Source of the DNA: a virus
Taxonomy: Duplodnaviria > Caudoviricetes
Reading direction: 5' to 3' (one strand)
Virus record (IMG/VR): IMGVR_UViG_3300007734_000735
Coordinates: 1-60,849 of that record
DNA length: 60,849 nt
Shown: positions 1-60,849 of the stretch, one piece after another
Layout: every line of letters begins with the position of its first letter
Position numbering within the stretch: the stretch's first letter is position 1
Made by a program: the position numbers and the translations under genes
The notes under the pieces: generated by a model
Seen by the model: the letters and a program-made list of their open reading frames with translations, nothing else
What the model was told of the DNA's origin: nothing
The model's database searches: none

Positions 1-81
1 CCTTTGTTGAAGTATTGACCTTTGCGCTTGAATTGACGAGTTACCGTGTAGGTATCGTCCCAAGCCAAGTAAATCTCAACG
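1..81. repeat. Terminal direct repeat (copy 1), circular-permutation/assembly overlap
   Basis: 1-81 equals 60760-60840 with one mismatch (position 24, G vs T). Confidence 0.95.
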
Positions 82-242
82 CTGTATCCATTTGATACTG
101 GAAGAGTTATTGTGCGAGTTGCTTTGCCATCATTTGTGCGCCACACAACAACGCGACCACCTGAAATGGCAAAAACATTTTGTATGCCGATTTGTTTTAA
201 CAATTCGTCCTCGTTGAAAGGACGGTATTTTTCTTCTGTCAT
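1..242 (-). CDS. Hypothetical early protein, 5' part; continues across the junction to TAA at 60668-60666
   Basis: ATG at 242 after GAGAGGAG RBS; MTEEKYRPF...QYFNK continues in frame as GTVEGVYCE...KVSA* when joined at the repeat. Confidence 0.8.
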   Translation of the reverse strand, partial: MTEEKYRPFNEDELLKQIGIQNVFAISGGRVVVWRTNDGKATRTITLPVSNGYSVEIYLAWDDTYTVTRQFKRKGQYFNK

Positions 243-267
243 TTTGTCTCCTCTCTAAGACAATCTG

Positions 268-287
268 AGTATATCATAACTAGGGTT
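268..287 (-). promoter_or_regulatory. Early promoter: AACCC box plus extended -10
   Basis: AACCCTAGTTATGATATACT on minus strand. Confidence 0.65.
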
Positions 288-600
288 AGTTATTCCTGTT
301 AATCCTGACTTGCGACACAGGAATTCCTTTTTCCTCGGCAAACTTCTTTTTTGCCTTGGCAAGCGCTGAACGCTTTTCTTTAGATTCAGCAGTCAAGATT
401 AAGAAGGCAACAACATTCGCCCACCCTTGAGCCTCTTCCGCAGTTTCAGCGGCGTAAGTAGCCAACCATTCAGCGGCGCCATGTAAGTCTCCGACAGACG
501 GTGCTTGAGGCACTAAACCTTCGTGAAGGAATCTATCGACTGAATCTTGGTCAGAAGTGATTCTGTTTCCCCACTCAAATTCTTTGTAATCAAGACTCAT
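286..600 (-). CDS. Hypothetical protein
   Basis: 104 aa ORF, TAATG-coupled to upstream gene. Confidence 0.75.
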   Translation of the reverse strand: MSLDYKEFEWGNRITSDQDSVDRFLHEGLVPQAPSVGDLHGAAEWLATYAAETAEEAQGWANVVAFLILTAESKEKRSALAKAKKKFAEEKGIPVSQVRINRNN

Positions 601-734
601 TACTTGAACCTCCCTATTTTTAATGCGCTTTGGAATTCCTTCTCAAATTCGACTGCAAAACACTTCACGCAGACTTGTTCAGGAAAGACTTCAAACTGAC
701 CGATAGAAACTCCGCACTTCACGCAGACCTCCAT
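600..734 (-). CDS. Small CxxC...CxxC zinc-ribbon protein
   Basis: MEVCVKCG...CVKC; RBS GAGAGGAG and promoter box upstream. Confidence 0.65.
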   Translation of the reverse strand: MEVCVKCGVSIGQFEVFPEQVCVKCFAVEFEKEFQSALKIGRFK

Positions 735-761
735 GGGGCATCTCCTCTCTCTTACATACCA

Positions 762-780
762 AGTGTACCAAACTGGGGTT
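762..780 (-). promoter_or_regulatory. Early promoter (leftward of divergent pair)
   Basis: AACCCCAGTTTGGTACACT. Confidence 0.65.
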
Positions 781-877
781 GTAAAAGCCAATCCGTGATT
801 AGGCTCAAACCCGTGTCAAATTGTGGCGTGTCGGGTCAGAGTTGAGCGGGGCTGGCTCAAGTTTGGAGGTATTACCA

Positions 878-896
878 AACCCCCATTTGGTATAAT
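878..896 (+). promoter_or_regulatory. Early promoter (rightward of divergent pair)
   Basis: AACCCCCATTTGGTATAAT. Confidence 0.7.
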
Positions 897-919
897 TGGT
901 AATGAGAGAGAGGAAACCC

Positions 920-1441
920 ATGGCGGGTACAAAACCTAGAGACAGTCAGAAACAACGCCTATACGATGCTCAGAGGCTCGCTGGCTTCTATGACACGGGC
1001 GAAGTCATGACAATCAAACAGGCGCAGAAATTCGTAAATCAAGTTTTATCACATAAGAAAACTAAGAAACTCTTTGAACAGTACAGATTCCAGTTCAGTA
1101 CATTCCCATCAAAAATAGTGGTCGAGGCTGGTAGCGGAAACCATGCCACGATGAGAAGTCGAAACTGGGAATTGGTTCGACTAATCCGATTGACCAAGGC
1201 TGGTCGAAATAAATTCATCATCCTTCATGAGATTGCCCATCACATAACTTGGGGACGAGAATCCCATGGAGCAGAATTCGCCGATGTCTTACTTCAATTC
1301 ACTACGAGGTATCTCGGGAAGCCCAATGCTGACAGACTGGCAAACGCCTTCAATGTAAAGAGAGTTCGAGTAATGACTAAGACCAAGAAAGCGAGAGTGC
1401 CACGAAAGCGAGAAATTACATCCGCTAAACTTGTGGCATGA
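920..1441 (+). CDS. Zincin (SprT-like) metallopeptidase-family protein
   Basis: ILHEIAHH...HGAEF motif; ATG 920 after GAGAGGA RBS. Confidence 0.7.
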   Translation: MAGTKPRDSQKQRLYDAQRLAGFYDTGEVMTIKQAQKFVNQVLSHKKTKKLFEQYRFQFSTFPSKIVVEAGSGNHATMRSRNWELVRLIRLTKAGRNKFIILHEIAHHITWGRESHGAEFADVLLQFTTRYLGKPNADRLANAFNVKRVRVMTKTKKARVPRKREITSAKLVA

Positions 1442-1734
1442 AAAAAGTCCGAGACATCTTGAGCCGTATGGTCGCGGTTTTTACTGTCGGCGCTCTAGGA
1501 ACTCTAGGTGCTGGTGCTGTCTTTGGTGTCGATGAGATTATCGCTTTATCAATGGCTGGATTGCTGGCAGTTGCTTCAGTCGCAGAAAGATTAGCCCGCG
1601 AATATCTTGATGACGGAAAATTAACTATTGAAGAAATCAACGATGCTTTTAATCCACTAAGCAAAAATCAAGATTATCTTTCTAGTCCTTCGAGCGACGA
1701 AGAGGGTAAGTCAAAACCCAAACGCCAAAAGTAA
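1438..1734 (+). CDS. Small membrane protein with EF-hand-like DDGKLTIEEI
   Basis: Two hydrophobic segments; ATGA overlap with upstream gene. Confidence 0.7.
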   Translation: MKKVRDILSRMVAVFTVGALGTLGAGAVFGVDEIIALSMAGLLAVASVAERLAREYLDDGKLTIEEINDAFNPLSKNQDYLSSPSSDEEGKSKPKRQK

Positions 1735-1849
1735 TTAGGATTGCATAGCCAACGATATTTTTAGCAACACCATCAACAAGAATCCAAGCAACAAACATTC
1801 CAAGCATTGTCCATATCTGTCCAATGATGTCATTCAAAAAGTTTTTCAA
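1682..1849 (-). CDS. 55 aa two-TM membrane protein (not in ORF track)
   Basis: AGGAG RBS, TTG overlapping stop of 1846..4128; MKNFLNDIIGQIWTMLGMFVAWILVDG...YPLRRSKD. Confidence 0.65.
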   Translation of the reverse strand: MKNFLNDIIGQIWTMLGMFVAWILVDGVAKNIVGYAILITFGVWVLTYPLRRSKD

Positions 1850-4128
1850 TTTGGTCTCCTATATCCAATACCACCGATAGCAGTAGCAATTGTAGTCGTA
1901 GCGATATTGCCAACGATTGTCGCGGCAATAACTGTTTTACTTGCTTCTTCGCGTTCTTCAGGAGACATGTCTGCTCCAAGGTTTCCAATAGCGAAGAGCA
2001 ATTGTGCGGGGCTTTCAAAGATGGCTGAAACAATATCTGTCACCGAGGTGAGCAGTTCTAAAGCGACAGCGACTTCGGCTGTAATAACAACCTCATTGCC
2101 ATTCTCATCTTGGCGAACTTCAACAGGTTGCTCGGCAGGTAAATCCTTTAGCGTGATTCCCGCTTCGGCGATTGATTCAACAGTTACGGCTTCACCGTTT
2201 GCTGATTCAATAAGCACATCTGCAACAAACTCTCTCTCAGCGGAAGTAAACTTTCCATCAGATGCAAGAGTCTCTGAAAGATTATTGACCTCGGCTTGAG
2301 TTATCTTGCCATCAGCCTTAAGGACAGAGACGACAAGATTTTGCTCGGCTGTGTTAAGGGAACCACTCTCGCTCAAAGTCTCAATCAAGGCTGTTGCCTC
2401 GGCTTGAGTTACTTTGCCATCTTCCATCAATGAATCAACTACCGCTTCAACATCAGCGGGTGTAATCTTTCCATCTTGAGTAATGTCATTTACTAATTCG
2501 GAGGTTTCAGATGATTCTGTGGACGGACTTTCTTGCTCTTGGTTTACTGGGGCTGGTTCTAGTGGGTTTTCGGCTGGTGGCTCCTCCGCAGGGGCTTCCT
2601 CCGAAGGTGGCTCGATTGGTTCGGGCGTTAGAGGTTCTACTGGTTCTTCTACTGGTGGTAATGGTTCTAATGGTGCGGGGTCAATAGGTGGTAGTGGTTC
2701 GGGTGTGGGACTTGTCGGGTCAATTTCCGCTGGGGGTGCAACGGGTTCAGGTGCAGGTTCTTCAACGGGCGGAGCAGTTGGCTCAGGCTCGGGGAGCGGT
2801 ACAGGTTCAGGGGCAGGTTCGATTGGCGTTACAGGATTTGGATTTGGCTCAGGTTGAGGAATCGGATTCGGTGTGGGTTCAGGAACAGGAACGGGCTGTG
2901 GTTGAGGCAAAGGGATGGGTTGAGGCTGTGGCACGGGAGTCGGCTCTACCGCTGGGGTATCGACTGGATTCGGAAGAGGGGTTGGTACGGGATTTGGTAC
3001 AGGTGACGGAATTGGAGTTGGGGTAGGTGATGGCTCTTGGGTTGGCTGTGGCGTTGGCGCTATTGGCGCTGTTGTACTGGTATCAGGTGAAGGAGTAGGC
3101 GATGGGACAGGTGTGGGTTCAGGTGTGGACGGCGCAGGTGTTGGGGTCGGTTGAGGTTGAGCAGTCGGAGTTACAGAAGGTTGCGGGCTTGGAGTCGGTG
3201 AAGGCGATGGTTCCGATGTTGGTTGAGGTGAAGGACTCGGTTGAGGTTGAGGCTCTGAGGTCGGCGCTGGTGTGGGAGAAGGTGAAGGTGCAACAGTTGG
3301 AGTCGGTGTTGCACTCGCAGACGGTGACGGCGAAGGAGAAGGTTCAGATGTCGGAGATGGAGAAGGAGTTGGCTCTATCGAAGGGCTGGGGCTGGGTGCT
3401 GGGGTCGGCTCAACAATCGCCTGAGCAGTTACAACAGGAGCAACATAAACTCGAGTAAGACCCGCTTCTGCCAAAGTAACTACACGACCATCAGGTAAGC
3501 GAACGCCTGTTCGAGTATTCAATCCCGCTTGAACATCTGAAAGATAAGTAATTGTTAAAGTGCTGTCAGGATTTATTGATGCAGTAACAACAATTGTTGA
3601 TAGAGGATTGGCTGAAGCATTTTGTCCATAAGGACGAACGGCTAAATCAACTTGGAATCCCGCTTGGCTTGAACTAATAATCAAATGCTCATCAGGCGCT
3701 CTCCATCCAACAGGATAAGAATTTGATGGATTTGGATTATTAGGATTTAGAACTACCCAGTCATAAGCATTGACGGAAATTGAAGGCGTATTGGGATAAT
3801 TGCTGAAATTATTATCCATCTGACCAAAAACAATTGTTGAGTTTGTAGTTGCATAGACAGCGTTGTAAGTAGTGCCTTGAAAATTCACCGCTGTTGGCAA
3901 TGCCACTTGGTAAGAGACATCATCGCCTCCGCAGGTATCTTGGACGATTACTGGGGTTGAGGTCGTGGGCGCAGTTCCCGATTCTGAAGGCGCCAAGACA
4001 GTTGCCGCGCTAGAGGCTGTAGCCACGGATTGAGCCGTAGTCACGCATGAGGCTGAGGCTGAGTCGGTAGGTAAAACTGTCCACCAAAAGATGAGTAGGC
4101 AGACCGTGATTATGCGGAAAAAGCGCAA
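1846..4128 (-). CDS. Exported/surface protein: signal peptide, beta-rich domain, long Pro-Ser/Thr/Glu linker, DGK(I/V/F)T repeats, C-terminal hydrophobic segment
   Basis: 760 aa ORF composition. Confidence 0.75.
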   Translation of the reverse strand: MRFFRIITVCLLIFWWTVLPTDSASASCVTTAQSVATASSAATVLAPSESGTAPTTSTPVIVQDTCGGDDVSYQVALPTAVNFQGTTYNAVYATTNSTIVFGQMDNNFSNYPNTPSISVNAYDWVVLNPNNPNPSNSYPVGWRAPDEHLIISSSQAGFQVDLAVRPYGQNASANPLSTIVVTASINPDSTLTITYLSDVQAGLNTRTGVRLPDGRVVTLAEAGLTRVYVAPVVTAQAIVEPTPAPSPSPSIEPTPSPSPTSEPSPSPSPSASATPTPTVAPSPSPTPAPTSEPQPQPSPSPQPTSEPSPSPTPSPQPSVTPTAQPQPTPTPAPSTPEPTPVPSPTPSPDTSTTAPIAPTPQPTQEPSPTPTPIPSPVPNPVPTPLPNPVDTPAVEPTPVPQPQPIPLPQPQPVPVPEPTPNPIPQPEPNPNPVTPIEPAPEPVPLPEPEPTAPPVEEPAPEPVAPPAEIDPTSPTPEPLPPIDPAPLEPLPPVEEPVEPLTPEPIEPPSEEAPAEEPPAENPLEPAPVNQEQESPSTESSETSELVNDITQDGKITPADVEAVVDSLMEDGKVTQAEATALIETLSESGSLNTAEQNLVVSVLKADGKITQAEVNNLSETLASDGKFTSAEREFVADVLIESANGEAVTVESIAEAGITLKDLPAEQPVEVRQDENGNEVVITAEVAVALELLTSVTDIVSAIFESPAQLLFAIGNLGADMSPEEREEASKTVIAATIVGNIATTTIATAIGGIGYRRPN

Positions 4129-4229
4129 TTTCGACCCTTTGAACGAGGGTCACTAAGGACACGACAGGCTCTTATTGTACCTTGAGCCATAATCATGCTA
4201 AACTGGGGTTGTAAATGAGAGGAGACCCA

Positions 4230-5078
4230 ATGAGCGTGACCAAAGAGTTCGCAGTCAAGATTGATACAGAGTTATCATCTTGGTATAACAAGCGTTGGGA
4301 TTTAGTCAGCAAGTTAGAGAGTGCTGAAGATACAAAGAAGTTTTATGAAAAGCATTATCCAACGAGAGTTGAAGAAATCAATAAGGCTATTGAGAAGATT
4401 GCTGAAATCGAATTAGAAATCAGCGCGGTCAATATCGAGATTTCAAAGTTAAACAAGATTTACAACCAAGACCCATGGACAAGAGCCTTTTTAGTAATCA
4501 ACAGCAACGGTCATGTTCACAGTTCAATGGATTGCAACACATGCTTCCCAACTACTCGCTATAACTGGTTAGTCCAGTACAGCAACGACGATGAAAAAAC
4601 TATTGTTGAGGATGCGGGTCAGGATGCTTGCACAATCTGCTATCCATCTGCTCCAGCCGATGTCTTGAACCGTCCATCACGAATTGTCACAGCGGACAAG
4701 ATTGCTAAGGCTCAAGCCAAGGCTGAGAGAGATGCAAAGAAGGCAGAGCGAATTGCGAAGGAAAAGGCAAACGCTCCAACAGCATCAGGTGAGTTCTTGA
4801 CTTACAAAGAGGGCAAGTACACAAGAGTTATTAAGACAGAGCGCACAGCCATTATCGAGTGGGCTGGATTGCAATGGACAATCAATCAAAAGATTGTCAC
4901 TCATTACTTCGATGGACACCCACACAACAAAGAATCAATCAGGGTTCAGAAAGAAAAAATCATCGAGGCTCAAAAGATTGCTGACCTGATTGTAAGAAAT
5001 CTTGCAGAAAAGAACGGCGTTTCATTTGACCAACAGTTGAAAATACTGAATAATAAGTATAAGAAAAGGGGGTACTAA
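4230..5078 (+). CDS. Hypothetical protein with H/C metal-binding motifs
   Basis: GHVHSSMDCNTC...ACTICYP; ATG 4230 after GAGAGGAG. Confidence 0.75.
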   Translation: MSVTKEFAVKIDTELSSWYNKRWDLVSKLESAEDTKKFYEKHYPTRVEEINKAIEKIAEIELEISAVNIEISKLNKIYNQDPWTRAFLVINSNGHVHSSMDCNTCFPTTRYNWLVQYSNDDEKTIVEDAGQDACTICYPSAPADVLNRPSRIVTADKIAKAQAKAERDAKKAERIAKEKANAPTASGEFLTYKEGKYTRVIKTERTAIIEWAGLQWTINQKIVTHYFDGHPHNKESIRVQKEKIIEAQKIADLIVRNLAEKNGVSFDQQLKILNNKYKKRGY

Positions 5079-5728
5079 TGAACCAAGTCGAAACATTGCT
5101 TGCTGAGTTAAAAGAAGGCATGACTGTTCCTTTGAATCCTGATTTAGAGCCTTATATTGAAGATGGAGCCATAGGTCGCCAGTTGCGCCACCCGCTTGTT
5201 TATCAAGTGCCGTTATGGAGCAATGGTCATGCCAATGCTTTGTACGAACAAAAAATCAAAGCGGTCAAAGATGCCTTAGCAAATGAAAAATACTCCAGTT
5301 ATATTTTCTTGCATGAGCGTCCATATCGCCTTAATGCTTTTACTTTGATTCAAAGCAAGTTATCCGATACCCAGTATTGGTCTTTGCTATCTGATATATG
5401 GACAGATACAGAAAACCAATGGCAAGGTCTCGATAATTGGAAGCAGTTGCTTTCATCAAATCGCCCAAGCCGTCATTACTTAATGAATGAAGAAGAATTC
5501 AATCTTCTGCAATCTTTGCCCGAGAATGTGGTCATCTATCGTGGATGCCAGCCAAAGGTAAATGAAAATGGTTTGTCTTGGACTTTGAATAAAAAGAAAG
5601 CAGAATTCTTTGCTAATCGATTTGGCAAAGAGGGAATCATCTTGGAGAGGACGATTTCTAAGAATGACATCGTGGCAGTTCTTTTAGGTCGCGGTGAATC
5701 CGAGGTTATATGGGAGGAAAAGAAATGA
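5078..5728 (+). CDS. Putative ADP-ribosyltransferase-fold protein (R-S-E type)
   Basis: IYRG...GLSWT...GESEVI motifs in ART order. Confidence 0.5.
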   Translation: MNQVETLLAELKEGMTVPLNPDLEPYIEDGAIGRQLRHPLVYQVPLWSNGHANALYEQKIKAVKDALANEKYSSYIFLHERPYRLNAFTLIQSKLSDTQYWSLLSDIWTDTENQWQGLDNWKQLLSSNRPSRHYLMNEEEFNLLQSLPENVVIYRGCQPKVNENGLSWTLNKKKAEFFANRFGKEGIILERTISKNDIVAVLLGRGESEVIWEEKK

Positions 5729-5862
5729 AGTGTTATACCTGCGGTAGTGAATTAAGACTGACAATGGTTAAAGGAAAAACATATTGCTTCAGATGCGAGG
5801 TTGATGCTTCCATGGAGCAGTACGGAATAATTAGACAAACCAAAGAGAGGAGCGCATCATGA
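5725..5862 (+). CDS. Small zinc-ribbon protein
   Basis: MKCYTCG...YCFRC; ATGA overlaps on both sides. Confidence 0.65.
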   Translation: MKCYTCGSELRLTMVKGKTYCFRCEVDASMEQYGIIRQTKERSAS

Positions 5863-6008
5863 TAGAGAAGCGATTAGCAAGAAAAGGAATCCGCCTGACC
5901 GCTAAGGGACGACGCTGGGCAGACAATTTTGAGGGCGCTGTGATAGCGCTGGCAATTGTGGCTATATTCGGCATTGTGGGGTCAATAGAGACAGGGCGGT
6001 GGTTGTAG
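5859..6008 (+). CDS. Small membrane protein
   Basis: RBS GAGAGGAG; C-terminal hydrophobic helix. Confidence 0.6.
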   Translation: MIEKRLARKGIRLTAKGRRWADNFEGAVIALAIVAIFGIVGSIETGRWL

Positions 6009-6160
6009 TGATACTTCCACCATGGTTAAGACGCAAACAGGCTCTACGAGTCTCTGAAGCCTCCCTTGCCCGCATACGCGCCCGCGAGCGCGAGCGCCTT
6101 CTATCTGAGGAAGCCGACAAACGACACGCTCAAAAGAAGTTGAATAACCAACCCAAGTAG
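6008..6160 (+). CDS. Small basic hypothetical protein
   Basis: GTG start coupled to upstream TAG; 50 aa. Confidence 0.45.
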   Translation: MILPPWLRRKQALRVSEASLARIRARERERLLSEEADKRHAQKKLNNQPK

Positions 6161-6168
6161 GATATACT
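6150..6168 (+). promoter_or_regulatory. Early promoter
   Basis: AACCCAAGTAGGATATACT. Confidence 0.65.
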
Positions 6169-6196
6169 GGTCTTGTAAGCGAGAGAGAGGCTCACG

Positions 6197-6415
6197 ATGA
6201 AAAAACAAGAAATCAAAGTTGGTGGGATTTACAACCTCAAGTATTACAAGACATACACAGTTCCAGTAAGGGTTGTCAAAATTGGAACCTACAAGGCAAT
6301 AATCGAATATGTAGACAAAGAAACCTTCGAAGTAAAGCCTGTTCCAAATCCAGCAGTATTTGGAGCGGTTACAGAAGCCGTTCCTTTTAACCAAATCCTT
6401 ACAGAATATGCTTGA
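6197..6415 (+). CDS. Hypothetical early protein
   Basis: Own promoter box and GAGAGAGG RBS. Confidence 0.75.
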   Translation: MKKQEIKVGGIYNLKYYKTYTVPVRVVKIGTYKAIIEYVDKETFEVKPVPNPAVFGAVTEAVPFNQILTEYA

Positions 6416-6421
6416 TTATTA

Positions 6422-6440
6422 AACCCCAGTAGGGTATACT
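6422..6440 (+). promoter_or_regulatory. Early promoter
   Basis: AACCCCAGTAGGGTATACT. Confidence 0.7.
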
Positions 6441-6469
6441 GGTTATACAAGGTCGAGAGAGGACTGAAA

Positions 6470-6640
6470 ATGACTAAATTCGCCGTCAAATATGAAATCG
6501 AAGTTATCGTCGAAGCGCCTATTGCAAATTGGGCGTCTCAAAAAGTAACCGCACAATTCAATAAGTTCGATTACAGCAATTTTGATTCTGTAACTTCTTT
6601 CAAAAAAATCTCAACAACTGAAGTCAAGGAGGAAATCTAA
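6470..6640 (+). CDS. Hypothetical early protein (56 aa, not in ORF track)
   Basis: Promoter box 6422-6440, RBS GAGAGGA, MTKFAVKYEIEV... Confidence 0.7.
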   Translation: MTKFAVKYEIEVIVEAPIANWASQKVTAQFNKFDYSNFDSVTSFKKISTTEVKEEI

Positions 6641-6898
6641 ATGACTCAAAAAATAATCATCAAGGCGACAAACATCGCTCCTTACGGCAAGGGCTGGCAG
6701 ATTAACGCGTTCGTAAATGGCGTTGAGACTGAAGCAACTTGGTATGGAGTTGGTAAGGAATATGCGATTGGTCAAGCAAAAGCAACAATTGAAACCTATG
6801 GAAAATTAAACAACGAGCCATACAAGGCTGAGGATGCAATCTTTACCGAGGCTCAAAGACAAAAAGTATTGGCTCAATTCGAAAAGGTGGGTGCATAA
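6641..6898 (+). CDS. Hypothetical protein
   Basis: GGAGG RBS, abuts neighbours. Confidence 0.75.
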   Translation: MTQKIIIKATNIAPYGKGWQINAFVNGVETEATWYGVGKEYAIGQAKATIETYGKLNNEPYKAEDAIFTEAQRQKVLAQFEKVGA

Positions 6899-7312
6899 AT
6901 GACAACAGCAGTTAAAACAAAGAGCGCTTACGACATTCTTATCGAGGCATCAGAAGCCGCTGAAGTGGCAGTCAAGGCTTGCCGACCAACACCAATCATT
7001 GTTGGTTCTCCATCAACACCGCTTAGCAATGATGTAGACCCAAGCCAGCAAACTTGGTTTGTTGAAGGCGGGGTTTGCGGATTCGCTTCCGTGGTTATCA
7101 AACCAGCGCGAGGAACAATTGTTGCTGAATTAAAAAAGCGCAAGATTGGTCGCGCTCACTATGGTGGAGGATATTCCTTCAGTTCGTGGCAACTAGCACC
7201 AAGCATCCGTCAAGACCAAAGTTACGAAAGAGCAGTTGCCGCCGCTAGGGGAGCGGTAGAGGTTCTTAAAAAGTACGGCGTCAATGCTTATGTAGATGCA
7301 AGAATTGACTAA
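6899..7312 (+). CDS. Hypothetical protein
   Basis: 137 aa, GGVCGFA motif, followed by hairpin. Confidence 0.75.
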   Translation: MTTAVKTKSAYDILIEASEAAEVAVKACRPTPIIVGSPSTPLSNDVDPSQQTWFVEGGVCGFASVVIKPARGTIVAELKKRKIGRAHYGGGYSFSSWQLAPSIRQDQSYERAVAAARGAVEVLKKYGVNAYVDARID

Positions 7313-7324
7313 GTAACAAAAAAA

Positions 7325-7364
7325 ATTCACCCGCCAGTCTTATACCTTTCGCTGGCGGGTGAAT
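7325..7364. terminator. Hairpin, probable terminator
   Basis: ATTCACCCGCCAG / CTGGCGGGTGAAT 13-bp inverted repeat with A-tract on 5' side. Confidence 0.65.
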
Positions 7365-7644
7365 CTGTAAGCAATGAGGTACCATTCCTATCGGGTACCC
7401 AAAGTTCGGTGGCGTTGATGCTTTGTTGCGCGTCCGTCCTCTCTCTAGCGTGACTTATCTGCTCCGCCACCGAACGCCCAACTCCAGTTAAAAATACCCT
7501 TGACAACCATTCATCTGAATCTGATACCTTTAATGCAGGTTCGCAAAACACCTACACCTCAAAAGCGAGGTCGGTCAGATACCGACAACATTGAAGCGCT
7601 ACATCCAGTAGTGACAAAGAGTTCGCTCCGAACTATGGAGGATT

Positions 7645-8097
7645 ATGCGATTCTATGAAAAAGTTATTTCCAAACCGATTCCAGTTGCGATTCTCGTATT
7701 GGGATTCATTCTCGTAAATCCGTTTCACATTCCGCCTGACCCAGTTGCTCAAGCGGTTGAAGTGGAAGCGCCCGTATTAGTCGAGCGCACACCTGAAGCA
7801 TCAAAGGTCTATGCCAAAACTCAATTGTCTAAATTCGGTTGGGACAATCCTACTCAATGGGAATGTTTGCTCTCGCTGTGGACAAAGGAATCAAATTGGC
7901 GTCCCGATGCTTACAATAAAACACCCGTTTACCAAAACGGTGAGAAACTTCATGCTGGGGGTATTCCTCAGATTTTAGGGCTTGACCCTGACACCACAGT
8001 TGAACGACAAATTAAACGAGGATTGATTTATCTCGAATCTCGTTACGGCTCACCATGCTCGGCGTGGCGCTTTTGGAGTTCAAACTTTTGGTACTAG
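7645..8097 (+). CDS. Membrane-anchored lytic transglycosylase (SLT/lysozyme-like)
   Basis: N-terminal TM; WTKESNW catalytic Glu, GIPQ, YLESRYGSPCSAW. Confidence 0.8.
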   Translation: MRFYEKVISKPIPVAILVLGFILVNPFHIPPDPVAQAVEVEAPVLVERTPEASKVYAKTQLSKFGWDNPTQWECLLSLWTKESNWRPDAYNKTPVYQNGEKLHAGGIPQILGLDPDTTVERQIKRGLIYLESRYGSPCSAWRFWSSNFWY

Positions 8098-8106
8098 CCT
8101 CGCCAC

Positions 8107-8376
8107 ATGGGTGAGGAAAACAAGAAACCTTCATTGATTGACGATGCGCTCGCCGAAATCGGGCGCATCGCCTTTCTTGACCCTTCAATCTGTACGGGCT
8201 GGGTTCTAGTCTCAGAGTGGATGGGCGAAGGAAGAAAAGAGTATTGGACACTCACACTTGCCGATGATGATAACCCTGACTGGCGACATAAAGGATTAGT
8301 TCATCACGCTCTAGCAACATGGGAGGCAGATGATGACATTGGATTCAAAGACAATTCTGACAAACCAAAAGATTGA
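8107..8376 (+). CDS. Hypothetical protein
   Basis: 89 aa ORF in operon. Confidence 0.7.
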   Translation: MGEENKKPSLIDDALAEIGRIAFLDPSICTGWVLVSEWMGEGRKEYWTLTLADDDNPDWRHKGLVHHALATWEADDDIGFKDNSDKPKD

Positions 8377-8470
8377 GCAAGACCGAAAAAACCTTTTGAA
8401 GAAACTGCTTGAAGAGCGCTATGGAATCTCGACACGCGAAAGCAATGAATCAGCCGAATCCAGTAAATAG
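8330..8470 (+). CDS. Small hypothetical protein
   Basis: GGGAGG RBS; 46 aa; fills the gap. Confidence 0.45.
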   Translation: MMTLDSKTILTNQKIEQDRKNLLKKLLEERYGISTRESNESAESSK

Positions 8471-8487
8471 TCTGTCACAATTACAAC

Positions 8488-8865
8488 ATGGGTTTAAGTT
8501 CTTTTGTTGATGAGGCTCCGTGCCGTAACTCTGACCCATGGCTTTTTGACCAATATCACATTGATTTAGCAATGCCCGCTTTACAAACATGCAAAGGCTG
8601 TCCTTTTTGGCAAAACTGTAACGATTTAGTTGAGCCTCAGAGTAATTTCTTTGATGGAGTTTGTGCTGGCAAAGTATGGCGCAATGGTCGCGTTTTGGCT
8701 AAGTTAGATTCTGCTTTCCCAAACCGTTTGATAGTTGGAGAGGAATTAGATGAAGAAGCCATGGCAGTTCGAGGGAGCGAGTTGCTCGGGAGTGGATACG
8801 GATTATTACTTCCCCGAGAAGAACAAAATCAGCCAAGAGAATTTATTAGCGAAGAAGATTTGTAG
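8488..8865 (+). CDS. WhiB-like Fe-S protein (divergent)
   Basis: C-x3-DP...CKGCP...C...GVCAG. Confidence 0.65.
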   Translation: MGLSSFVDEAPCRNSDPWLFDQYHIDLAMPALQTCKGCPFWQNCNDLVEPQSNFFDGVCAGKVWRNGRVLAKLDSAFPNRLIVGEELDEEAMAVRGSELLGSGYGLLLPREEQNQPREFISEEDL

Positions 8866-9019
8866 CACTTGCGTATGGAAATCAGAATGTCTGACCTATG
8901 CGCTACATTTCAAAGTGCTTGGTATTTGGGGTGGAACAACCTTAAAACAAAGAGATGCAATAAGAAAAAAACTAAACATAATAGCCAAACCAATGACTAA
9001 CGAGAGGCATGTAGCATGA
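8750..9019 (+). CDS. whiB: WhiB family transcription factor
   Basis: C...YYFP...CSTC...C...GIWGG motif. Confidence 0.9.
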   Translation: MKKPWQFEGASCSGVDTDYYFPEKNKISQENLLAKKICSTCVWKSECLTYALHFKVLGIWGGTTLKQRDAIRKKLNIIAKPMTNERHVA

Positions 9020-9459
9020 GCGCACCAATCACAATCACAGGAAATCTAGTTGCTGACCCTGAATTAAAATTCACACAAAACGCAAAAGCGTTAGCAACAT
9101 TCACAGTAGTTTCATCAAAGTCCGTCAAGAAGCCTGACGGAACTTGGGAAAACACCGACACAACTTTTTGGGACATCAAGGCATGGGGCAAGACCGCTGA
9201 GAATGTTGCAGATGCACTTCGCAAAGGAGTTGCCGTCATCGTCTCAGGAACAGCCGTTCAAGAATCTTGGGAAGATAAAAACACAGGGGCAAAGCGTTCA
9301 AAGATTACGGTTACAGCATGGAGCGTAGGAGCAGACCTCAAGCGTCACACATATTATGTGCCAGTATCCGAGCGCTCAGATTCATCATTCAACCCACCAA
9401 GCCCAGTAGCAGAGTTAGACCCATGGAGTGTGCCTCTTTCAGATGTGGCACCTTTCTAA
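9016..9459 (+). CDS. ssb: Single-stranded DNA-binding protein
   Basis: GNLVADPEL OB-fold start; C-terminal DVAPF. Confidence 0.92.
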   Translation: MSAPITITGNLVADPELKFTQNAKALATFTVVSSKSVKKPDGTWENTDTTFWDIKAWGKTAENVADALRKGVAVIVSGTAVQESWEDKNTGAKRSKITVTAWSVGADLKRHTYYVPVSERSDSSFNPPSPVAELDPWSVPLSDVAPF

Positions 9460-9506
9460 CCCATGTTGTATGCTAGGGGTTGAAAATACTCTGAAGGGGG
9501 TAGGAA

Positions 9507-9806
9507 ATGGCGTGGACTGATTATTTCGTATCCAACATCGTTGGGTCGAAAGTAGTTGTATCTGCACTAGGTAAGCCGTATGTTTCTCATGAGGTTGCTC
9601 TACGCGAGTATGTCGAAATTGAAATGACCGAGCAACCTTATGAACTTCCGTTCAAAATTGTTTTCCGCTCATTCGACGCACTTGGCGCAGAGTTAGAAAA
9701 CAGAATTTACGGTTATGCTGGTACAAAAGATATGGCTCGTAAACTTGCCATCGAAGTTGCTAACTTGCGTTTGAATTCTCGCGAGTTTGTCTTTGACGGA
9801 GAATAA
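9507..9806 (+). CDS. Hypothetical protein
   Basis: 99 aa ORF with upstream box/promoter. Confidence 0.7.
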   Translation: MAWTDYFVSNIVGSKVVVSALGKPYVSHEVALREYVEIEMTEQPYELPFKIVFRSFDALGAELENRIYGYAGTKDMARKLAIEVANLRLNSREFVFDGE

Positions 9807-9838
9807 AGGCTAAATTCTCGTAGCGCTATAATCGACGG

Positions 9839-9991
9839 GTGTATGACGACTTTATCCCTGATGATGGCGTTATTTCCGTTCTGAGCAGTTTTGCTATTCA
9901 GTCCCATGAGTTATTCATGGAGTTGAAAAACGCAGGATTTGACGAAGAGCAAGCACTTAAAATTGTCGTCGGATTAGCGCAAAAAGAGTAG
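9839..9991 (+). CDS. Small protein, probably leaderless (50 aa)
   Basis: TATAAT 6 nt before GTG; HELFMELKNAGFDEEQALKIV. Confidence 0.6.
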   Translation: MYDDFIPDDGVISVLSSFAIQSHELFMELKNAGFDEEQALKIVVGLAQKE

Positions 9992-10005
9992 GCGAGAGGC
10001 AACAC

Positions 10006-11421
10006 ATGGCAGAAAGACCTGACCTACAAGAGTTTGGCTCAACTGGTTTACGCCGTTCAGGTGGAACAGTTTATGAAGAATTTCTCGTCAATCTTAGAGG
10101 CATACGCGGTGCAAAGACTTACCGCGAAATGGCAGACAATGACCCAACAATCGGGTCAATGTTGTTTGCAGTTGAAAAAGTTATTACTCGTCTTGAATGG
10201 CGTGTAGACCCATATAGCGATGATTCAGCAGACGGTGAAGTAAATGCTAAAGATAAAGAAGTGGCGGCATTTGTCGAGTCGTGTATTCATGACATGTCCG
10301 ATTCATGGGATGCAACACTTTCACAAATTCTTTCAATGCTTGTATTTGGATTTTCTTATCACGAAATTGTTTACAAAGTCCGTAAGGGTGATGGCAATGA
10401 CCCAAAGAAGCGCTCAAAGCATAATGACGGAAAAATTGGTTGGCGCAAAATGCCTATCCGCGCACAAGAAACTTTATTCCGTTGGGAAATCGATGCAGAC
10501 GGTGGAATTCAAGCCATGTTGCAAGTGGACCCATCAACAGGTGGAATACATACAATTCCAATTGACAAGGCTTTGCTTTTCCGTACAGTAACAACAAAGA
10601 ATAACCCTGAAGGTCGCTCCATTCTTCGTAATGCTTATCGTCCTTGGTTTTTTAAGCGTCGCATTGAAGAAATTGAAGCAATCGGTATTGAGCGTGATTT
10701 AGCAGGATTGCCAGTTGCATACCTACCTCCTGAATATCTTTCTTCATCTGCATCAGCCGAACAACAGGCAGTATTAGCATCAATTCAAAGCATCGTTACA
10801 TCTATCAAGCGTAATGAACAAGAAGGCATTGTGATGCCAGCGATGTACGACGATGCTGGACATAAGATGTTTGACTTGCAGTTGCTTTCATCAGGTGGTT
10901 CTCGTCAGTTCGACACAGACAAGATTATCAATCGCTATGACCAGCGCATGGCAATGTCAATCCTTTCAGACTTTATTCTTCTCGGTTCAGACAGAGTTGG
11001 TTCTTACGCTCTCGGCGCATCCAAGATGGATTTATGGTCAATGGCAGTTGATTCAATTGCTAAGAACATCGCTGAGGTAATGAATCAGTACGCTATTCCT
11101 CGTTTGATGAAGTTGAATGGAATGGACATCTCTCGCGCTCCGTACTTAACTTACGGCGAAGTAAGCCATGTTGATTTAACTGAAATCTCAGACTTTGTAA
11201 CTAAGTTGGCTCAGGCTGGCGTTCTCATGCCTGACCCTAAGTTGGAAGATTATCTTCGCGAGTTGGCAGGTCTACCTCCAGCAGAACACGATGGAACAAA
11301 CTTTGGTATGCCTCCTATGCCTGAAGGTGCAGATAGCGCTGAATTTGATGCACCTCCATCTATGGAAGAAGAGTTAGAGATTCCTGAAGGAGCAGAACCG
11401 CTAGACGGCGATGTGGATTAA
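10006..11421 (+). CDS. Portal protein (Mu gp29/DUF935-like)
   Basis: NPEGRSILRNAY, GIERDLAGLP, GSYALG motifs; size and position. Confidence 0.88.
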   Translation: MAERPDLQEFGSTGLRRSGGTVYEEFLVNLRGIRGAKTYREMADNDPTIGSMLFAVEKVITRLEWRVDPYSDDSADGEVNAKDKEVAAFVESCIHDMSDSWDATLSQILSMLVFGFSYHEIVYKVRKGDGNDPKKRSKHNDGKIGWRKMPIRAQETLFRWEIDADGGIQAMLQVDPSTGGIHTIPIDKALLFRTVTTKNNPEGRSILRNAYRPWFFKRRIEEIEAIGIERDLAGLPVAYLPPEYLSSSASAEQQAVLASIQSIVTSIKRNEQEGIVMPAMYDDAGHKMFDLQLLSSGGSRQFDTDKIINRYDQRMAMSILSDFILLGSDRVGSYALGASKMDLWSMAVDSIAKNIAEVMNQYAIPRLMKLNGMDISRAPYLTYGEVSHVDLTEISDFVTKLAQAGVLMPDPKLEDYLRELAGLPPAEHDGTNFGMPPMPEGADSAEFDAPPSMEEELEIPEGAEPLDGDVD

Positions 11422-11423
11422 AA

Positions 11424-12431
11424 ATGCCTTTACACTTTGGCGGAGACGGAAAGCGTCGTAATCCATTAACGGTAGAGGAACAGGCGTTAGCCCGCGTTCT
11501 CTACGATGCTATTCGTAAATCAACTAACACAATTAAGGTTGAAGAGTTAGCGCGTATTATTAAGCGCCTTGACCCTGATTCTTTGAATCGACTTCTTAAT
11601 GCAATATCTGTTGCTGGAAACAGAAAACAGATTGAGGATGCTTTGATGGCATCTATTGACATAGGCGGGCAACAAGCAGTTCAACAGATTCAATCTATTG
11701 CGCCTAAATTAGCCTTACCTGCATTTATTCCTAAGCCTGTAAAAATTACAAACAAGGCTCCTATGGCTAACATGGATTTTACAAAGATTCCTTCTTGGGC
11801 AAGCCCAACGCCACCTCCAGTTACATTCTCATTGTCATTTAATAAAACAAACCCAAACTCTTTAGCCTTTGCATCTAAAAGAGCAGGGCAGTTGATTACT
11901 AGCATTGATGAATTAACCCGCATAGCAATTCGCAAGATTATTATTGATTCATTTAATGAGCAGTTGGATTATCGTGCTACCGCTCGTCGCATTAAAAACA
12001 TCATTGGATTACATCCCAAGTGGGCAGATGCAGTAACAAAGTTTGAAAAGCGTGAGTTAGAGCGTTTAATTAAAAGCGGAATGAAAGAGGCAAAAGCCCG
12101 CCAAGCATCTGCCGCGTCTGCATCTAAATATGCTGACAGATTACGCGGTGCAAGAGCCACGATGATTGCTCGAACCGAGATTCAGATTGCACAAAACGAG
12201 GGACGCTACGAAGGCTGGAAACAAGCCGATGAAGCAGGTCTCATAGACCCGAGTTCAATGAAGATGTGGAAAACAGCCGAAGATGAGCGCACCTGCGATA
12301 TTTGCGCCCCCCTTGATGGTGAGATTGTTCCTTGGAACGGTTTGTTCTCTATCGGGCTTGAGTTGCCTACTGTTCACCCTAATTGCCGTTGCCAAATGTT
12401 GATTCTTCCTCCTGATAGGGGAACGCTATGA
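11424..12431 (+). CDS. MuF / SPP1 gp7-like minor head protein
   Basis: IARTE...W.T..DERTC..C...HPNCRC. Confidence 0.9.
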   Translation: MPLHFGGDGKRRNPLTVEEQALARVLYDAIRKSTNTIKVEELARIIKRLDPDSLNRLLNAISVAGNRKQIEDALMASIDIGGQQAVQQIQSIAPKLALPAFIPKPVKITNKAPMANMDFTKIPSWASPTPPPVTFSLSFNKTNPNSLAFASKRAGQLITSIDELTRIAIRKIIIDSFNEQLDYRATARRIKNIIGLHPKWADAVTKFEKRELERLIKSGMKEAKARQASAASASKYADRLRGARATMIARTEIQIAQNEGRYEGWKQADEAGLIDPSSMKMWKTAEDERTCDICAPLDGEIVPWNGLFSIGLELPTVHPNCRCQMLILPPDRGTL

Positions 12432-14794
12432 CCCTAGTAATTAAATTTGAACCTGGGCTTCGTCCAGTATTGAAGCATGAGCAACATGACCAAGCCACCC
12501 ACGGCTCATGGGCTAACGGTACTTCTGAATCTTCTCTAATCTCGACTGATACACAAATTGCATTTGCTGAAGGGGCAATCAAAGCAACGGATAACATCTT
12601 GAGTCCAAGTGCCTATAAATCTCAGTTAGAAGGCAATCTTAATAGAACATATCCAAAAATTTATTTAGAAGAAGCGGTGAATAACCCCGCTTATCAGGAT
12701 GCTCTTCAAACACATCTTAAAAGTATTGGGTTTCCTGAAACGGTTAAGGTCTTTTCTAGTAGCGCTCAAGAAGGCGAATACTTCCATGGTTCTGTTGCAC
12801 CTTTGTGGGATTCAGGAGCAGTTGGTTATGAGAGTGAAGAATCACCAAAAGAATTTTTGGTAAACCGCTCAGACATTATTGGACTTGGAAAAGTAGCAGA
12901 TAGTGGAGTTTGGTTTAGAAATTCAAAGACAGTCAAAAAGCACCAAGAACACGACCAAAAGACGCACGGTAACTGGGCTACGGGCGGAGAAATGGAGAGT
13001 TGGAATCCCAACGACCCAATTCCAGCAAGTCCTCGAAACGCTGGAGGAATGACTCAGAAGATTTGGGATAACTGGGAACACGGTGTAGATGGAAATCAAT
13101 ATGTTGAGTTGTATCGCCAATACGCGGGAGAAGCACTTGGAATTGCCGTACCTAAAAGCAGTATGGATGTTGGCGGTAACTTAAATTATTTAACACAGCG
13201 GGGCTTTGGTGGCTCTTCAACGGATACGGTTAGAAAACAAGCCGAAACAATCTTGCAAACAATTGCGAATGGTAAACCTGAGCAACCAGCCTTGTATCGA
13301 GGAATGACCGCTACGGATGCAGATGGTCAAGCCTTATTAAATAGCATCACAAAACTCAAGGCTGGAGATACGCTGGATATGCCTTTAGTTTCAACAACTC
13401 GTTCTTTAGGAGTTGCAACATGGTACGCCACAGACCGCTCAACAAGCGGAACAGGCAATGTAATTATGAAAATCCAACCTGGAGCAAAAGGCGTATCTCT
13501 ATCTAAAGAGACAAGCCGTTATCCACAAGACTACGAAGTTATCACAAGCGGTAAATTTGAAGTGGTAAGCGTAAATACGATTCAGAGTTCTTATTGGCAA
13601 CGAGGCGTCCTTGAGCCTCGCAAAATTAGTTACACGGATGGCTCTGAGTCGCACTATGAAGTTGCTACCTACAGCCCTCGTAGATACAGCCCTGAAGAGG
13701 CAAAGACCATTTATGAAACAGTTACTAGCGGTAAATACAAATCCCTAGAAACCCCTACTTTCAAAATAACCAACGATAGGCACAATAATTACCCTGACCG
13801 ACCTAAACTATCCACATGGGAAAAACAACCAGCGAGGGAGTTTACCGTGGTGGAGGTTAAGTTCATTGAGCCTCATGTTGTTAGAAAGGCTGAGTCCAAA
13901 GATTACGGATTAACCTTTGATTCGTTATTTAATAACATCCCATTCATTCGTGAAGAAGATATGGAAAAGCACCAACAAGGTCTACACGACCAGCGTACTC
14001 ACGGTTCATGGGCTATGGGCGGGGCTGGGGCTGATATTACTGACGAGTTAGATAAAGTGTTTTTTAACAATAAGTTGAATGTCAAAGAGAGTAAAATTTT
14101 TCCTGGAAGTTTAAGAATACCTACTCAAGCGGAAATTGCTCGCGCTGGCATGAATGACGAAACAATCAAACTAATCGAGGAAATGTCTCAAAAACAAATT
14201 GAAAGCGGGCAAGCATACGGAGACAACGCTCTAAAGATTATTGCTGAACGCCAAGGGTTTACTGGCAAACCAAAAACAGTTGCAACTATAGAAGATTTAC
14301 AGAAGATTCAAAGCACCGAGGCTGGCATTTTGGTATATCGCGGAGTTACTGATTATTCAAGAGCGCAAGCATCAGGCGGTGGTTCAGTTCAACCAACTTA
14401 CACAGCCGAACAAGCATTGACTGATTTTAGAGAAGGTGAGTATTTTGGTGGCTGGGGCGTGTTTGGGAATGGAACCTATACAACTCAACGAATAGATGAG
14501 GCTGTTTCCTATTCAGAAACTATGGATTTAGATAATGGAAAACTTGGTAATGGTCGTGTAATGGCAATGCTAATTCCTAAAAATGCAAAGGCGCCTAGCG
14601 AAACTCTTGTAAAAAGTATTGTAAAAGATATGGTTTATGGCGGAGAACCCAGCCATCGCAATAACATTGGCAGAAGGCTTGCCTCCATGGGTTATCAGTA
14701 TTACGATGCTGGTCATGTTCAAAATGATAAATATGGAACTTATGTAATCCTTGATAGGTCAATGCTTACAGTTGCAGAAAAGGCGGTGGGTTGA
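12428..14794 (+). CDS. Tagged polyprotein 1: three KH..HDQxTHGxW modules, two with ART-like domains
   Basis: Tags at 12473, 12938, 13967; ALYRGM..VSTT..QDYEV and LVYRGV..FGNGTY..YVILDR. Confidence 0.7.
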   Translation: MTLVIKFEPGLRPVLKHEQHDQATHGSWANGTSESSLISTDTQIAFAEGAIKATDNILSPSAYKSQLEGNLNRTYPKIYLEEAVNNPAYQDALQTHLKSIGFPETVKVFSSSAQEGEYFHGSVAPLWDSGAVGYESEESPKEFLVNRSDIIGLGKVADSGVWFRNSKTVKKHQEHDQKTHGNWATGGEMESWNPNDPIPASPRNAGGMTQKIWDNWEHGVDGNQYVELYRQYAGEALGIAVPKSSMDVGGNLNYLTQRGFGGSSTDTVRKQAETILQTIANGKPEQPALYRGMTATDADGQALLNSITKLKAGDTLDMPLVSTTRSLGVATWYATDRSTSGTGNVIMKIQPGAKGVSLSKETSRYPQDYEVITSGKFEVVSVNTIQSSYWQRGVLEPRKISYTDGSESHYEVATYSPRRYSPEEAKTIYETVTSGKYKSLETPTFKITNDRHNNYPDRPKLSTWEKQPAREFTVVEVKFIEPHVVRKAESKDYGLTFDSLFNNIPFIREEDMEKHQQGLHDQRTHGSWAMGGAGADITDELDKVFFNNKLNVKESKIFPGSLRIPTQAEIARAGMNDETIKLIEEMSQKQIESGQAYGDNALKIIAERQGFTGKPKTVATIEDLQKIQSTEAGILVYRGVTDYSRAQASGGGSVQPTYTAEQALTDFREGEYFGGWGVFGNGTYTTQRIDEAVSYSETMDLDNGKLGNGRVMAMLIPKNAKAPSETLVKSIVKDMVYGGEPSHRNNIGRRLASMGYQYYDAGHVQNDKYGTYVILDRSMLTVAEKAVG

Positions 14795-15660
14795 TGCTTA
14801 CTCCAGTCCAGTCTCAGCGCTATGCCCAATTGGTAAACAACTTTAAGGAAAAAGAATTCTATGCTTACCATGAGCATCTTCTCGCGGGCGGGAGAGTTGA
14901 AGATTTCTTTGACAAGATGGAAAAGCACGGTACCCATGACCAAAAGACACATGGTTCATGGGCTGATAGTAATTCTTATGATGAGGTCGAGGCAAAGAAT
15001 GAAATCCTTATGGATGAATGGCGAAAAAAATATGGGATATTGAGTGAGTATTTAGAATCCAAAGGCTTGACCCGCTCATGGAATGAAATTCAAGCCGACC
15101 CCAAAGCAAAAAAGATGCAAGAGGCAGTTGATGCAATTTGGAAAAAAATGCAAACAAATCAGAATAAATTTTATGATGAACATTTTGAAAAGAATGAAAC
15201 TGAGGATTTTGATAGGTTAAGAGATAAATATGTTGTTGCCGACACGCCAACTTTGAAAATGAACAAGCAATTGCGTGAGGGTGGGGGACTTACCCAAAGA
15301 GTTAAAGATGCTGACGCCTTGTGTGCCATGGGGGTCGTTAAAGAACGAGTTGGTGTTTACAGGGGAGCATTTCTTCCAAAAGAACTAATCGATACAATTA
15401 AAGTTGGAACTTCATTTACCGATAAAGGTTTTCAGTCTACCGATGTAGATAAATCTTCTGCTCAGTTTTATGCAAGAAGTAGAAAAGAAGGTGGGGCGCA
15501 GGGAGAACTTGTTTTATTCCGTTATACATTAGAAAAGGGATTAAACGCCATTGATGTTAGTTATGGAGAGGTTGTAGTTCAACGAAATGCAACGATAACT
15601 GTAACTAAAAAAACTAAAAGTGGCGAATATACAATTATTGATGCGACGGTGAATAAATGA
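14791..15660 (+). CDS. Tagged VIP2-like ADP-ribosyltransferase
   Basis: Tag at 14923; MNKQLR, VYRG, DKGFQSTD, GEVVVQR. Confidence 0.75.
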   Translation: MMLTPVQSQRYAQLVNNFKEKEFYAYHEHLLAGGRVEDFFDKMEKHGTHDQKTHGSWADSNSYDEVEAKNEILMDEWRKKYGILSEYLESKGLTRSWNEIQADPKAKKMQEAVDAIWKKMQTNQNKFYDEHFEKNETEDFDRLRDKYVVADTPTLKMNKQLREGGGLTQRVKDADALCAMGVVKERVGVYRGAFLPKELIDTIKVGTSFTDKGFQSTDVDKSSAQFYARSRKEGGAQGELVLFRYTLEKGLNAIDVSYGEVVVQRNATITVTKKTKSGEYTIIDATVNK

Positions 15661-16397
15661 ATAAAGAATTACGCGTCACAATGGATGTTGAAGATTTCCT
15701 TTCAATGTTTTCACAAGTTGATTCTTTTGAGAAGCATCAAGAACATGACCAGCAAACTCACGGCAATTGGGCTTCAGGTAATTATGAGAATCTTGCCGAT
15801 TGGTTTAAAGATGAAGTAAAAGTCTTTGCGTCCGAGACAGATAAAGAAGTTTATTTCATGACTAAACTATTTAGCCAACGCCTCAAAGGTTTCACAGAAA
15901 TGGCTTATCCTGAGTTCTCGGGAGCAATAAATAATTATGAAAGTCGTCTTGGTTATGACATGAATGAGGCTTTGCGTGACCCTCAAATAAGTGAAGATGG
16001 CTATAAATCAACTATTGATTTACTTGATAAGGCGATAGAGACCGCTCCTGCATTGAGTGAAGAGTTGGTTGCTTACCGAGGAGTTAAAGGCAACGGATTA
16101 AAGTTTTTTGAAAATCTTAAAGTTGGAGATACTTACCAAGACAAAGGCTACACATCGACAACAATTGATGCTGGAGTTGCTCAACAATTTGGCGGACAAC
16201 AACCGTATTATGACGGTTTAGTTTTCCGTATGAAGTTACCCGCTGGTACAAAAGGAATCTTTCCTGCGGGCTATCACGAACCTGTAAACGGTTGGACACC
16301 ATCTACGACTGAGGCTGAGTTCTTATTACCGAGAGATAGTAAATTTACTATTGTTGCCCAGCGTGGCAAGGTTTGGGATGTAGAGTACAAACCATGA
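15657..16397 (+). CDS. Tagged VIP2-like ADP-ribosyltransferase (ExE motif)
   Basis: Tag at 15732; MNEALR, AYRGV, DKGYTSTT, EAEFLLPR. Confidence 0.85.
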   Translation: MNKELRVTMDVEDFLSMFSQVDSFEKHQEHDQQTHGNWASGNYENLADWFKDEVKVFASETDKEVYFMTKLFSQRLKGFTEMAYPEFSGAINNYESRLGYDMNEALRDPQISEDGYKSTIDLLDKAIETAPALSEELVAYRGVKGNGLKFFENLKVGDTYQDKGYTSTTIDAGVAQQFGGQQPYYDGLVFRMKLPAGTKGIFPAGYHEPVNGWTPSTTEAEFLLPRDSKFTIVAQRGKVWDVEYKP

Positions 16398-18985
16398 ACC
16401 TAGAGAAGTTCCAACACGCATCCTTGAACGGTCTTTCACTTGTACTGGAAAAGCACGGCTCCCACGACCAAAAGACGCACGGTAACTGGGCAAACCTCAC
16501 AGTTGATGGGCAAACAGTTGAAGGCAAAACCATCACGGGCTTGATAGATAAGTTAAGCGAGAAGAAAACTCCAGGATTTAGTATCGACATCCGCACTAAG
16601 CAATCTGCCAAAGATGGCTTTATTGCCTCTGATGTAGGAGCCGAGAGAGTGCTTGATTTCGCCCCTCTGAAGGCTTCTAGGGCGAGTTTGAGGACTGCTT
16701 TGAAGGATTACATCAACGACCATGCTGAGTTGCTTGATAACAAGGGTAGTTTCTTTGGCGCTTGGGTAGAGCAAGGAAAACTTTACTTAGATGTCTCAAG
16801 AAGGTATAATTCTCGGTCAGAGGGTGTACGAGCAGGATTTAGAAACGAACAAAAAGCAATCTACGATGTAGTCAATGACTCGTACATTTACATGAAGGAT
16901 GAGGTCGATGAGCGAACAAACAAAGCCCGTCTTGGTGGAAACTCCGAAGCCAGTCAAGGAAATGACGGAGAAGGAGAAGGACGCCTTCGTGGACGAAATT
17001 TTGCAAGCGATAGAGGGCAATCTCTAAATCGCCATGTCTGCCTTGGCAGATACACAGTACAAAAACACCGAGAAGGCGAGCATGACCAAGCCACACATGG
17101 CAATTGGGCTGGGGATAGATACCCTGTTGATTCAGTTAAGAGCGCTAGAGATGGCGCAAAAGAATACGCTTTCAAAAAAGGCTTAAAACCTGACGAAACA
17201 ATTGATTACACAAAGGTTGTTGCTAATCGCGAACGAGCATCACGCATTGCTGACATCTATGAAACTTTGCCAAAGAAAGATGTTGAAGCAATTGATGAGT
17301 ATGAGGCGCTGGCATCTGAAGTAGAAGAGCAATTCGACTTTATGACCAAGACTCTTGGGGTCAAGGTTGAGTTCGTTGCTACTGACCCATACAGGACATC
17401 TCAGGAAATGTTTCAAGATGTCAGCCGTGGAAACCTTAAAGTTTTGCAAACAGAGACAACAGGCGCACATCCACTTTTCTCAGATGCTCAAAACAATAAA
17501 TTCCGAGCAGTTCACGATTACTTTGGACACGCGGCTACTGGTCGCGGATTTGGTCAAGATGGCGAAGAGTCCGCATGGGTACATCACTCTCAAATGTTTA
17601 CAGAGAAGGCTCGAGCGGCTCTAACTACTGAGACCCGAGGACAAAATTCATTCTTCAATAATCGCGGAAAACAGTTCGCTGACCAAAAGGTTGCCTTGCT
17701 TCCCGAAGAGTTTTGGGCTGTCCCAGCAACATTTCAGAAGATTAAAGTTATTCGTTTTGCCGCTGGATTGAAGCCAGTAATTAAGCACGAACAACACGAC
17801 CAATCTACTCATGGTAGTTGGGCGCGAGGCAATACGGCTGAAGAGGACGCCTTAATTAACGAAATGGAAGGCGTTGGTCCTTCGCTACAAGATTTAGAAA
17901 ATGCTCTGACCCCCGCCGAACAGCCTGACTACACCGACCTAAAAGATTATGTTAAGAATGATGCGGGTATGTACGAGGCAGCAATTGAGGGAATTGAAGA
18001 AAGAATGAAAGAGCGTTATCAGAATTTAACCGAGGATGAATACAATAAAATAAAAGAACGAGAATTAGATATAATGGTTGAAGAATACATTGATAATGAT
18101 GATGGAACCATTGCACAATTATGGCAAGAGCAAAACGGTACTGAGGAATTTAACGCTGAAGAGTTACATCCTTTCTTTGATGAGGTTTATGCCATGAGCC
18201 ATGATGTCTTAAATGCTCAGGGTGAAGTTGCCACAACTCTTAGTTCATCAACAAATAACATTTATCTTGATGGTGAAAGATTAGTTGTAACTGGCGAAAT
18301 TATGGATGATGCTGGTAATTGGGCTGGAGAGTTCCAACGCGGTTTCTTCAAAAGCCAAGATAGAGAAGGCAACGAAATTTGGGCTGTTGAGCATGACTTA
18401 TTCAAAATGGATGATGAATACGCAGGAGTTGGATTTGGCTCAAAGTTTATAGCCCGACAAGAGGCTTGGTATACCGCTGTGGGAATAGGCAGAATTGATG
18501 TAGGCACCGCTTGGGATGGCGCTCGACATTGGGCTAAATCAGGGTATGACTTCGACGAAAGAGGTATGCGCCAAAATGTAAATGAATTGATAAAGGGAAG
18601 AGCATTTAATCCTGATGATTTTGCTGAAGGTTCAGCAAACCGCCTTGAGTTTGATTCTTTAATTTCAAAAATGGTTACTGATTACGACCCAAGTTCGAGG
18701 TCATTTAATTCAACAAAACCAATTAGATTAGATGATTTTCCTATCCCAAACGATTTCTTGATGATTGGCTATAAAGATAGAGTTCAAATAGGCACTAATC
18801 AAATTACAGGAAAGCCTGTCTATTCATGGGCTGGTGCAAGATTGCTGAACAATCTCAACATGAAGTACCAAAAGGGCTTAAGCAAGGAAGGTCGTTCAAT
18901 CACTCAGGGTCCAATTGACCGCGATGGCGATGGCTTGGTTTATGACGGCACCGCTCGCGAAAAGCCCGCTCCTACGGTAAACTAG
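16394..18985 (+). CDS. Tagged polyprotein 2: two unassigned domains plus C-terminal GNAT acetyltransferase
   Basis: ATGA-coupled start 16394; tags at 16451, 17063, 17783; YAGVGFGSKF...GARHWAKSGYDF. Confidence 0.7.
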   Translation: MNLEKFQHASLNGLSLVLEKHGSHDQKTHGNWANLTVDGQTVEGKTITGLIDKLSEKKTPGFSIDIRTKQSAKDGFIASDVGAERVLDFAPLKASRASLRTALKDYINDHAELLDNKGSFFGAWVEQGKLYLDVSRRYNSRSEGVRAGFRNEQKAIYDVVNDSYIYMKDEVDERTNKARLGGNSEASQGNDGEGEGRLRGRNFASDRGQSLNRHVCLGRYTVQKHREGEHDQATHGNWAGDRYPVDSVKSARDGAKEYAFKKGLKPDETIDYTKVVANRERASRIADIYETLPKKDVEAIDEYEALASEVEEQFDFMTKTLGVKVEFVATDPYRTSQEMFQDVSRGNLKVLQTETTGAHPLFSDAQNNKFRAVHDYFGHAATGRGFGQDGEESAWVHHSQMFTEKARAALTTETRGQNSFFNNRGKQFADQKVALLPEEFWAVPATFQKIKVIRFAAGLKPVIKHEQHDQSTHGSWARGNTAEEDALINEMEGVGPSLQDLENALTPAEQPDYTDLKDYVKNDAGMYEAAIEGIEERMKERYQNLTEDEYNKIKERELDIMVEEYIDNDDGTIAQLWQEQNGTEEFNAEELHPFFDEVYAMSHDVLNAQGEVATTLSSSTNNIYLDGERLVVTGEIMDDAGNWAGEFQRGFFKSQDREGNEIWAVEHDLFKMDDEYAGVGFGSKFIARQEAWYTAVGIGRIDVGTAWDGARHWAKSGYDFDERGMRQNVNELIKGRAFNPDDFAEGSANRLEFDSLISKMVTDYDPSSRSFNSTKPIRLDDFPIPNDFLMIGYKDRVQIGTNQITGKPVYSWAGARLLNNLNMKYQKGLSKEGRSITQGPIDRDGDGLVYDGTAREKPAPTVN
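16908..17027 (+). CDS. Nested out-of-frame 39 aa protein (candidate immunity)
   Basis: GAGGT RBS then MSEQTKPVLVETPKPVKEMTEKEKDAFVDEILQAIEGNL*; host frame there is a G/R-rich linker. Confidence 0.5.
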   Translation: MSEQTKPVLVETPKPVKEMTEKEKDAFVDEILQAIEGNL

Positions 18986-18989
18986 CCTT

Positions 18990-19136
18990 ATGAAGAGACA
19001 AGAGAGATTAGACGCCTTATCGAAACTCCATGCCTCCATGCCTGTTGAGATGGAAGGTTTGCCTGACGATAACGAGGTCGCTTTCTTGGATAAGGTAGTA
19101 GAACAAAAACTAACTACGGTTCAGGAAACTAAATAA
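18990..19136 (+). CDS. 48 aa protein, probably leaderless (candidate GNAT antitoxin)
   Basis: TAAACT 6 nt before ATG; MKRQERLDALSKLH... Confidence 0.55.
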   Translation: MKRQERLDALSKLHASMPVEMEGLPDDNEVAFLDKVVEQKLTTVQETK

Positions 19137-19167
19137 CAGTTGTAAATCTATCCGCTATCATTGCAAC

Positions 19168-21375
19168 ATGGCGGATATAGCCCCAAAGTTAATTTCTTTA
19201 AGCGTTGAGAAACTACTCGCGCTTCATGAGCGTATTCATAAGTCTGAAGCCTCTTCAGCAACAATCGAGGTTCACCACACAATTCTCAATGAGTTGGCTC
19301 GTCGCAAGATGGAGGCTCCCAAAGATAATTGGGACGACTTTGAAATTCTTGTTGATTCCATTAACGATGTAGACCTGACATCCTTTGGCTCATCCTTGCC
19401 AGCCGAAATGGTTGCAGAAGTTATTAAATCTAGCGGTAGCAATGTCGGCAATGTGCAGACTTTCCTCACCTCGCAAGGTTATGAAATGCGAATTGAGCCG
19501 ATTGAACTAGACCCTATCGAGAAGATGATTCGCGAAGAAGATGGCGAGTTCACAGTTTATGATTCAACGGGACGACGCAGATTTGGCACTTATCCATCAA
19601 AGAAAAAGGCTGAAGAGCGCCTTGCACAAATTGAAAGATTTTCTAAAGCAGATAACACTCCACCCAAGGCAGTTCGCTCCGCCGCTCGTCGCGCACTTGA
19701 TTGGATTGGCGAAGGTAAGGCTGGTGGAGGATTTACTTCAGTTGGTCGCGCCCGCGCATCGCAGTTGGCTTCAGGAGAATCTGTCTCGTTAGAAACTCTC
19801 AAGCGAATGAAATCTTTTTTCTCACGCCATGAAGTAGATAAGAACGCGCTTGGATTTAGCCAAGGAGAAAAGGGTTATCCATCTCCAGGTCGCGTTGCTT
19901 GGGATGCTTGGGGCGGAGATGCAGGATTCGCATGGGCTGAGTCCATGGTTGCTCGCGCCGAAAGAGAAGAAGAAGTTGCAAAACATAATCCTGGCAAACA
20001 CGACCAAAAAACTCATGGCTCTTGGGCTGATGGCATTGCAGATGCAATCAACAACGGCGAACACCCAATGGTTGAAAAAGAAAATGTTTCGGCGTTTCTA
20101 CTTAAAGCATCAACCCGCACAGACCACCCTGACTTAACTGAATTGAGCATTGAAGGAACATTGCTCTACGGCGATGAAGGTATGGGAATTGCCCGTAAGG
20201 ACATGCCGCAAATTCCTGGCAAAGAACGCGCTCGTTTCTTAGAAGAGATTGAAAAGAGCGATGGCATTACAGTTGAAAAAGAGAAGGTAGACCCAACAAC
20301 CTTAAAACCAATTCAAAAAGAAATCTCTGCCGCTCGCTCAGGTGCTATCTATAAGAAGTTTCAAGAGGATGGCGAGATTCCAAAGAACGAACGCATACTT
20401 ATTTCTAAAGATGGTTTTGTAATCGATGGACACCATACATGGGGCGCCGCGGTTGCTTTTGCTTTTGATAATCCTGGAACTGAGTTGCCTGTCTATCGTT
20501 TATCTGTCACAGCAAAAGAAGCGTTAGCCATCTCATCAAAGTGGTCGAAGGATAATGGTTTTGAGGGTCAAGCAATTGACGCGAAAGAGCCAGCCAAGAA
20601 AAACCTCACATGGCAAACACTTACAAAGCATGGAAATCATGACCAGCGCACCCATGGCTCATGGGCGAATAACATGGTTTCAGACATTGAACCTGAGCAG
20701 GGACAATCAAAAGAAGCCATTGCACTTGCTCGCGCAGTTCGAGAAAAAGCAGTTGCGGCTGAGCCAGTAATCACAAAATTAGTTGAAGGTATTGCAGAGC
20801 AATCAGGTGCAAAACTTGAAGGTCTTTCACAACGCATTAAATCAACAGATTCTCTTGCACGAAAGATTGACCAAGATGCCGAGCAGGGATACCAAGGAGA
20901 TAGAAAGAAAGCGGCTGAAGAAATCTCTGATGCAAACCGTTACACAATCTCAGTCAATGACACAGATTATTTAGATACACTAAATTCTGCTGTTACTGCA
21001 TTTGAGGCAACTGGGTGGAAAGTCCGAGTTAAAAACTTTTGGCAGTCAGGCGACCCTTACGATGGTGTGAACATCAAGGCAGAGCGTGATGGCATTAAAG
21101 TTGAGTTGCAGGTACACACTCCAAAGTCATACCAAACCAAAGAAAAAGCCCTTCACGACATTTACAAGGAATACAGAAAATCTATCGATGATGCAGTCCG
21201 TCGTAGCAATTGGGACAAGATGGTAAGCATTGCTAAGCGGGTTCCTCGCCCAGCCAATTACGCTACCGTTCTTGGAATTGGTTCATTAGTTATTCAGCAA
21301 TTTGAGACCGCTCAACAGGCTGGCTTGATAAAATCAACTGGGGTTGGTAAACTATCCCATGAGGGGAGGGCATAA
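19168..21375 (+). CDS. Tagged polyprotein 3: small head-associated domains, ParB/Srx-like domain, RelA/SpoT small alarmone synthetase
   Basis: Tags at 19981, 20626; VIDGHHTW; RIKSTDSLARKI..DANRY..YDGVN..VELQVHT..H. Confidence 0.8.
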   Translation: MADIAPKLISLSVEKLLALHERIHKSEASSATIEVHHTILNELARRKMEAPKDNWDDFEILVDSINDVDLTSFGSSLPAEMVAEVIKSSGSNVGNVQTFLTSQGYEMRIEPIELDPIEKMIREEDGEFTVYDSTGRRRFGTYPSKKKAEERLAQIERFSKADNTPPKAVRSAARRALDWIGEGKAGGGFTSVGRARASQLASGESVSLETLKRMKSFFSRHEVDKNALGFSQGEKGYPSPGRVAWDAWGGDAGFAWAESMVARAEREEEVAKHNPGKHDQKTHGSWADGIADAINNGEHPMVEKENVSAFLLKASTRTDHPDLTELSIEGTLLYGDEGMGIARKDMPQIPGKERARFLEEIEKSDGITVEKEKVDPTTLKPIQKEISAARSGAIYKKFQEDGEIPKNERILISKDGFVIDGHHTWGAAVAFAFDNPGTELPVYRLSVTAKEALAISSKWSKDNGFEGQAIDAKEPAKKNLTWQTLTKHGNHDQRTHGSWANNMVSDIEPEQGQSKEAIALARAVREKAVAAEPVITKLVEGIAEQSGAKLEGLSQRIKSTDSLARKIDQDAEQGYQGDRKKAAEEISDANRYTISVNDTDYLDTLNSAVTAFEATGWKVRVKNFWQSGDPYDGVNIKAERDGIKVELQVHTPKSYQTKEKALHDIYKEYRKSIDDAVRRSNWDKMVSIAKRVPRPANYATVLGIGSLVIQQFETAQQAGLIKSTGVGKLSHEGRA

Positions 21376-22081
21376 TAAATTGCGATACTTTGTAAACTTT
21401 TACCGTAATAAGCCACATACTCTATGGCGTTTTGATGTTGAGCCTGACCGTGTTCTCGAAGAGCGCTGGGATGGCTTGTCATGGACTCCCACGACCTACA
21501 TCGCCGAGTACCTCATAGATGGCGAAGCAAACATTGATGAGATTACTCCTGAGTTGGCTATGAAAACTTTTCCAGTTGCTTTCAATGATGTTGCTAAATC
21601 TATTGGCGCTTATGAAGTTTCTAAGGCTGAGGGCGAGAAGCGATACACACTAGGGGCTATGTACATCCCTGACCGCCTTGATGCACACAATGAGTGGACA
21701 GATGCCGAGGAGTTGCAAAGAGCAGTTTGGGATTATGTCCGCAGTAATGACCGCCGTATTCGACTACAACACAATCGCGAAATTGTTGCAGGTGAATGGG
21801 TTGAAGTTATGTCATTCCCATACGAATTAACAGTTCCAATTACAACCCCAAGTGGAATTATGGTCAATCACACTTATCCTGCGAACACGGTTTTCCTTGG
21901 TGTTATTTGGGAGGAATGGGCATGGGAGAAGATTCAACGCGGAGAGATTCTTGGCTATTCAATTGGTGGACGAGCAGAGCGCCTATATGTGGACATGGAA
22001 AAGAACGACCCAACTGTTACCGATGTGCATGTTGATACAATTATGAAACCATCGAAAAAGAAGCCAAAGGAAGCCAAATGA
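21359..22081 (+). CDS. XkdF-like prohead serine protease with extra N-terminal domain
   Basis: YIPDRLDAH..EELQRA..LQH..WEKIQRGEILGYSIGG; start uncertain (ATG 21359 or TTG 21380). Confidence 0.8.
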   Translation: MRGGHNKLRYFVNFYRNKPHTLWRFDVEPDRVLEERWDGLSWTPTTYIAEYLIDGEANIDEITPELAMKTFPVAFNDVAKSIGAYEVSKAEGEKRYTLGAMYIPDRLDAHNEWTDAEELQRAVWDYVRSNDRRIRLQHNREIVAGEWVEVMSFPYELTVPITTPSGIMVNHTYPANTVFLGVIWEEWAWEKIQRGEILGYSIGGRAERLYVDMEKNDPTVTDVHVDTIMKPSKKKPKEAK

Positions 22082-22482
22082 AAGACAAAAAGATTCTCAA
22101 AGAACTCCGCAATGGTCCTATGAAAAACATGAAGGACGAGGAGTACGCCATGATTGAAGAAGAAGTCAATCAAAAGGGAATCAAAGGTCTTAAAGGTTAC
22201 GCCAAGTCAATGATTGAAAAGGCTATGCGAGATATGGCTTATTCAATGAAAAAGGCTCTTTCTGTTTCAACAGGTGACATGGTTTCTTGGAATTCATCAG
22301 GTGGCATGGCTACAGGCAAGATTGTCCGTATTGTGCGTGAGGGCAAAATCAATGTTCCTGATTCAAGTTTTGAGATTGAAGGAACCGAAGATGACCCAGC
22401 CGCTTTGATTCAGTTGTACCGCGATGGCAAGCCAACTGAGACAAAAGTTGGACATAAGGTTTCAACACTAAAAAAAGCCTAA
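22078..22482 (+). CDS. Tudor/SH3-like (DUF2945-type) head-region protein; -1 frame extension to 22715
   Basis: GDMVSWNSSGG..GKI..GTEDDPA..VGHK.STL. Confidence 0.7.
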   Translation: MKDKKILKELRNGPMKNMKDEEYAMIEEEVNQKGIKGLKGYAKSMIEKAMRDMAYSMKKALSVSTGDMVSWNSSGGMATGKIVRIVREGKINVPDSSFEIEGTEDDPAALIQLYRDGKPTETKVGHKVSTLKKA

Positions 22483-22711
22483 GCCTAGACAAACATCTAG
22501 GCACCGTTCACGACCAAAAAACTCACGGTGGAAAATACAACACCGATGATGCTGAGGGTGAGGATAGTTCTGAACCAAAGAACTTCAGGGGCAAAAAGCC
22601 AAAGGTAAGTTACGACGAAAACGACACAGACGGTGAGTTCGACAATAACGCCGATGACCCAAAATGGATGGATGACATGGACATCTTGAGACCACCTGCT
22701 AGAAACAAGCG

Positions 22712-22975
22712 ATGAAAACAATTATTGATAGCACAATTGAGATTCTGAGTTCAATGAATCTCAAGGCAAATAAGGTCACAACGCCTCCTGGCTATGCAGG
22801 AATTCAAATTGATTTACCCAACGACTCCCAAGCCTTTTTTGTGTGGAGCAAAATGGATGACGATGACTTCCATTTCAGGACAGCGCGTTTTTGGGCAAAC
22901 GACAATCCTTTTTCAATGTGGATTTGTCCAAACTTGCCCGAGGCTCTAGCCCAAACGAGGGTTTTAATAAACTAA
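22712..22975 (+). CDS. Hypothetical protein
   Basis: 87 aa; ATGA overlap with the frameshift-extension stop. Confidence 0.65.
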   Translation: MKTIIDSTIEILSSMNLKANKVTTPPGYAGIQIDLPNDSQAFFVWSKMDDDDFHFRTARFWANDNPFSMWICPNLPEALAQTRVLIN

Positions 22976-23078
22976 CAAAAGGGTCAAATTACGCTTGTGG
23001 TATTCTTCGTATGTTTAGACCCGATGTAATTTCTTAGCGCGTTGCTAAGGGACTATATCTATTTCGTTAGGAGTCACA

Positions 23079-23876
23079 TTGGCTGGTCGTACTCGTAAGA
23101 TGGTGAATTTAGCCATCGAGGAAACTAGCGGGGTAGACCATCCCGCTCATCTACACGAAGGTTGGCTTGTAATGAAGTCAGCCGAAGAATCTGAAGTTCA
23201 GAGGGTTTTAGACGAATCGCTCACCGAGGAGGACTCCACAATGGAGGATACATCTACCACGGCTACTGAAGAGCAGGTTGTAAATCCTACTGAGGAACTA
23301 ACCATCGCTAAGGCTCGCATCTCTGAACTTGAAGAGGCATTAGCCAAGGCTTCTGCGGACGCTGAAATGTCCGAAGAAGATAAGAAAAAGAAAAAGATGG
23401 AAGAGGAATCCTCTGAGGAGATGGACTACATGAAGTCCGCACCTGAGTCAGTCGTCAAAATGATTGAGAACTTCCGCAAGCAAGCAGAAGAAGCAACCGC
23501 AGAACTTAAAAAAGAACGCGATGCTCATGCTGATGCAGAAGCAGTTGAAAAAGCAAAGAGTTGGGCAAACCTCAATCTCGATGCAGAAAAAGTTGGTCCA
23601 GCACTACGCCGTCTATCAAATGTAGACGCAGAACTAGCAAAGTCAGTTGAAGAACTACTTGCTTCAGTCAATGCACAGGCTGAATCAGCACAAATTTTTG
23701 CGGAAATCGGCAAATCCGCAGACTTCAAATCAGGAAATGCTTATGAGCGTATGACTACGCTTGCTAAGTCAGCCGTTGAAGAGGGTGTAGCAAAGTCATT
23801 CGAGCAAGCGCTCGCTGATGTTGCTACAAAGAACCCTGACCTTTACAGCCAATACCTATCCGAGAAAGGTGCCTAA
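23079..23876 (+). CDS. Capsid scaffolding protein
   Basis: EETSGVDHPA..LVMKS start, acidic coiled coil, C-terminal NPDLY; upstream of capsid genes. Confidence 0.75.
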   Translation: MAGRTRKMVNLAIEETSGVDHPAHLHEGWLVMKSAEESEVQRVLDESLTEEDSTMEDTSTTATEEQVVNPTEELTIAKARISELEEALAKASADAEMSEEDKKKKKMEEESSEEMDYMKSAPESVVKMIENFRKQAEEATAELKKERDAHADAEAVEKAKSWANLNLDAEKVGPALRRLSNVDAELAKSVEELLASVNAQAESAQIFAEIGKSADFKSGNAYERMTTLAKSAVEEGVAKSFEQALADVATKNPDLYSQYLSEKGA

Positions 23877-23879
23877 ACC

Positions 23880-24275
23880 ATGGCATACGAAATCTCCAAT
23901 TACTCGGTAAAGGTCACTCTCGTTGCAGCGGCAGACCTTTCCAGTAAGCAGTACACATTCGTCAAGTTGGATTCAGATGGCAAAGTTGCGGCTGCTTCAG
24001 GCGCAACTGACATCCCAATTGGCGTACTACAAAACGCTCCAACCGCAGGACAAGAAGCAGAAGTGCTTGTTGTTGGCGGTACAAAGGTTGTCGCTGGTGC
24101 GGCAATTGGCGAGGGCGCACTTGTTGGAACAGGTGCTACAGGCAAGGCAGTTGCTCTTGTTGCTGGTACAGATACCACCAAGTATGTTGTTGGAACACTT
24201 CTAACCGAATCTGCGGCAGATGGAAACATCGTCACAGCCGTCATCAACTGCGCTAATCCAGGCAGAGCGGCATAA
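23880..24275 (+). CDS. Capsid decoration/cement protein (DUF2190-like)
   Basis: Small Ala/Gly/Val-rich protein between scaffold and MCP. Confidence 0.75.
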   Translation: MAYEISNYSVKVTLVAAADLSSKQYTFVKLDSDGKVAAASGATDIPIGVLQNAPTAGQEAEVLVVGGTKVVAGAAIGEGALVGTGATGKAVALVAGTDTTKYVVGTLLTESAADGNIVTAVINCANPGRAA

Positions 24276-24290
24276 GGGGGAACATAACAA

Positions 24291-25268
24291 ATGCCACAGC
24301 CACACATTAACTCCGTCCATGTGGACGCAATTCTGACTAACATCTCAGTTGCATACCTACAAAATCAGGACAATTTCATTGCAGACAAAGTATTCCCAGT
24401 AATTCCTGTGGATAAGAAGTCTGACAAGTATTTCACTTACACCAAGAACGATTGGTTCCGCGATGAGGCTCAACGCCGTGCGCCTGGAACTGAATCTGCT
24501 GGTGGCGGATACAACCTATCAACAGGCACATACTCAGCAGATGTATGGGCTTTCCACAAGGATGTAGACGACCAAACAACTGCAAACGCAGACGCACCTT
24601 TGAACCCTCTTCGTGAGGCAACAGAGTTCGTAACTCGTCGCTTGATGCTCCGTCGTGAACTTCAGTTCGTAACTGATTTCTTCACAACAGGTGTATGGGC
24701 AGACGATGTAACTGGCGTCTCAGGCGCTCCATCTTCAGGTCAGACAAAGCAATGGTCAGACTACACAGCATCAGACCCAATTTCAGACATCGAAGCGGCA
24801 AAGGCTGAGATTCTTGGAAACACAGGTATGGAAGCAAACACTCTTGTTCTTGGATACGATGTATTCAAGTCACTCAAGAATCACCCTGACTTGGTAGACC
24901 GTATCAAGTACACATCGGCTCAGACAATTACAACAGACATGATTGCGGCAATGTTCGACATTCCTCGCGTCATGGTTGCTAAGGCTGTCAAGGCTACAAA
25001 CAACGAGGGTGCATCAGAGGCTTACGGCTTTGCTTATGGCAAAGGCGCACTTCTAACACATGTTGCTCCAAACCCAGGACTACTAACTCCTTCTGCTGGA
25101 TACACATTCTCATGGACTGGCGTATCAGGCGGACTTGGACAGACAATTGGAACATCACAGTTCCGTATGGAATCAATCAAGGCGGACCGTATCGAAGCAG
25201 AAATGGCTTTCGATAACAAGGTAATTGCATCTGACCTCGGTTATTTCTGGAACACAATCGTCGCTTAA
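24291..25268 (+). CDS. Major capsid protein
   Basis: LTNISVAY..FIADKVFP, W.D..SDPI.DI; followed by terminator. Confidence 0.88.
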   Translation: MPQPHINSVHVDAILTNISVAYLQNQDNFIADKVFPVIPVDKKSDKYFTYTKNDWFRDEAQRRAPGTESAGGGYNLSTGTYSADVWAFHKDVDDQTTANADAPLNPLREATEFVTRRLMLRRELQFVTDFFTTGVWADDVTGVSGAPSSGQTKQWSDYTASDPISDIEAAKAEILGNTGMEANTLVLGYDVFKSLKNHPDLVDRIKYTSAQTITTDMIAAMFDIPRVMVAKAVKATNNEGASEAYGFAYGKGALLTHVAPNPGLLTPSAGYTFSWTGVSGGLGQTIGTSQFRMESIKADRIEAEMAFDNKVIASDLGYFWNTIVA

Positions 25269-25278
25269 TTAAGTCGAT

Positions 25279-25316
25279 AGAAGGGGGGAGTCTTTGTGGC
25301 TCTCCCCTTCTTTCTT
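25279..25316 (+). terminator. Intrinsic terminator after MCP
   Basis: AGAAGGGGGGAG...CTCTCCCCTTCT hairpin plus T-rich tail. Confidence 0.7.
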
Positions 25317-25331
25317 AGAAAAGGAAAATAA

Positions 25332-25676
25332 ATGGCATTAGTAAACAGACTTTCCAAGGGCGAAGTAGCAGTTGGAGCATTACAGGTCGGAAGCAACGAC
25401 ACCGTTTACGGAATCGAATTCGGTACAGTTGAAATTGACCCCGCTTCAATCAACGCAACAACCCGTGGTGGAACAACCTTTACTTTGACAGGTGCGGCGA
25501 CAACCGACATCATCATCGTAAACCCACCATCAACTTTGAATGATGACTTGATTTTCTGCGGAGCCGCAGTTACAGCCGCAGATACAGTCACCGTTTATCT
25601 TTACAACCCAACCGCAGGTTCAATCAACCAAGCGGCGGCAACATTCTCATACTGCTGGATTGACACAACAGCGTAA
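25332..25676 (+). CDS. Virion structural protein
   Basis: Beta-rich 114 aa after MCP. Confidence 0.7.
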   Translation: MALVNRLSKGEVAVGALQVGSNDTVYGIEFGTVEIDPASINATTRGGTTFTLTGAATTDIIIVNPPSTLNDDLIFCGAAVTAADTVTVYLYNPTAGSINQAAATFSYCWIDTTA

Positions 25677-25677
25677 G

Positions 25678-25905
25678 ATGAAAGCACAAATTCTAAAAGC
25701 AATGATTTCTGACGGAAAATTGCTTCAAAGTGGTGACATCGTTGATGTCTCAGGTTGGCGTCATGCCAAAACTCTTGCAAGCAATCGTTACATCAAATTG
25801 ATTGACGAAACAGCAAAAGTTGAAAAACCAGCAGTTGAAGCAGTCATTGAAGAACCAGTTGTTGAAGAAAAACCAAAGATAAGTAAGAAAAAAGTCACAG
25901 AATAA
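25678..25905 (+). CDS. Small head-region protein
   Basis: MKAQILK...; GDIVD motif shared with 35215 ORF. Confidence 0.65.
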   Translation: MKAQILKAMISDGKLLQSGDIVDVSGWRHAKTLASNRYIKLIDETAKVEKPAVEAVIEEPVVEEKPKISKKKVTE

Positions 25906-25907
25906 TT

Positions 25908-25943
25908 GAAAGGGACGATTCGCTACAATGAGTCGTCCCTTTC
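25908..25943 (+). terminator. Hairpin, probable terminator
   Basis: GAAAGGGACGATT...AGTCGTCCCTTTC. Confidence 0.55.
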
Positions 25944-25960
25944 CATTCTAAGGAGTTTTT

Positions 25961-26233
25961 ATGTCGTTAGGTCATGAGAGAGTTTCTGTAGGCACAACTG
26001 CCACGCTACTTTCATCAAACTATGCTGGAAAAGATGGTCAAACCATCTCAGTACAGAATCCATCAGCAAGCGTTTCTGTGTATCTAGGCGGAGAAGGCGT
26101 GACTACAACAAGTTACGGCTATGTCCTTGGTACCAACTCAGACATGAGTATTGACCTTGCAGATGGAGAAAAACTTTACGGTGTAGTTGCTTCAAGCACT
26201 CTAACCGTAAATGTCTTGCGCCAAGGAGTTTAA
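25961..26233 (+). CDS. Virion structural protein
   Basis: AAGGAG RBS; beta-rich 90 aa. Confidence 0.7.
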   Translation: MSLGHERVSVGTTATLLSSNYAGKDGQTISVQNPSASVSVYLGGEGVTTTSYGYVLGTNSDMSIDLADGEKLYGVVASSTLTVNVLRQGV

Positions 26234-26235
26234 TC

Positions 26236-26781
26236 ATGGCGTTGCCGTCATCCTTATCAACAGCCACAATTGTTGGCACCTATGTTGATTTAATCGGCAA
26301 CCCAGTTCGCGGTTCTTTGACCTTTGCTCCTCAGACAATACTCAAAGAGACAACCCAAAACATTATTATTATGCCAGTTCACATTGTTAAGACTCTCGAT
26401 GCAACTGGCTCCTTTACTATTACCTTGCCAGTCACAAGCGATACCGATGTGGCTCCACAGCCATTCATTTATGACCTCACGGAGAATTTCTCGGGCGGAC
26501 GCGAGTTGCAAATTGCACTTCCCCTCTCAGTTGCAGGAACCACACAAAACCTTGCAGACCTGCTTCCAGCAGTCGATAGCGCTACAGCGGCGTCTTATGT
26601 CACTACTGACCAGTATCAGGCTCTATTAGCCCGTTACACCGATGCTGAGGGCATCCGAGTGATTGTGGTAGATGCTGAGGATTATGAGGCTAATGCTTTG
26701 GCTTATGCAACAGCAACAACTACAGCAGCAACTGAAATTGCATCTTTTACAGTCAAATCCTTATTGTTGATGGGAGTCTAA
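26236..26781 (+). CDS. Virion structural protein, paralog of 26980
   Basis: Shared GTYVD..G...G.F..TLP.T.D.DV.P.PF.YD..E.F.GGR. Confidence 0.75.
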   Translation: MALPSSLSTATIVGTYVDLIGNPVRGSLTFAPQTILKETTQNIIIMPVHIVKTLDATGSFTITLPVTSDTDVAPQPFIYDLTENFSGGRELQIALPLSVAGTTQNLADLLPAVDSATAASYVTTDQYQALLARYTDAEGIRVIVVDAEDYEANALAYATATTTAATEIASFTVKSLLLMGV

Positions 26782-26782
26782 A

Positions 26783-26980
26783 ATGGCAGAGCCGTATGTA
26801 CCTATTGCTGATTTGACAACCTATAGCGCTTTATTGACTGAGTTGGAAGTTGCTACAGATGGCGCAGAGACAAATGCAGATAACCTTGATGCAGCACAGA
26901 CTTCAGCGCTTGCGTCAAAAAACACGGCTGAGTCTGCTCTTGCTCAAAAGTTTAATTTATTCTTGTTAGTAGGTGCGTAA
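26783..26980 (+). CDS. Small structural protein
   Basis: 65 aa; ends LFLLVGA. Confidence 0.65.
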   Translation: MAEPYVPIADLTTYSALLTELEVATDGAETNADNLDAAQTSALASKNTAESALAQKFNLFLLVGA

Positions 26981-27657
26981 TGGCTCTTGGTGCAAATCTA
27001 ACCACGGTTACAATTACTGGCACTTATGTTGATTACGAAGGAACTGCCATTGCTGGTCAGATTCGCTTTAGCACATCAGAGGTTCTACGCAATGGAACAG
27101 ATGACCAAATGGTTGCACCTTCAGTTGTAGTTGTCCCTTTGGTCAGCGGGTCTTTTTCTGTTACTTTGCCAGCCACAAACGACCCTGATGTAGTACCAAA
27201 CCCTTTCCTTTATGATGTTGAAGAGTCTTTTGCTGGGGGTCGCTCATACACAATTAGCATCCCTTATGACAGCGCTGGGTCTTTAGATTTAGCAGACATC
27301 AGCCCTAACCCAAGTTTAGATACAACCTATGTTCAGTTGATTGACCAAACCACTTGGAATACTCTTGAAACAAACATTGATACTTTAGACACTCAAATCA
27401 ATCAAACAACAGACAAGATTCTTGCTTCAGGCAAATACTGGTACATCCCATCTCAATACGCAACTTACACAGCCCTTGATACGGCTTTTGCGACATACAC
27501 CGCTCTCACAGCGGCGTCTTATGAGTTGGATGGCTCAGACATCGCAACCTTTACATCATCGGCGCAAGGTTATGCCTCAACAGCATCGGCAAGTGCCACC
27601 ACAGCCACAAATAACGCATCCGCTACAATAAACCCATTGCTTCTCATCGGAGGATAA
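26980..27657 (+). CDS. Virion structural protein, paralog of 26236
   Basis: See 26236; ends PLLLIGG. Confidence 0.75.
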   Translation: MALGANLTTVTITGTYVDYEGTAIAGQIRFSTSEVLRNGTDDQMVAPSVVVVPLVSGSFSVTLPATNDPDVVPNPFLYDVEESFAGGRSYTISIPYDSAGSLDLADISPNPSLDTTYVQLIDQTTWNTLETNIDTLDTQINQTTDKILASGKYWYIPSQYATYTALDTAFATYTALTAASYELDGSDIATFTSSAQGYASTASASATTATNNASATINPLLLIGG

Positions 27658-27660
27658 CGC

Positions 27661-27987
27661 ATGGCAACAACCTATAAGGTGCTTGGGCAGTCCAAGCCAT
27701 CGGCAACTACGGCAACAACGCTGTATACTTGCCCATCAGCAACTCAAACTGTTATTTCTAGTTTGGTCGTAGCGAATCAGGGTTCAAGTGGTACTTTCCG
27801 TATCGCTATCCGTCCTAACGGAGCCTCTCTTTCAGGCGAACACTACATCGCCTATGACGCACCAATTGGCGCAAACTCTTTTATTTCGCTCACCCTTGGT
27901 TTAACAATTGATGCCTCTGATGTCGTAACTATTTACGCATCAAGCGCTGATATGTCCTTCAATGCTTTTGGAAGCGAGATTGCATAA
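27661..27987 (+). CDS. Virion structural protein
   Basis: MATTYKVLGQ..LYTCP..FGSEI. Confidence 0.7.
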   Translation: MATTYKVLGQSKPSATTATTLYTCPSATQTVISSLVVANQGSSGTFRIAIRPNGASLSGEHYIAYDAPIGANSFISLTLGLTIDASDVVTIYASSADMSFNAFGSEIA

Positions 27988-28838
27988 TGACGATTCTAAC
28001 TAATGCACAGCCTGAAGTAACGGCTAATAACACAGTTACTCTTACCAATAAGACACTAACTGCGCCAACAATCACAGACCCAACCATTACTGGTACTACA
28101 ACAAACATCAACACAACTAACCTAGTTGTTGAAGATAAGAACATCGTTATTAACGATGTAACAAGTCCGTCAGATGTAAACGCTGATGGTGGCGGTATCT
28201 CACTTAACGGTACAACCACAAAGACACTTAACTGGGTTGATGCAACAGATTCTTGGACATCTTCAGAAAACCTCAATCTTCTTACAGGAAAGACATTCAA
28301 GATTGCTGGAACAGATGTTCTAACAGCGTCAGCAGTTCTTGGCAAGGCTGTTCCTTCAGGAACAATTGTCGGAACATCAGATTCTCAAACACTTACAAGT
28401 AAGACATTGACTTCACCAACAATCAATGGTGGAACACTTGATGAAGTTATTCTTAATGCTCCGCAAGAGCGCACAACAATCACCGCTACTGCGGCAGGTT
28501 CAACAGTTCAGTTTGATGTTAAGACTCAAGGTGTTTTGTACTACACATCAAATTCAACAGGCAACTGGACTCTCAATGTGCGTGGAGATAGTTCAACAAC
28601 ATTGAACTCATTGATGACAACAGGAGATGCTCTAACTATTGTTTTTATGGCTACAAACTCAACTGCTTACTACGGAAGCGCACTAACAATTGATGGAAGC
28701 GCAGTAACTCCTAAGTATCAGAATGGTGTTGCTTTCTCTGCTGGTAGCGCATCAGCCATTGACATTTACACATACACAATCTTTAAGACAGCCAACGCAA
28801 CATTTACAGTTTTAGCAGGTCAGACTAAGTTCGCTTAA
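27987..28838 (+). CDS. Fibre protein
   Basis: TLTNKTLT.PTI repeats typical of phage fibres. Confidence 0.75.
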   Translation: MTILTNAQPEVTANNTVTLTNKTLTAPTITDPTITGTTTNINTTNLVVEDKNIVINDVTSPSDVNADGGGISLNGTTTKTLNWVDATDSWTSSENLNLLTGKTFKIAGTDVLTASAVLGKAVPSGTIVGTSDSQTLTSKTLTSPTINGGTLDEVILNAPQERTTITATAAGSTVQFDVKTQGVLYYTSNSTGNWTLNVRGDSSTTLNSLMTTGDALTIVFMATNSTAYYGSALTIDGSAVTPKYQNGVAFSAGSASAIDIYTYTIFKTANATFTVLAGQTKFA

Positions 28839-28850
28839 TAGGAGTCTTAA

Positions 28851-30284
28851 ATGTCACCAATTTTAGGTTCACGCGGTATCAGTCCACGCGGATACGGTTT
28901 TGCAGGAGCAGGTAAGCCAAATGCTCCAGTAAGCGTCTCTGCAACAGATGTCGGTACTTCACGCGCTTACAACAATGGTGCGGCTACTGTTTCTTTCACT
29001 TCAGGTGGAGATAATGGTGCGCCAATTACTTCGTTTACAGCAACTTCTAGTCCTGGTGGGTTTACAGCAACAGGGGCATCTTCTCCACTAACTGTTACTG
29101 GTTTACAGTCAAATACTTCTTACACATTTACCGTGACTGCGACTAACTCAGTTGGAACATCAGACGCCTCAACTGCTTCAGCCTCTATGACAGCGACAAC
29201 AGTTCCACAGGCTCCTACAATTGGAACAGCAACGGGTGGCAACGCTTCTGCATCTGTTACCTTCACAGCAGGTGCAACAGGCGGTAAAACTGTTTCTACA
29301 TTTACAGCAACTTCCTCTCCAACTTCAATAACAGGAACAAGTGGAACTAGCCCAATTACAGTTTCAGGACTTGCAAATGGAACTGCCTACACATTTACAG
29401 TTACAGCAACCAACGCTAATGGAGTATCAACGGCATCGTCGGCTTCTAACAGCGTAACCCCTGCTGTTCCTCCCTATTCTCTCTCAACAACATTTACTTC
29501 CTCGGGAACATTTACAGTACCAGCGGGTAAAAACTTAATTGCAATTCAAGCGATTGGTGCTTCAGGCGGTGGCGGCGGTGGCGGAGGACACGGTGGCGGC
29601 GGTGGTGCTGGTGGTGGCGCTGGTTCAACTATTTCTGTACGCAATATCTCAACAAGCCCAGGCACAAGTTATACAGTCACAATCGGCGCACAAGGTAATG
29701 GAGGTGCTGGTGGTGTTTCAACTGCTGTTGGTTCTACTGGAAATGCAGGTGGAGTTTCAAGTTTTGGAAATATAGTTACCATTAACGCTGGACAAGGTGG
29801 TGGCGGTAGCGTAGGTACTTCAGGCTCGGGTACGGCGGGTGCAGGAGGAACAACTCCTACATCCAATCTTGGGACAATCGATGTAGCCTCAGCAGGAGCA
29901 AATGGAGCGGCTGGTGTTAGCACGAATACTGCTGGTAATGCTGGGGGAAATACAAGCGACTTAACCTCGGCAGATGCCAATATAAGCACACTTACGCAAA
30001 TTGGTGGTGGTGGCGGTAGCGGTGGCGGTGGCAGATTTAGCAATGTTGGTGGTAATACAAATAACCCTGGTGGAGCGGGTGGTTCTTTTGCTGGTGGTGC
30101 AGGTGGCGCTGGCAATGCAACAGGAAATGGCGCTGGTGCGGCGGGTACTGCTGGAGGAGCAAGTATTGGTTTTCGAGGTAGCGGTGGTGGCGGTGGCGGT
30201 GGCGGCACAGGATTGTTCGCCTATAACAATGGCGGCGCAGGTGGAGATGGACAACAAGGCAAAATTTTGGTGTGGGTAGCCTAG
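28851..30284 (+). CDS. Fibre/adhesin: two Fn3 domains plus glycine-rich domain
   Basis: Two P..P...A..GN..A.V.F..SP.TV.GL.NG..YTFTVTATN repeats; FTSSGTFTVP then poly-Gly. Confidence 0.8.
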   Translation: MSPILGSRGISPRGYGFAGAGKPNAPVSVSATDVGTSRAYNNGAATVSFTSGGDNGAPITSFTATSSPGGFTATGASSPLTVTGLQSNTSYTFTVTATNSVGTSDASTASASMTATTVPQAPTIGTATGGNASASVTFTAGATGGKTVSTFTATSSPTSITGTSGTSPITVSGLANGTAYTFTVTATNANGVSTASSASNSVTPAVPPYSLSTTFTSSGTFTVPAGKNLIAIQAIGASGGGGGGGGHGGGGGAGGGAGSTISVRNISTSPGTSYTVTIGAQGNGGAGGVSTAVGSTGNAGGVSSFGNIVTINAGQGGGGSVGTSGSGTAGAGGTTPTSNLGTIDVASAGANGAAGVSTNTAGNAGGNTSDLTSADANISTLTQIGGGGGSGGGGRFSNVGGNTNNPGGAGGSFAGGAGGAGNATGNGAGAAGTAGGASIGFRGSGGGGGGGGTGLFAYNNGGAGGDGQQGKILVWVA

Positions 30285-30299
30285 AAAGAAAAAATAATA

Positions 30300-30623
30300 A
30301 TGACACATAAAAATTATGCTTTTATTAAAAATAACAATGTAGTCAATGTTGTTGTCTTTGACGACCCTACCGAAGAACTTTTGCAAATTTTCAAAGATGA
30401 GTTTGAACTTGATTTAATTATTGAGGCAACTCCAAAAACTTGCATCAATGGGACTTTTGATGGTGATAATTTTTGGGCAATTCAACCGTTTCCTTCTTGG
30501 ATTAAGGATGAAAATACGATAGAGTGGAAAGCACCAATTGTAAAACCTAATGATAATTTTGATTATCAATGGAATGAGCAAGAATTAAAGTGGGTGAAAA
30601 TAGATTTACCTTTAATTGATTAG
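30300..30623 (+). CDS. Fibre-associated protein
   Basis: YAFI..NVVNV..QPFPSW..W.AP..YQWNE; AT-rich. Confidence 0.65.
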   Translation: MTHKNYAFIKNNNVVNVVVFDDPTEELLQIFKDEFELDLIIEATPKTCINGTFDGDNFWAIQPFPSWIKDENTIEWKAPIVKPNDNFDYQWNEQELKWVKIDLPLID

Positions 30624-30636
30624 AAAGAGAGAGAGA

Positions 30637-31332
30637 ATGAAAATAATTTTTACGGATACTGTTGGTATTTCGGAAGAATACAAACCGCAACTCGCTTCTA
30701 AATTATTACCTGATTGGTATAAGAACACAGAATCTTACAAAGATAAAATTAAAAAACCCGCTGGCGACGGAACAACAACAGCAACAATTAAAAAATGTAT
30801 GCCTGTTTTTGATGTGATGAACGCAGGTTATTTTTTAGTAACTCATACAGATGTTTATGTTTCTCAACGGAAAAACGATAAAGGAGAAACGCAAGCGTGG
30901 TATGAATGGGGTGCTTTTTCTCCACTTGCTTTTCACGATAAATTTCAGGCTGTTTTACATCCAAAAGTAGATGCAGATATACCAAAGTATTTTAATCCGT
31001 GGGGTATAAAAACACCAAAAGGTTATTCTACTTTTTTTACAAGTCCAGCGCATCACGATAATGTTTTTGAGGCGCTCCCAGCAATTGTTGATACAGATAA
31101 ATACTTTGCCCCAGTAAACATCGTGTTTACTTTGGGAAATAAAAATTTTGAAGGTTTAGTTCCAGCAGGAACTCCAATTTGTCAAGTAATTCCTTTTAAA
31201 AGAGATAACTGGAAAATGGAAATAGGCAAAGAAAAAGACATAGAAATTGCAAAAAACGTGTCAAGTTTAATTCAAAGTAAATTTTTTGATGCGTATAAAA
31301 CAATGTTTAGACAAGAAAAACAGTACAAATAA
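30637..31332 (+). CDS. Conserved phage protein (possibly DUF6065-like beta-fold)
   Basis: PDWYK, TIKKCMP, PWGIKTPKGYS, AIVDTD, GTPICQVIPFKR. Confidence 0.55.
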   Translation: MKIIFTDTVGISEEYKPQLASKLLPDWYKNTESYKDKIKKPAGDGTTTATIKKCMPVFDVMNAGYFLVTHTDVYVSQRKNDKGETQAWYEWGAFSPLAFHDKFQAVLHPKVDADIPKYFNPWGIKTPKGYSTFFTSPAHHDNVFEALPAIVDTDKYFAPVNIVFTLGNKNFEGLVPAGTPICQVIPFKRDNWKMEIGKEKDIEIAKNVSSLIQSKFFDAYKTMFRQEKQYK

Positions 31333-31370
31333 TAGTCAGGTACAATAAAGCCCTGAACTAAGGAGTCCAA

Positions 31371-31583
31371 ATGGCAGGTACAACATCTAAAGGATTTAGA
31401 TACCCAACCGCAGGTGATAATCCTGCTGTTCATACGGACTTCCTCAACCTTGCCACCGATGTCGATACTGAACTCAATGACTACCTGACTACCGCTTCAG
31501 CGGCGTCTACTTATGCCACCCTTACTGGGTCGGCTACAGATGACTCAGTTCGCACAATTAACTTCATGCTCGGCGGTATGTAA
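31371..31583 (+). CDS. Small structural protein
   Basis: AAGGAG RBS; GFRYP..D...LATDVD; ends FMLGGM. Confidence 0.65.
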   Translation: MAGTTSKGFRYPTAGDNPAVHTDFLNLATDVDTELNDYLTTASAASTYATLTGSATDDSVRTINFMLGGM

Positions 31584-32029
31584 TGACCTTTACCTACTCA
31601 GGCGACCCAACTACAAGTACCCGTAATAAGGTGCGTTTTCTCATCAATGACACAGAATCAACTGATGTCTTGTTTACTGATGAAGAGTTGGATTACCTCA
31701 TTTCTGAGTGGGGTACAAATGTCTATGAAATCTGCCGTGCGGCGTGTGAAACTTTAGTCTCACGCTTTAGCCGTTTGGCAGATTCGACTTCAAAGAGCGT
31801 CGGAGACATCTCGGTTTCTGAGTCTTACACAGCAAAGAGCCAGCAGTATCAAGACCTTGCTAACTCATTTCTTGACCGCAAGATGCGTAAAGCGCCTCCA
31901 ACCATGAAGGCTAATGCCAACAGTTTGCTATCAACTGACGATAGAAATGTTACTGATTTCAATACAGATTTCTACGCTGGCATCCACGATAACCCAAACA
32001 GCAACTACGAACAACGCGTTCCTGAGTAG
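31583..32029 (+). CDS. Head-tail adaptor
   Basis: FTYSGDP..VRFLI.DT..FTDEEL..SVGD.SV. Confidence 0.8.
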   Translation: MTFTYSGDPTTSTRNKVRFLINDTESTDVLFTDEELDYLISEWGTNVYEICRAACETLVSRFSRLADSTSKSVGDISVSESYTAKSQQYQDLANSFLDRKMRKAPPTMKANANSLLSTDDRNVTDFNTDFYAGIHDNPNSNYEQRVPE

Positions 32030-32037
32030 GAGTAGAC

Positions 32038-32376
32038 ATGGCTGACGCTATCTATTCCAAAGTCGCGGAGTTCATGACTGATACGGTTGTTTTCACACCC
32101 AAGGCATCAGTTGATAAGTACAACAAACCTACCTTTGGCGCATCCAATACAAATGTGACAGCAACAGGTCGTCTTATCTACGACACGATTAAGTCTAAAG
32201 ATGTTCAGGGTACTGAGGTCGTAGACATCGGGCGATTCATCACAAATGGGCCACAGACAACAATTACTGTTGGTCATAGAATGGTTGTCGGGGCGGACAC
32301 TTTTTCTATAAATGCAGTAGATAACATCGCAGATGAAAACGGAGCGCATCACACCGTCATTCGATTTGGGCGGTAG
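32038..32376 (+). CDS. Head closure/stopper protein
   Basis: DKYNKP, position in neck cluster. Confidence 0.7.
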   Translation: MADAIYSKVAEFMTDTVVFTPKASVDKYNKPTFGASNTNVTATGRLIYDTIKSKDVQGTEVVDIGRFITNGPQTTITVGHRMVVGADTFSINAVDNIADENGAHHTVIRFGR

Positions 32377-32378
32377 TC

Positions 32379-32783
32379 ATGGCTAATGTTTATACATTCA
32401 CCCTTACAGGTGATGTCGAGTTGCAAGCCGTTCTTCGAGCAGCACAACGAAATGCTCCCAAAGCAGTTGCCCAAGCAATTTATGAAGAGGCACAAGTTAT
32501 TTTTAATAAGTCACAGATTCTCGTCCCAGTTGATACAAGCGCCCTTCGTGGCTCGGGTGATGTAAGCGCCATCCAAGGCTCAGGTCAGGGCGTTTATGTG
32601 GACATCTTCTACGGTGGTCCAGCAGCCCCTTACGCGCTTTATGTCCATGAGATTATCGGCAACTACCATAAGGCACCGACACAGGCTAAATACCTTGAAC
32701 AGCCATTCATGGAATCTCTAGCCCAAATCCAAAATAACATCTCGCGTAGAATAATCCACATTCTAAAAAGTAGGAGCATTTAA
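32379..32783 (+). CDS. Neck/tail completion protein (HK97 gp10-like)
   Basis: VPVDTSALRGS, YALYVHE, AKYLE.P. Confidence 0.8.
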   Translation: MANVYTFTLTGDVELQAVLRAAQRNAPKAVAQAIYEEAQVIFNKSQILVPVDTSALRGSGDVSAIQGSGQGVYVDIFYGGPAAPYALYVHEIIGNYHKAPTQAKYLEQPFMESLAQIQNNISRRIIHILKSRSI

Positions 32784-33208
32784 TGGCAACAATTCTTGAA
32801 TCAGTAGGTGACTACTTGCAGAACACCGCAAGTGCATTTGGCGAACACTCAAGCCAAGGTACTTTGGGAACCAGTCTATTTCTTGGCACACTCCCTGAAA
32901 CTCCCGATGCCTGTGTAGCCGTCTATGAGAACTCAGGCAGTTCCCCAGCCTTCACTATGGGCGCAGGTGGTATCCGTATTGACTACCCAATGATTCAGAT
33001 TATCTGCCGAGCAGGGCGCGAAGATTACCCAACGGCTAGAGACAAAGCCGACACAATTAGAATTTTGCTCGCGTCGGTGCTTGAAACTACCGTCTCAGGG
33101 GTGCATATTATGCGTATTGAACCTATGGGTTCAGTCAATCAGTTAGGAGTAGACCCGAAGTACCGCCCACTAATCTCGGTGAATTTCCGATGCCTAGTGA
33201 GGATGTAA
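32783..33208 (+). CDS. Tail terminator
   Basis: LF.G.LP..PD..VAVYE..G, QIICRA, LGVD...R. Confidence 0.75.
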   Translation: MATILESVGDYLQNTASAFGEHSSQGTLGTSLFLGTLPETPDACVAVYENSGSSPAFTMGAGGIRIDYPMIQIICRAGREDYPTARDKADTIRILLASVLETTVSGVHIMRIEPMGSVNQLGVDPKYRPLISVNFRCLVRM

Positions 33209-33375
33209 CTAAGGAGTCTGCTCCACTAGAGAGAGTGGTAGACCCGTATGGCAGAAACGCAACAACCGATGAGTTCCAGCGATGCTGGAAATGTGACAGG
33301 CTCCTCTTCGAGAGCGCAACGCGCCCGTGGAGTATCCGCTGTCCCCGTTGTAAATCCAAAAATAAATCAGGATGA
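33190..33375 (+). CDS. Mu Com-like zinc-finger protein
   Basis: RCWKCDRLLF...IRCPRCKSKN. Confidence 0.7.
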   Translation: MPSEDVTKESAPLERVVDPYGRNATTDEFQRCWKCDRLLFESATRPWSIRCPRCKSKNKSG

Positions 33376-33631
33376 GTTCGTTTCAGCACTTGATGAATTA
33401 GTTGGCGTTTGGAAAGTTCAGGACGGTTGCTCTGTAAGAAGGATTACAAATGAGTTGCCCGAACCAGCACGGACTAAATTCAAAGAAGCAATGAAGAATG
33501 AAAAGATTAACTCGGCTCGCCTAGTTGAATTGTTAGCAACTTTTGACATTGCGGTAGGCTCTGATGTTATGCGTAGACATCGTAGAAGGTTATTTGGCAA
33601 AGACGGATGTAAGTGTCCAATTGAACATTGA
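33248..33631 (+). CDS. Hypothetical protein (start uncertain)
   Basis: C-terminal VMRRHRRR..GCKC; precedes phosphoesterase. Confidence 0.55.
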   Translation: MAETQQPMSSSDAGNVTGSSSRAQRARGVSAVPVVNPKINQDEFVSALDELVGVWKVQDGCSVRRITNELPEPARTKFKEAMKNEKINSARLVELLATFDIAVGSDVMRRHRRRLFGKDGCKCPIEH

Positions 33632-34814
33632 TGACGCTTTAGACAATCTGTTAAAAACTACAGAAGTTGCCTCAGTTCAAAAAACTGAGCCACGACAAAG
33701 ACAAGCCGAGTGGACGCCTGGAGTTACATGGATGGGCGACGAAGGCACGATAACTACACCTCCAGTTGAGGGTGAGTCTCATCCCGATTGGTCGGGAGTA
33801 TTAAGAATGTGGGGCTTAGACCCTGAACACTTTGCAGTTGTAGAACCAGTTCTTTTCAATGTGTGGGGCGATACTTTAGGAATTCTTAATCGCCAATGGA
33901 AAGGCAAAGTAGTTCGCAAAGGGCGACAAGAAACTGCCGACATTGAATCTCTTATTGCAGAAATTAAAAAACATAAACCTCGCGAAAGAAAAGAAATTGA
34001 GGGCGGGGCAAGTCTTGTTGTTTGTGCCTCTGACTGGCAAGTAGGTAAAAGAGATGGCGATGGTCTCAAAGGATTAGTAGGGCGTTGGCTTCAAGCAATT
34101 CATGATGTTGAGTTCAGATTAAAAGAATTAAAAAAGTTGGGTCGTCCGATTGACTCAATTACAGTCCTTTGCCTTGGTGACTTGGTTGAAGGATGCGATG
34201 GTCACTATGACATTCAGACTTTCACAGTTGAAGTTGATAGGCGTGACCAAGTAAAGATTGCTAGACGCCTTTTGAGAGATGCTCTCATCCGTTGGTCAAA
34301 AGTTGTCCCTTCAATTACTGTTGCGGCGATTGGTGGAAACCATGGAGAAAACCGTAAAAACGGAAAGTCGTTTACGACGCTTGGCGATAATGACGATGTT
34401 GCTCTAGTTGAGTCCGTTGCTGAAATCTTCCAAGCAAACCCTGAAGCCTACGGTCATATTAAGTTTGCAATCCCAACCGATGAGTTGAGTTTGACTCTTG
34501 AGATTCATGGAAAAATTATCGGAATCACCCACGGACACCTTGCTCGCTCGGGACAGGGAGTTGAAGGTAAGTTGCGTAGGTGGATTGCTGACCAAACGCT
34601 AGGTCGTCAGAAAATTGGCGATTGCGACATTTTGGTGACTGGTCACTATCATTCATTCAAACTAGCGGATTGGGGAGGAGTCAAATGGCTACAAGCACCA
34701 GCCCTTGACGGGGGAAGCGTGTGGTGGAGACAATCAACGGGGGAGATTGCCGATGTGGGAGTTCTGACATTCCTAGTCTCGAGCGAGGGAGTGACGGACA
34801 TCCAACTTTTATGA
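33564..34814 (+). CDS. Calcineurin-like metallophosphoesterase (true start likely near 33621)
   Basis: SDWQ, LGDLVEG, GGNHG, THGH, GHYH motifs. Confidence 0.85.
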   Translation: MLCVDIVEGYLAKTDVSVQLNIDDALDNLLKTTEVASVQKTEPRQRQAEWTPGVTWMGDEGTITTPPVEGESHPDWSGVLRMWGLDPEHFAVVEPVLFNVWGDTLGILNRQWKGKVVRKGRQETADIESLIAEIKKHKPRERKEIEGGASLVVCASDWQVGKRDGDGLKGLVGRWLQAIHDVEFRLKELKKLGRPIDSITVLCLGDLVEGCDGHYDIQTFTVEVDRRDQVKIARRLLRDALIRWSKVVPSITVAAIGGNHGENRKNGKSFTTLGDNDDVALVESVAEIFQANPEAYGHIKFAIPTDELSLTLEIHGKIIGITHGHLARSGQGVEGKLRRWIADQTLGRQKIGDCDILVTGHYHSFKLADWGGVKWLQAPALDGGSVWWRQSTGEIADVGVLTFLVSSEGVTDIQLL

Positions 34815-35092
34815 ACGACCCTAGAGACATTGCTTTATATGCCGCTGAGTTGGTCTCAGGGGAGCGTCAGGACGCTTATGGGCATCCCTTGGATAACTTT
34901 ACTAGGGCGGCTCAAATATGGTCTGTAATCCTCGGCTGTGAGGTTTCTGCCGAGCAAGTCAGCCTTTGCATGGTCGGTATGAAGATTGCCCGTGAAGTTA
35001 ATCAGACCAAGCCCGATACAGTCGTCGATGGAATCGGTTACTTCTTAACCTTAAATATGATTCAAGAAGAAAGAATCCGACGCACTATCTAA
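34811..35092 (+). CDS. DUF6378-like (nucleotide diphosphohydrolase-like) protein
   Basis: GERQDAYGHP..NF..A..WS..K.AR...D..GY. Confidence 0.7.
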   Translation: MNDPRDIALYAAELVSGERQDAYGHPLDNFTRAAQIWSVILGCEVSAEQVSLCMVGMKIAREVNQTKPDTVVDGIGYFLTLNMIQEERIRRTI

Positions 35093-35214
35093 ATTTACTA
35101 TGCGATACACTATGAGCAATGTGCGCTAGTCGCCCGAGTTGTCGTCTTACCTTCGTGTCCGTGTGACCTAGACGGTGTACTTGGGCTACCCATGCGCCGT
35201 CATAGGAGGTAAGA

Positions 35215-35535
35215 ATGGCTCGCTATCGAGTTCTACAGGGTATCGATTACCCACCCAACAAACGCGCCGAAGCGGGCGATGTTGTTGAAGATTTACCAGC
35301 CACATCTATTAAGTGGCTTACTGAAATTGGCGCAATTGAAGATGCCAATAAACCTGCTAAAGCAAAAATTGAAGAACCTATAGTTGAGCCTGTCAAAGAA
35401 GAACCAATTGTCGAGGCTCCAGTTGAGCCTGTTGTTGAGGCAGAGGGTTTTGACCCTAATGCTACAGATGGCGACGGCGATGGATTTGTTCAAGATGGAA
35501 CTCCACACCAACGCCCAGTTGAGGAGACTGAATAA
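35215..35535 (+). CDS. Small acidic virion-region protein with DGDGDG motif
   Basis: AGGAGG RBS; DGDGDGFVQDGT. Confidence 0.7.
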   Translation: MARYRVLQGIDYPPNKRAEAGDVVEDLPATSIKWLTEIGAIEDANKPAKAKIEEPIVEPVKEEPIVEAPVEPVVEAEGFDPNATDGDGDGFVQDGTPHQRPVEETE

Positions 35536-36260
35536 TGCCTACATTTGCACATGGTAAAAATGTTAATGTTTTTATTAACCAATATGATTTTTCTACTTAC
35601 TTTAATGATGTAAGCGCAACAAGCACAGTTGAGACCGCTGAGGTTTCAGCCTTTGGCTCAAGTGCCAAAGAATACATCGTCGGTTTAATCGATGGAACAG
35701 TTTCTTTAAGTGGAATGTTTGACGGAACTGCAACAGGTACAGATGTAGTTTTCTCAGCAGTTCTTGGTTCAACTACAAAACAAAATGTCATTGTCGCCCC
35801 ATCAGGTCACTCTAATGGAGCAACCGCAATTGTCCTTGAGGCAGATGACACCTCATACGAAGTTTCAGGAGCAGTTGCCGACGTTGTACAAACAAGCGTT
35901 GAATTCCAGTCAAGCGACGGAGTTGAACACGGAAAGATTCTTTCTTCAGGTTCAACAATTACAGCAACAGGAAATGGAACATCTGTTGATAACACAGCCG
36001 CATCTACCAATGGTGGAGTAGGCTTTTTAAGCGTTCCAACTAATACTCGTAATGGCAACATCACAGTCAAGGTTCAGCAGTCAGCCGACAACTCAACCTT
36101 TTCTGATTTGATTACCTTTACGGTGGTTTCCAGCACAGCCAAGACTTTTCAAAGAGTTGAGGTTACTGGAACCGTAGCAAGATACCTGCGCGTGAACTAC
36201 ACGGTTGCAGGTTCCACAGGTAGCGCCACCCCAGTAGTGGCTTTCGCAAGGAGAAACTAA
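35535..36260 (+). CDS. Tail tube-like protein with C-terminal extra domain
   Basis: N-terminal half paralogous to 36260 (MPTF.HGK, ETAE...FG...K.YIVGL.D). Confidence 0.7.
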   Translation: MPTFAHGKNVNVFINQYDFSTYFNDVSATSTVETAEVSAFGSSAKEYIVGLIDGTVSLSGMFDGTATGTDVVFSAVLGSTTKQNVIVAPSGHSNGATAIVLEADDTSYEVSGAVADVVQTSVEFQSSDGVEHGKILSSGSTITATGNGTSVDNTAASTNGGVGFLSVPTNTRNGNITVKVQQSADNSTFSDLITFTVVSSTAKTFQRVEVTGTVARYLRVNYTVAGSTGSATPVVAFARRN

Positions 36261-36676
36261 TGCCTACATTCACACACGGTAAAGCCACCGTATTCAAGGT
36301 GGACAATTCAGGTGGGTCTTTAACAGACATCAGCAATGTGCTGACAGATGTTTCATTCCCACAGACAATCGAAACAGCCGAGACTACAAGTTTTGGTTCA
36401 AACGCAAAGACCTACATTGTGGGTTTGAGCGATGCAACCGTTTCAGTATCAGGTAACTTTGATACAACAGTTGATGCACACCTCAGCGGGGTTCTAGGAC
36501 AAGCGGCAACTTTGTCGTTTGAGTACGGACCTGAAGGTTCAACAGCAGGAGATGCAAAGTACACAGGCGAGTGCCTCATGACTTCTTACGAGAAGAGTGG
36601 CGCAGTTGGCGATGTTGTAACTTTCTCAGCAGAGTTCCAAGTTACAGGTACCGTTACACGCGGTACTTACTCATAA
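36260..36676 (+). CDS. Major tail tube protein
   Basis: ETTSFG..AKTYIVGL.D, YTGEC..TSY, FSAEFQVTG. Confidence 0.8.
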   Translation: MPTFTHGKATVFKVDNSGGSLTDISNVLTDVSFPQTIETAETTSFGSNAKTYIVGLSDATVSVSGNFDTTVDAHLSGVLGQAATLSFEYGPEGSTAGDAKYTGECLMTSYEKSGAVGDVVTFSAEFQVTGTVTRGTYS

Positions 36677-36735
36677 TTCATAATTAAATAACAACTTAAT
36701 AAGTCGTGACCAACCTAGTGTCCAAGGAGAAATAA

Positions 36736-37095
36736 ATGAGTCTAAAAGAAGCAATTTTCAGTAGCGATGACATCACAAAGGAACTCGTAGAAATCCCTGA
36801 ATGGGGAGTAACTGTCGAGGTTCGTTCGATGACAGCAAACGAAAGAGCAAAACTCGGAGAAAGCGCTGCTAAAGGCGACAAGACCGATGTTGGCGCAATG
36901 TATGCACTAACTGTTATTGCAACTGTTTATGACCCTGAAACTGGTCTGCCAGTCTTTACAGCACAAGATAAAGAAGCCATCCTTTCTAAGAATGGTGCAG
37001 TTATCGAACGCCTTGCAACTAAGGCTCTCGGCAACTCAGGTCTGTCTGAAAAGGCGGTAGACGAAGCACAAGCACGATTTCCTGAAGAATCCTGA
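36736..37095 (+). CDS. Tail assembly chaperone (G)
   Basis: EIPEWG..VEVRSMT..ER; upstream of tape measure. Confidence 0.8.
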   Translation: MSLKEAIFSSDDITKELVEIPEWGVTVEVRSMTANERAKLGESAAKGDKTDVGAMYALTVIATVYDPETGLPVFTAQDKEAILSKNGAVIERLATKALGNSGLSEKAVDEAQARFPEES

Positions 37096-37273
37096 GCGTA
37101 GGTTTCTTTTTGAACTTGCTGAAGAATTAGGTCGGACGGTGGGCGAACTTCTTTACGGGAGTCCAGCCCACCGCCCCCTATCTAGTATGGAATTAACCGA
37201 ATGGTCTGCTCTTTATATCCTAAGAGGGAAAGAGCGGGAAAAAGCGGAAAGAAAGGCTAAGGCAAGAAGATAA
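37082..37273 (+). CDS. Tail assembly chaperone frameshift extension (T-like)
   Basis: +1 frame LKNPERRFLFELAEELGRTVGEL..SSMELTEW; TAATG overlap with tape measure. Confidence 0.7.
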   Translation: MKNPERRFLFELAEELGRTVGELLYGSPAHRPLSSMELTEWSALYILRGKEREKAERKAKARR

Positions 37274-40200
37274 TGGCTGAAGTTCCGCAGATGGAGATGC
37301 GGGCGCGAGTTAGCGCCGATACCGCACAATTTACCCGAGGGATGCAACAAGCATCTCAGGCTGTTGAAGGTTTCTCTAAAACAACAGGTCGTTTGAACTC
37401 AGCCATGATTGGCTTGGGTGTTGTTGCAGGTGGCGCTGGCGCTGCAATGATTGCTTTTGGTATCAAATCATTTAACGCCGCCTCTCGCGTAGATGAGTTG
37501 AATTACGCTATTGATGCGATTGGTAAATCTACAGGACTTGGTGGACAGGCACTTGCAGATGAAGCCTTAGAAGTTAAAAACATGGGTATCGAGATGGAGA
37601 TTGCCCAAAAATCAGTATTAAAGTTTGCACAGAATAACCTTGAATTAGGTAAAGCATCTGACATCGCTCGTATTGCTCAGGACTTAGCAATTATCAGCGG
37701 AGAGAACTCAACAGATACATTTAACAAATTGACTCACGCCGTTATTACAGGACGAAGCGAAGTTCTCAAGTCTGTTGGTATTCAAGAAAACGCTGGTCAA
37801 ATGTATGCAAGATTTGCAAAAAGCATCGGCAAGACAACAAAACAATTAAGTTATCAGGAAAGACAACAGGCTGTCCTTCAGGGCGTTATGGCAGAAGGCG
37901 TTAAAGTCTTTGGTACTTACGAAGCGGCGATGAAATCTCCAGGTAAGACTTTGCGCTCGTTTGCTCGTTTGCACAATGAGTTGCAAGTAGCCATGGGTAA
38001 TGTGTTACTCAAAGCCTTTGGACCAATAATTTTAGCAACTTACGACTTTGAAAAAGCCGTCACTAAGGCAGTTGAGAAAAACGAAGCGCTTCAAGCGGTT
38101 CTTGGTGCCTTGCAAGCCGTCTTTACAAAATTGACTCAACCTCTCACAGATTTTGTAAAAAAGATTACAGATGCCGTTAAAAGCATGGACATTATGTATA
38201 AGAGCGCTGATGATGCGAGAAACGGTTTGAAGAGAGTTATACCCGATACGAAGGCTCTTGCTGAAAAATTTGAAATGTTATTACCTCCAATTGCTGCTGC
38301 CACCGCTGGACTTGCAACTTTTGCTGGAAGAGGTTTACTACAGAATCTTCCTATTCTTGGCAATGTACTTTCTAAATTAAGAGTATTCCCAGTCATGATG
38401 GTTGTTTTAGCGCTTACCTCAACTCAAGTTCGTAAAGCATTGGTAAATCTATTTACAGCCTTCAAGCCATTAGTCCCAGTTATTGTTGAAATTGGCAAAG
38501 TAATGGGAACGGCGAGCGCTATTGGAGTTGCTATCCTTGCAAAAGCCATCAATATCTTGGCAGCCATTGTCCGTGGAGTGATTGGATTTGTTCAAACAAA
38601 TATAAATTTATTCAAGACTTTAGGGGGTGTGGTTGCCTTTGTTGCACTCACCTATGGTGGTTATCGCCTTGCTATTTTGCTTGCTATGGGCGCTCAAATT
38701 GCCTACAACGGTGTCATGATTGTTGCACAAACAATTACCAAGGGGCTTCGAATTGCAGTTGCAATGTTAAATGCCACTATGTTGCTAAACCCAATACCTT
38801 TAATTATTGGTCTTGTCATTGCTTTAATTTCAGCCTTTGGCTATCTCATGGCAACAAATGAGGACTTTAGGCAAGTTGTCAAAAAAGTCTTTAATTTTGT
38901 CCTAAAAGTAATTATTTATGCTTTTGCAAGTATTGTTAGTGCAATTGGTATGTGGATTCAAGGTATTGCCTTCCTGATTAGAGTCTTTGGTTTCTTTGTT
39001 GAGGCAGTCGTGAAGGTTTTTGAATTTGTACTTGACATAATTCTTACTGTTATTTCTTCAGTCCTCAAAGGCTTCAGATTCCTCATCGATGGTTTTGTAT
39101 CACTTATGGAGAGCCAAGGCATTTTCTACGATGTGGTCAAATTTGTCTTTAATGCCGTAATCAAAATTATTACTCTTGTTATTAGCGGAATCATCAACAT
39201 TTTTGCTCGTTTAGTTGGAGGAGTTGCTGACTTACTCGGAGTATTTAACTTCCTCTTCAAAGGCGTAAGGTCAATTTTCTTATCAATCTTAGATGCTATT
39301 TCAGGAGTCGGCAATGGTATTTTCAAAATACTTGAAAATGTAGCCTCGGGAATTGGTAAGTTTTTAGGACAGGTATTTGACGCTGTTACTGGGTGGGTTC
39401 GCAATTTATTAAGTATATTCTCTAAGATTCCTGGGATTGGACCATTAGTAGCAAATGCCCTAAATGCTGGACTTGATGCTACAAAAAAGGCAATTACAGG
39501 AATTGCAAGTTTAGGCGTAGACCTTGGAAAATCTGTTTTCAACGGCGTCGTCAATGGAGTCAAAGCAACTGTCAATGGAATCTCTAATATCGGAACCAGC
39601 ACAGAAAATACTTTAAGAAAAGTTGAAACGACATTATCTAAATTTTCTGCAAAAGTGGTTGAGTTTGGTAAAGAAGATAACGGCGCAAAAATGATTTCCT
39701 TGTTAGTCAAAGGCGCGAAGGGTGCTTCAAGCGGACTCACAACCGTTATCGATGCTATTCAAAAGGTTATAGACGCACCTTTGTCTAATACTGTTGGTGA
39801 ATTTATTGATGGCATTGCCGAGAAGGTTGATAAAGCGGGAGAGATGGTCATGGGTCTTGCAGCGACCATGATGGAGTTTGCAGACAAAACAGATTTTGCT
39901 GGCATTGTTGGCGACAAAATTGGTGGGTTTATAGACAAGATTAAAGAAAGCCTGAAAGAAGGTCTTGGTTTTGGAGACATTCTCAAAGAAGAACAAAAAA
40001 AGTATTCAGAAGCGGTAACAAAAGATGACGGAACTGCGGCTGCCCAAGATGCCGAGACAATGGCAAACCGCTTAAAGACTATCCGTGAAGCCATGCAAGC
40101 GGGTATTGAATCCATCAAGGGTGTTCTTGATGATTTACAACAAGCGGCTAAGGATTTTGCAGATAGCCTCAAGGACACAATCGTAGGTTTTGCAGGTCTT

Positions 40201-40716
40201 AAAGGCGTTGAGTTACCTGATGGATTTATACCAAAGGCTAAGTCCCTTATTGATAATATGTCAAAAAGACTTGACAAGAGCAAAGAGTTCGCTGGACAGA
40301 TTTACAAACTTCAGAACATGGGATTAGACGCCGATGCCCTGAAAGCAATTATCGAAGAAGGACCAATCAAAGGAGCGCAACTCGCGGCTTCTATTCTTGG
40401 TGGTGGTCAGTCAGCAATTGATGAGATTAGCCGTTTACAAAAAGAAATCCAGTTCACAGGCGCAGTAATTGGTGAGTACGGCGCAAGGGTCGGATTTGGT
40501 GAAAAGATTGCTATAGCCTCGAATCAATTACGCGACTTACAAAATGCAAGCCTAAATACCTCATCAACTGGTAATCAAACATTTATCGAGCAAGGTGCCT
40601 TCCAAGTGTATGTAGATACCGCTGGTGCAACCAATGAAGAAGAAAGAGCAAGCATTATCACTAAGCGCATTGAAGAAACCTTTGCGACCTTAGCCCGACA
40701 GTTAGCGAGTAAATAG
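37273..40716 (+). CDS. Tape measure protein
   Basis: 1147 aa helical, amphipathic repeats, position. Confidence 0.9.
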   Translation: MAEVPQMEMRARVSADTAQFTRGMQQASQAVEGFSKTTGRLNSAMIGLGVVAGGAGAAMIAFGIKSFNAASRVDELNYAIDAIGKSTGLGGQALADEALEVKNMGIEMEIAQKSVLKFAQNNLELGKASDIARIAQDLAIISGENSTDTFNKLTHAVITGRSEVLKSVGIQENAGQMYARFAKSIGKTTKQLSYQERQQAVLQGVMAEGVKVFGTYEAAMKSPGKTLRSFARLHNELQVAMGNVLLKAFGPIILATYDFEKAVTKAVEKNEALQAVLGALQAVFTKLTQPLTDFVKKITDAVKSMDIMYKSADDARNGLKRVIPDTKALAEKFEMLLPPIAAATAGLATFAGRGLLQNLPILGNVLSKLRVFPVMMVVLALTSTQVRKALVNLFTAFKPLVPVIVEIGKVMGTASAIGVAILAKAINILAAIVRGVIGFVQTNINLFKTLGGVVAFVALTYGGYRLAILLAMGAQIAYNGVMIVAQTITKGLRIAVAMLNATMLLNPIPLIIGLVIALISAFGYLMATNEDFRQVVKKVFNFVLKVIIYAFASIVSAIGMWIQGIAFLIRVFGFFVEAVVKVFEFVLDIILTVISSVLKGFRFLIDGFVSLMESQGIFYDVVKFVFNAVIKIITLVISGIINIFARLVGGVADLLGVFNFLFKGVRSIFLSILDAISGVGNGIFKILENVASGIGKFLGQVFDAVTGWVRNLLSIFSKIPGIGPLVANALNAGLDATKKAITGIASLGVDLGKSVFNGVVNGVKATVNGISNIGTSTENTLRKVETTLSKFSAKVVEFGKEDNGAKMISLLVKGAKGASSGLTTVIDAIQKVIDAPLSNTVGEFIDGIAEKVDKAGEMVMGLAATMMEFADKTDFAGIVGDKIGGFIDKIKESLKEGLGFGDILKEEQKKYSEAVTKDDGTAAAQDAETMANRLKTIREAMQAGIESIKGVLDDLQQAAKDFADSLKDTIVGFAGLKGVELPDGFIPKAKSLIDNMSKRLDKSKEFAGQIYKLQNMGLDADALKAIIEEGPIKGAQLAASILGGGQSAIDEISRLQKEIQFTGAVIGEYGARVGFGEKIAIASNQLRDLQNASLNTSSTGNQTFIEQGAFQVYVDTAGATNEEERASIITKRIEETFATLARQLASK

Positions 40717-42287
40717 TGGCTACTACAGTATTAAGACCTAACGCAAACTGGAACAACGATTCTCTTTTTACTATCTCAGGAGGCTCAGGGTCAGTTCACG
40801 CAGCCTTGGCGGACAATAGCGATTCAACTTTCATTACACGTACAAGTAATACAGTTCCAGCATCTTATGAGGGCGAGTTTGGTACAACAACACTTGCGGC
40901 AACAGAGAAAGTTACTTCTGTAAATCTACGCGCAAGAATTGCAGTTGGAACAGCGGGTAATGCTCAGTTTAGCCTTGGCGTGATTACAGACCGTAACGGC
41001 AGAACTGTTTATTATTCAGTTCCAATAACCAAACAAAATACTTTGGCTCTCTCCACGGTTGATTTTGCATTGAATCTGACAAGCGCTCCGAACGGCGCGG
41101 CGTGGACTCAGACCCTCATCGATAACTTAGTATTTAAGTTCACAGATAACGCAACAGCGTCGGGTGATAAAACTAGCGTTTATGAAGTTTATGCCGATGT
41201 TGTTACTACGACTCAACCTACAGTAACAGTCACCGCTCCTTCAGGCTCAATTACAACAACTTCCTTTCCGTCGGTGGTGTGGACATACGCCGATACAGAA
41301 GGTGACGCGCAATCTGCTTACGAGATTAAGATTTTTGATGCAACTACTTATGGCGCAACAGGATTTGACCCCAACACATCAACACCCTCAGTTGAAACTG
41401 GCATTGTTGCCTCCAGTAATAATGGACAAACTCTTGAGGCTGACCTAGCCAACAGCACCTCATATCGTGCTTATGTACGAGTTGCTCAATTAGCAAATGG
41501 TATAAATTATTTTAGTGAATGGGCATTTTCGTCATTTAGTTTAGCCCTAAATGCTCCAGCCAATCCAACGGTATCGGCATTTTTTGTAGCCGAAACTGGC
41601 TCTGTTGCGATAACTCTTTTTGGTCGTACAAATGTTCTAAGTGCTAATCAAGCATCGTTAGAAACAAATGGTGACGGGTGGGTTGCTTTAACAAATTGCT
41701 CAGTTGCTCGTTCAACATCTCAAGCATCTGATGGTTCTGCTTCACTAGCCGTAACTGCAACGGCAACAGGAGACGCTGTTGCAACTACAACTACTGCAAC
41801 CGCTTTCGCCGTAACGCCATCCACAGAGTTTTCCGCTACCGCTGAGTTCAGAGCCAATACAACGGTTCGCTCCACAGCAGTTGGTATTGTGTGGAGAAAC
41901 TCAGCAGGAACCACACTTTCGACATCCTTTGGAACTGCCGAGACCGACTCAGCGAGCGCATGGAATCAATGCACGGTTACAGCAACGGCACCTGCTACGG
42001 CCGCAACTGCTTTAGTTGCAGTCAAAGTTATCTCTGCTGGCTCTAGCGAGGTTCATTATGTAGACAAAATTGCTTTTCACGCTGGCGATGAACCCTTTTG
42101 GACTCGAGGAGGATTTAGTGCATTTTCTTTTGATGTCGAGCGCTCAGATGATTCAGGTACAAGTTATACAGCAATTCGTAACAGCCCCGTGAGCGCGAAC
42201 AATTCTCAAATTGCAACACTAACTGACTTTGAAGTTCCTTTAGATACAACGGTTACTTATCGTGCGAAAGCGAGGGCTGAAATCTAA
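40716..42287 (+). CDS. Minor tail protein (carbohydrate-binding-like domain)
   Basis: Ser/Thr-rich; NQASLET..W..galactose-binding-like segment. Confidence 0.7.
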   Translation: MATTVLRPNANWNNDSLFTISGGSGSVHAALADNSDSTFITRTSNTVPASYEGEFGTTTLAATEKVTSVNLRARIAVGTAGNAQFSLGVITDRNGRTVYYSVPITKQNTLALSTVDFALNLTSAPNGAAWTQTLIDNLVFKFTDNATASGDKTSVYEVYADVVTTTQPTVTVTAPSGSITTTSFPSVVWTYADTEGDAQSAYEIKIFDATTYGATGFDPNTSTPSVETGIVASSNNGQTLEADLANSTSYRAYVRVAQLANGINYFSEWAFSSFSLALNAPANPTVSAFFVAETGSVAITLFGRTNVLSANQASLETNGDGWVALTNCSVARSTSQASDGSASLAVTATATGDAVATTTTATAFAVTPSTEFSATAEFRANTTVRSTAVGIVWRNSAGTTLSTSFGTAETDSASAWNQCTVTATAPATAATALVAVKVISAGSSEVHYVDKIAFHAGDEPFWTRGGFSAFSFDVERSDDSGTSYTAIRNSPVSANNSQIATLTDFEVPLDTTVTYRAKARAEI

Positions 42288-42712
42288 TGGCTGTTTTATC
42301 ATCAGGCTATACAACTACAGAACCAATTCAAATTGTTAATCCCGCTGAATGGTCATTTACTGCTGTTGAAAGTCCAACTATTCGAGTTACTCAACTAAGG
42401 GTTCAACAACCACTTAATTCTTCAATTGTTGAGTCTTACGGAGTTTTCAAACCTCTAGGTGCATCCAAAACTATTGTTGTGGCTACAAGCATTTATGGAA
42501 TTGATGGCTCTTATGAGTTCACTACGCAAGGTGAGACAGAATGGGATGATTTGTACCCAGTTCTCACCTATCAAGGAATCCTCCATGTCCATGACCCACT
42601 CGGACGCCAAAAATATGTTCGCTTCGTAGATAGAACTTGGACAGAAGTGGGAGACATTGACAATTTGATTCGTAACGCAAAGGTTAATTACTATGAGGTT
42701 GAGGCTCCTTGA
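42287..42712 (+). CDS. Distal tail-like protein
   Basis: Position; DPLGRQKYV. Confidence 0.6.
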   Translation: MAVLSSGYTTTEPIQIVNPAEWSFTAVESPTIRVTQLRVQQPLNSSIVESYGVFKPLGASKTIVVATSIYGIDGSYEFTTQGETEWDDLYPVLTYQGILHVHDPLGRQKYVRFVDRTWTEVGDIDNLIRNAKVNYYEVEAP

Positions 42713-43830
42713 TGTATCCCGTATCTGACGCTTTTTTATCGTCAGTTCGTAAGTCTCATATTAGTCATGTCAAGATTGAGATTTATGACATGGCTAACAA
42801 TGAAATTATTAGCACCGCTCAACCAATTTCAGGCGAAGTCACAATTGACTCACGCCGAGACATCAGGCGTCAATGTTTAATTGAGTTCGTAGACAGAGAT
42901 GGCTCTTTGGTACCAACCAATAATCGCTCCTCCGTCCTTTTGCCGTACAACCGCGAAATCAGAATTTATCGAGGTGTTCAGTTTGCAGATGGCACCGAAG
43001 AGTTAGTGCCTCTCGGAGTTTTTATTTTAACAAGCGTCGAAATAACGGATACTCCCGAGGGGGTAAAAATTACTGTGCAAGGCTCAGACAGAAGCCTACG
43101 CGTAATACGAGCAAAATTTACAAGCCACGACTTTTATATTGAGGATGCAACCGCCAAAGAAACGGCGATAGCAAACATTCTCAAAGATAGATACCCAACA
43201 GTCCAAGTAATGTTTCCTGCTACGAATCAAGTCACAGACATTATTTATCCAACTATTGACCAGTCATCAAACCCTTGGAAAGAATGTCTCAAAATTGCTG
43301 AGTCGGCTGGTATGGATTTGTACTTTGATGAGACGGGTGTAGCCCGTATGCGCCCAATTCCTGACCCCGACAGCGGACTTCCATTAGTTACCTATGAGGA
43401 CAACACCGAATCTGTTTTGACTTCTTTGAGTCGCTCACTTTCCAGCGATGAATCTTTCAATCATGTAATTTACACAGGAGAGGGAACAAATCTTTCAATC
43501 GGCGTTATTGGTGAGGCTAAGGATGAGAACCCCGCATCTCCGACTTATGTTGAAACCTACGGCTCAGTTCCAATTTTCAAGTCATCGCCCTTTATCTTGA
43601 CAGTTGCCGAGGCAGAGGAAGCAGCAATTGCTGAACTCCGAAAAGTAATTGGAGCGCTTGAAAAAATTTCATGGGACCAAGTGGTCAATCCTGCTCACGA
43701 TGTTTATGACTTGGTAAAGATAACTCGTACTCCATCGGGAGTTGATGCCACATTGATGCTTGACTCAATTACAATACCATTGGCTCCACAGAACACAATG
43801 AACGCAATCGGTAGAAGCAGGAGATTCTGA
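42712..43830 (+). CDS. Baseplate hub / Tal-like minor tail protein
   Basis: MYPVS..F, VPLGVF, DLYFDETG. Confidence 0.7.
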   Translation: MYPVSDAFLSSVRKSHISHVKIEIYDMANNEIISTAQPISGEVTIDSRRDIRRQCLIEFVDRDGSLVPTNNRSSVLLPYNREIRIYRGVQFADGTEELVPLGVFILTSVEITDTPEGVKITVQGSDRSLRVIRAKFTSHDFYIEDATAKETAIANILKDRYPTVQVMFPATNQVTDIIYPTIDQSSNPWKECLKIAESAGMDLYFDETGVARMRPIPDPDSGLPLVTYEDNTESVLTSLSRSLSSDESFNHVIYTGEGTNLSIGVIGEAKDENPASPTYVETYGSVPIFKSSPFILTVAEAEEAAIAELRKVIGALEKISWDQVVNPAHDVYDLVKITRTPSGVDATLMLDSITIPLAPQNTMNAIGRSRRF

Positions 43831-44075
43831 TGGACTTAAATTATCTCGTCAATCAAATAAAAGGCGAAACCAACATACCGACTCTTAGGCTCCGTCAGGC
43901 TTATGTAGTTGCCTACCATAACAGCCCCAAAAGAGTTGATATTCAAATAGCAGGAGATACAAATACTCTGCCTTCAGTAAAGTACATACATAGTTATGCG
44001 CCACAAGTGGGGGATACCGTTTTTATCCTCACAAATGGGTCTGATATTTTGTGTCTTGGAGATATAGCAACCTAG
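43830..44075 (+). CDS. Minor tail (spike-like) protein
   Basis: SYAPQVGDTV..LG. Confidence 0.6.
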   Translation: MDLNYLVNQIKGETNIPTLRLRQAYVVAYHNSPKRVDIQIAGDTNTLPSVKYIHSYAPQVGDTVFILTNGSDILCLGDIAT

Positions 44076-44123
44076 GTTCATAAACCATAGGTTAGAATTT
44101 ACTTACCTTAGATTAGGAGAAAA

Positions 44124-44405
44124 ATGGACAAGAAATTACAGGCAATGCTTGCCTCATACGGACGCTCATTTTTAGCGGCTGTCACTACAGCATTTATGAT
44201 TACAGGTGGCGACCTACTCGCACTTGATGGAGATTCACTCAAGGCAATTTTGGCGGCTGGACTTGCAGCGGTTCTTCCCGTTGCAATCAGAGCGGCTAAC
44301 CCTAAAGACCCTGCATTTGGCAAGATTGCAGATGGAGTTACTGAAACAGTTGTAAGCAAACTTACAAAAAAGGCGCCAGCAAAAAAGGCAACGGATAAAA
44401 AATAA
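44124..44405 (+). CDS. Holin
   Basis: SYGRSFL, two TM segments, NPKDPAFG; precedes endolysin. Confidence 0.75.
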   Translation: MDKKLQAMLASYGRSFLAAVTTAFMITGGDLLALDGDSLKAILAAGLAAVLPVAIRAANPKDPAFGKIADGVTETVVSKLTKKAPAKKATDKK

Positions 44406-44929
44406 TGTCAGTTGAAACAGTCTTAGCAGCAGCAAAAGCCGAGGTAGATGCGGGTTATCGCGAAGGCGTTAACAACGACACTAAGTTTGGCAAGTGGTTT
44501 GGTATGAACAATCAACCATGGTGCGCTATGTATGTTTCTTGGTGTTTCAAAGAGGCTGGACTATCAGACATCATCGCTGCTCAATCTAAAAAAGGTTTTG
44601 CTTCATGCGATGTCGGACTCAAGTGGTTTGCTAAAAAAGGTCAGGTAGTCCCTGTTGGTCAAGCAAAGGCTGGAGACATTGCGTTCTTTCAGTTCGATGA
44701 TGACGCACAAGCAGACCATGTTGGAATTGTTTTGAAGAACGACGGCAAAGGAACTCTTTGGGTTTACGAAGGCAATACCAGCGGGGATACAAAAGGAAGT
44801 CAATCAAATGGTGATGGCGCTTTCCTTAAAAAGCGAGCCTATAAACTCATTATGGGAATTGCACGACCAGCATATCCAGCAGTTGTAGTCGCCTCAAAGA
44901 CTGCTGACGAAGCGCGAAAGAAAGCATAA
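44405..44929 (+). CDS. CHAP-domain endolysin
   Basis: PWCAMYVSW, GDI.F, DHVGIV, EGNT. Confidence 0.88.
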   Translation: MSVETVLAAAKAEVDAGYREGVNNDTKFGKWFGMNNQPWCAMYVSWCFKEAGLSDIIAAQSKKGFASCDVGLKWFAKKGQVVPVGQAKAGDIAFFQFDDDAQADHVGIVLKNDGKGTLWVYEGNTSGDTKGSQSNGDGAFLKKRAYKLIMGIARPAYPAVVVASKTADEARKKA

Positions 44930-44931
44930 AC

Positions 44932-45216
44932 ATGGCTACCGAGGAAATTCAACCAACATTAGGAGAAGTAATGAGACGGCTCGACGACCTCACAATGGAA
45001 GTCAAGCAGATGAATCTTAATGTTGGTCAGACTTATCTTCGGAAAGATGTATATGATGCAGATACCGAGAAATTTGCTCAGGCGATGGAACACATAACTG
45101 ACCGACTTGAAAAGATGGAATCACGCTCAGAGTGGGTCATCCGCACAGTCGGCGGTTTATTCATCATGTCAGTTGTCGGTGCTTCCATGTATGTTGGACA
45201 AATAATCGGCATCTGA
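44932..45216 (+). CDS. Coiled-coil protein with C-terminal TM (lysis cassette)
   Basis: TLGEVMRRL; C-terminal hydrophobic helix. Confidence 0.65.
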   Translation: MATEEIQPTLGEVMRRLDDLTMEVKQMNLNVGQTYLRKDVYDADTEKFAQAMEHITDRLEKMESRSEWVIRTVGGLFIMSVVGASMYVGQIIGI

Positions 45217-45219
45217 GAT

Positions 45220-45249
45220 TTGACATAACCAACAGGGGTTGTGTACCCT
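45220..45249 (+). promoter_or_regulatory. Sigma-70-like promoter with inverted box in the spacer
   Basis: TTGACA-18 nt-TACCCT containing CAGGGGTT. Confidence 0.6.
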
Positions 45250-45271
45250 CTCGGATGAGAGGAGAACAACC

Positions 45272-45820
45272 ATGTCAAATGTACAACCCGAAATCGACGA
45301 GTTCGACAATCCCGCTCTATCTTCAATATCAGCGGAAAATGAGGGCTTCAAGGTTGATGACGACCAAAAGGCTGATTGGGCATTACGCAAATTAGCAGTC
45401 ATTCGCCGTAAGCAAGCCGAGAACAAAAATATCTATGACGCAGAGGTTATCCGTATCGCGGAATGGCTCTCAGCGGTCAATACAGCCCTTGACAAAGATG
45501 CCTTGTACTTTGAGGCAGTCCTTACCCCATACGCTCTCACAGAGCGCTCCAACGGGCGCAAATCGCTAGTTCTGCCCCACGGCACAGTCAAAACTACGGC
45601 TGGTCGTCCAAAGATTGAAATTGAGAACGAAGTTGAGTTCTTAGCATGGGCGGAAAAAAGTGAGCCTGAGTTGATTCGCATTAAAAAAGAAATTGACAAA
45701 AAGGTTCTAAATACTTTACTTACCGATTCAGGTGATGTAATATCAACCCAAGGCGAAATTGTTCCATCGGTTCGAGTTATTCCAGCCGAGACCTCAGTTT
45801 CGTTCGTCATAGCAGATTGA
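45272..45820 (+). CDS. Mu Gam-like host-nuclease inhibitor
   Basis: ADWALRKL..coiled coil..KSLVLPHG..IKKEIDK. Confidence 0.75.
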   Translation: MSNVQPEIDEFDNPALSSISAENEGFKVDDDQKADWALRKLAVIRRKQAENKNIYDAEVIRIAEWLSAVNTALDKDALYFEAVLTPYALTERSNGRKSLVLPHGTVKTTAGRPKIEIENEVEFLAWAEKSEPELIRIKKEIDKKVLNTLLTDSGDVISTQGEIVPSVRVIPAETSVSFVIAD

Positions 45821-45831
45821 GAGAGGAACTC

Positions 45832-46512
45832 ATGACAGACACAACAGCACTTCCAATTGCTCAAGCAATGAGCGCAATTATGAAAGATGTTGGAGCCATT
45901 GCAAAGAAGGACAAGAACACTTCACAGGGATTTAATTTCCGTGGGATTGATTCAGTCGTTAATGCAGTATCTCCAGCACTTCAAAAGTACGGCGTAATCG
46001 TTGTTCCTTCAGTTGAAGATTACGAATACACCACAGTTGAAATCGGACGCAACCGAACAGCCATGGGTCATGTGAAAGTAAAAGTCACATACACATTTAT
46101 CGGTGCTAATTCTGATGCAATCAAAGCCACGGTAGTAGGTGAGGCAATGGATTCAGGAGACAAGGCAACTGCGAAGGCAATGTCTGTGGCTTTTCGAACT
46201 GCTTTACTTCAAGCGCTCTCACTCCCAACGGATGAGCCTGACCCTGACGCAACGAGTTATGAGCGTTCAAGTGCCAAAGATGTCTTAGCGCCAAGTGCAA
46301 TCTTGACAAAGATTACACAAGCAACATCTATCGATGCGCTCGCTGAAATTGGTCAGTACATCACCACTCACAAAGATGGATACAACGCGGAATTACTCGA
46401 GCAATTTCGTTTGAAGTTTAAGGAACAACAGGCGAACTTAATCGTACCTAAATTGGAAGAGGACACCAATGAGACAACAACAGAGGAGCCAATCGTTACT
46501 GTTAATGCCTGA
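45832..46512 (+). CDS. erf: ERF family single-strand annealing protein
   Basis: FNFRGIDSV, GEAMDSGDKATAKAMSVAFR, DPD. Confidence 0.85.
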   Translation: MTDTTALPIAQAMSAIMKDVGAIAKKDKNTSQGFNFRGIDSVVNAVSPALQKYGVIVVPSVEDYEYTTVEIGRNRTAMGHVKVKVTYTFIGANSDAIKATVVGEAMDSGDKATAKAMSVAFRTALLQALSLPTDEPDPDATSYERSSAKDVLAPSAILTKITQATSIDALAEIGQYITTHKDGYNAELLEQFRLKFKEQQANLIVPKLEEDTNETTTEEPIVTVNA

Positions 46513-46864
46513 GTTGCCTTACGACCAAACTTCAGGACATAGCGGTACAGATACTTCGAAGGCAAGAGCATTACGCGCCGATAGGTCAGGTCAGACTGCA
46601 CGAAATCAAAAGGCGGCACTTGACCTTCTTGCTCAACGATTAGCGTTAGGCATGACATGGAAAGAGTTCAGCGAGGTTACTGGACTTCACCATGGAAGCG
46701 CTTCGGGTGTATTGTCCGTTCTTCATAAGACGGAGCGGATTGCACGGCTCAAAGAGACGCGTAATCGATGCAAGGTCTATGTATCGTTGGACTGGATTCA
46801 AAACCGAGAAACAGAAAAGCAGGGCGTCAAAAAAAGTTGCCCTCATTGCGGAGGTCATTTGTGA
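46505..46864 (+). CDS. HTH DNA-binding protein
   Basis: GTDTS..RA, GMTWKE...LHHGSASGVLS.L; C-terminal CPHC. Confidence 0.6.
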   Translation: MPELPYDQTSGHSGTDTSKARALRADRSGQTARNQKAALDLLAQRLALGMTWKEFSEVTGLHHGSASGVLSVLHKTERIARLKETRNRCKVYVSLDWIQNRETEKQGVKKSCPHCGGHL

Positions 46865-47577
46865 GCATCAGATGGATTACAAAAGTTTGGTCTGATTCGC
46901 CATACGACGGGACTCGACTTTTGATTCATCTTGCGCTGGCAGACATCTCTCATGATGATGGGCGTTTTTTTGCATCTCAAAAAATGCTTGCAAGTAAGGG
47001 ACGCTGTTCTGTTGAATATGTTCGCAAAGTCATCAATCAGATGGTTGAAGAGGGACATATCAAGATAATCAGCAAGGGTAACTCTCGAGGTAAGGCTACG
47101 ACTTATCAATTATTGTGGAAGAAACTACCCAACTCTGTTGGGGAGGCGCTACCTATTGAAGATGACGAACTCCCCAACTCAGATACCCTCGACTCCCCAA
47201 CTTTGGAGGTCTCACTCCCCAACTCCACTCCGCAGCATCCGTCCTATACACCCGTCCTATCTACAACAAAGAGCGACGAAACTGCTATCGCAGTTATCGC
47301 GCTCGCTGAAGTAGTTGCTAGACGATGGTGGGAAAAGCAAAGAGTCAAACCTTTAGGCAAAGGGGCGTGGCACTCCCTCCTTCAGATAACTAAGGCAGCC
47401 GAAGCCCGAGGTTATAGCGAGCAACAGATTGAGTTGGCACTTGATTACATCGGGACAGTTCCCACAATGCGTCAAATGGATTTAGTTCTCAGAGGTGTAG
47501 GAATTAAGACCAAACATGAAACTGGAGCAATTAGGGCAATTGAGTTATCAGAAAAGTTACGGCATGAAACTTCCTGA
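46861..47577 (+). CDS. Replication initiator (N-terminal winged HTH)
   Basis: GTGA start; LALAD..DDG..F.SQ..LA...S...V; internal iterons. Confidence 0.75.
   Translation: MSIRWITKVWSDSPYDGTRLLIHLALADISHDDGRFFASQKMLASKGRCSVEYVRKVINQMVEEGHIKIISKGNSRGKATTYQLLWKKLPNSVGEALPIEDDELPNSDTLDSPTLEVSLPNSTPQHPSYTPVLSTTKSDETAIAVIALAEVVARRWWEKQRVKPLGKGAWHSLLQITKAAEARGYSEQQIELALDYIGTVPTMRQMDLVLRGVGIKTKHETGAIRAIELSEKLRHETS
47124..47225. repeat. Iteron-like repeats, putative replication origin
   Basis: ACT(A/C)CCCAACT at 47124, 47169, 47192, 47214, plus inverted GTTGGGGAG at 47137. Confidence 0.7.
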
Positions 47578-47956
47578 CATCGCGCTTCTTCTTGGTTATA
47601 TTGGCATCTATGACCTTCGAGTTCAGGTTGATGAATTAAAGGTTCGTGCATGGGCTGAATCATTAGATTTTGACTTGCCACTTGAGGAGGCTAAGAAAAT
47701 TGTTTCTTGGCACTACGCTAACTCTGACCAAGCAATCAATCCCAGTCACCTAAATCGTCAATGGCGAGTTCGTGTTACCTCGGAAAAAGAGCGCCTTAGA
47801 GGTGAAGCGATAACCCGTGAGTTCGAAGAGGCAAAACAAAGGGCTTTGTCGTATGAGCAAGCCCAAAAGTATTTAGAAGAGATTCGTAAAAACTTTAATA
47901 AGGGGAACGATGCTTTACTGGAAATTGATAATGGGAAGTTGGCATCTGACTTATGA
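47564..47956 (+). CDS. Putative helicase loader/inhibitor
   Basis: D.R......AW..L.....A...V..HY; follows initiator. Confidence 0.55.
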   Translation: MKLPDIALLLGYIGIYDLRVQVDELKVRAWAESLDFDLPLEEAKKIVSWHYANSDQAINPSHLNRQWRVRVTSEKERLRGEAITREFEEAKQRALSYEQAQKYLEEIRKNFNKGNDALLEIDNGKLASDL

Positions 47957-48055
47957 GGATATTGCGATTTGTAGATTGGTGGTACAGGTGGCGACGCAAA
48001 CGAGCGCAAAGGTTTGCCCTGCTTGCATGGACGCCATCGCGGACTCGAGACTTCA

Positions 48056-48442
48056 ATGGCTAAACCTAAACCTTTCAAAGTTAGTGACGAAACCCGATTT
48101 ACGGTTCTAGGGCGTAACGGCTACAAATGCGAAAAGTGTGGCGAGGACTTTTTATGGGGCGTATCAGTTCACCATAGACGACCTCGAATGATGGGAGGCT
48201 CAAAGAATGAGTTGCTCCATCAACCTGCAAACTTGATTGCATTATGTGGCTCAGGAACTACTGGGTGTCACGGCTGGGTTGAATCTCATCGGGATAAAGC
48301 CCGTGAGTTAGGTTATCTGATTATGAAAGTTGAATCAGCCGAAGATATACCATTTTGTGACAATTCGGGCAAATGGTGGAAAATAGACAATTTAGGACAA
48401 AAAGAGCAACTTGACACAAATGGGGCAAACTTTGATGCTTAG
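48056..48442 (+). CDS. HNH endonuclease
   Basis: CEKC..HHRRPR..NLIALCG..GCH. Confidence 0.85.
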   Translation: MAKPKPFKVSDETRFTVLGRNGYKCEKCGEDFLWGVSVHHRRPRMMGGSKNELLHQPANLIALCGSGTTGCHGWVESHRDKARELGYLIMKVESAEDIPFCDNSGKWWKIDNLGQKEQLDTNGANFDA

Positions 48443-48445
48443 CCC

Positions 48446-48856
48446 ATGGATTGTTTATGTCGCATCGAAGAAGCAGAACAAGTTGTTTATCGACTTGAGT
48501 ACAACCAGCGTCCTTGGACGACCAACGCTGAACGCGCTGGGAACCGATGGGAAAGAGCAACACTCACGAAAGAGTGGAGACTCGGTTTTCAACTTTTGGC
48601 TAAAAGTGAGAGGATACCTCCTATGGCGTGGATTAGCGTCACAGTTGAACCTCATCAGAAAGGTGGTCGCCTTCAAGATGTAGGTGCATGTAATCCATCT
48701 GTCAAGGCAGCGATTGATGGAATTGTAGATGCAGGAGTTTTACCTGACGACTCTTCACAGTATGTGAAATCGTTAATTTATTTACCACCAAGGAATGATA
48801 AAAATTCATTGGTTCTTTACATACGAGGAGTAGAAAAAGAGAGGAAGTTTAGATGA
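48446..48856 (+). CDS. RusA-like Holliday junction resolvase
   Basis: D......KAAIDGIVDAGVLPDDS. Confidence 0.7.
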   Translation: MDCLCRIEEAEQVVYRLEYNQRPWTTNAERAGNRWERATLTKEWRLGFQLLAKSERIPPMAWISVTVEPHQKGGRLQDVGACNPSVKAAIDGIVDAGVLPDDSSQYVKSLIYLPPRNDKNSLVLYIRGVEKERKFR

Positions 48857-49059
48857 ACACAGAATTCTTTTGGACAGCAGTTGCACTTGCTTTTGCAGGT
48901 TTAATTATTCTGCCGTTTTATCTAGCGATGCTCATTGCCTACGATAAATCAAAATCAAAAACAACATTAGAGTTTTTGGCAACAGCCAATCACATTGAAA
49001 AGAAAGTTAAATTCGATGAAGCAGTCGAACGCCTGTTCGAAGAGGGAGTAACAGAATGA
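48853..49059 (+). CDS. Small membrane protein
   Basis: N-terminal TM; ATGA overlaps. Confidence 0.65.
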   Translation: MNTEFFWTAVALAFAGLIILPFYLAMLIAYDKSKSKTTLEFLATANHIEKKVKFDEAVERLFEEGVTE

Positions 49060-49355
49060 CAACAGTAATGGAAGCAACGGAGTTAGACGGTAAGGGTCTT
49101 GACGAGGTAAAGATTTTGACTGATGCTATTCGTACTCATCAATCACAAATTCAAGATTTAGGTAAACGACGCAAGCAGTTGATTTTGCGCCTTCGTAAAC
49201 AGCGCATCACATATCGTGAGATTGCTGAAGCCATGGGAGTATCAGAGCAGTTGATTTACAAAATCATCCGCAATGACATTTCGAGAGAGCCTGAGTTCGA
49301 TTCTCAAGGCAATCTTGTTCGCAGACGAGGACGCCCAGCGAAACCAACTTTGTAA
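49056..49355 (+). CDS. HTH DNA-binding protein with AT-hook-like RRGRP
   Basis: TYREIAEAMGVSEQLIYKI. Confidence 0.75.
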   Translation: MTTVMEATELDGKGLDEVKILTDAIRTHQSQIQDLGKRRKQLILRLRKQRITYREIAEAMGVSEQLIYKIIRNDISREPEFDSQGNLVRRRGRPAKPTL

Positions 49356-50446
49356 TGAAGTTTATTGAACTTTTTGCTGGTATCGGAGCCTTTCGCCTAG
49401 GACTTGAGAACACAGGTCATGAGTGCGTGTGGGCTAACGAATGGTTAGAGAGACCGAGGAAAATCTATGCCCGAAATTTCGGAGAACAACCCGACGGAAG
49501 AGACATTCGAACTATTTCCGTTGGAGACATTCCAAACGCAGACCTCCTTGTTGGAGGATTTCCTTGTGCCACTTTTAGCATTGCAGGTAAACGAACGGGA
49601 TTCTCTTTGGAGGACACAAGAGGCACTCTTGCTTTTGAAATGTTTCGACTCGCTCGGGATAAAGGAATACCGTACCTTCTCTTTGAAAATGTCAAAGGAC
49701 TCCTCAACCACGACGGAGGAAGAACCTTCGGAATCATCTTGGAAGTCTTGGATGGGATGGGGTATGACTGTCAATGGGAGTTGCTTGACAGCCAAAATTT
49801 TGGAGTCCCACAGCATCGAGAAAGGGTTTTCCTTATCGGACATCTTAGAGGAGAACCCCGACCAAAAGTATTTCCTATCGGAATCACAGGTAGAGAGAAT
49901 GATGAGCCGTACCAAGGCAAACAAGGAAGAAGGCAGGGGCTTTTCTCCGACATTTCTCCAACGCTCGATGCCCATTATTACAAAGGGGGAGCATCTCGAC
50001 CTTATGTAATGGATGATGTACCTGAGTTCGAAGTGGCTCAATGGCGTCGGGGTTATTTCCGCCCATATAAGTCACAGGGAGTTCCGACTCTTACAGCCAA
50101 TATGGGTACAGGCGGACACAATGTTCCTTTTGTAAAACCTATTATGGATGTTGCCCGATTCAACAAGAGTCCAAACGGGCGCATGATTAAAGATGATAAC
50201 GACCCGATGTACACAGTTACCGCTCAAGATAGGCACGGAGTTGTTATTGGAGATGAAGAATCAGTTTCAATAAGAAAACTCACACCGCTTGAGTGTGAAA
50301 GATTGCAAGGTTTCCCCGATGGATGGACAGAGTTCTACGACGACGGAAAGAAGGTTTCAGATGCCGAACGATATGAGCGGTGCGGACGAACAATCAGCAT
50401 CCCAGTTGTGGAAGCGATTGGAAGAAAACTTCATGAGTTCTACTGA
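49355..50446 (+). CDS. C5 cytosine DNA methyltransferase family (possible carboxymethyltransferase)
   Basis: FAGIG, GFPC, ENV, QHRER, LTPLECERLQGFP; motif X reads CGRT instead of GNS. Confidence 0.9.
   Translation: MKFIELFAGIGAFRLGLENTGHECVWANEWLERPRKIYARNFGEQPDGRDIRTISVGDIPNADLLVGGFPCATFSIAGKRTGFSLEDTRGTLAFEMFRLARDKGIPYLLFENVKGLLNHDGGRTFGIILEVLDGMGYDCQWELLDSQNFGVPQHRERVFLIGHLRGEPRPKVFPIGITGRENDEPYQGKQGRRQGLFSDISPTLDAHYYKGGASRPYVMDDVPEFEVAQWRRGYFRPYKSQGVPTLTANMGTGGHNVPFVKPIMDVARFNKSPNGRMIKDDNDPMYTVTAQDRHGVVIGDEESVSIRKLTPLECERLQGFPDGWTEFYDDGKKVSDAERYERCGRTISIPVVEAIGRKLHEFY
49467..50009 (+). CDS. Nested alternative-frame ORF, probable MTase beta-type subunit
   Basis: 180 aa open +1 frame with SLSDILEENPDQKYFLS; GAGGA upstream. 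Confidence 0.6.
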   Translation: MPEISENNPTEETFELFPLETFQTQTSLLEDFLVPLLALQVNERDSLWRTQEALLLLKCFDSLGIKEYRTFSLKMSKDSSTTTEEEPSESSWKSWMGWGMTVNGSCLTAKILESHSIEKGFSLSDILEENPDQKYFLSESQVERMMSRTKANKEEGRGFSPTFLQRSMPIITKGEHLDLM

Positions 50447-51083
50447 AGCATTTTCTTTTGACACGATAGACAACTTTGATGACCACATTGCTAAGTCAAT
50501 ACCCAACTACCATTTATTAGCAGATGCTATTCGTGACCTATCAACTTTCTTTGCTAAAAAGGATTACACGGTTGTTGATTTAGGATGCTCGACAGGCGCA
50601 CTTCTTGAAAGCATACCTTTCACGGGTGAGAAACTAGGCATTGATATATCAAGCAATCTTTTACCTGAGAGCCACGACAATGTTCAATTCGTTTGCAAGG
50701 ACTTACGCTCATTTCGCAATCTTGGTAACACCCCATCCCTAGTTCTTTCAATCTTCACATTGCAGTTCCTCCCATTGGAGGACAGACAAAATATCTTAGA
50801 TTTGGTTTATGAAGAGTTAGCCGAAGGTGGCGCTTTTATATGGGCAGAGAAATGTTATGAAGAGGACGGAGATATGGAGCATATTTTTAATTTTGCATAT
50901 TATGACTTCAAGGGTAAGCATTTTAGTTCAGACGAGATAATGAGCAAAGAACGAGATTTACGCCCATTGATGAAAACTAAGACAGCCGAGCAAAATCTTG
51001 CTATGGCAGTTGAAGCAGGTTTTGAGAAAGGCGCTTGTTTTTGGAAGTTCTTTAATTTTGAAGCATGGTTGTTTATTAAATGA
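50433..51083 (+). CDS. cmoA: CmoA-like carboxy-SAM synthase
   Basis: FDDHIAKSIPNY, VDLGCSTG, FTLQFL..DR, GG.FI.AEK, FFNF. Confidence 0.75.
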   Translation: MSSTEAFSFDTIDNFDDHIAKSIPNYHLLADAIRDLSTFFAKKDYTVVDLGCSTGALLESIPFTGEKLGIDISSNLLPESHDNVQFVCKDLRSFRNLGNTPSLVLSIFTLQFLPLEDRQNILDLVYEELAEGGAFIWAEKCYEEDGDMEHIFNFAYYDFKGKHFSSDEIMSKERDLRPLMKTKTAEQNLAMAVEAGFEKGACFWKFFNFEAWLFIK

Positions 51084-52267
51084 AAGCCAACATTAAGGTA
51101 GGACAAGTTGCGTCAGTTCCAATTAACTCGCTTGAGGCTTACCCAACCAATCCGCGCCGTGGAGACATCGATGCAATTGCACAATCCCTTAAAGCGCACG
51201 GGCAATACCGCCCTATCGTCGTCCAGTATGGTACGAATTTTATCCTTGCTGGCAATCACACCTACAAAGCGGCGAAGAAACTTGGCTGGAAGAAAATTAA
51301 GATTACTTATATTGAAGTTGATGAGACGACAGCCCGAAGAATAGTTCTAGCCGATAACCGCTTGACCGACCTTGCAGGATATAACGAGCCACTTCTGAAG
51401 AGTTTGCTTCAAGCCTTGCCTGAGTTGGATGGCACAGGTTTTAGCGCCTCTGAAGTTGAGACCCTTGACAGATTGACTAGCGGTGAGGATAAATCCAACA
51501 TAGGGGGCAATAGGAACCTTCCAAGTGAACCTGAAGTAAAGATAGGGGCATGGAAGTTTATAGTTGAGAGCGAGGCTTACAAGGCTTGGAAAGAGCAGTT
51601 ATACAGCGAGGCACCGACAAAACAAAAAGCCATCAAACTTATCAAGGAGCGCCTTGGCTTTCCTGAGCGCAAACCAGTTGAGCCTGAGCCAAAAGGAGAG
51701 AAGAGCGATACCAGCATTGAGGATGTTGAAACAGTTGGCATCAATAAGATAAAGATTCACCCTATGAACCCGCGTGAGGGCGATATAGGCTCGATTATTG
51801 AGTCCCTGACACACATGGGTCAATACCGACCTATCGTGGTAAATAAACGGACACAGCACATAGTTTCGGGAAATCACACATATCAAGGGGCAGTTCAATT
51901 AGGATGGGAAAAAATTGCGGTTCATTGGATTGATGTCGATGAGATTGAGGAAATTAAAATCCTTATCGTTGATAACCGAACCAGCGACCTTGCAACCTAC
52001 GACCCACAGGAGTTGAACAAACTTCTCACGACAACAAACCTTAGAGGCACGGGTTTTAGCCCTGAAGAAGTGGCTGAGATTCTCGCGGGGGGAAAATCCA
52101 AGCCAGGGCATATTCCTGTGGGTCGCTCTACAATTCGAGTTGGCGAACACTCAATGAGAGTTCATACTGAAGATTTGAATGAATGGGCTAACGCTATCTA
52201 TAACTGGAAAGACATCGCGCAGTTACTCGGGCTACCACTTGAAGCATGTTCGATAGAGGTAGAATAA
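51080..52267 (+). CDS. Tandem double ParB/Srx-like domain protein
   Basis: Two copies of P.NPR.GDI..I..SL...GQYRPIVV...GNHTY..A..LGW..DNR. Confidence 0.8.
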   Translation: MKANIKVGQVASVPINSLEAYPTNPRRGDIDAIAQSLKAHGQYRPIVVQYGTNFILAGNHTYKAAKKLGWKKIKITYIEVDETTARRIVLADNRLTDLAGYNEPLLKSLLQALPELDGTGFSASEVETLDRLTSGEDKSNIGGNRNLPSEPEVKIGAWKFIVESEAYKAWKEQLYSEAPTKQKAIKLIKERLGFPERKPVEPEPKGEKSDTSIEDVETVGINKIKIHPMNPREGDIGSIIESLTHMGQYRPIVVNKRTQHIVSGNHTYQGAVQLGWEKIAVHWIDVDEIEEIKILIVDNRTSDLATYDPQELNKLLTTTNLRGTGFSPEEVAEILAGGKSKPGHIPVGRSTIRVGEHSMRVHTEDLNEWANAIYNWKDIAQLLGLPLEACSIEVE

Positions 52268-52271
52268 ACCT

Positions 52272-52400
52272 ATGGAGAAAAAGATTGGTAAGCGTTGGCT
52301 CGTATGGGGTCGAACAAGCGGACTCGCCATTGGATTCACTATTTCGAAATATAACTTTTATGTTGAATTAGGGTTTTGGTACATAGGGATGGAATTTTAA
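52272..52400 (+). CDS. 42 aa protein, probably leaderless
   Basis: TAGAAT 6 nt before ATG; TAATG coupling to TerS. Confidence 0.55.
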   Translation: MEKKIGKRWLVWGRTSGLAIGFTISKYNFYVELGFWYIGMEF

Positions 52401-52912
52401 TGACAACCGTAGTTGAAAAGAAGAAACCAACAGCAAAGCCAAAGAGTAATGCTGGACGCAAGACAGCATTGCTTGATGTCACTAAGGAGCAAACTCTTCT
52501 TGATTACATCAGAATTGGAACACCTGTTCGAAAGGCAGTCACCGCTTCAGGGATAGCAGAAAAAACTTTCTATAACTGGATGAGTCGAGGATTGGCAGAG
52601 CGTGAGCGCTTATCAATGTCGATGACAGCAAAATCTAATCCAACTGAAGTTGTATTTCTGCAATTTTTACAGCGTGTTGAGCAAGCAAGAGCAGAGGCGA
52701 TTACTAAAAAAGTTGCAGTTATTGCTAAGAGCGGTAACGATGGTGATTGGAGAGCGGCGGCGTGGTGGTTAGAGCGTCAAGTTCCCGAGGAGTTTGGCAA
52801 GACAGAAAAGTTTGAAATCGGTGGCAACAATGGAGACCCAATTAAAATCCAAGTTGAAATGGGCGACTTAGAAGATAAGATTGCAAAAGTTCTAGCGATT
52901 CGTAAGAGGTAA
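52400..52912 (+). CDS. terS: Terminase small subunit
   Basis: GRKT..HTH..TFYNW; WRAAAWWLER..PEEFG; upstream of TerL. Confidence 0.8.
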   Translation: MTTVVEKKKPTAKPKSNAGRKTALLDVTKEQTLLDYIRIGTPVRKAVTASGIAEKTFYNWMSRGLAERERLSMSMTAKSNPTEVVFLQFLQRVEQARAEAITKKVAVIAKSGNDGDWRAAAWWLERQVPEEFGKTEKFEIGGNNGDPIKIQVEMGDLEDKIAKVLAIRKR

Positions 52913-52914
52913 AA

Positions 52915-54513
52915 ATGGGTGAACGGCTCGTAGACCTCGTTCTCAATGCCACGCCTGAAGAGCGAACAAAGATTTATCTTTCACTAACAGATGATGAGAA
53001 GTACGCGCTATCGGTCATCCTTGATGCTGAGTTAGAAAACCCATGGGCGCGTTGGGAGAATGACCCCATTGGATTTATTGAAGATGGTCTAGGAGAATCG
53101 TTGTGGTCAAAGCAACGAGACATCCTTGAATCGATTCGAGATAACAAAAGAACCGTAGTCCCAGCATGTCACGCGCCTGGAAAATCTCACCTAGCCTCAA
53201 GAGCCGTTGCATGGTGGATTGCAGTTCATCCTCCTGGGACAGCCATCGCGATTACTACAGCATCAACTTTCAAACAGGTTCGAAACATTATGTGGGCGCA
53301 GATTCGAAAAGTTCACATGAATCATGAACTTCCTGGGGAAATCCTCACGACTGAGTGGAAGATGGAAGGCACCGTAGTTGCATACGGATTCCGCCCTGCT
53401 GATAACAATGAGGCGGCGGTTCAGGGTATTCACGCACCTCACCTTTTGATTGTGGTCGATGAGGCTGGAGGTATCTCGGACAAGATTGGTGGCGCACTTG
53501 AAGCGCTCATGACAGGTGGACACACACGCCTTCTTGTACTGGGAAACCCACCTACTGACCAAGAGCAGACTTGGTTTGAAAGAATCTGTGCAAGTCCGCT
53601 TTACAACATCTTGCCCATTAGCGCTTTTGAAACACCAAACTTCACGGGTGAGGAAACTGGTCAATGTCGCTCATGCCCATCCCATGTCGAGGCTCACGAA
53701 GTTGCCACGCACTTAGTAGATAAAACTTGGGTCGATGATGTCATTAGCGAGTTCGGAGAAGATTCTCCATTTGTTGAAGCCCGTGTTCATGCACGATTCC
53801 CACAAACGGGAACAGGCAAGGTTATTCCCTACCATTGGGCGGAGTTGGCTACACAAAACGAAGAGATGCTGGAAAGCGCAGTTATCCGATTGGGTGTGGA
53901 TATTGCATCCGATGGTGGAGATGAATTCGTTATCGCTAAGGCTGATGGATATGTCGCCTCGATTATTCATCGCAGTTCAGGCAAGGTCAATGCAAACGCT
54001 GTAGATGTCGCGGGCGTGGTCATTGCTGAGATTGAAAAGGCAGTTGCTATCCACAAAGACAGAGGCGTATCTGATTTAGTACGCGTCAAGATTGACACGA
54101 TTGGAGTTGGCTGGGGTGTCGTATCACTTTTGGATAGATGGGTAAAAGAGCGCCAATTGCGAGCGTTGGTTATTGGTGTCAATGTAGCCGAGAAACCTAA
54201 AGACCAAACCAAGTTTAAGAATCAAAGAGCCGAAATGTGGTGGAACGCTCGAAACCTTTTGCAACCTCGAGATGATAAACAAGAATTACGCCTTGATGTG
54301 GATAGACAGGTTTTGGCACAGTTGGCAGGACCAACCTATAAATCTGATTCTTCAGGTCGCATACAGATTGAAGCCAAGGCTGATATGAAACGGCGTGGAG
54401 TTCACAGCCCTGACCGCGCTGAAGCAATACTTTTAGCCGTGTACGAAAACAAGAACATTATTCCTGCTGTTGCGCCTATCTCGATTGGACAAACAAATCC
54501 ATGGACAATGTAA
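52915..54513 (+). CDS. terL: Terminase large subunit
   Basis: Walker A HAPGKS, Walker B IVVDEA, LGNP, GVDIA, SPDRAEA. Confidence 0.92.
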   Translation: MGERLVDLVLNATPEERTKIYLSLTDDEKYALSVILDAELENPWARWENDPIGFIEDGLGESLWSKQRDILESIRDNKRTVVPACHAPGKSHLASRAVAWWIAVHPPGTAIAITTASTFKQVRNIMWAQIRKVHMNHELPGEILTTEWKMEGTVVAYGFRPADNNEAAVQGIHAPHLLIVVDEAGGISDKIGGALEALMTGGHTRLLVLGNPPTDQEQTWFERICASPLYNILPISAFETPNFTGEETGQCRSCPSHVEAHEVATHLVDKTWVDDVISEFGEDSPFVEARVHARFPQTGTGKVIPYHWAELATQNEEMLESAVIRLGVDIASDGGDEFVIAKADGYVASIIHRSSGKVNANAVDVAGVVIAEIEKAVAIHKDRGVSDLVRVKIDTIGVGWGVVSLLDRWVKERQLRALVIGVNVAEKPKDQTKFKNQRAEMWWNARNLLQPRDDKQELRLDVDRQVLAQLAGPTYKSDSSGRIQIEAKADMKRRGVHSPDRAEAILLAVYENKNIIPAVAPISIGQTNPWTM

Positions 54514-54881
54514 ACCGCTCCGACTTTGATTTAGATTTACGGTACGGGCAAGAAGGTGAGTCCTACATTAAATCTATACTAAACATAGAGACTGTAGAGG
54601 TAAAGCGAGATAAGCGCTGGAAAAATACTGGGAACCTTTTTATCGAAGTTTGGTGCTGGAGCGATAACAATTCTAAATGGTATCCATCAGGATTGCAGAC
54701 GAGCAAAGCAACGCATTGGGCTTTCGTGCTGGAGGAGATGGCATTTATTTTGCCTACCGAGCAGTTGAAGAAAACCGTTGAGAAGTACGGGCATCCGATT
54801 GAATGTTCGATTCCGCCTAATTACTCAAAGGGCTATCTCATCAAGGTTACTGATTTACTTCAGGTGGCAAGAGGGTTTTAA
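54501..54881 (+). CDS. PD-(D/E)XK-like nuclease-fold protein
   Basis: VEVKRD...TGNLFIE...PSGL..SKA.HW. Confidence 0.6.
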   Translation: MDNVNRSDFDLDLRYGQEGESYIKSILNIETVEVKRDKRWKNTGNLFIEVWCWSDNNSKWYPSGLQTSKATHWAFVLEEMAFILPTEQLKKTVEKYGHPIECSIPPNYSKGYLIKVTDLLQVARGF

Positions 54882-55047
54882 CCCCAGTTTTTTTCCACTC
54901 CTGAATTATCTCTACGCCTTTTTCAAAACCATGCTCGTTGAGCAATATCTGACATTGCCTCAAGGTGAGACCTGTGTGTGGATGAGAGGACGAGAGGATT
55001 CCCGTTCCAAACTCATCCACAAGTTCGTTGAGTATCTCGTCGCTCAA
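54847..55047 (-). CDS. Hypothetical protein
   Basis: 66 aa, end of minus-strand operon. Confidence 0.6.
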   Translation of the reverse strand: MSDEILNELVDEFGTGILSSSHPHTGLTLRQCQILLNEHGFEKGVEIIQEWKKTGVKTLLPPEVNQ

Positions 55048-55439
55048 GAAAAGACACTCTCAGGCTGGATGTCATAAACAGATTCATAGAGCAGTTGTCC
55101 GCTTTCCCAATCTGACCAGTCGCCATCGCTGGAGATTTTGATATTGTCGCCAAAGATTTTCTTAGCAAGAATTAGTGAAGCAGTCACCGCTGTGTCGTAA
55201 GGCTTTTGAGCAGTCTTGCAGAAGTTGAAATCAACCCCGTCAGCGCTCACGAAGAATGATTCATGAGCATTGGCTCCGACTCCGTTGAATACAATTTTGT
55301 CATCGCCATACTCTTCATCGGCAATCTCGATTCCTGCCTCTTGAGCAGTAGCCACTAATTGCTTAACACCTTCAGCGAATTCAATGAACTTTTCTCGGGA
55401 TGGTTCCTCAATAAAGTTCCAGTAATGTGTGTACCCCAT
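55044..55439 (-). CDS. Conserved phage protein (MGYTHYW)
   Basis: HESF, FCKTAQKPYD..V, SSDG. Confidence 0.75.
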   Translation of the reverse strand: MGYTHYWNFIEEPSREKFIEFAEGVKQLVATAQEAGIEIADEEYGDDKIVFNGVGANAHESFFVSADGVDFNFCKTAQKPYDTAVTASLILAKKIFGDNIKISSDGDWSDWESGQLLYESVYDIQPESVFS

Positions 55440-55440
55440 T

Positions 55441-55797
55441 TTATGCAACCTCTTTCTCTAGGCATCGGTTTCTCCACCAAGCACCCTCAAGAGTTTTTGC
55501 TGGAGTTAGAACATTGATAAATGATTTAGGAGCCTCGTAGTAATAAGGCTGTTCTGATTCGCCCATGACCTTAACAGCCATGGAACCATTCTTGCGTCGA
55601 GTTAGAAACACACACGCAAAGATTGAGTTGTCATCTAGTTTCTTGAGGGCTACATAGAAAGCCTTTTGACCTCCTACATTCTTGCCTTCAAAAACTTTTA
55701 CTGGCTCGTAAACACCGTCATAAGTAGTTTTGAGATACCAGTTAATAAATTTCTTGGTGCTGATATTGCTACCAACCTGAGTTACATCCCACCCCAT
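55441..55797 (-). CDS. Hypothetical protein
   Basis: MGW start, K.M.ES..PYYY.AP, WRNRC. Confidence 0.75.
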   Translation of the reverse strand: MGWDVTQVGSNISTKKFINWYLKTTYDGVYEPVKVFEGKNVGGQKAFYVALKKLDDNSIFACVFLTRRKNGSMAVKVMGESEQPYYYEAPKSFINVLTPAKTLEGAWWRNRCLEKEVA

Positions 55798-56169
55798 TTA
55801 TGCCACCGCCTTTTCTTTGATGATGTTTTCAACAGTTTGAGCGTGTTGCTTGAAGATTGATTTGAACAATTCTTCTTCGCCAACAATCCACTTGCCAATA
55901 TCCTTGATGCCAAATTCGCGCTTGTCGTATCTATCTCCAGCCTTGCCATTCTTTAAGATAGATACATAACTGACCTTGATGTATGGCTCAGGAATATAAG
56001 CGCCATCTTCCCAAACGCTTTGAATGTACACATAGTTTAAGTAAAACTCCTTGTCAAAGATTTTGACCTTGACTGGGTTTTCCTCAGTTGAGAAACTTAA
56101 ACTTGTGTTTGCTTCATGATGAACAGTTGTAACAGTCTTGCCACTAGATTCAATTTGATATTTACTCAT
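55798..56169 (-). CDS. Hypothetical protein
   Basis: 123 aa in operon. Confidence 0.7.
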   Translation of the reverse strand: MSKYQIESSGKTVTTVHHEANTSLSFSTEENPVKVKIFDKEFYLNYVYIQSVWEDGAYIPEPYIKVSYVSILKNGKAGDRYDKREFGIKDIGKWIVGEEELFKSIFKQHAQTVENIIKEKAVA

Positions 56170-56381
56170 TAGTTGCTCACCCCAATTCCGAATTCTTCAC
56201 GGACAGCCTGTTGAGTTGCTCTTTTGATTTCGCCAACAGCCCACTCAAAGTTTTCTTTGTTAGCGATGTTTTCTACATGAACACCAGTTTCTTTTGTGCC
56301 GTAGTAGATTTCATAGATGCCATAGCCTTCAACTTTGTAAAGGCGATACTGACCAATCTTCTTGACTGCTTTCTGAGCCAT
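56169..56381 (-). CDS. Hypothetical early protein
   Basis: Own promoter box and GAGAGGAG RBS. Confidence 0.75.
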   Translation of the reverse strand: MAQKAVKKIGQYRLYKVEGYGIYEIYYGTKETGVHVENIANKENFEWAVGEIKRATQQAVREEFGIGVSN

Positions 56382-56408
56382 TTCGTTCTCCTCTCTAAGA
56401 ACAAGTCC

Positions 56409-56428
56409 AGTATATCACAACTGGGGTT
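56409..56428 (-). promoter_or_regulatory. Early promoter
   Basis: AACCCCAGTTGTGATATACT. Confidence 0.7.
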
Positions 56429-56434
56429 AATAAT

Positions 56435-56848
56435 CTAGCAAGTCTGACTTTGACCCTTTGGCTTGCCGTCCCACAAGAACGCGCTAGAGAAAGAGTTCAA
56501 ACTGACACCGTAGCCTGAGAAAGATGGCTGAATCTTCTTGCGCTGGATTGGATGAGTCTTTGTGATGTACTCACCTGCTACATCCCAGTTGCGAACCTGA
56601 TATTCAGGGGAATCAACTGGCACCACATTTTGATGCGCCCAACCAGTTACCTCGACGACCTTCTTGCCAATCTCCTGAATCCACACAGAGAACTCGCTGA
56701 CCTTGACCACTTTGAAAAACTCAATGTTGGTTTGGTCGTAGCCCCATGATGAGTAAAGGATGTCGCCTACCTTTGGCTTAACCCAAAGACCGTTATCAAC
56801 TTTTTGCCCGTTTATCTCAACAACTGTTGCGATGTTATCTACACTCAC
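56435..56848 (-). CDS. Hypothetical protein
   Basis: VGDILYSSWGYDQTNIEFFKV motif. Confidence 0.75.
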   Translation of the reverse strand: MSVDNIATVVEINGQKVDNGLWVKPKVGDILYSSWGYDQTNIEFFKVVKVSEFSVWIQEIGKKVVEVTGWAHQNVVPVDSPEYQVRNWDVAGEYITKTHPIQRKKIQPSFSGYGVSLNSFSSAFLWDGKPKGQSQTC

Positions 56849-57003
56849 TTTGCCACCTCTTCCTTGATAAAGATTGCTTGAATTCTGTACTTACCGCCGA
56901 CCCATGCAGTAGCGGTGATTGCGTAAGCCCTAGCCTCGCCGATTGTTGCAAACTGATACTTTTGCTTTTGACCTTTTATCTCTACTTCGTAGACTTTCTT
57001 CAT
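56845..57003 (-). CDS. Small early protein
   Basis: MKKVYEVEI; GAGAGGA RBS and promoter box. Confidence 0.7.
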   Translation of the reverse strand: MKKVYEVEIKGQKQKYQFATIGEARAYAITATAWVGGKYRIQAIFIKEEVAK

Positions 57004-57027
57004 TCTGTCCTCCTCTCGGACAACACC

Positions 57028-57047
57028 AGTATAACACAACGGGGGTT
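57028..57047 (-). promoter_or_regulatory. Early promoter
   Basis: AACCCCCGTTGTGTTATACT. Confidence 0.7.
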
Positions 57048-57133
57048 AGAAATCATCCCCAAATAGGGCTAAATTTGTCCCTAAATTTAGGGCTAAATAA
57101 TTCGAACAGATGTTCGCCTGATACCCTTAGCGC

Positions 57134-57553
57134 ATGACCCTTACGCCAGCAGTCTCCAAACTTTTGAAGGCATCCTGCCCAACCGCGACTCAGGATGTAA
57201 GGGCTAACCTTGAGAACCGTGCCAAAGCCATAGAAACGGCTTCCTACGGTCCCTTGAACCCTTCCGAGCCTAATGATGACTACTGGGCGAAGATGGGGGC
57301 TGAATGGGGCGTTAGCGCCGAGGAAGCAAAGAAACAGCGGTGTGGAAATTGCGCCGCCTTTATCCAAACCTCAGCGATGCTCGAATGTATCGAGGGGGGT
57401 TTAGCCCAAGGCGATACCCGCCAAACCGCGTGGGATGTCACCGAGGCTGGGGAGTTGGGTTACTGCGAAGCGTTCGATTTCAAGTGTGCTTCAAGGCGCA
57501 CCTGTAGGGCTTGGATTGTCGGAGGTCCAGTCACAGATTCAAATGCAAAGTAA
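57134..57553 (+). CDS. Cys-rich protein (HiPIP-like Cys pattern), probably leaderless
   Basis: RCGNCAAF..GYC..F.C...RTC.AW; TACCCT 6 nt before ATG. Confidence 0.65.
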   Translation: MTLTPAVSKLLKASCPTATQDVRANLENRAKAIETASYGPLNPSEPNDDYWAKMGAEWGVSAEEAKKQRCGNCAAFIQTSAMLECIEGGLAQGDTRQTAWDVTEAGELGYCEAFDFKCASRRTCRAWIVGGPVTDSNAK

Positions 57554-57687
57554 TGCCAAAGAAAAAAAGAGGCGCCTTTAATCCAATGCAGATAAAAGAT
57601 GGTTGGATTGTTCGTATGTCTAAGGATGGACGCATCCTTGCTAAAATTGAGCGTTACTTGCCGAGGCATCCAAAGAAAGTTGTTTGA
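57553..57687 (+). CDS. Small basic protein
   Basis: TAATG and TGATG coupling; 44 aa. Confidence 0.55.
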   Translation: MPKKKRGAFNPMQIKDGWIVRMSKDGRILAKIERYLPRHPKKVV

Positions 57688-57881
57688 TGACCGACACAAT
57701 CGTTCGTCTGCCAATACAGCCGAACCAGTTGTGTGACAGATGCCCAGCCATGGCTAAAGTTCGAGCAACATTTTTATCGGGCGAATTGCACTTTTGTGGG
57801 CATCACGCAAAAAACCTCAAGGACTCTCTTGTATTGAAAGCCCTTGAGGTTTATGACCCCGAAGCGTTATTTAATTTATAG
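57687..57881 (+). CDS. Small zinc-finger protein (actinobacterial CDRC..A..LxFCGHH type)
   Basis: CDRCPAMAKVR...ELHFCGHH. Confidence 0.7.
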   Translation: MTDTIVRLPIQPNQLCDRCPAMAKVRATFLSGELHFCGHHAKNLKDSLVLKALEVYDPEALFNL

Positions 57882-58058
57882 CGCGTCGAGAAATGTGCTG
57901 ATAGTTGCTGATAGAACTATGAGTACGGTAGAGATAATTCCTGCAAGTCCCCACAAATAACGCAATTCAGGAAACTTCGCTGGCTCTCTTTGTGGCACGA
58001 TTACTTTTGGTTGCATAATGTCTGCAAACTTCTTATCTACATCTTGCTGATTTTCCAT
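57876..58058 (-). CDS. Small membrane protein
   Basis: GAGAGGA RBS; C-terminal TM. Confidence 0.65.
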   Translation of the reverse strand: MENQQDVDKKFADIMQPKVIVPQREPAKFPELRYLWGLAGIISTVLIVLSATISTFLDAL

Positions 58059-58108
58059 GTGTTCCTCTCTTGTTGTAAGGATTTACAACTGGAGTTAGGA
58101 TACAGCAA

Positions 58109-58669
58109 TTAGTCTTTAATTACAATATGAAACGGTGGGGCAGAATCGGTGTTATATTCACAGGCAATGTCGAGAGCCTTGGTAGCCCACTTCCGTGCCT
58201 CCGCCCGAGTTATTAAATCTCCAGTAAGACAAGCCAAGGCACCAAGAGCAATAGCCCCACCTGAGCCAAGTCCGTAGATACCGCGAGAATCTTGTACCCA
58301 TGAGTAATCAGAACCGACTTCATAAATCTTGCCGTTGTAGATAATAAGAAATTCTGATTCATGGCTGGATTGTCCTTCCGTAGTTTTTTCGTAACCCGCA
58401 TCAGCAAAAGCCTTACGCATTGCTGGCATGAGAAAGCCAGTTATGAAATGGGCGTCATCTTTTGCAACATAAGTTTTAGGAAGTTTGAGTTGTGATTGCA
58501 AAATGTTTATTGCTCGCAAATCCCCTGCACATGCAATCGTAAAGTTTTCGTGTTCAATAATTTTTGAATGACCTTTCGCCATTCGATAAATTGTAGAATC
58601 ATCTGCAATACGAGTATCGGCACCCAAGAGCGCCCAGTTTCTTCCTTGGATACCAACGAGAGTTGTCAT
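58109..58669 (-). CDS. Proteasome beta/HslV-like Ntn protease
   Basis: MTT N-terminal Thr, GADTR, K, AG, GSG. Confidence 0.8.
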   Translation of the reverse strand: MTTLVGIQGRNWALLGADTRIADDSTIYRMAKGHSKIIEHENFTIACAGDLRAINILQSQLKLPKTYVAKDDAHFITGFLMPAMRKAFADAGYEKTTEGQSSHESEFLIIYNGKIYEVGSDYSWVQDSRGIYGLGSGGAIALGALACLTGDLITRAEARKWATKALDIACEYNTDSAPPFHIVIKD

Positions 58670-58679
58670 GCCCGACAGT

Positions 58680-59606
58680 CTACAAGTCGGGAATAACAAC
58701 CTCGGTTTGAACCGCCGTAAGTGCAAGCATGGCGTTGCGCCATACCTCGGGAGTTCCCGTGTCAGGCAAGTAACCGCCCGCTCCACCTAGAAGGATGGGC
58801 ATGTCATGGAACTGCTCTCTAACGGCTCGGAGTGACCTCCAATAGCCCGCTGGTGTGTAAGCAAGTTCGCTCAATGGGTCATCTTTGAGACCATCTGCCC
58901 CACATGCTACAAAAATCATCGTAGGCTCGAATTCAGCGCAAGCCTCAAAGAAAGATTCAGTCGCAGTCATTAAATCTGCATCATCTGAATCACGGGTCAG
59001 CGGAAAGTTATAGGCACGGTTTTTGTAATCCGAGATTAAACCTGTTCCTGGAAAAATTCCGTATTGGTGAACAGAAAATGTCATGACATTTTTGTTAGCC
59101 TTGAGCAACATCTCAGTACCGTCGCCATGGTGTGCATCAATATCAAAGATTGCTACGCGCTCGCCTAGTTCAGTTGCCTTTGTCGCGGCGATAGCGAAAT
59201 CTGCAAAGATACAAAACCCGCTGGAGTAATCGCGCATGGCGTGATGCTTTGCACCTGCCAAGTTGATAGCAAGCAAAGTTTTCTTATCAAGCAAAACATC
59301 TAGGGCTGTCAATGTCCCGCCAACAAATAACTTTGCTAGTTCGCCGAGGTCATGACGCTGACCATCCCATTCATCTGATTCACCTTTGATAGTGACATCA
59401 TGAACATAGATAGGGTCATGCACCAAGAGAAGGTCATCGGTATGTGGCATCTCAGGATGGATTTCATCTACATTGAGACGACGCTTCTGAGCCTCCAACA
59501 TAATCTGATTACGCCCATGCAGAAATCGTCGCCCCTGTGTAGGGTGCGACTTATCGAAAATCCAGTTCGCATATTCGGGCGAATGAACAAGAATTGCGTG
59601 TTCCAT
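58680..59606 (-). CDS. Zn-dependent histone deacetylase-family (AcuC-like) enzyme
   Basis: GAKHHA, SGFC, DIDAHHGDGT, SVHQ..FPGTG, GAD...DPL, GGY. Confidence 0.9.
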   Translation of the reverse strand: MEHAILVHSPEYANWIFDKSHPTQGRRFLHGRNQIMLEAQKRRLNVDEIHPEMPHTDDLLLVHDPIYVHDVTIKGESDEWDGQRHDLGELAKLFVGGTLTALDVLLDKKTLLAINLAGAKHHAMRDYSSGFCIFADFAIAATKATELGERVAIFDIDAHHGDGTEMLLKANKNVMTFSVHQYGIFPGTGLISDYKNRAYNFPLTRDSDDADLMTATESFFEACAEFEPTMIFVACGADGLKDDPLSELAYTPAGYWRSLRAVREQFHDMPILLGGAGGYLPDTGTPEVWRNAMLALTAVQTEVVIPDL

Positions 59607-59773
59607 CAATCTTCATACCTCTCTTTGAGTGGATAAAGATAACCGCCCATTGCGACATCTGCACCAGTTTTAATAACAACATCATCGGCTGAGAGTTCGA
59701 CCTTTGCATCAGGGAAAAACTGCACAATCCATTTTTGTAAATCTTCTTTTGTTTCTACTTCAGCAATGTCCAT
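59606..59773 (-). CDS. Small hypothetical protein
   Basis: GAGAGGA RBS; TGATG coupling to deacetylase. Confidence 0.6.
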   Translation of the reverse strand: MDIAEVETKEDLQKWIVQFFPDAKVELSADDVVIKTGADVAMGGYLYPLKERYED

Positions 59774-59802
59774 TTCCCATCCTCTCTATTATTAACCCCA
59801 GT

Positions 59803-59946
59803 TTACTCTAAAGTTTGAACCTTATCAACATTCCACTTTTCTTCAGCGAATTTAGATTCAGCAACCTCGTAAGCATGTTCTAAATCCTCAGCCTCAATCT
59901 TGACTATCTTTTCTTGAGATAACCACACTTCAAATTTAGGTGTCAT
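59803..59946 (-). CDS. Small hypothetical protein
   Basis: MTPKFEVW...; ATGA coupling. Confidence 0.55.
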
Positions 59947-60098
59947 TTTCTTTCCTTCAAAACAATCTTTGCTGCTCGCAGATTCAGTTCATCTTCAGCA
60001 GTATTTAGGGCTGGCAACATCTGAAGAGCCTTTACCATATTCTTCAAAGCCCAAGTTGGTTGATTGCCAACAATCTTTTTTGCTTCTTCTATTGTCAT
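59943..60098 (-). CDS. Small hypothetical protein
   Basis: [14 protein letters not shown]; GGAGG RBS. Confidence 0.65.
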
Positions 60099-60337
60099 AC
60101 CGCTACCTCCGATTTCATTTTCTTCCAACGCTTGTATTCCGTTGATGCCACTAAGATTCCATAACCGTTATGTATTTCTTGAGCGCCATCCCATAATTCT
60201 TTAGCGATGGCTCCACGACCTTCGTAGCCCTCATCTATAAATTTCTCAAAGTTGCCCCATTGGTCACAAAGAATCCAACCACGCTGGGGATTGCCACTTC
60301 TTGTGTTTGGAGCCTTGATGTAAGTAAGGAATTTCAT
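60095..60337 (-). CDS. Hypothetical protein
   Basis: [18 protein letters not shown]. Confidence 0.7.
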
Positions 60338-60666
60338 TATGCACCCGCCTTCTCTAGTAATTTGAATCCAAGGTCAGCGCAGATATAAGCGCGACCATCA
60401 ATCTCAACCTCATCGCCTATTGAAAGAGATGTGTGAGTTCTAGTTGGAGACAACAAGGATTCGATTTTTTGCCACAGATTGATTTCCGCTGGTGAAGCGC
60501 CAAAGTCAGCAAGTTCACCTTGAAGGTTAGTCACCTTGTAGATTGCCTCGCAGATTCTAAAGTCATCGCTGACTTGCTTTGGCAGTTCTAGTTCAACGCT
60601 ACTAATAAAGCGTCCGCGTTCGGGCTGGTCGCCAAACGCTTTCCAAGTGATTTTGATTTTAGTCAT
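60337..60666 (-). CDS. Hypothetical protein
   Basis: MTKIKITW; HTSLSIGD.VEIDG..Y.C...GF. Confidence 0.7.
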   Translation of the reverse strand: MTKIKITWKAFGDQPERGRFISSVELELPKQVSDDFRICEAIYKVTNLQGELADFGASPAEINLWQKIESLLSPTRTHTSLSIGDEVEIDGRAYICADLGFKLLEKAGA

Positions 60667-60759
60667 TATGCACTCACCTTTCCGAACTCTACATTTCTGA
60701 AGCAAGATGCTTGGTAGGCAACCTCGCCTATATTTTCACAGTAGACACCTTCTACCGTG

Positions 60760-60840
60760 CCTTTGTTGAAGTATTGACCTTTTCGCTTGAATTGACGAGT
60801 TACCGTGTAGGTATCGTCCCAAGCCAAGTAAATCTCAACG
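60760..60840. repeat. Terminal direct repeat (copy 2)
   Basis: Matches 1-81; last 9 nt of the window diverge. Confidence 0.95.
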
Positions 60841-60849
60841 GTTTGTAAG

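Follow-up and report, generated by a model that had tools for sequence, protein, structure and literature searches.

A repeated tag heads the modules of a predicted head-internal cargo cassette in an uncultured siphophage: a possible processing joint in polyvalent proteins

Polyvalent proteins of phages unite ART, RelA/SpoT, GNAT, ParB-type, zincin, and MuF domains in one chain; their genes lie next to those for portal and terminase, and their predicted fate is packaging, processing into units, and injection (Iyer, Burroughs, Anand, de Souza, and Aravind 2017, PMC5512222). In the excerpted main text of that paper, a zincin metallopeptidase is named as the processor, and a repeated inter-domain motif is not mentioned. 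Temperate phages also encode MuF polymorphic toxins, in which the head protein MuF carries a variable toxin domain (Jamet et al. 2017, PMC5576092); excerpts of that text mention no linker, junction, cleavage, pre-toxin, or histidine. In the giant phage SPN3US, according to excerpts of PMC10052503, the prohead protease (gp245) trims its own C-terminal propeptide, and ejection proteins lose N-terminal propeptides of 20 to 254 residues at a short A-x-E motif.

The window analysed here, the whole 60,849-base record of an uncultured virus, contains a region that is best read as a hypervariable head-internal cargo cassette between the MuF and XkdF genes of a siphophage of about 61 kb. As in the polyvalent proteins of the excerpted paper, unrelated enzymatic domains share a chain and adjoin packaging genes. 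Here, however, a single conserved joint (the tag) recurs, modules are often split over coupled ORFs, and the window cassette has no zincin. An initial sequence-only reading had proposed a candidate new system; the locus is not wholly new but fits phage-type polyvalent proteins, a kind already known, and the new element is the joint. The features of the head operon are as follows.

10006 to 11421, + strand: portal protein, Mu type (Pfam Portal_Mu, E 3.4e-42)
11424 to 12431, + strand: MuF-like minor head protein, no cargo domain (Pfam Phage_Mu_F, E 9e-15)
12428 to 14794, + strand: ORF A, 788 aa; 16-aa leader, tag, A1 (unassigned), tag, A2 (ART-like), tag, A3 (ART-like, weaker)
12473 to 12514, + strand: tag 1 (KHEQHDQATHGSWA), preceded by the extended element VIKFEPGLRPVL
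12938 to 12979, + strand: tag 2 (KHQEHDQKTHGNWA)
13967 to 14014, + strand: tag 3 (KHQQGLHDQRTHGSWA), with a 4-residue spacer
14791 to 15660, + strand: ORF B, 289 aa; 45-aa leader, tag 4 (14923-14964), B1
15657 to 16397, + strand: ORF C, 246 aa; 26-aa leader, tag 5 (15732-15773), ADP-ribosyltransferase domain (C1)
16373 to 18985, + strand: ORF D, 870 aa; leader, tag 6 (16451-16492), D1, tag 7 (17063-17110), D2, tag 8 (17783-17824), D3
17783 to 17824, + strand: tag 8, carrying the extended element VIRFAAGLKPVI
19168 to 21375, + strand: ORF E, 735 aa; E0, tag 9 (19981-20028), E1 (unassigned), tag 10 (20626-20667), E2
21344 to 22081, + strand: XkdF-type prohead serine protease (Pfam Peptidase_S78_2, E 9.3e-13)
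22078 to 22482, + strand: Tudor-like (Hva1_TUDOR) head-operon protein, short form (Pfam E 4.4e-8)
22470 to 22502, + strand: -1 frameshift signal, with slippery A_AAA_AAA (22470-22476), 6-nt spacer, and 7-bp hairpin (22483-22502)
22476 to 22715, + strand: -1 frame extension, with tag 11 (K codon 22491; HDQKTHGGK) and an acidic tail of about 60 aa ending DDPKWMDDMDILRP
23079 to 23876, + strand: scaffold-like protein (phrog_13547), no tag in the window
24291 to 25268, + strand: major capsid protein (Pfam Phage_cap_E, E 1.7e-6)

The cassette thus has portal and MuF on one side and protease, scaffold, and capsid on the other. Four gene junctions overlap, MuF/A (stop and start sharing ATGA), A/B, and B/C by 4 bases and C/D by 25; on our reading, the C/D overlap would also be 4 bases if ORF D starts at the internal ATG 16394.

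A six-frame regular-expression search of the whole record gave 11 HDQ.THG matches, every one of them within 12485-22528 of the + strand (H codons at 12485, 12950, 13985, 14935, 15744, 16463, 17081, 17795, 19999, 20638, and 22509), and the degenerate DNA pattern CAYGAYCARNNNACNCAYGG recovered exactly these sites. Dinucleotide-preserving shuffles (n = 100) yielded a mean of 0.00 and a maximum of 0 matches. The claim of 11 K-H..HDQxTHG copies between MuF and the scaffold-like gene and none elsewhere was borne out down to the K codons (12473, 12938, 13967, 14923, 15732, 16451, 17063, 17783, 19981, 20626, and 22491): outside this stretch, the rest of the 60,849-base record holds zero copies. Ten copies continue [S/N]WA, as had been noticed, and the 11th continues GGK. 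The ORFs carry 3 (12428-14794), 1 (14791-15660), 1 (15657-16397), 3 (16373-18985), and 2 (19168-21375) copies; of six claimed reading frames, these five are ordinary ORFs, while the sixth is an extra frame without its own start.

Among the modules, C1 is ADPrib_exo_Tox (Pfam, E 3e-16) and falls into a single BLAST family with B1, and A2 and A3 match ART profile A4 by hhalign (98.6%, E 1.2e-15 and 95.2%, E 2.6e-8, respectively). E2 matches SaSAS, a solved small alarmone synthetase (PDB 8vx3, E 3.4e-12), as well as the C-termini of Streptococcus phage MuF/head-morphogenesis proteins. The module identities proposed at the outset are thus verified in part, for the four ART-like modules and the RelA/SpoT-like synthetase; Pfam and NCBIfam recovered neither the GNAT nor the ParB-like assignment. 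D2 is phrog_3170, with 48% identity to gp205 of Rhodococcus phage E3, which its depositors labelled a 'structural protein'; E0 is a 272-aa conserved head-associated domain, and ORF E matches phrog_2859 along its full length.

The motif is widespread in IMG/VR, with 481 copies in 118 loci, of which 108 have the portal/MuF/XkdF head module as in the window. Those unrelated loci that were rescanned have terminase, Portal_Mu, MuF, or XkdF adjoining the tagged ORFs, and XkdF is present in every locus that extends to that region, the loci being partly incomplete. A profile search found 920 protein clusters with the tag, including one chain with nine tag-ART units. Tagged proteins include ART, RelA/SpoT-like, GNAT, NUDIX, and DUF3626 modules, and ART-PolyVal and ddrB-ParB (Pfam) domains are present in tagged relatives. 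The motif is confined to terminase/portal/MuF/XkdF neighbourhoods with varied downstream enzymes, as predicted. In 185,579 bacterial and archaeal genomes, there were 6 pattern matches, 2 of them real and both on MAG contigs; the tag is thus practically absent from sequenced bacterial genomes, and hence from prophages.

In several relatives, the tag joins cargo and head proteins directly. MuF, tag, and cargo form one frame in nine relatives, E0, tag, and XkdF form one ORF in three (L014, L043, and L006), and one frame begins XkdF-tag. The tag also occurs with the Tudor-like protein (12 cases) and in the positional counterpart of the scaffold-like protein in L116 (4188-5234). The notion that MuF is toxin-free and that cargo is supplied in trans therefore holds in the window, but not in those nine relatives. 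The fused frames and the homology of E2 to MuF C-terminal domains recall the MuF toxins, but the window MuF ends before the cargo, the modules are many rather than one, no immunity gene is evident, and the tag is near-absent from bacterial genomes. Packaging is inferred for every member; the modules might instead be late-expressed cytoplasmic enzymes or assembly factors that happen to lie in the head operon, with the tag acting in folding, regulation, or turnover. We regard this as highly improbable given the in-frame fusions to MuF, prohead protease, and scaffold-like protein, the homology of E2, and the fact that ART, RelA/SpoT-like, GNAT, NUDIX, and DUF3626 are known or predicted injected effector types (PMC5512222, in excerpt).

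The tag is also the point at which modules and their upstream leaders reassort. Most module families are found both ORF-first and internally; one upstream leader cluster (74 members) precedes 17 module families, and a C1-like ART family (58 members) follows 27 upstream clusters. Such exact reassortment, together with the ERF and Gam recombination proteins encoded by the phage, would suit a recombination joint only, i.e., a common crossover point for cassette swapping without a role in the protein, like the pre-toxin motifs of polymorphic toxins. However, the 11 window copies differ at synonymous third positions, leaving short runs of DNA identity, while amino-acid conservation is near-absolute over 481 copies, including distant lineages of differing G+C content. 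Selection thus appears to act on the peptide, and a pure recombination joint is very doubtful.

The full motif, hydrophobic-x-K-H-x(2 or 4)-HDQ-x-[T/S]-HG-x-WA-x-G, includes the element originally described but reaches further upstream, with a hydrophobic residue two before K in 94% of 427 contexts; the spacer between K-H and HDQ is 2 residues in 242 and 4 residues in 168 of these. ORF-first tags (n = 318) have a hydrophobic P3 in 97% and K at P1 in 98%, internal tags (n = 173) in 91% and 95%, respectively. At least 11 residues precede K in 278 of 279 ORF-first tags, and the residues upstream of the tag thus appear to be needed. The Lys, taken to be conserved, is present in most tags but not in every lineage, some having E-H or Y/F-H instead, as in P0181 (V-V-E-H) and P0089 (x-x-Y-H, with K/R rather than a hydrophobic residue at P3). 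Variation of P1 by lineage with the rest constant is what would be expected of a co-evolving protease site. Among 253 retrieved proteins, the median distance of the first HDQ from the N-terminus is 23 residues and the median tag-to-tag spacing is 217 residues. The 1st and 5th percentiles for residues after the last tag are 39 and 139; tags always lie N-terminal to a domain and never at a chain end, confirming that each module is headed by a tag. In the AF2 model of ORF C, residues 22-37 (tag) have pLDDT <50 and the domain from residue 41 has block means of 74-98, mostly >85, so that the tag is predicted to reside in a flexible, unstructured linker. No Pfam family covers the tag, and we found no description of the motif in the literature searched.

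Our preferred, albeit tentative, explanation is that these are phage-type polyvalent cargo proteins whose tags serve as processing joints, with the prohead protease cutting behind the Lys. The chains would go into the procapsid alongside MuF, the E0-protease protein, and scaffold, and the XkdF-type serine protease would cut each joint after Lys (hydrophobic P3, K at P1, H at P1'). Released modules would retain an N-terminal His-rich HDQxTHGxWA, possibly as an exosite or a retention/ejection tag, and would be ejected together with the DNA into the host. Encapsidation and ejection, as well as cleavage, the bond that is cut, and the function of the His-rich portion, are inferred from the contig sequence of an uncultured virus. 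We propose that modules can fuse, split, and swap without functional loss because the joint is identical everywhere. The sequence-only reading had likewise assumed polyproteins cut after Lys; its tags at module heads and their confinement to head genes hold up, but K is not universal, the MuF arrangement is not general, and the system is not wholly new.

Cleavage is consistent with the head-operon position and its recurrence elsewhere, the tag direction, the disordered linker, the upstream residues, a matching site in XkdF (below), P1 lineage variation, fusion and fission at tags, and the fact that in relatives the tag joins all classes of head-internal protein. On the other hand, an 18-20-residue, mostly prime-side motif with three invariant His far exceeds known prohead-protease needs and would also fit a binding or metal site; the K/R at P3 in P0089 also argues against cleavage. 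The tag may instead be an uncut docking tag, a short linear epitope, possibly metal-closed (three His, one Asp), that encapsidates a module or bead-string of intact chains by binding a partner inside the procapsid, for example scaffold, the inner face of the capsid, portal, MuF, E0, or the Tudor-like protein. The strong conservation of H, HDQ, HG, and WA with the 2/4 spacer looks like a metal site or an element recognised in two halves, the tag by itself lacks order (AF2), and it occurs in proteins that are themselves head components (MuF, scaffold-like, protease). We nevertheless consider docking somewhat unlikely, because a pure epitope needs neither at least 11 preceding residues nor hydrophobic-x-K at ORF starts, nor a constant position N-terminal to a domain. 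Free fusion and fission of modules is neutral between docking and cleavage.

The T4 prohead protease site is L/I-x-E. As in the T4 capsid-targeting sequence, internal proteins, and Alt, and in SPN3US as excerpted, cargo would be cut N-terminally at a P3-x-P1 motif in the prohead; however, there is no sequence similarity, those motifs span 3 residues without a following 14-residue His-rich block, and their proteins are single-module chains rather than tandem arrays. MARTX toxins are arrays of unrelated effector domains freed by linker cuts, as proposed here, and VENN of CdiA is, like the tag, a short conserved motif at the border of a swappable toxin cassette, but these are bacterial secreted toxins with a cysteine protease domain, other motifs, and another delivery route.

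Regarding the protease, H115, H143, and S206 of XkdF are invariant in an alignment (alignment A3) of 29 sequences, as is K220, which lies in hydrophobic-x-K directly after the protease domain. L116 and L121 have EIEK-H-tag at the K220 position. On our reading of the alignment, hydrophobic-x-K220 is a matching, putative self-cleavage site, comparable to the C-terminal self-trimming of the SPN3US protease; the predicted XkdF model is of too poor quality for fold confirmation. A different processor is conceivable, namely a zincin-type metallopeptidase (a cargo module or encoded elsewhere) acting before packaging or after injection, or metal-assisted self-cleavage. In excerpts of Iyer et al. 2017 (PMC5512222), such a peptidase (MPTase) is placed at the hub of polyvalent proteins as proposed processor. 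Zincin-type cargo is frequent in relatives (tagged SprT-like, DUF6782, ATLF, and TIGR04338-like modules; HEMGH in L116 ORF2), and HExxH occurs in 58 of 316 tag-bearing frames. The window itself encodes a candidate, ORF 896-1438 (HEIAH), with a match to the HExxH metallohydrolase family TIGR04338 (E 3.8e-8); alignments of 49-56 residues with tagged modules from relatives show 39% identity. This zincin is, however, untagged and outside the head operon, the window modules downstream of tags have no HExxH, and the Glu of the sole HExxH within ORFs A-E (HERIH in E0) is not conserved. Moreover, zincin modules occur in a minority of the (partial) loci, versus XkdF in every locus reaching its region, and we know of no self-cleaving motif that resembles the tag, making these routes quite unlikely.

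Finally, the frame of tag 11 has no ATG, GTG, or TTG start of its own and lies in the -1 register past the stop codon of the Tudor-like ORF (22078-22482); the 6-nt spacer of the frameshift signal terminates in this 0-frame TAA (22480-22482). The site folds at -10.8 kcal/mol (z -4.99), which none of 200 shuffles equalled. Across the window and 8 relatives, neither the A run nor the core of either hairpin arm varies, while the outermost pair differs in one locus, L062. Tag 11 is reachable solely via this conserved -1 frameshift site. The same extension is in frame with the Tudor-like ORF in seven relatives, and if the tag served docking, a Tudor-like protein with such a tagged extension could be the adaptor.

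The peptide HDQxTHG occurs 11 times in the window, always on the + strand, between 12485 and 22528. These are the 11 copies named in the sequence-only reading, which were recovered both by a peptide search and by a degenerate DNA pattern (0 hits in 100 dinucleotide-preserving shuffles); the Lys codon positions given there are exact, and the [S/N]WA continuation is found in 10 of the 11. The copies vary at synonymous positions, indicating that the peptide is the conserved entity. Scanning IMG/VR with CAYGAYCARNNNACNCAYGGNNNNTGGGC yielded at least 118 loci, in each of which at least one copy fits this strict pattern by construction and other copies are free to deviate. The looser expression H[DN]Q..HG finds 481 copies, at most 13 per locus (118 loci among the matches listed), and alignment on the first His gave 427 unique contexts. 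Among these matches listed, 412 have K directly ahead of the first His (the rest being Y 5, F 5, G 2, R 1, N 1 and E 1). Two positions upstream of that K, 94% have a hydrophobic residue, V alone accounting for 58%. Between the first His and HDQ there are 2 residues in 242 and 4 in 168, and HG is followed by x-W (95-97%), A (92%), x and G (71%). Together, these counts define the motif, referred to as the tag or joint, as hydrophobic-x-K-H-x(2/4)-HDQ-x-[T/S]-HG-x-WA-x-G. An extended upstream element, V-I-[K/R]-F-x-P-G-L-x-P-V-x-K-H, is present in about one fifth of the copies (among the matches listed). It is found directly after MuF, where it is in frame with MuF or forms the leader of the first ORF, and in the window it precedes tags 1 and 8.

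In a Pfam scan of 55 tag windows, no family was matched by more than one member, placing the tag outside every Pfam family, and a literature search with the motif strings found no paper. In an AlphaFold2 model of ORF C (15657-16397), the ART domain has block-mean pLDDT values of 74-98 from residue 41 onwards, mostly above 85, and the tag-bearing residues 22-37 are below 50. In this model the tag looks like a short linear motif of a linker, outside the domain fold.

The tags are set in the head operon of a complete uncultured-virus record (60,849 bases; CheckV completeness 100) with a siphophage gene set that includes portal, MuF, protease, scaffold, capsid, tail tube, tape measure, ERF, Gam and C5 methylase genes, among others. 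Two head genes flank the tagged cargo:

11424-12431, + strand: MuF, 335 aa, stopping before the cargo begins
21344-22081, + strand: XkdF-type prohead serine protease (Peptidase_S78_2, E 9.3e-13)

Between them, five translationally coupled ORFs (A to E) carry tags, which places the cassette between MuF and XkdF/scaffold/capsid. One further copy lies downstream of XkdF, behind the ORF for a Tudor-like protein. The sequence-only reading had anticipated that a motif search would find the tag confined to portal-MuF-XkdF neighbourhoods with varied enzymes downstream, and this is borne out: 108 of the 118 loci (among the matches listed) share the window's head genes, with portal identities to the window of 53-97% and one exception, L025, at 22%. 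The ten loci with no or weak similarity to those genes have tagged ORFs that mostly adjoin terminase, Portal_Mu, MuF or XkdF, and in loci L072 and L077 MuF is inside the tagged chain itself. Judged by the portal, the nearest isolates are Arthrobacter phages at approximately 57% identity; Arthrobacter phage Laroye has no tag. Contigs 95-100% like this region are present in sequencing runs labelled aquatic or freshwater. A megablast search with 15 kb gave no match.

The tag is also built into head proteins. Among the loci in the matches listed, one of the window's head proteins has a homologue in 54 of the 316 tag-bearing frames: E0, the 272-aa N-terminal head-associated domain of ORF E, in 29, the Tudor-like protein in 12, MuF in 9, an E0-tag-XkdF arrangement in 3 and XkdF followed by a tag in 1. 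In the nine MuF frames, the tag is the junction between MuF and cargo. The earlier picture of a toxin-free MuF with cargo supplied in trans therefore holds for the window, where MuF ends at 12431, but not for these nine relatives. The high-G+C locus L116 has an XkdF domain in the N-terminal part of a chain that continues with three tags, one of them before a Tudor-like segment; its scaffold-like ORF begins with 60 residues ahead of a tag, and MuF is followed by a tagged HEMGH zincin. The presence of tags in MuF, XkdF, Tudor-like and scaffold-like proteins argues that the joint serves every class of head-internal protein, beyond effectors.

To gauge the spread of the tag, we used a profile of 40 columns made from 55 tags. 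It matched 1051 proteins at E <= 0.01 among 6943 word-sharing candidates, and an exhaustive HMMER search over 1.84 billion representatives returned 920 proteins at E <= 1e-3, 309 at E <= 1e-10 and 34 at E <= 1e-30. For 253 retrieved proteins, the first HDQ is a median of 23 residues from the N-terminus (5th percentile 17), tags are spaced by a median of 217 residues, and the stretch behind the last tag has 139 residues at the 5th and 39 at the 1st percentile. A domain is always found behind the tag and the chain never ends on one, in agreement with the claim that the tag heads each module. The domains behind tags in 38 scanned representatives include ADPrib_exo_Tox, ART-PolyVal, DRAT, GNAT, NUDIX, DUF3626, DUF7178, DUF7699, SprT-like, DUF6782 and ATLF zincins, MuF and XkdF. 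Relatives carry up to 9-10 modules per chain; one database protein (P0003) has 8 tags and at least six ART domains. Of two more database proteins, P0121 (7059 aa) has 20 profile-matched tag stretches, 4 of which fit the strict expression, and P0122 (2201 aa) consists of nine consecutive tag-ADPrib_exo_Tox units.

Bacteria and archaea were scanned with one genome per species (185,579 species). The result was 6 pattern matches, which by our own estimate is around the chance level for a pattern of approximately 38 bits in 1.2e12 positions. Real tags account for two of the 6, each on an actinobacterial MAG contig. The motif is accordingly one of phages that do not turn up as prophages in sequenced bacteria. 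Among 50,697 phage records, a tblastn search with a 30-residue tag had only two matches, at E = 9, the motif being too short for BLAST.

The modules behind the tags are diverse and reassort at the joint. ORF A holds two ART-like modules and another module, and ORF E joins E0, another module and an alarmone-synthetase-like module in one chain. Two of the domain assignments made from the sequence were not reproduced: neither a GNAT in D3 (the third module of ORF D) nor a ParB in E1 (the first tagged module of ORF E) is supported by Pfam or NCBIfam; 'GNAT' on proteins resembling ORF D is the name given by the source. Searches of the PDB with phmmer gave no match for A2 and E1 and a weak MxiM match only for D3. 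Matches of A3 to designer PPR proteins, with 0 passing stretches, were treated as noise.

Because loose single-linkage families chained unrelated modules, we used a stricter clustering, which yielded 74 module families and 125 upstream-sequence clusters in the 118 loci (among the matches listed). Upstream sequences were clustered since ungapped pair identity misjudges their similarity after one-residue shifts. The same module families are found ORF-first and internal. Among the matches listed, the 74-member leader cluster MKVIKFxPGLxPVx precedes 17 module families, the 58-member family of C1-like ARTs stands behind 27 upstream clusters, and some neighbours are fixed (D1 followed by D2 in 16/17, E0 by E1 in 18/24 and E1 by E2 in 20/27).

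Several modules have relatives elsewhere. E2 (20629-21372) also has a match in the XopAD/skwp type III effector model, to the C-terminal end of that model. The score (E 8.1e-28) falls far short of the full-length cut-off, and the match suggests a terminal domain shared with this family. With identities of 42-48%, D2 (17066-17785, phrog_3170) matches gp205 of Rhodococcus phage E3, annotated 'structural protein', and proteins of approximately 200 Mycobacterium cluster-C-like phages; an 8.6-kb stretch of phage E3 has no tag pattern. E0 (19168-19983), in particular its residues 150-243, is a conserved domain without a Pfam family. Other proteins, annotated as capsid, prohead protease, portal or minor head protein, also begin with it, with homologues in Roseobacter, Synechococcus, Vibrio, Nodularia, Pontimonas and haloarchaeal viruses. 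In three loci (L014, L043 and L006), E0 is fused through a tag to the XkdF protease, and it perhaps represents the N-terminal domain that the protease protein had ancestrally. We considered E0 as a zincin and ruled this out, given that its HERIH is not conserved (homologues have H-Q/D/K/N-xx-H).

The eleventh tag is out of frame with the Tudor-like ORF (22078-22482) behind which it lies. The features concerned are:

22470-22502, + strand: candidate -1 frameshift site, with slippery A_AAA_AAA at 22470-22476, a 6-nt spacer and a 7-bp hairpin at 22483-22502
22476-22715, + strand: -1 frame extension with tag 11, behind the Tudor-like ORF

The Tudor-like ORF ends CTA AAA AAA GCC TAA, and the tag is in the -1 frame. 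A_AAA_AAA is a slippery heptamer of the X_XXY_YYZ form in the 0 frame, and the hairpin (-10.8 kcal/mol, z -4.99) falls at the expected distance of 5-9 nt downstream. In the window and 8 loci that are 78-89% identical (11-22% of positions differ), the A7 run does not vary, nor does the core of either hairpin arm; one outermost stem base varies, in L062, and the stop is kept where TAA is replaced by TGA (L094 and sequencing runs X6 and X9). By our own count of 25 loci (among the matches listed), 10 share the frameshift form of the window, 5 have A9 and then a stop, likewise needing a -1 shift, 7 are in frame, most with A7-A10 (L024 has no long A run), and 3 have no downstream tag. An RNA-library contig (run X18, record 3) bridges the site with no indel, and none was seen at the site in any run, in contigs that are blind to rare variants or rare transcriptional slippage. 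The slippery run, the conserved hairpin, the kept stop and the in-frame relatives make it very likely that the site acts as a -1 frameshift or slippage site and that two forms are made, a short Tudor-like protein and a longer fusion of Tudor-like domain, tag and acidic tail ending in conserved DDPKWMDDMDILRP.

We then asked whether the joint is cut. The XkdF residues H115, H143 and S206 are invariant among 29 aligned homologues, and by sequence the head module appears to hold a prohead protease with its catalytic residues kept. An equally invariant K220 is part of a hydrophobic-x-K just after the protease domain, and at this position L116 and L121 have EIEK, then H and the rest of the tag. An AlphaFold2 model of XkdF has a mean pLDDT of 55.9, with 40-60 in the protease domain, and Foldseek gave no PDB match at E <= 0.001, so that the model lends the fold no support. 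The N-terminal 70 residues (11-80) are modelled confidently (pLDDT >80) as a small beta-rich domain, and this part is replaced by unrelated sequence in some relatives. Complex prediction for XkdF and the 40-residue tag alignment gave scores of 0.01 and 0.00, the mark being 0.32, in runs without controls.

The upstream half of the motif is kept where no module precedes it. Among the loci in the matches listed, the residue at P3 is hydrophobic in 97% of ORF-first versus 91% of internal tags, K is present at P1 in 98% versus 95%, and at least 11 residues precede K in 278 of 279 ORF-first tags. This bears on an uncut docking tag, a reading we regard as unlikely: a simple epitope needs no upstream half at ORF-first tags, whereas a protease site does. 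P1 also differs by lineage (E in P0181, Y in P0089), with a constant HDQ block. The T4 (L/I-x-E) and herpesvirus (V/L-x-A↓S) protease sites have the same shape, a P3 residue, x and P1. We know of no prohead-protease site that is conserved as strongly as the block on the prime side of the tag. That block must have a further role, for instance as an exosite or in retention, metal binding or ejection, and its unusual conservation keeps the docking tag, as well as processing by a zincin, among the alternatives. The latter, proposed after Iyer et al. (PMC5512222), seems improbable to us. Relatives often carry zincin modules as cargo and the window encodes an untagged TIGR04338-like HEIAH gene (896-1438), but no window module downstream of a tag has HExxH, the sole one in ORFs A to E being the HERIH of E0. 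The untagged gene (+ strand, 181 aa) has a weak match to the TIGR04338 HExxH metallohydrolases (E 3.8e-8, below the curated cut-off), and some relatives have zincins akin to its product among their tagged cargo.

Cleavage after K by XkdF is the reading we rank first, if tentatively, on account of the upstream half being kept, the intact XkdF with its K220, the varying P1 and a precedent in phage SPN3US, whose prohead protease is described as cutting N-terminal propeptides of 20-254 residues off ejection proteins at A-x-E and removing its own C-terminal propeptide (PMC10052503). The observations that bear on a candidate prohead-protease site are the conserved P3 and P1, the linker pLDDT below 50, tags in several head proteins and the hydrophobic-x-K220 in the XkdF tail. 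A broader reading, possible but doubtful, is that of a portable cut-and-keep cargo signal in a widespread clade of uncultured phages: whichever domain stands behind the motif would be loaded into the procapsid and freed by the prohead protease, with the His-rich N-terminus governing retention or ejection.

MuF polymorphic toxins, reportedly described by Jamet and colleagues in 2017, are said to have an N-terminal MuF and a variable C-terminal toxin, to be encoded by temperate phages and prophages and to come with an immunity gene. With its cargo-free MuF the window does not encode one in the strict sense, although some relatives do, and in contrast to these prophage-borne toxins, the tag is real in only two MAG contigs among the 185,579 species scanned. 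To our knowledge, a processing site has yet to be described for the polyvalent proteins predicted in 2017. As Iyer et al. (2017, PMC5512222) describe them, polyvalent proteins have disparate domains in one chain and are encoded among portal and terminase genes, with a zincin-like MPTase as a common processing hub that is absent in some members; they are predicted to be carried in the virion and to enter the host along with the DNA. The cassette resembles the phage type so described in its disparate domains per chain and its location by head-packaging genes, but differs in lacking the proposed zincin processor in the tagged window modules; some relatives do have tagged zincins.

What is new here is the conserved joint, the fact that cargo, MuF, protease, scaffold-like and Tudor-like proteins all use it, and the combinatorial shuffling at it; the central mechanism of the cassette we infer. 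Cargo choice and loading are known for few phage models, such as the T4 capsid-targeting sequence, the P22 and T7 ejection proteins and the N4 vRNAP. One conserved joint at every module boundary would make the processing question testable with one protease, one peptide and a few point mutants. As an annotation key, the joint also divides long ORFs labelled 'hypothetical' into separate candidate effectors, among them ART-like arrays, modules of the alarmone-synthetase-like, NUDIX, DUF3626 and GNAT types and many others, and shows their shuffling. If the portable signal is real, the motif alone would delimit dozens of injected-effector families (74 strict families in 118 loci among the matches listed), with likely many more among the 920 protein clusters, and the cargo joint would be a phage counterpart of MARTX effector arrays. 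Should both cleavage and packaging be confirmed, it could be used as a tag for loading foreign proteins into phage heads or capsids.

Elsewhere in the window are a Hist_deacetyl-family gene on the - strand (58683-59609; Pfam E 1.1e-55) and genes for a C5 cytosine methylase (49355-50443), a ParB_N protein (51080-52264), Gam (45239-45817) and ERF (45817-46509).

Follow-up and report, generated by a model that had tools for sequence, protein, structure and literature searches.

Does a small gene that lies directly after an effector domain, in another reading frame of a continuing phage polyprotein, encode an immunity partner for that domain? This question is raised by the window, the whole 60,849-nucleotide stretch of a Caudoviricetes virus (IMG/VR record IMGVR_UViG_3300007734_000735) that was analysed here. 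The original prediction had read from it a toxin-then-immunity layout, with immunity peptides that were nested (a 39-codon ORF with its own ribosome-binding site), free (a 48-aa ORF with its own -10 element) or fused, as short leaders before a tag, to the next polyprotein.

A polyvalent-protein cassette with two small genes

The nested ORF is contained in ORF 16394-18985, the ATG of which, at 16394, overlaps the preceding stop codon (ATGA), and which begins at TTG 16373 in the ORF listing. It runs in the +1 frame from ATG 16908 to the TAA at 17025-17027, with the product MSEQTKPVLVETPKPVKEMTEKEKDAFVDEILQAIEGNL, and the ribosome-binding site claimed for it is present. The features considered are as follows:

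16394..18985, plus strand: polyvalent head protein of three modules, namely module 1, module 2 (phrog_3170) and module 3, with a GNAT-like core
16490..16921, plus strand: module 1, an alpha/beta domain after which the nested peptide always comes (AF2 pLDDT 83.7)
16895..16905, plus strand: Shine-Dalgarno-like AAGGATGAGGT, just 5' of the nested ATG 16908
16908..17027, plus strand: 39-aa gene nested in the polyvalent-protein ORF (+1 frame), for a putative acidic strand-plus-helix partner peptide
16922..17062, plus strand: main-frame linker, rich in G/R/S/D/N and dual-coded to 17027, open and not conserved in sequence
17063..17110, plus strand: tag KHREGEHDQATHGNWA, which opens module 2; main-frame conservation is back at HVCLGRY just 5' of it
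17831..18982, plus strand: module 3, a helical N-terminal part plus a GNAT-fold core (AF2 pLDDT 83.1)
18978..18983, plus strand: -10-like TAAACT, 6 nt before ATG 18990, with no Shine-Dalgarno sequence and overlapped by the stop of the upstream ORF
18990..19136, plus strand: 48-aa small gene, conserved and syntenic, between module 3 and the phrog_2859-like gene
19168..21375, plus strand: downstream polyvalent protein (phrog_2859) with two tags and a -10-like TATCAT 6 nt before its ATG

Ten such tags were found, all of them inside 12428-21375. Pfam recognised MuF (PF04233) in a separate gene (11424-12431), ART (PF03496) and, downstream, an XkdF-type protease, and a weak RelA_SpoT match was obtained among the cassette domains. 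Disparate effector domains are thereby combined in a late-gene protein beside the MuF and portal genes, and in this the cassette resembles the polyvalent proteins presented in the main text of Iyer et al. 2017 (PMC5512222), with their tag-separated ART, GNAT-like, RelA/SpoT-like and unknown domains. A term search of that main text returned neither "overlapping" nor "linker", and no partner or immunity genes inside genes; our full-text literature searches turned up no account of a partner gene lying inside the gene of a polyvalent protein.

Module 1 gave no Pfam match, no Foldseek match at E<=0.001 and a best Z of 3.6 in a wide VIA search, and these searches revealed neither a recognisable toxin fold or family nor a clear catalytic signature. 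Its family comprises 5728 representative proteins at E<=0.001, and stand-alone relatives of near length are few (4). PDB sequence searches with modules 2 and 3 gave nothing. The structural model of module 3 was matched by Foldseek to GmvT, TacT, AtaT and other GNATs (probability 1.00, E 6e-4 to 5e-3), with about 98 aligned columns superposed at an rmsd of about 3.5 A; the GNAT module that had been predicted holds at the level of the fold (AF2, Foldseek), whereas Pfam was silent. A protein search with the downstream gene returned domain-level matches only, a cluster look-up gave no useful names, and a DNA search of cultured-phage records gave no match.

The short leaders that were said to sit after ART domains do exist, and an ART domain was identified by Pfam at 15657-16397 (E 4e-16) and nowhere else, but ART was not confirmed for the module before the leader of 14791. 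The ART protein of 15657-16397 has a relative in the 14794 ORF (BLASTP E 1.5e-7, five-sequence database). That the nested, free and fused peptides form one immunity family was considered and rejected: when compared with the six frames of the whole window, the peptide profile matched the nested ORF only (E 1e-21), and the idea was dropped because the leaders of 14791, 15657 and 16394 and the 48-aa ORF all scored E above 20. Since the sliding scan also found ordinary main-frame coding in these leaders, no support is left for a fusion of immunity peptides to the following polyprotein. For the nested ORF and the 48-aa ORF, nothing usable was obtained from Pfam, PHROGs or the ESM Atlas; a DUF7167 match of a small ORF (E 0.026; 3/25 members) was dismissed as noise.

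Selection on the nested frame and its initiation signals

A codon alignment of the window with 12 loci was analysed in bins of 15 codons. In the two bins that span 16922-17011, the entropies of main-frame positions 1, 2 and 3 were 0.97/0.47/0.21 and 1.00/0.61/0.17, which identifies main-frame position 1, that is, nested position 3, as the wobble site, whereas outside these bins the most variable site was main-frame position 3. Within the cassette (11424-22081), wobble periodicity moves to another frame only at the nested ORF: a sliding scan of its eight ORFs flagged only 11 overlapping windows, all in 16907-17032. The BLOSUM sum of the nested frame exceeded that of the main frame in 10/10 pairwise comparisons, with nested identity equal or higher, and the order of the frames was reversed in all 10 pairs over the 39 codons upstream. 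Frame-specific conservation among homologues, which the original prediction had named as a check, was thus found for the nested frame, with a phase flip limited to this short stretch.

The openness of the main frame was examined by synonymously reshuffling the peptide codons in 20,000 trials per sequence. Only 0.04-0.56% of the reshuffles left the main frame open, whereas all 11 distinct real sequences are open, and T was found at the nested wobble site before an AA/AG/GA codon in 0 of 168 cases. The main frame over the nested ORF is actively kept open and is otherwise unconstrained in sequence. Its description as off-frame filler was borne out by the phase flip, the reshuffling and the BLOSUM comparison alike. 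Judged from these alignments, the nested ORF demonstrates true dual coding, in which a selected coding sequence is overprinted on a linker.

In the listed upstream sequences of 47 distinct homologues, GGAGG, AGGAGG or GAGG-type motifs stand 5-12 nt 5' of the starts (41 ATG, five GTG and one TTG), and similar Shine-Dalgarno sequences are common to many other genes of the same phage. The nested ATG and stop are kept in 19/19 aligned loci. In comparative terms, the nested ORF has what characterises an embedded gene, namely a conserved open frame, purifying selection and initiation signals of its own.

It is extremely improbable that the nested ORF is untranslated and that its conservation reflects an RNA or DNA element or chance. 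Lake and river metagenome DNA contigs from public runs cover the stretch, and the one RNA library holds only partial, diverged contigs over it, as such a reading would allow; however, amino-acid replacements in the nested frame are conservative, three-base periodicity follows the nested phase, the Shine-Dalgarno sequence, start and stop persist down to 27-33% identity of module 1, and homologues were called as free genes, with 76 small called proteins matching the nested peptide. A programmed +1 (or -2) ribosomal frameshift, which would make the peptide an alternative C-terminal tail of module 1 without initiation of its own, is also very unlikely. Internal Shine-Dalgarno sequences stimulate frameshifting in prfB and dnaX, one locus (L101) encodes the peptide in the frame of module 1, and three high-GC loci (L077, L081 and L102) have a +1 frame that extends open well upstream without a conserved ATG. 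Against this, a start codon follows a Shine-Dalgarno sequence in all 47 distinct peptides, and in several lineages the ATG comes straight after a nested-frame stop, as in R*MSEP of L018. No slippery motif common to the junction types ..GATGAGCGAACAAACAAAGCC.. and ..ACAGGAGGAACAGGTAATG.. was seen by eye. In addition, the main-frame stop of L080 and L093 falls within the overlap and the peptide gene is therefore separate; L080 has the layout of an ordinary overlapping gene pair (ATGTCTGA).

Module 1 and the role of the nested peptide

At 88 of 101 loci, a peptide HMM match lies directly 3' of module 1; 87 of these matches are in the +1 frame and one, that of L101, is in frame 0. After 18 duplicate contigs had been removed, the peptide followed module 1 in 70 of 83 distinct contigs. 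Two loci (L011 and L017) are without module 2, and their module 1 is 27-33% identical; as both keep the +1-frame ORF, it is the upstream domain, and not the downstream one, that the nested ORF accompanies. A small ORF immediately 3' of the effector-coding region is the arrangement of a toxin-immunity pair. Furthermore, four MAG loci hold stand-alone peptide copies without module 1, module 3 or the phrog_2859-like gene within 4 kb. In three of these four bacterial islands, which carry integrases, relatives of both small proteins adjoin each other, and the copies belong to a conserved backbone next to varying R-M cargo. Such stand-alone copies would be expected of orphan immunity genes.

Complex modelling lends support to an interaction between the peptide and module 1. 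The median ipSAE was 0.78 over three runs, and the best of three controls reached 0.01; of 157 solved complexes, 116 attained that ipSAE mark, as did 2 of 215 mismatched pairs, counts that hold only roughly because our own alignments were used. The score expresses the confidence of the model and is no measurement. At least 94% of the contacts were common to the runs, with a partner pLDDT of at least 83. In the predicted interface of about 100 contacts, the peptide wraps module 1 by strand addition and helix packing: its N-terminal strand is added at residues 86-94, the edge strand of module 1, and its helix, which is capped, lies against the long helix of that module (residues 64-84). Module 1 has 14 invariant or nearly invariant residues, of which only G90, W92 and S103 belong to the modelled interface; Y99, D101, Q121 and D126 are absent from the interface list. 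With this composition, the modelled interface fits a structural role of the partner no less well than the plugging of an active site.

We tentatively favour, with a probability of about 0.45, the explanation that the nested gene is translated on its own and that its product is likely to be an immunity-like masking partner of module 1. ATG 16908 would initiate behind its own Shine-Dalgarno sequence inside the mRNA for a polyvalent protein delivered by the virion, to give the 39-aa acidic peptide, with no frameshift. The older unit may have been module 1 with a small partner gene: there are phages in which the protein ends with module 1 and an ordinary overlapping gene downstream encodes the partner. 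In the lineage of the window, more modules would have been fused behind module 1, reading through the partner gene in the other frame, so that it became overprinted by a linker that needs only to be open. In the producing cell, the peptide would keep module 1 shielded or inactive up to the packaging of the polyprotein, and at ejection it would be stripped off or stay behind; the stand-alone copies in bacterial integrase islands would then act on incoming module 1. The 48-aa ORF, after the GNAT-fold module, is a second, separate conserved small gene that may do a similar job.

An immunity role of the peptide is plausible, with module 1 assumed to be a toxin. The toxin-then-immunity layout of the original prediction agrees with the nested coding, the linkage to module 1, the modelled binding and the island copies, but module 1 itself matched no toxin fold or family in our searches, a result with which toxicity would still be compatible. 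Several observations tell against immunity: an in-frame peptide such as that of L101 is unusual for it, the ART modules of the same cassette are without such a partner gene, and copies in a conserved island backbone beside varying R-M cargo could equally mean satellite-like hijacking. The main rival explanation, which we consider less probable than not by a clear distance, is that the peptide is a structural or chaperone subunit and no inhibitor, either a C-terminal element supplied in trans or an adaptor for folding, packaging or docking. The wrap-around character of the modelled interface, which includes the invariant G90 and W92 of module 1, is consistent with such a subunit, as are the location of the nested gene in the head-morphogenesis module and the natural in-frame fusion in L101 and probably L087. 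A peptide-like tail on an unrelated Zn-ribbon-like protein (L107, E 1.9e-4) would be expected of a portable docking element. However, a structural subunit does not readily account for island copies that have no module 1 within 4 kb, and it is not obvious why the 69 contigs with an out-of-frame peptide should not simply encode such a subunit in frame.

The 48-aa gene and comparison with known systems

The 48-aa ORF proposed after the GNAT-fold module proved to be a real gene. In eight ungapped homologues, its variable sites are distributed over the codon positions as 13:6:28, and a homologous ORF of 48-55 aa occurs at the same place in 50/50 distinct relatives examined. The claim that it has its own -10 element fared less well: other clades have TATAAT at the place of TAAACT, but a promoter consensus scan found 5 sites versus 4.8 +/- 2.5 in shuffles. 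Scanning viral contigs with the 48-aa profile recovered close relatives only. Homology between the nested and the 48-aa families was not demonstrable (hhalign probability 9.8%); their C-terminal halves are alike by eye.

This small protein is a putative antitoxin-like peptide for module 3, or else it may serve the phrog_2859-like gene or have a regulatory or assembly role, and we regard the assignment as doubtful. Its gene lies directly 3' of module 3 in 48 of the 50 distinct relatives, the other two loci being cut short, the solved structures nearest to module 3 include GNAT toxins held by C-terminal peptides of their antitoxins, and its relatives adjoin the peptide gene in most of the MAG islands, as noted above. 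On the other hand, module 3, the small ORF and the downstream gene are never apart in the data, and the linkage is therefore not assignable to either neighbour. In TacAT-type systems, the antitoxin is encoded upstream and carries a DNA-binding domain. The locus is like TacAT, AtaRT and GmvAT in that the module 3 core superposes on the toxins and a small helical protein is encoded alongside; it is unlike them in that the small ORF is downstream and matches no DNA-binding domain, or indeed any family, in Pfam or PHROG, and in that module 3, with a likeness at fold level only, is part of a virion polyprotein. A more far-reaching proposal, which is unlikely on present evidence, is that both small proteins are escaped antidotes that islands of freshwater bacteria use against injected polyvalent effectors. 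Separately, the polyprotein linker would be a frame that arose de novo by fusion through a pre-existing partner gene.

Out-of-frame embedded genes include lambda Rz1 within Rz, phiX174 E within D, and comS within srfA of Bacillus subtilis. As in those cases, a short gene initiated on its own is contained entirely in a longer gene on the same strand, and both frames are used. By contrast, the constrained and seemingly older frame here is the small one, while the long frame serves as a linker that has only to stay open; the predicted target of the small product is the domain encoded directly 5' of it in the host gene; and the arrangement recurs in about 70 viral contigs.

Closer to the proposed function are polymorphic toxins of the MuF type, which have immunity ORFs downstream (Jamet et al. 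2017, PMC5576092), and Bxa, a prophage ART toxin that is neutralised by its immunity protein Bsi through physical binding (PMC11699363). The likeness consists of effector-bearing head-module proteins next to portal and MuF genes and a small ORF directly after the effector. Unlike in those systems, the partner here is nested in a continuing polyprotein, the MuF domain is in a separate gene, and the effector, module 1, is only putative.

Polyvalent virion proteins are thought to be weapons of phages in the first minutes of infection. With the present locus, a widespread and uncharacterised domain family of several thousand representative proteins gains a dedicated small partner gene, one that is often missed by gene callers because it lies inside a larger gene, and a concrete effector-partner pair becomes open to test. 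The locus is also a clean natural case of dual coding, with the long frame as the unconstrained one, and makes it worth while to search the linkers of other multi-domain phage proteins for hidden genes. It points, too, to genes of bacterial islands whose products may act on the proteins that phages inject. If the small proteins are indeed escaped antidotes, they would constitute a layer of defence against proteins delivered by virions, namely module 1 and perhaps the GNAT module.

A tagged polyvalent cassette in the head module

The window is rated by CheckV as a complete 60.8-kb virus record, and its head module comprises the genes within 10006-25268, where five large ORFs follow the MuF gene:

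10006-11421, 471-aa ORF, putative portal by its expected position
11424-12431, MuF (PF04233)
12428-14794, large ORF
14791-15660, large ORF
15657-16397, large ORF, the only one with a Pfam ART match (PF03496, E 4e-16)
16394-18985, large ORF with modules 1 (16490-16921), 2 (17120-17740) and 3 (17831-18982)
16908-17027, nested 39-aa ORF, +1 frame of the preceding ORF
18990-19136, 48-aa ORF
19168-21375, large ORF, phrog_2859-like
after the five large ORFs, XkdF-type protease (PF14550)

The large ORFs are modular, and each module begins with the tag KHxxHDQxTHGxWA, present in ten copies (12485, 12950, 13985, 14935, 15744, 16463, 17081, 17795, 19999 and 20638) and nowhere in the window outside 12428-21375. 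At the same position, relatives carry other short motifs, such as NPYHDERGRF (locus L097), DPDQPRDADGKW (L090) and NPEQARDDHGRW (L094); these tags and their counterparts may be cleavage or packaging signals. The architecture agrees with the class that Iyer et al. 2017 (PMC5512222) described as 'polyvalent proteins'. Module 2, the best conserved portion of its ORF, corresponds to phrog_3170 (E 3e-48), with an invariant stretch around FRAVHDYFGHA and no match to a Pfam family or a PDB sequence. Relatives of the 870-aa protein are encoded by 22 viral contigs (51-91% identity), and a nucleotide-level search of cultured-phage DNA gave no match to the window. Lake and river metagenome runs of several studies hold contigs with DNA near-identical or related to 16400-19400; contigs from one RNA library over this region are partial and diverged.

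The original prediction proposed a toxin-then-immunity layout, with immunity peptides nested, free or fused to the next polyprotein as short pre-tag leaders behind ART domains. The leaders of the ORFs starting at 14791, 15657 and 16394 do exist, but as immunity peptides they found no support, since they lack a peptide-profile match and show ordinary main-frame evolution. As for their placement after ART domains, the domain was confirmed in the ORF starting at 15657, is a likely assignment in the 14794 ORF and was unconfirmed in the module before 14791.

Two reading frames in the linker between modules 1 and 2

The nested ORF was found as described, with its ATG at 16908 and its TAA at 17025-17027. 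When the linker (16922-17062) was translated in three frames, the +1 frame was open in 19 of 19 loci with conserved ATG and stop, and its peptide varied conservatively (e.g., MTEQTKPFMVEVPIPIKDMTKEEKDAFIEKILKAIEENR in L015). Across the same 19 loci the main-frame linker varied radically, and main-frame conservation picked up at H[VI]CLGRY..KH, immediately 3' of the nested stop. When 13 sequences were aligned by codon, main-frame position entropies were 0.97/0.47/0.21 and 1.00/0.61/0.17 in the two bins of 16922-17011, so that the wobble site there belongs to the nested frame; in the other bins variability peaked at position 3, except in bin 18035, where positions 1 and 3 were about equal (1.12 vs 1.10). 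In a sliding scan of eight ORFs (11424-22081), just 11 windows were flagged; all of them fall within 16907-17032, with no phase flip elsewhere in these ORFs. The BLOSUM sum was higher for the nested than for the main frame in 10 of 10 comparisons against the window, with nested identity equal or higher in all ten, whereas the main frame came out ahead in all ten over the preceding 39 codons. Both the phase flip and the BLOSUM comparisons thus place the nested frame under selection, and the suspicion that the main frame opposite it is filler is borne out to the extent that the long frame is merely kept open.

That openness is itself constrained. T at the third position of a nested codon creates a main-frame stop whenever the next codon begins with AA, AG or GA, and only 0.04-0.56% of synonymous reshuffles (20,000 per sequence) left the main frame open; it was nevertheless open in 11 of 11 distinct sequences, with T at 0 of 168 such risk wobble sites. 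Module 2 has no main-frame start codon between 16900 and 17070 and must therefore be reached by reading on from module 1. Dual coding is thus genuine in this region: the small frame is constrained, and the long frame needs only openness. One clade (L041-L070, at about 2892-3038 in each locus) has a nested ORF of 49 aa that extends into the DNA for the conserved main-frame HVCLGRY..KH, so that both frames are constrained there.

The nested gene has start signals of its own. The start codons of 47 distinct peptides were ATG in 41, GTG in five and TTG in one, with GGAGG-type motifs upstream. In a distant group (L011:6440-6470; L086, L091, L093, L095 and L097), a conserved main-frame motif, TGGTG, at the module 1 end is encoded as ACAGGAGGAACAGGT, which includes a perfect AGGAGG, and these codons thus double as the Shine-Dalgarno sequence of the nested gene. 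The main frame stops four bases past the peptide ATG in L080 (ATGTCTGA) and within the overlap in L093, where module 1 and peptide are ordinary overlapping genes in both cases. A frameshift model has little room, as nested-frame stops lie immediately before the ATG in several lineages (R*MSEP and others). We regard the nested gene as translated, with a probability of roughly 0.9.

The nested peptide as a probable partner of module 1

In L011 and L017, a distant module 1 (27-33% identity) is fused straight to module 3 and the +1-frame ORF is retained at its end (MSEKIEVVKLPDISKMTDEEIDQYAQQLWAKLEKPSK); because module 2 is absent, the nested ORF goes with module 1. The module 1 profile matched 5728 representative proteins at E<=0.001, of 112 to >4000 aa, and none of the 19 short relatives scanned belonged to a Pfam family. 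A viral-contig scan with module 1 added 80 loci. At 88 of 101 loci the peptide HMM matched immediately 3' of module 1, sharing the frame of module 1 in L101 and lying in the +1 frame at the other 87; since 18 of the 101 duplicate contigs already counted, this corresponds to 70 of 83 distinct contigs. The 13 loci without a match were as follows:

L072, L073: module 1 itself cut
L077, L081-L083, L102 (high GC): +1-frame ORF of similar pattern, missed by the profile
L087: in-frame tail
L074, L075, L079, L089, L092: nothing seen

The linker is likely a new frame, formed when an older two-gene unit of module 1 and its partner was read through upon fusion of further modules, an order of events that we infer; read-through of the partner gene would have turned the linker into that frame.

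Module 1 has a confident predicted fold (pLDDT 83.7), for which Foldseek found no solved fold at E<=0.001 and a wide VIA search gave a best Z of 3.6. Its complex with the peptide (25-row alignment A4 for module 1, alignment A5 for the peptide) scored a median ipSAE of 0.78 in three runs, whereas none of three controls exceeded 0.01. Among solved complexes, 116 of 157 pass the tool's mark, as do 2 of 215 mismatched pairs; these counts are a rough guide here because custom alignments were used. The runs had at least 94% of contacts in common, and partner pLDDT was at least 83. In the model, peptide residues 4-17 run along module 1 strand 86-94, and the peptide helix 24-39 packs on helix 64-84; the invariant M19-T20 makes no contact and looks like a helix cap. 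The model supports binding, and the nested product probably binds module 1.

What binding would accomplish is a separate matter, as the modelled complex does not tell apart a peptide that inhibits, chaperones or completes the fold of module 1. An immunity-like role is a tentative reading, and a structural or chaperone role a somewhat less likely one. The latter stays alive because the modelled interface includes just three of module 1's conserved residues, G90, W92 and S103, and because the peptide is fused in frame to module 1 in L101.

Embedded out-of-frame genes are known, such as Rz1 in Rz, E in D of phiX174 and comS in srfA. Also known are small immunity ORFs after MuF toxins (PMC5576092) and a prophage ART toxin with a binding immunity protein (PMC11699363). 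Full-text literature searches and a term search of the main text of PMC5512222 returned no partner gene that is nested in a polyvalent-protein linker, conserved in about 70 contigs and also present as free copies in bacterial islands.

The 48-aa ORF and free copies in bacterial islands

The predicted 48-aa ORF was likewise found in place, and its substitutions are of coding type (13:6:28). All 50 distinct relatives, drawn from 80 loci (seven unanchored by pattern, one without upstream DNA, identical repeats skipped), carry a homologue of 48-55 aa between module 3 and the phrog_2859-like gene. Module 3 was detected before it in 48 of them, the remaining two loci being truncated; because the three elements never separate, the small ORF can be assigned to neither neighbour as partner. 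The GNAT assignment of module 3 held at fold level (pLDDT 83.1): its core matches GNATs with probability 1.00 and E from 6e-4 over about 98 columns, the top matches being the toxins GmvT, TacT and AtaT complexed with antitoxin peptides, which makes an antitoxin-like role of the 48-aa product conceivable. Neither this ORF nor the next gene has a Shine-Dalgarno sequence. Exactly 6 nt before their ATGs are the -10-like hexamers TAAACT (within 18978-18989) and TATCAT (within 19156-19167), respectively, and other clades have TATAAT at this position before the small ORF, so that a leaderless transcript is possible. The proposed -10 element stands as a hexamer, but a consensus scan gave it no statistical support. 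These motifs suggest leaderless transcripts within the late operon; the 48-aa ORF could instead be coupled to the stop 4 nt before it.

Among called proteins, the peptide profile matched 76 small ones (38-78 aa), each either unnamed or labelled 'hypothetical'. A genome scan placed the peptide gene in four MAG loci, three of Actinomycetota (including Ca. Planktophila) and one of Polynucleobacter; module 1, module 3 and phrog_2859-like genes are all absent within 4 kb of it. These loci (L104-L107) are small integrative islands around 3900-6600. L105 and L106 have a common backbone of an integrase (PF00589), a 290-aa protein with weak likeness to a DnaD-like loader (phrog_186, E 0.0023), the peptide gene and a KWSE-type small gene, and differ in restriction-modification cargo; in L107, DNA methylases adjoin the peptide gene. 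In three of the four, the 48-53-aa family profile matches an ORF a short way downstream (E 5.5e-5, 2.5e-4 and 3.3e-4 among 700 ORF pieces). In L105 and L106 this ORF comes immediately after the peptide gene, and in L107 it follows a Zn-ribbon-like gene; the two small-ORF families, separated by 2 kb in the phage, are thus neighbours in these islands. The 123-aa Zn-ribbon-like protein (L107:4062-4430) has a C-terminal peptide-like tail (..EGMSDSDIDEYAKKLWGKL..; partner-peptide profile E 1.9e-4), and in L104 the peptide gene is directly followed by the gene of a 311-aa protein that shares its N-terminal Cys motif. The island copies fit orphan antidotes against injected effectors and, equally well, satellite-like island genes that hook onto helper-phage proteins. 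The four loci may represent islands of freshwater bacteria with a satellite-like or a defence character.

Follow-up and report, generated by a model that had tools for sequence, protein, structure and literature searches.

Recurrent lysine sites in a phage head operon and a possible wider role for its XkdF-type prohead protease

The capsid protein of phage HK97 is cut between K103 and S104, as reported in PMC10275583. The context of this cut reads ...TFNK/SLG (a slash marks the bond), and FNK/S is located in the delta domain, which holds four phi-x-K-[SA] motifs (phi, hydrophobic) against 0.58 expected, a count reached in 4 of 2000 shuffles; the mature part of the capsid protein has no such site. 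Peptidase_S78_2 has been named as a family related to the HK97 prohead protease. For virions of phage 0105phi7-2, tryptic digests were reported in which capsid residues 1-10 were missing and peptide 12-38 was abundant. The capsid sequence at that point is IIEK11/A12, a hint of cutting after lysine, but the accompanying remark that K11 was "retained in a few instances" would also fit cutting after E10. A different group of head components, the polyvalent phage proteins of 2-15 domains, has been described as head-packaged, with the N4 virion RNA polymerase among those packaged unprocessed (PMC5512222), and autoproteolysis by zincin-like peptidase domains was proposed for polyvalent proteins by Iyer et al.

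We analysed a complete virus record of 60.8 kb from an uncultured phage, the whole of which is called the window here. It strings together about eleven toxin-like effector modules via a repeated short tag, ten copies of which are spread over five ORFs, with MuF on one side and an XkdF-type (Peptidase_S78_2) protease on the other. The genes are arranged as follows.

10006..11421, + strand, Mu-type portal protein (PF06074, E 3.4e-42; phrog_113)
11424..12431, + strand, MuF-like head morphogenesis protein without effector fusion (PF04233, E 9e-15)
12428..14794, + strand, polyprotein 1, 788 aa, three tags (Lys 16, 171, 514)
14791..15660, + strand, tagged effector ORF, 289 aa, one tag (Lys 45)
15657..16397, + strand, tagged ADP-ribosyltransferase, 246 aa, one tag (Lys 26; PF03496, E 4.1e-16)
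16373..18985, + strand, polyprotein 2, 870 aa, three tags (Lys 27, 231, 471)
19168..21375, + strand, polyprotein 3 (PP3), 735 aa (phrog_2859; AlphaFold2 model; Foldseek 8vx3, E 7.8e-9)
21344..22081, + strand, XkdF-type prohead serine protease (PF14550, E 9.3e-13, 48.7 bits against a cut-off of 24)
22078..22482, + strand, Hva1_TUDOR-domain ORF, short form (PF11160, E 4.4e-8)
23079..23876, + strand, scaffolding protein, 265 aa, nine phi-x-K-[SA] sites (phrog_13547)
24291..25268, + strand, major capsid protein (lambda-E-like) without delta domain (phrog_1005, PF03864)

The N-arm of the major capsid protein, SVHVDAIL, is similar to the tail of the protease, DVHVDTIM.

The scaffold carries nine phi-x-K-[SA] sites where about 1.3-1.4 are expected, a number reached in 0/300 and 0/1000 shuffles, and lysine is the single enriched P1 residue although glutamate is abundant. 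The seven sites that a preliminary description had listed through the scaffold are all present, and IAKA (K78) and another LAKS add to them. If every site were cut, the pieces would be 9-45 residues long.

23169..23180, + strand, VMK33/S, behind the conserved N-terminal motif SGVDHPAHLHEGW, kept in 57/57 sequences
23304..23315, + strand, IAK78/A, within the variable acidic region, 14% of sequences keep the motif
23340..23351, + strand, LAK90/A, within the variable region, 14% of sequences keep the motif
23427..23438, + strand, YMK119/S, motif kept in 100%
23544..23555, + strand, VEK158/A, motif kept in 98%
23634..23645, + strand, LAK188/S, motif kept in 100%
23706..23717, + strand, IGK212/S, motif kept in 100%
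23760..23771, + strand, LAK230/S, motif kept in 100%
23787..23798, + strand, VAK239/S, motif kept in 89%

A similar excess was found in the scaffold gp24 of Arthrobacter phage Laroye, which is 40% identical to that of the window (8 against 1.17 expected), and in three XkdF protease-scaffold fusions of cultured phages, namely gp34 of Lactococcus phage 98201 (10 against 1.83), gp58 of Bacillus phage BMBtp14 (13 against 1.63) and gp5 of phage 0105phi7-2 (10 against 1.73), each count being reached in 0/1000 shuffles. Scaffolds of phages without an S78-type protease served as controls, and no phi-x-K-[SA] excess was seen in P22 gp8 (1 against 1.06), SPP1 gp11 (1 against 0.95), T7 gp9 (2 against 0.46) or lambda Nu3 (0 against 0.24). 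The enrichment tracks the S78-type protease. Within the window, the TUDOR ORF has four sites against 0.83 expected (16/2000 shuffles), and outside the tagged ORFs, protease and scaffold there is a mild background excess (50 against 35; 3/300 shuffles). Counted per lysine, the enrichment expected earlier for the head operon as a whole holds for one part of it: protease, TUDOR, o87 and scaffold together give 15/62, compared with 52/755 elsewhere (odds ratio 4.3, p 5e-5), and portal, MuF, decoration and capsid proteins show no excess (5/69).

The protease consists of a small N-terminal domain (about residues 11-82), a linker and the protease domain. Ser206 of the motif GYSIGG, His115 and His143 are invariant in 31 homologues, and Ser206 is likely the nucleophile. 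Three phi-x-K sites had been noted around the protease domain, and all are borne out.

21590..21601, + strand, VAK85/S, within the disordered linker, with Lys conserved in at least 90% of the 31 sequences
21617..21628, + strand, VSK94/A, Lys invariant in 31 sequences
21995..22006, + strand, MEK220/N, Lys invariant in 31 sequences

By count alone the protease gives a weak signal (2 against 0.5 expected; 22/300 shuffles), and it is the flanking K94 and K220 that are invariant. K85 and K94 both fall in a linker with pLDDT<50 in the structure model, in which the protease domain itself is poorly modelled (mean pLDDT 56.8). VSK94/A aligns with ITK47/S of Bacillus phage BMBtp14 gp58 (E 8e-18), and the residue after K220 is N, G, S, E or D among homologues.

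The strict tag pattern is phi-x-K-H-x(2 or 4)-HDQxTHG(S/N)WA, and its ten copies are preceded by VLK, VKK and MEK in ORF 12428-14794, MEK in 14791-15660, FEK in 15657-16397, LEK, VQK and VIK in 16373-18985, and VAK and LTK in 19168-21375. Every string that had been read ahead of a tag was recovered; the LDK copy is real but degenerate, scoring 19.4 bits against 46-55 for the other tags. This copy (LDK/HLGTVHDQKTHGG, nt 22485-22538) lies in the -1 frame, 3' of the stop of ORF 22078-22482, and is accessible solely via a -1 shift at an A7 run.

12467..12514, + strand, tag 1, VLK/HEQHDQATHGSWA
12932..12979, + strand, tag 2, VKK/HQEHDQKTHGNWA
13961..14014, + strand, tag 3, MEK/HQQGLHDQRTHGSWA
14917..14964, + strand, tag 4, MEK/HGTHDQKTHGSWA
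15726..15773, + strand, tag 5, FEK/HQEHDQQTHGNWA
16445..16492, + strand, tag 6, LEK/HGSHDQKTHGNWA
17057..17110, + strand, tag 7, VQK/HREGEHDQATHGNWA
17777..17824, + strand, tag 8, VIK/HEQHDQSTHGSWA
19975..20028, + strand, tag 9 (PP3 Lys272), VAK/HNPGKHDQKTHGSWA, in the pLDDT<50 linker 269-284
20620..20667, + strand, tag 10 (PP3 Lys487), LTK/HGNHDQRTHGSWA, in the pLDDT<50 linker 467-503
22470..22476, + strand, slippery A7 stretch in the last codons of the TUDOR ORF, candidate site of -1 frameshift or transcriptional slippage
22477..22715, + strand, -1 frame extension of the TUDOR protein (tag and acidic tail), in-frame in some relatives
22485..22538, + strand, tag 11, degenerate, LDK/HLGTVHDQKTHGGKY, -1 frame, without start codon

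In the five tagged ORFs phi-x-K-H occurs 10 times against 1.3 expected (0/300 shuffles). Outside the tags, the four ORFs other than PP3 show no excess (6 sites), and lysine does not reach the top five of their enriched P1 residues. K-H stands ahead of HDQ in 97/97 unique tags when loci were collected through scaffold homology, and in 355/355 unique tags from 191 related viral loci. Among the best 150 of 857 library proteins, 352 of 372 tags have K ahead of the upstream His, and the other 20 have Y, F, L or E in its place; in the same set the tag opens the protein in 89/150 and its Lys never lies before residue 9, which fits a requirement for residues on the P side. The spacing from K-H to HDQ is 2 or 4 residues, rarely 3, 5 or 6, with K and H staying adjacent, and H, H, D, Q, H, G and W of the tag are invariant. 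Altogether 857 protein clusters carry the tag, mostly alongside ADP-ribosyltransferases; the domains that follow it have unrelated folds (ART, GNAT, NUDIX, alarmone synthetase), and some chains are very long, with 7059 and 2201 residues (P0003, P0004). Synonymous codons of the tags vary freely, so that the tag is not a DNA-level recombination repeat, and a "tag plus module" unit is found in only 11/45 PP3 homologues, so that tags mark cassette borders. Neither a Pfam family nor a searchable paper describing the tag was found, and it appears to be undescribed so far.

The single cleavage code originally suggested proves looser in this comparison. The P1' residue varies at K220, and it is an invariant His in the tags, compared with S or A at scaffold sites. 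P3 is S, A, G or T with a hydrophobic or beta-branched P2 in 43/355 tags, and a second tag-bearing lineage has a small P3 and a hydrophobic P2. In a third lineage Tyr or Phe replaces Lys before the His, giving K-x-[Y/F]-H, and some tags there are without any K-H.

PP3 is laid out as an N-terminal region, a tag, a middle module that by eye reads as ParB-like, a second tag, a small-alarmone-synthetase-like module (Foldseek match 8vx3, E 7.8e-9) and a short tail. Its count of 7 against 2.6 expected is borderline (6/300 shuffles). The non-tag sites IHKS (K25), VIKS (K87), IEKM (K119), FSKA (K160) and LIKS (K722) are all present, and their proposed position at domain borders stands in part. In the AlphaFold2 model, K272, K487 and K722 fall within pLDDT<50 stretches or border them, and K160 is less clear, whereas K25, K87 and K119 belong to helices or helix ends, with a mean pLDDT of 71-88 over 10-residue blocks; at K87 the P1' residue is S, A or H in only 25/45 homologues.

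21325..21336, + strand, PP3 LIK722/S, at the start of the disordered 13-residue C-terminal tail, motif kept in 44/45 homologues

From these observed patterns, their conservation and their enrichment we propose that one HK97-type prohead serine protease (XkdF/Peptidase_S78_2, 21344-22081) would do three jobs inside the procapsid, cutting after Lys when P3 (or P2) is hydrophobic and the next residue small or polar; as a whole, this explanation is in our judgement somewhat better than an even bet. The scaffold would be cut at up to nine phi-x-K/[SA] sites into pieces of at most 45 residues, able to leave the shell. This step is strongly inferred from the HK97 precedent and we hold it to be highly probable, since the S78_2 family, the HK97 K103/S104 cut and an enrichment that tracks the protease together make lysine cleavage well supported by analogy; the idea that the XkdF-like protease cuts after Lys is thus strengthened for the scaffold. 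Rather probable, too, is that the protease would free its own catalytic domain at the invariant VSK94/A and MEK220/N. It is plausible from the tag sequences, with the balance slightly in favour, that the five tagged ORFs would be cut at the K/H opening each tag. Some eleven effector modules, ADP-ribosyltransferases and a small-alarmone-synthetase-like enzyme among them, would then be released, all retaining H-x(2-4)-HDQ-x-T-H-G-x-W-A as an N-terminal peptide. With 13 conserved residues behind its Lys, the tag is longer than a cleavage site has to be and must therefore have some function besides being cut. It looks bipartite, with phi-x-K-H as the probable scissile part, followed by a linker of variable length and by HDQxxHGxW as a docking or capsid-loading element; the docking role is tentative, and we would sooner doubt than assert it.

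Those conserved residues, with the invariant His and the disordered linkers, are also typical of a short linear binding motif, and the tag might be a cargo-loading (capsid-targeting) peptide alone that stays uncut, with the polyproteins whole and the Lys code limited to the scaffold and to self-release of the protease. The packaging of polyvalent proteins in heads and of unprocessed N4 virion RNA polymerase described in PMC5512222 would fit, as would the lack of extra Lys sites in the four other tagged ORFs and the Tyr or Phe in place of Lys in one lineage. We consider this unlikely because K-H remains adjacent while the distance to HDQ varies, which indicates two sub-motifs and not one, and because phi-x-K is kept even in ORF-opening tags, with Lys never before residue 9. 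In P0018, moreover, the XkdF domain continues directly into a tag (GYSVGG...LEIEK/HGDHDQ), placing K/H after the catalytic-Ser motif and at most two residues from the position of the window's invariant K220, and the 7059- or 2201-residue chains would be hard to eject via the tail uncut. Such direct fusions of tags to XkdF or S78 domains, found in P0018, P0084, L184 and L091, also speak against cleavage by another enzyme, be it a zincin-like peptidase of some polyproteins or a host protease after injection, with release in the target cell. SprT-like or DUF6782 metallopeptidase matches do occur in 5/97 scanned tag-bearing proteins, and autoproteolysis by such domains is what Iyer et al. proposed, but no such domain is present in the other 92 proteins or in any of the window's five tagged ORFs, and the P3-P1 pattern of the tags is the one enriched in S78-linked scaffolds; this origin of the cuts is therefore quite improbable.

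Still less probable is a reading of the tag, with its three His, one Asp and one Trp, as a small cap, metal-binding or structural, that edges each module on the N-terminal side and has no part in proteolysis or packaging; its conservation would also provide module-swap junctions. The invariant H, H, D, Q, H, G and W and the cassette borders seen with the 11/45 PP3 homologues would suit it, but the tags are modelled as disordered and not packed onto the next domain, the spacing of the first His varies, the downstream folds are unrelated, and the free synonymous variation excludes a recombination repeat. The tags are also restricted to head modules with S78-type proteases: S78_2 or S78 is present in every tag-bearing record in which a prohead protease was found (93 loci with the window-type protease; L184, L091, L180 and L084; 3/5 further records), the other two of the five, which yielded none, being rated 46% and 38% complete. 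S78-type proteases are common in tailed phages, so this co-occurrence is weak evidence. As for the phi-x-K-[SA] excess, it is very improbable that it is a by-product of amphipathic-helix periodicity and a composition rich in Lys, Ala and Ser. Scaffolds are helical and the rest of the window has its mild excess of 50 against 35, yet composition-preserving shuffles still give 0/1000, the four helical scaffolds without an S78-type protease show no excess, P1 is enriched for K only despite abundant Glu, and one of the four HK97 motif copies is a proven cut.

The new element in the proposed processing by the window protease is its extension from the prohead to packaged effectors, which, if true, would be freed inside the procapsid. 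In its proposed lysine rule this protease agrees with phage HK97.

The virus record is 60,849 bases long and complete (100% by the CheckV estimate). Among cultured phages it is closest to the Arthrobacter phages of the Laroye group, with about 40% identity in the scaffold and about 53% in the protease, and a megablast search of phage records gave no match for positions 19168-23876. The head module is composed as follows:

10006-11421, + strand, Mu-type portal (PF06074, E 3.4e-42)
11424-12431, + strand, MuF, a separate 335-residue ORF (PF04233, E 9e-15)
12428-21375, + strand, five tagged ORFs, mostly unnamed by Pfam
15657-16397, + strand, ADP-ribosyltransferase (ART) ORF, the only Pfam-named one of the five tagged ORFs (PF03496, E 4.1e-16)
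21344-22081, + strand, protease (PF14550 Peptidase_S78_2, 48.7 bits against a gathering cut-off of 24)
22078-22482, + strand, TUDOR-domain ORF
23079-23876, + strand, scaffold (phrog_13547)
head module, + strand, decoration-like ORF, then lambda-E-like capsid protein

The motif phi-x-K-[SA], in which phi is hydrophobic, occurs nine times in the scaffold against 1.4 expected, a count reached in none of 300 and none of 1000 shuffles. When all 20 residues were scanned at P1 in this protein, only Lys stood out (z 7.0), with Ser as the top P1' residue. The third tagged polyprotein ORF (PP3, 19168-21375) has seven sites against 2.6 expected (6 of 300 shuffles as high), the protease two against 0.5 (22 of 300), and the rest of the window 50 against 35 (3 of 300). 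The portal, MuF, decoration and capsid proteins together hold five against 3.6, or 5 of their 69 lysines, and in the four other tagged ORFs, which have six sites, a Lys excess outside the tags was not found. The preliminary description had proposed that a single XkdF-like protease cuts after Lys, both clearing the scaffold and releasing the effectors, and the enrichment that this entails is borne out when counted per lysine: 15 of 62 in the protease, TUDOR, o87 and scaffold ORFs against 52 of 755 elsewhere (odds ratio 4.3, p 5e-5).

The same excess recurs in related phages. Laroye gp24 contains eight sites (1.17 expected), and the XkdF protease-scaffold fusions of Lactococcus phage 98201 (gp34), Bacillus phage BMBtp14 (gp58) and phage 0105phi7-2 (gp5) contain 10 (1.83), 13 (1.63) and 10 (1.73), respectively, in each case with no shuffle of 1000 as high. 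The HK97 delta domain has four against about 0.6 expected (4 of 2000 and 0 of 1000 shuffles), and the 282-residue mature part has none. Scaffolds from phages without such a protease show no excess, with one site against 1.06 expected in P22 gp8, one against 0.95 in SPP1 gp11, two against 0.46 in T7 gp9 and none against 0.24 in lambda Nu3. The excess thus tracks the protease family, in five scaffold sets and HK97 versus four controls. A periodic spacing of residues in helices was considered as the main cause of the Lys-motif excess, and is excluded by the absence of an excess in the four control scaffolds.

Cuts at all nine scaffold sites would give pieces of 9-45 residues. The scaffold N-terminus (23079-23180) reads TSGVDHPAHLHEGWLVMK/S, the slash here and below marking the presumed cut, and is the same in Laroye but for two residues. 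By eye it resembles the N-terminal motif of the XkdF fusions, VS(Y/I)VDKAANKK.FFLTK/S and VSYVDKAANKKQFFLTK/S; BLASTP of the window scaffold against BMBtp14 gp58 was not significant, so this likeness stands by eye only. A single XkdF protease-scaffold gene seems to have been divided in the window into two ORFs, one for the protease and one for the scaffold, and the scaffold N-terminal motif might act in trans by pairing with the protease.

The protease matches PF14550 over residues 91-213 (E 9.3e-13), and its gene lies in the head module with the portal and MuF on one side and the scaffold and capsid on the other. Among 31 homologues S206 (in GYSIGG), H115 and H143 are invariant and are candidate catalytic Ser and His residues. 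An hhalign comparison of the protease alignment with HK97 gp4 aligned only the Ser motif (GYS206IG with GMS114VG, probability 0.3%). The AlphaFold2 model is poor in the catalytic domain (mean pLDDT 56.8), and a Foldseek search with it returned nothing at E<=0.001. In the same 31 homologues K94 (VSK/A) and K220 (MEK/N) never vary, and at least 90% of the sequences have K85; K85 and K94 lie within a linker of pLDDT<50 between a confidently modelled small N-terminal domain and the protease domain. VSK94/A aligns with ITK47/S of BMBtp14 gp58, whose protease domain is homologous (E 8e-18), and Laroye gp18 has LTK/A at the same junction, behind a domain annotated as RNA ligase in the Laroye record. 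In the tag-bearing protein P0018 an XkdF domain (E 3.5e-31) runs straight into a tag, GYSVGG...LEIEK/HGDHDQ, which places the tag Lys at most two residues from the position of K220 in the window.

Several other features of the protease region were observed. The protease ORF as called begins at TTG, and its first 32 bases are shared with the end of PP3 in a different frame (21344-21375); its start is uncertain, an ATG lying five codons downstream at 21359. Its C-terminal tail DVHVDTIM (22020-22043) resembles the N-terminal arm of the capsid protein, SVHVDAIL (24312-24335). Both motifs are kept in 77 of the 77 loci having both genes, clear co-variation was not seen, and the tail may mimic the capsid arm and so bring the protease into the shell.

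The strict tag, phi-x-K-H-x(2 or 4)-HDQ-x-T-H-G-(S/N)-W-A, occurs in 10 copies in the five window ORFs, and the tripeptides first read before the tags (VLK, VKK, MEK and so on) are as listed for all ten. The eleventh tag of that list, preceded by LDK, does exist and proves degenerate, scoring 19.4 bits against 46-55 for the others. Among 80 related loci gathered by scaffold homology, a retrieval blind to the tag, K-H stands ahead of HDQ in 97 of 97 unique tags and P3 is V, I, L, M or F in 95. Across 191 viral loci, of which 111 were retrieved with a pattern demanding K-H in at least one tag, K-H is present in 355 of 355 tags, with P3 hydrophobic in 311 and S, A, G or T in 43; in tags of the S78 lineage P3 is small. 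A profile built from 112 tags recovered 857 proteins at E<=0.001, of which 264 reach E<=1e-10, from 1.84 billion cluster representatives, the 857 standing for clusters at 50% identity. In the best 150 of these 857, Lys precedes the upstream His in 352 of the 372 tags having that His, the tag is the first element behind a leader in 89 proteins, and the Lys never lies before residue 9. Several leader types upstream of the tag are themselves conserved, for example MKVIKFAPGLIPVLK/H. The His at P1' is invariant in tags, whereas scaffold sites have S or A instead.

Tag codons vary synonymously within the window (CAT/CAC 5:5, CAA/CAG 7:3, and four Thr codons), which indicates selection on the peptide and excludes a DNA repeat as the origin of the tag. 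The peptide appears to be new: Pfam at E<=10 gave only noise for four tag segments and the scaffold N-terminus, placing the tag in no Pfam family, and six tag strings had no match in 8.4 million full texts. A tblastn search of cultured phage records with the 39-residue leader and tag gave only two tail-fibre matches (E=5) and no tag. The K-H tag pattern is nearly absent from prokaryotes, with six stretches in 185,579 species-representative genomes, three of them in Actinomycetota MAGs.

A divergent tag lineage was also observed, comprising locus L205 (943-3135, - strand) and the proteins P0064 and P0074, with K-x-[Y/F]-H or K-Y-H ahead of HDQ; some tags of this Tyr/Phe-for-Lys lineage are without any K-H. 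The L205 protein is a Mu-type portal with a degenerate tag and an extra domain at its C-terminus. No relatives of P0064 were found in viral contigs, and a DNA pattern from it gave no match in viral contigs and one 4.6 kb metagenome locus, which ends before the protease.

The degenerate LDK tag lies in the -1 frame downstream of the stop of the TUDOR ORF. In this region (22470-22715) a run of seven A residues ends the ORF, and the -1 frame runs on, without a start codon, into the tag and an acidic tail. Of the 62 unique junctions collected across 91 loci, 47 have this -1 arrangement with an A-run of at least six and 12 have both parts in one frame; the four of these 12 that were read through (L016, L062, L043 and L113) each form a single TUDOR-tag-tail ORF. 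The A7 run looks like a site of programmed -1 frameshifting or transcriptional slippage that would yield a minor long form.

Two further tagged polyprotein ORFs, PP1 (12428-14794) and PP2 (16373-18985), carry three tags each. PP3 is modelled as separate folded modules (mean pLDDT 73), with values below 50 at residues 269-284 (tag 9), 467-503 (tag 10), 722-735 and 334-344. The preliminary description had placed Lys sites of PP3 at domain borders; this fits K722 of LIK722/S, at which the third of these stretches begins, but the model puts K25, K87 and K119 within helices or at their ends. In 45 PP3 homologues the motif is conserved at K25 and K722 in 44, at K87 in 25 and at K160 in 11. The unit of tag plus middle module is present in only 11 of the 45, so that tags mark cassette borders. 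The last module of PP3 is predicted to have a small-alarmone-synthetase fold (Foldseek 8vx3, E 7.8e-9; also Tas1) and shares about 36% identity with the C-terminal domain found in MuF proteins of Streptococcus phages. The middle module itself (20029-20619, residues about 288-484) has a DGHHTWGAA stretch and appears ParB-like by eye; loci L101 and L139 have a similar module joined in-frame to the protease instead.

Pfam was run on 97 of the best 150 of the 857 tag-bearing proteins. ADP-ribosyltransferase families were found in 30, GNAT in eight, zincin-like peptidases in five, a fused XkdF domain in two and a fused MuF domain in two, and 47 matched no Pfam family. The cassettes can be long and varied, with fusions to the protease, MuF (in loci L130 and L192) or portal: one protein of 7059 residues (P0003) has 20 stretches matching the tag profile, the strict pattern in only three, and another (P0004) has nine ART domains and eight modules that each follow a strict tag.

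Tags stand alongside an XkdF-type protease in 93 loci and two further records, and alongside a canonical Peptidase_S78 with HK97-type capsids in one complete record and in L184, L091, L180 and L084. A single ORF holds both protease and tags in L184 and L091. Neither protease occurs in two tag-bearing records, whose completeness is rated at 46% and 38%. Since S78-type proteases are common, this co-occurrence is weak evidence for a link. Two side observations concern the S78-type phages. In L084 (1733-4135, - strand) an 801-residue ORF joins Hva1_TUDOR, Peptidase_S78 and an HK97-type capsid domain, with a tagged ART ORF downstream. The head modules of L184 (8051-8593) and L091 (8361-8897) have a ferritin-like gene (PF00210) between the capsid gene and more tagged effector ORFs.

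The most likely mechanism is that the prohead protease cuts after Lys wherever a phi-x-K context is accessible. It would clear the scaffold, free its own domain and cut each tag at K/H, and the effectors would then be loose in the head, each with an N-terminal His-rich peptide. Cleavage of the tag at K/H is our inference; the enrichment, conservation and controls stand whatever becomes of it. The tag looks bipartite, since K and H are always adjacent while the distance from them to HDQ varies. The second half is conserved beyond what a cleavage site would call for, and it probably docks cargo to a procapsid component. It is possible, if rather unlikely as a whole, that the tag is a portable bipartite load-and-release signal used by phages with HK97-type proteases for exchangeable effector cassettes, in which HDQxxHGxW docks any attached protein into the procapsid and phi-x-K/H lets the protease cut the chain into single effectors inside, and that it defines a large, as yet unnamed class of injected anti-host enzymes. 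The docking partner in such a scheme might be the protease, the His/Trp-rich N-terminal motif of the scaffold or the shell interior.

If the Lys rule is true, it becomes possible to predict from sequence where the very common HK97/XkdF-type prohead proteases cut. A loading-and-release function would make the tag a sequence handle for proteins injected with phage DNA, and the 857 protein clusters, about half of the 97 scanned lacking a Pfam family, would be a candidate pool of anti-defence and host-takeover enzymes. As a short peptide, the tag might also be used to package foreign proteins into HK97-fold capsids.

Several known systems share parts of this arrangement. In the polyvalent proteins of phages and conjugative elements, one chain carries many effector domains, among them ART, ParB-like and zincin-like ones; the genes adjoin those for portal and MuF, and packaging followed by injection is predicted for the products (Iyer et al., 2017, PMC5512222). 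The window likewise has chains with at least two putative effector domains and genes beside the portal and MuF, and ART, zincin-like and, by eye, ParB-like domains recur among the tagged proteins. As far as the available text of that paper goes, it proposes self-processing via peptidase domains inside the polyvalent protein, describes no inter-domain tag and does not use the word 'linker'. In contrast, no peptidase family was found by Pfam (E<=0.01) in the five tagged window ORFs, and such a domain is present in five of the 97 other tag-bearing proteins. MuF polymorphic toxins are head-associated fusions of a toxin to MuF, with the gene adjoining the portal (Jamet et al., 2017, PMC5576092), and words beginning 'cleav-' are absent from that paper. 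The window shares with them toxin-like ORFs adjoining the portal region and a similar last module in PP3. Instead of an N-terminal MuF with a C-terminal toxin, it has MuF as a separate ORF, and no PF04233 match was found in the five tagged ORFs; a translated Streptococcus phage MuF protein has no tag.

The XkdF fusions (BMBtp14 gp58, 0105phi7-2 gp5 and 98201 gp34) resemble the window in the Lys-motif excess and in a site just before the protease domain. They differ in combining the N-terminal motif, protease and scaffold in one protein, which the window splits over two ORFs, and in lacking tags and effector polyproteins. Nothing on the cleavage specificity of XkdF-type proteases was found in the literature among the matches listed. 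The 0105phi7-2 capsid protein begins MTLNNKTIIEK11-A12, and in the accessible part of the published virion data residues 1-10 are uncovered, many spectra cover 12-38 and a few retain K11; as trypsin was used, the data fit a K11/A12 cut without proving it, and a cut after E10 is the alternative.

T4 gp21, the protease that acts on the capsid targeting sequences of internal proteins and Alt, cuts at the motif L/I-x-E. In T4 (gp21) and the giant phage SPN3US (gp245), according to the portion of the source available, one prohead protease with a short motif handles scaffold or core proteins, itself and ejected proteins, the latter including an ADP-ribosyltransferase, with propeptides carrying several motif copies and cuts after Glu (A-x-E) (PMC10052503). 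A likeness is that the window ART ORF matches the Alt-like family phrog_802 (E 1.2e-5). The T4-type N-terminal propeptide is removed after Glu, whereas the enriched P1 residue in the window is Lys, and the conserved peptide lies beyond the presumed cut, so that the effector would keep it. Unlike the T4-type targeting peptide, the tag is internal and repeated, in chains of up to 20 units, and the window tags do not present a T4-type capsid targeting sequence with a gp21 site.

HK97 offers the closest parallel for the cut itself. Its cleavage site is K103/S104, as given in the accessible part of a 2023 paper (PMC10275583), and the gp5 sequence reads ...AKTFNK/SLGSDADSAG, so the proven HK97 cut is itself a phi-x-K/S site; a 2022 actinobacteriophage capsid preprint, in the part available, calls the delta-domain cleavage site not predictable. 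HK97 gp4 and the window protease both belong to S78-named Pfam families (PF04586 and PF14550, respectively). In both systems P1 is Lys, P3 hydrophobic and P1' small (FNK/S in HK97, the putative sites of the window, nine of them in the scaffold), and the scaffolding part contains several motif copies; the mature HK97 shell protein contains none. They differ in that the window scaffold is a separate protein and its protease is of the XkdF subtype, and HK97 is without the tag and the effector polyproteins, predicted to be packaged, that the window has. By analogy, cutting after Lys would extend the HK97 precedent, an already-known principle, to the XkdF subtype, and processing of ejected proteins by one protease is known already from T4 and giant phages, with Glu at P1.
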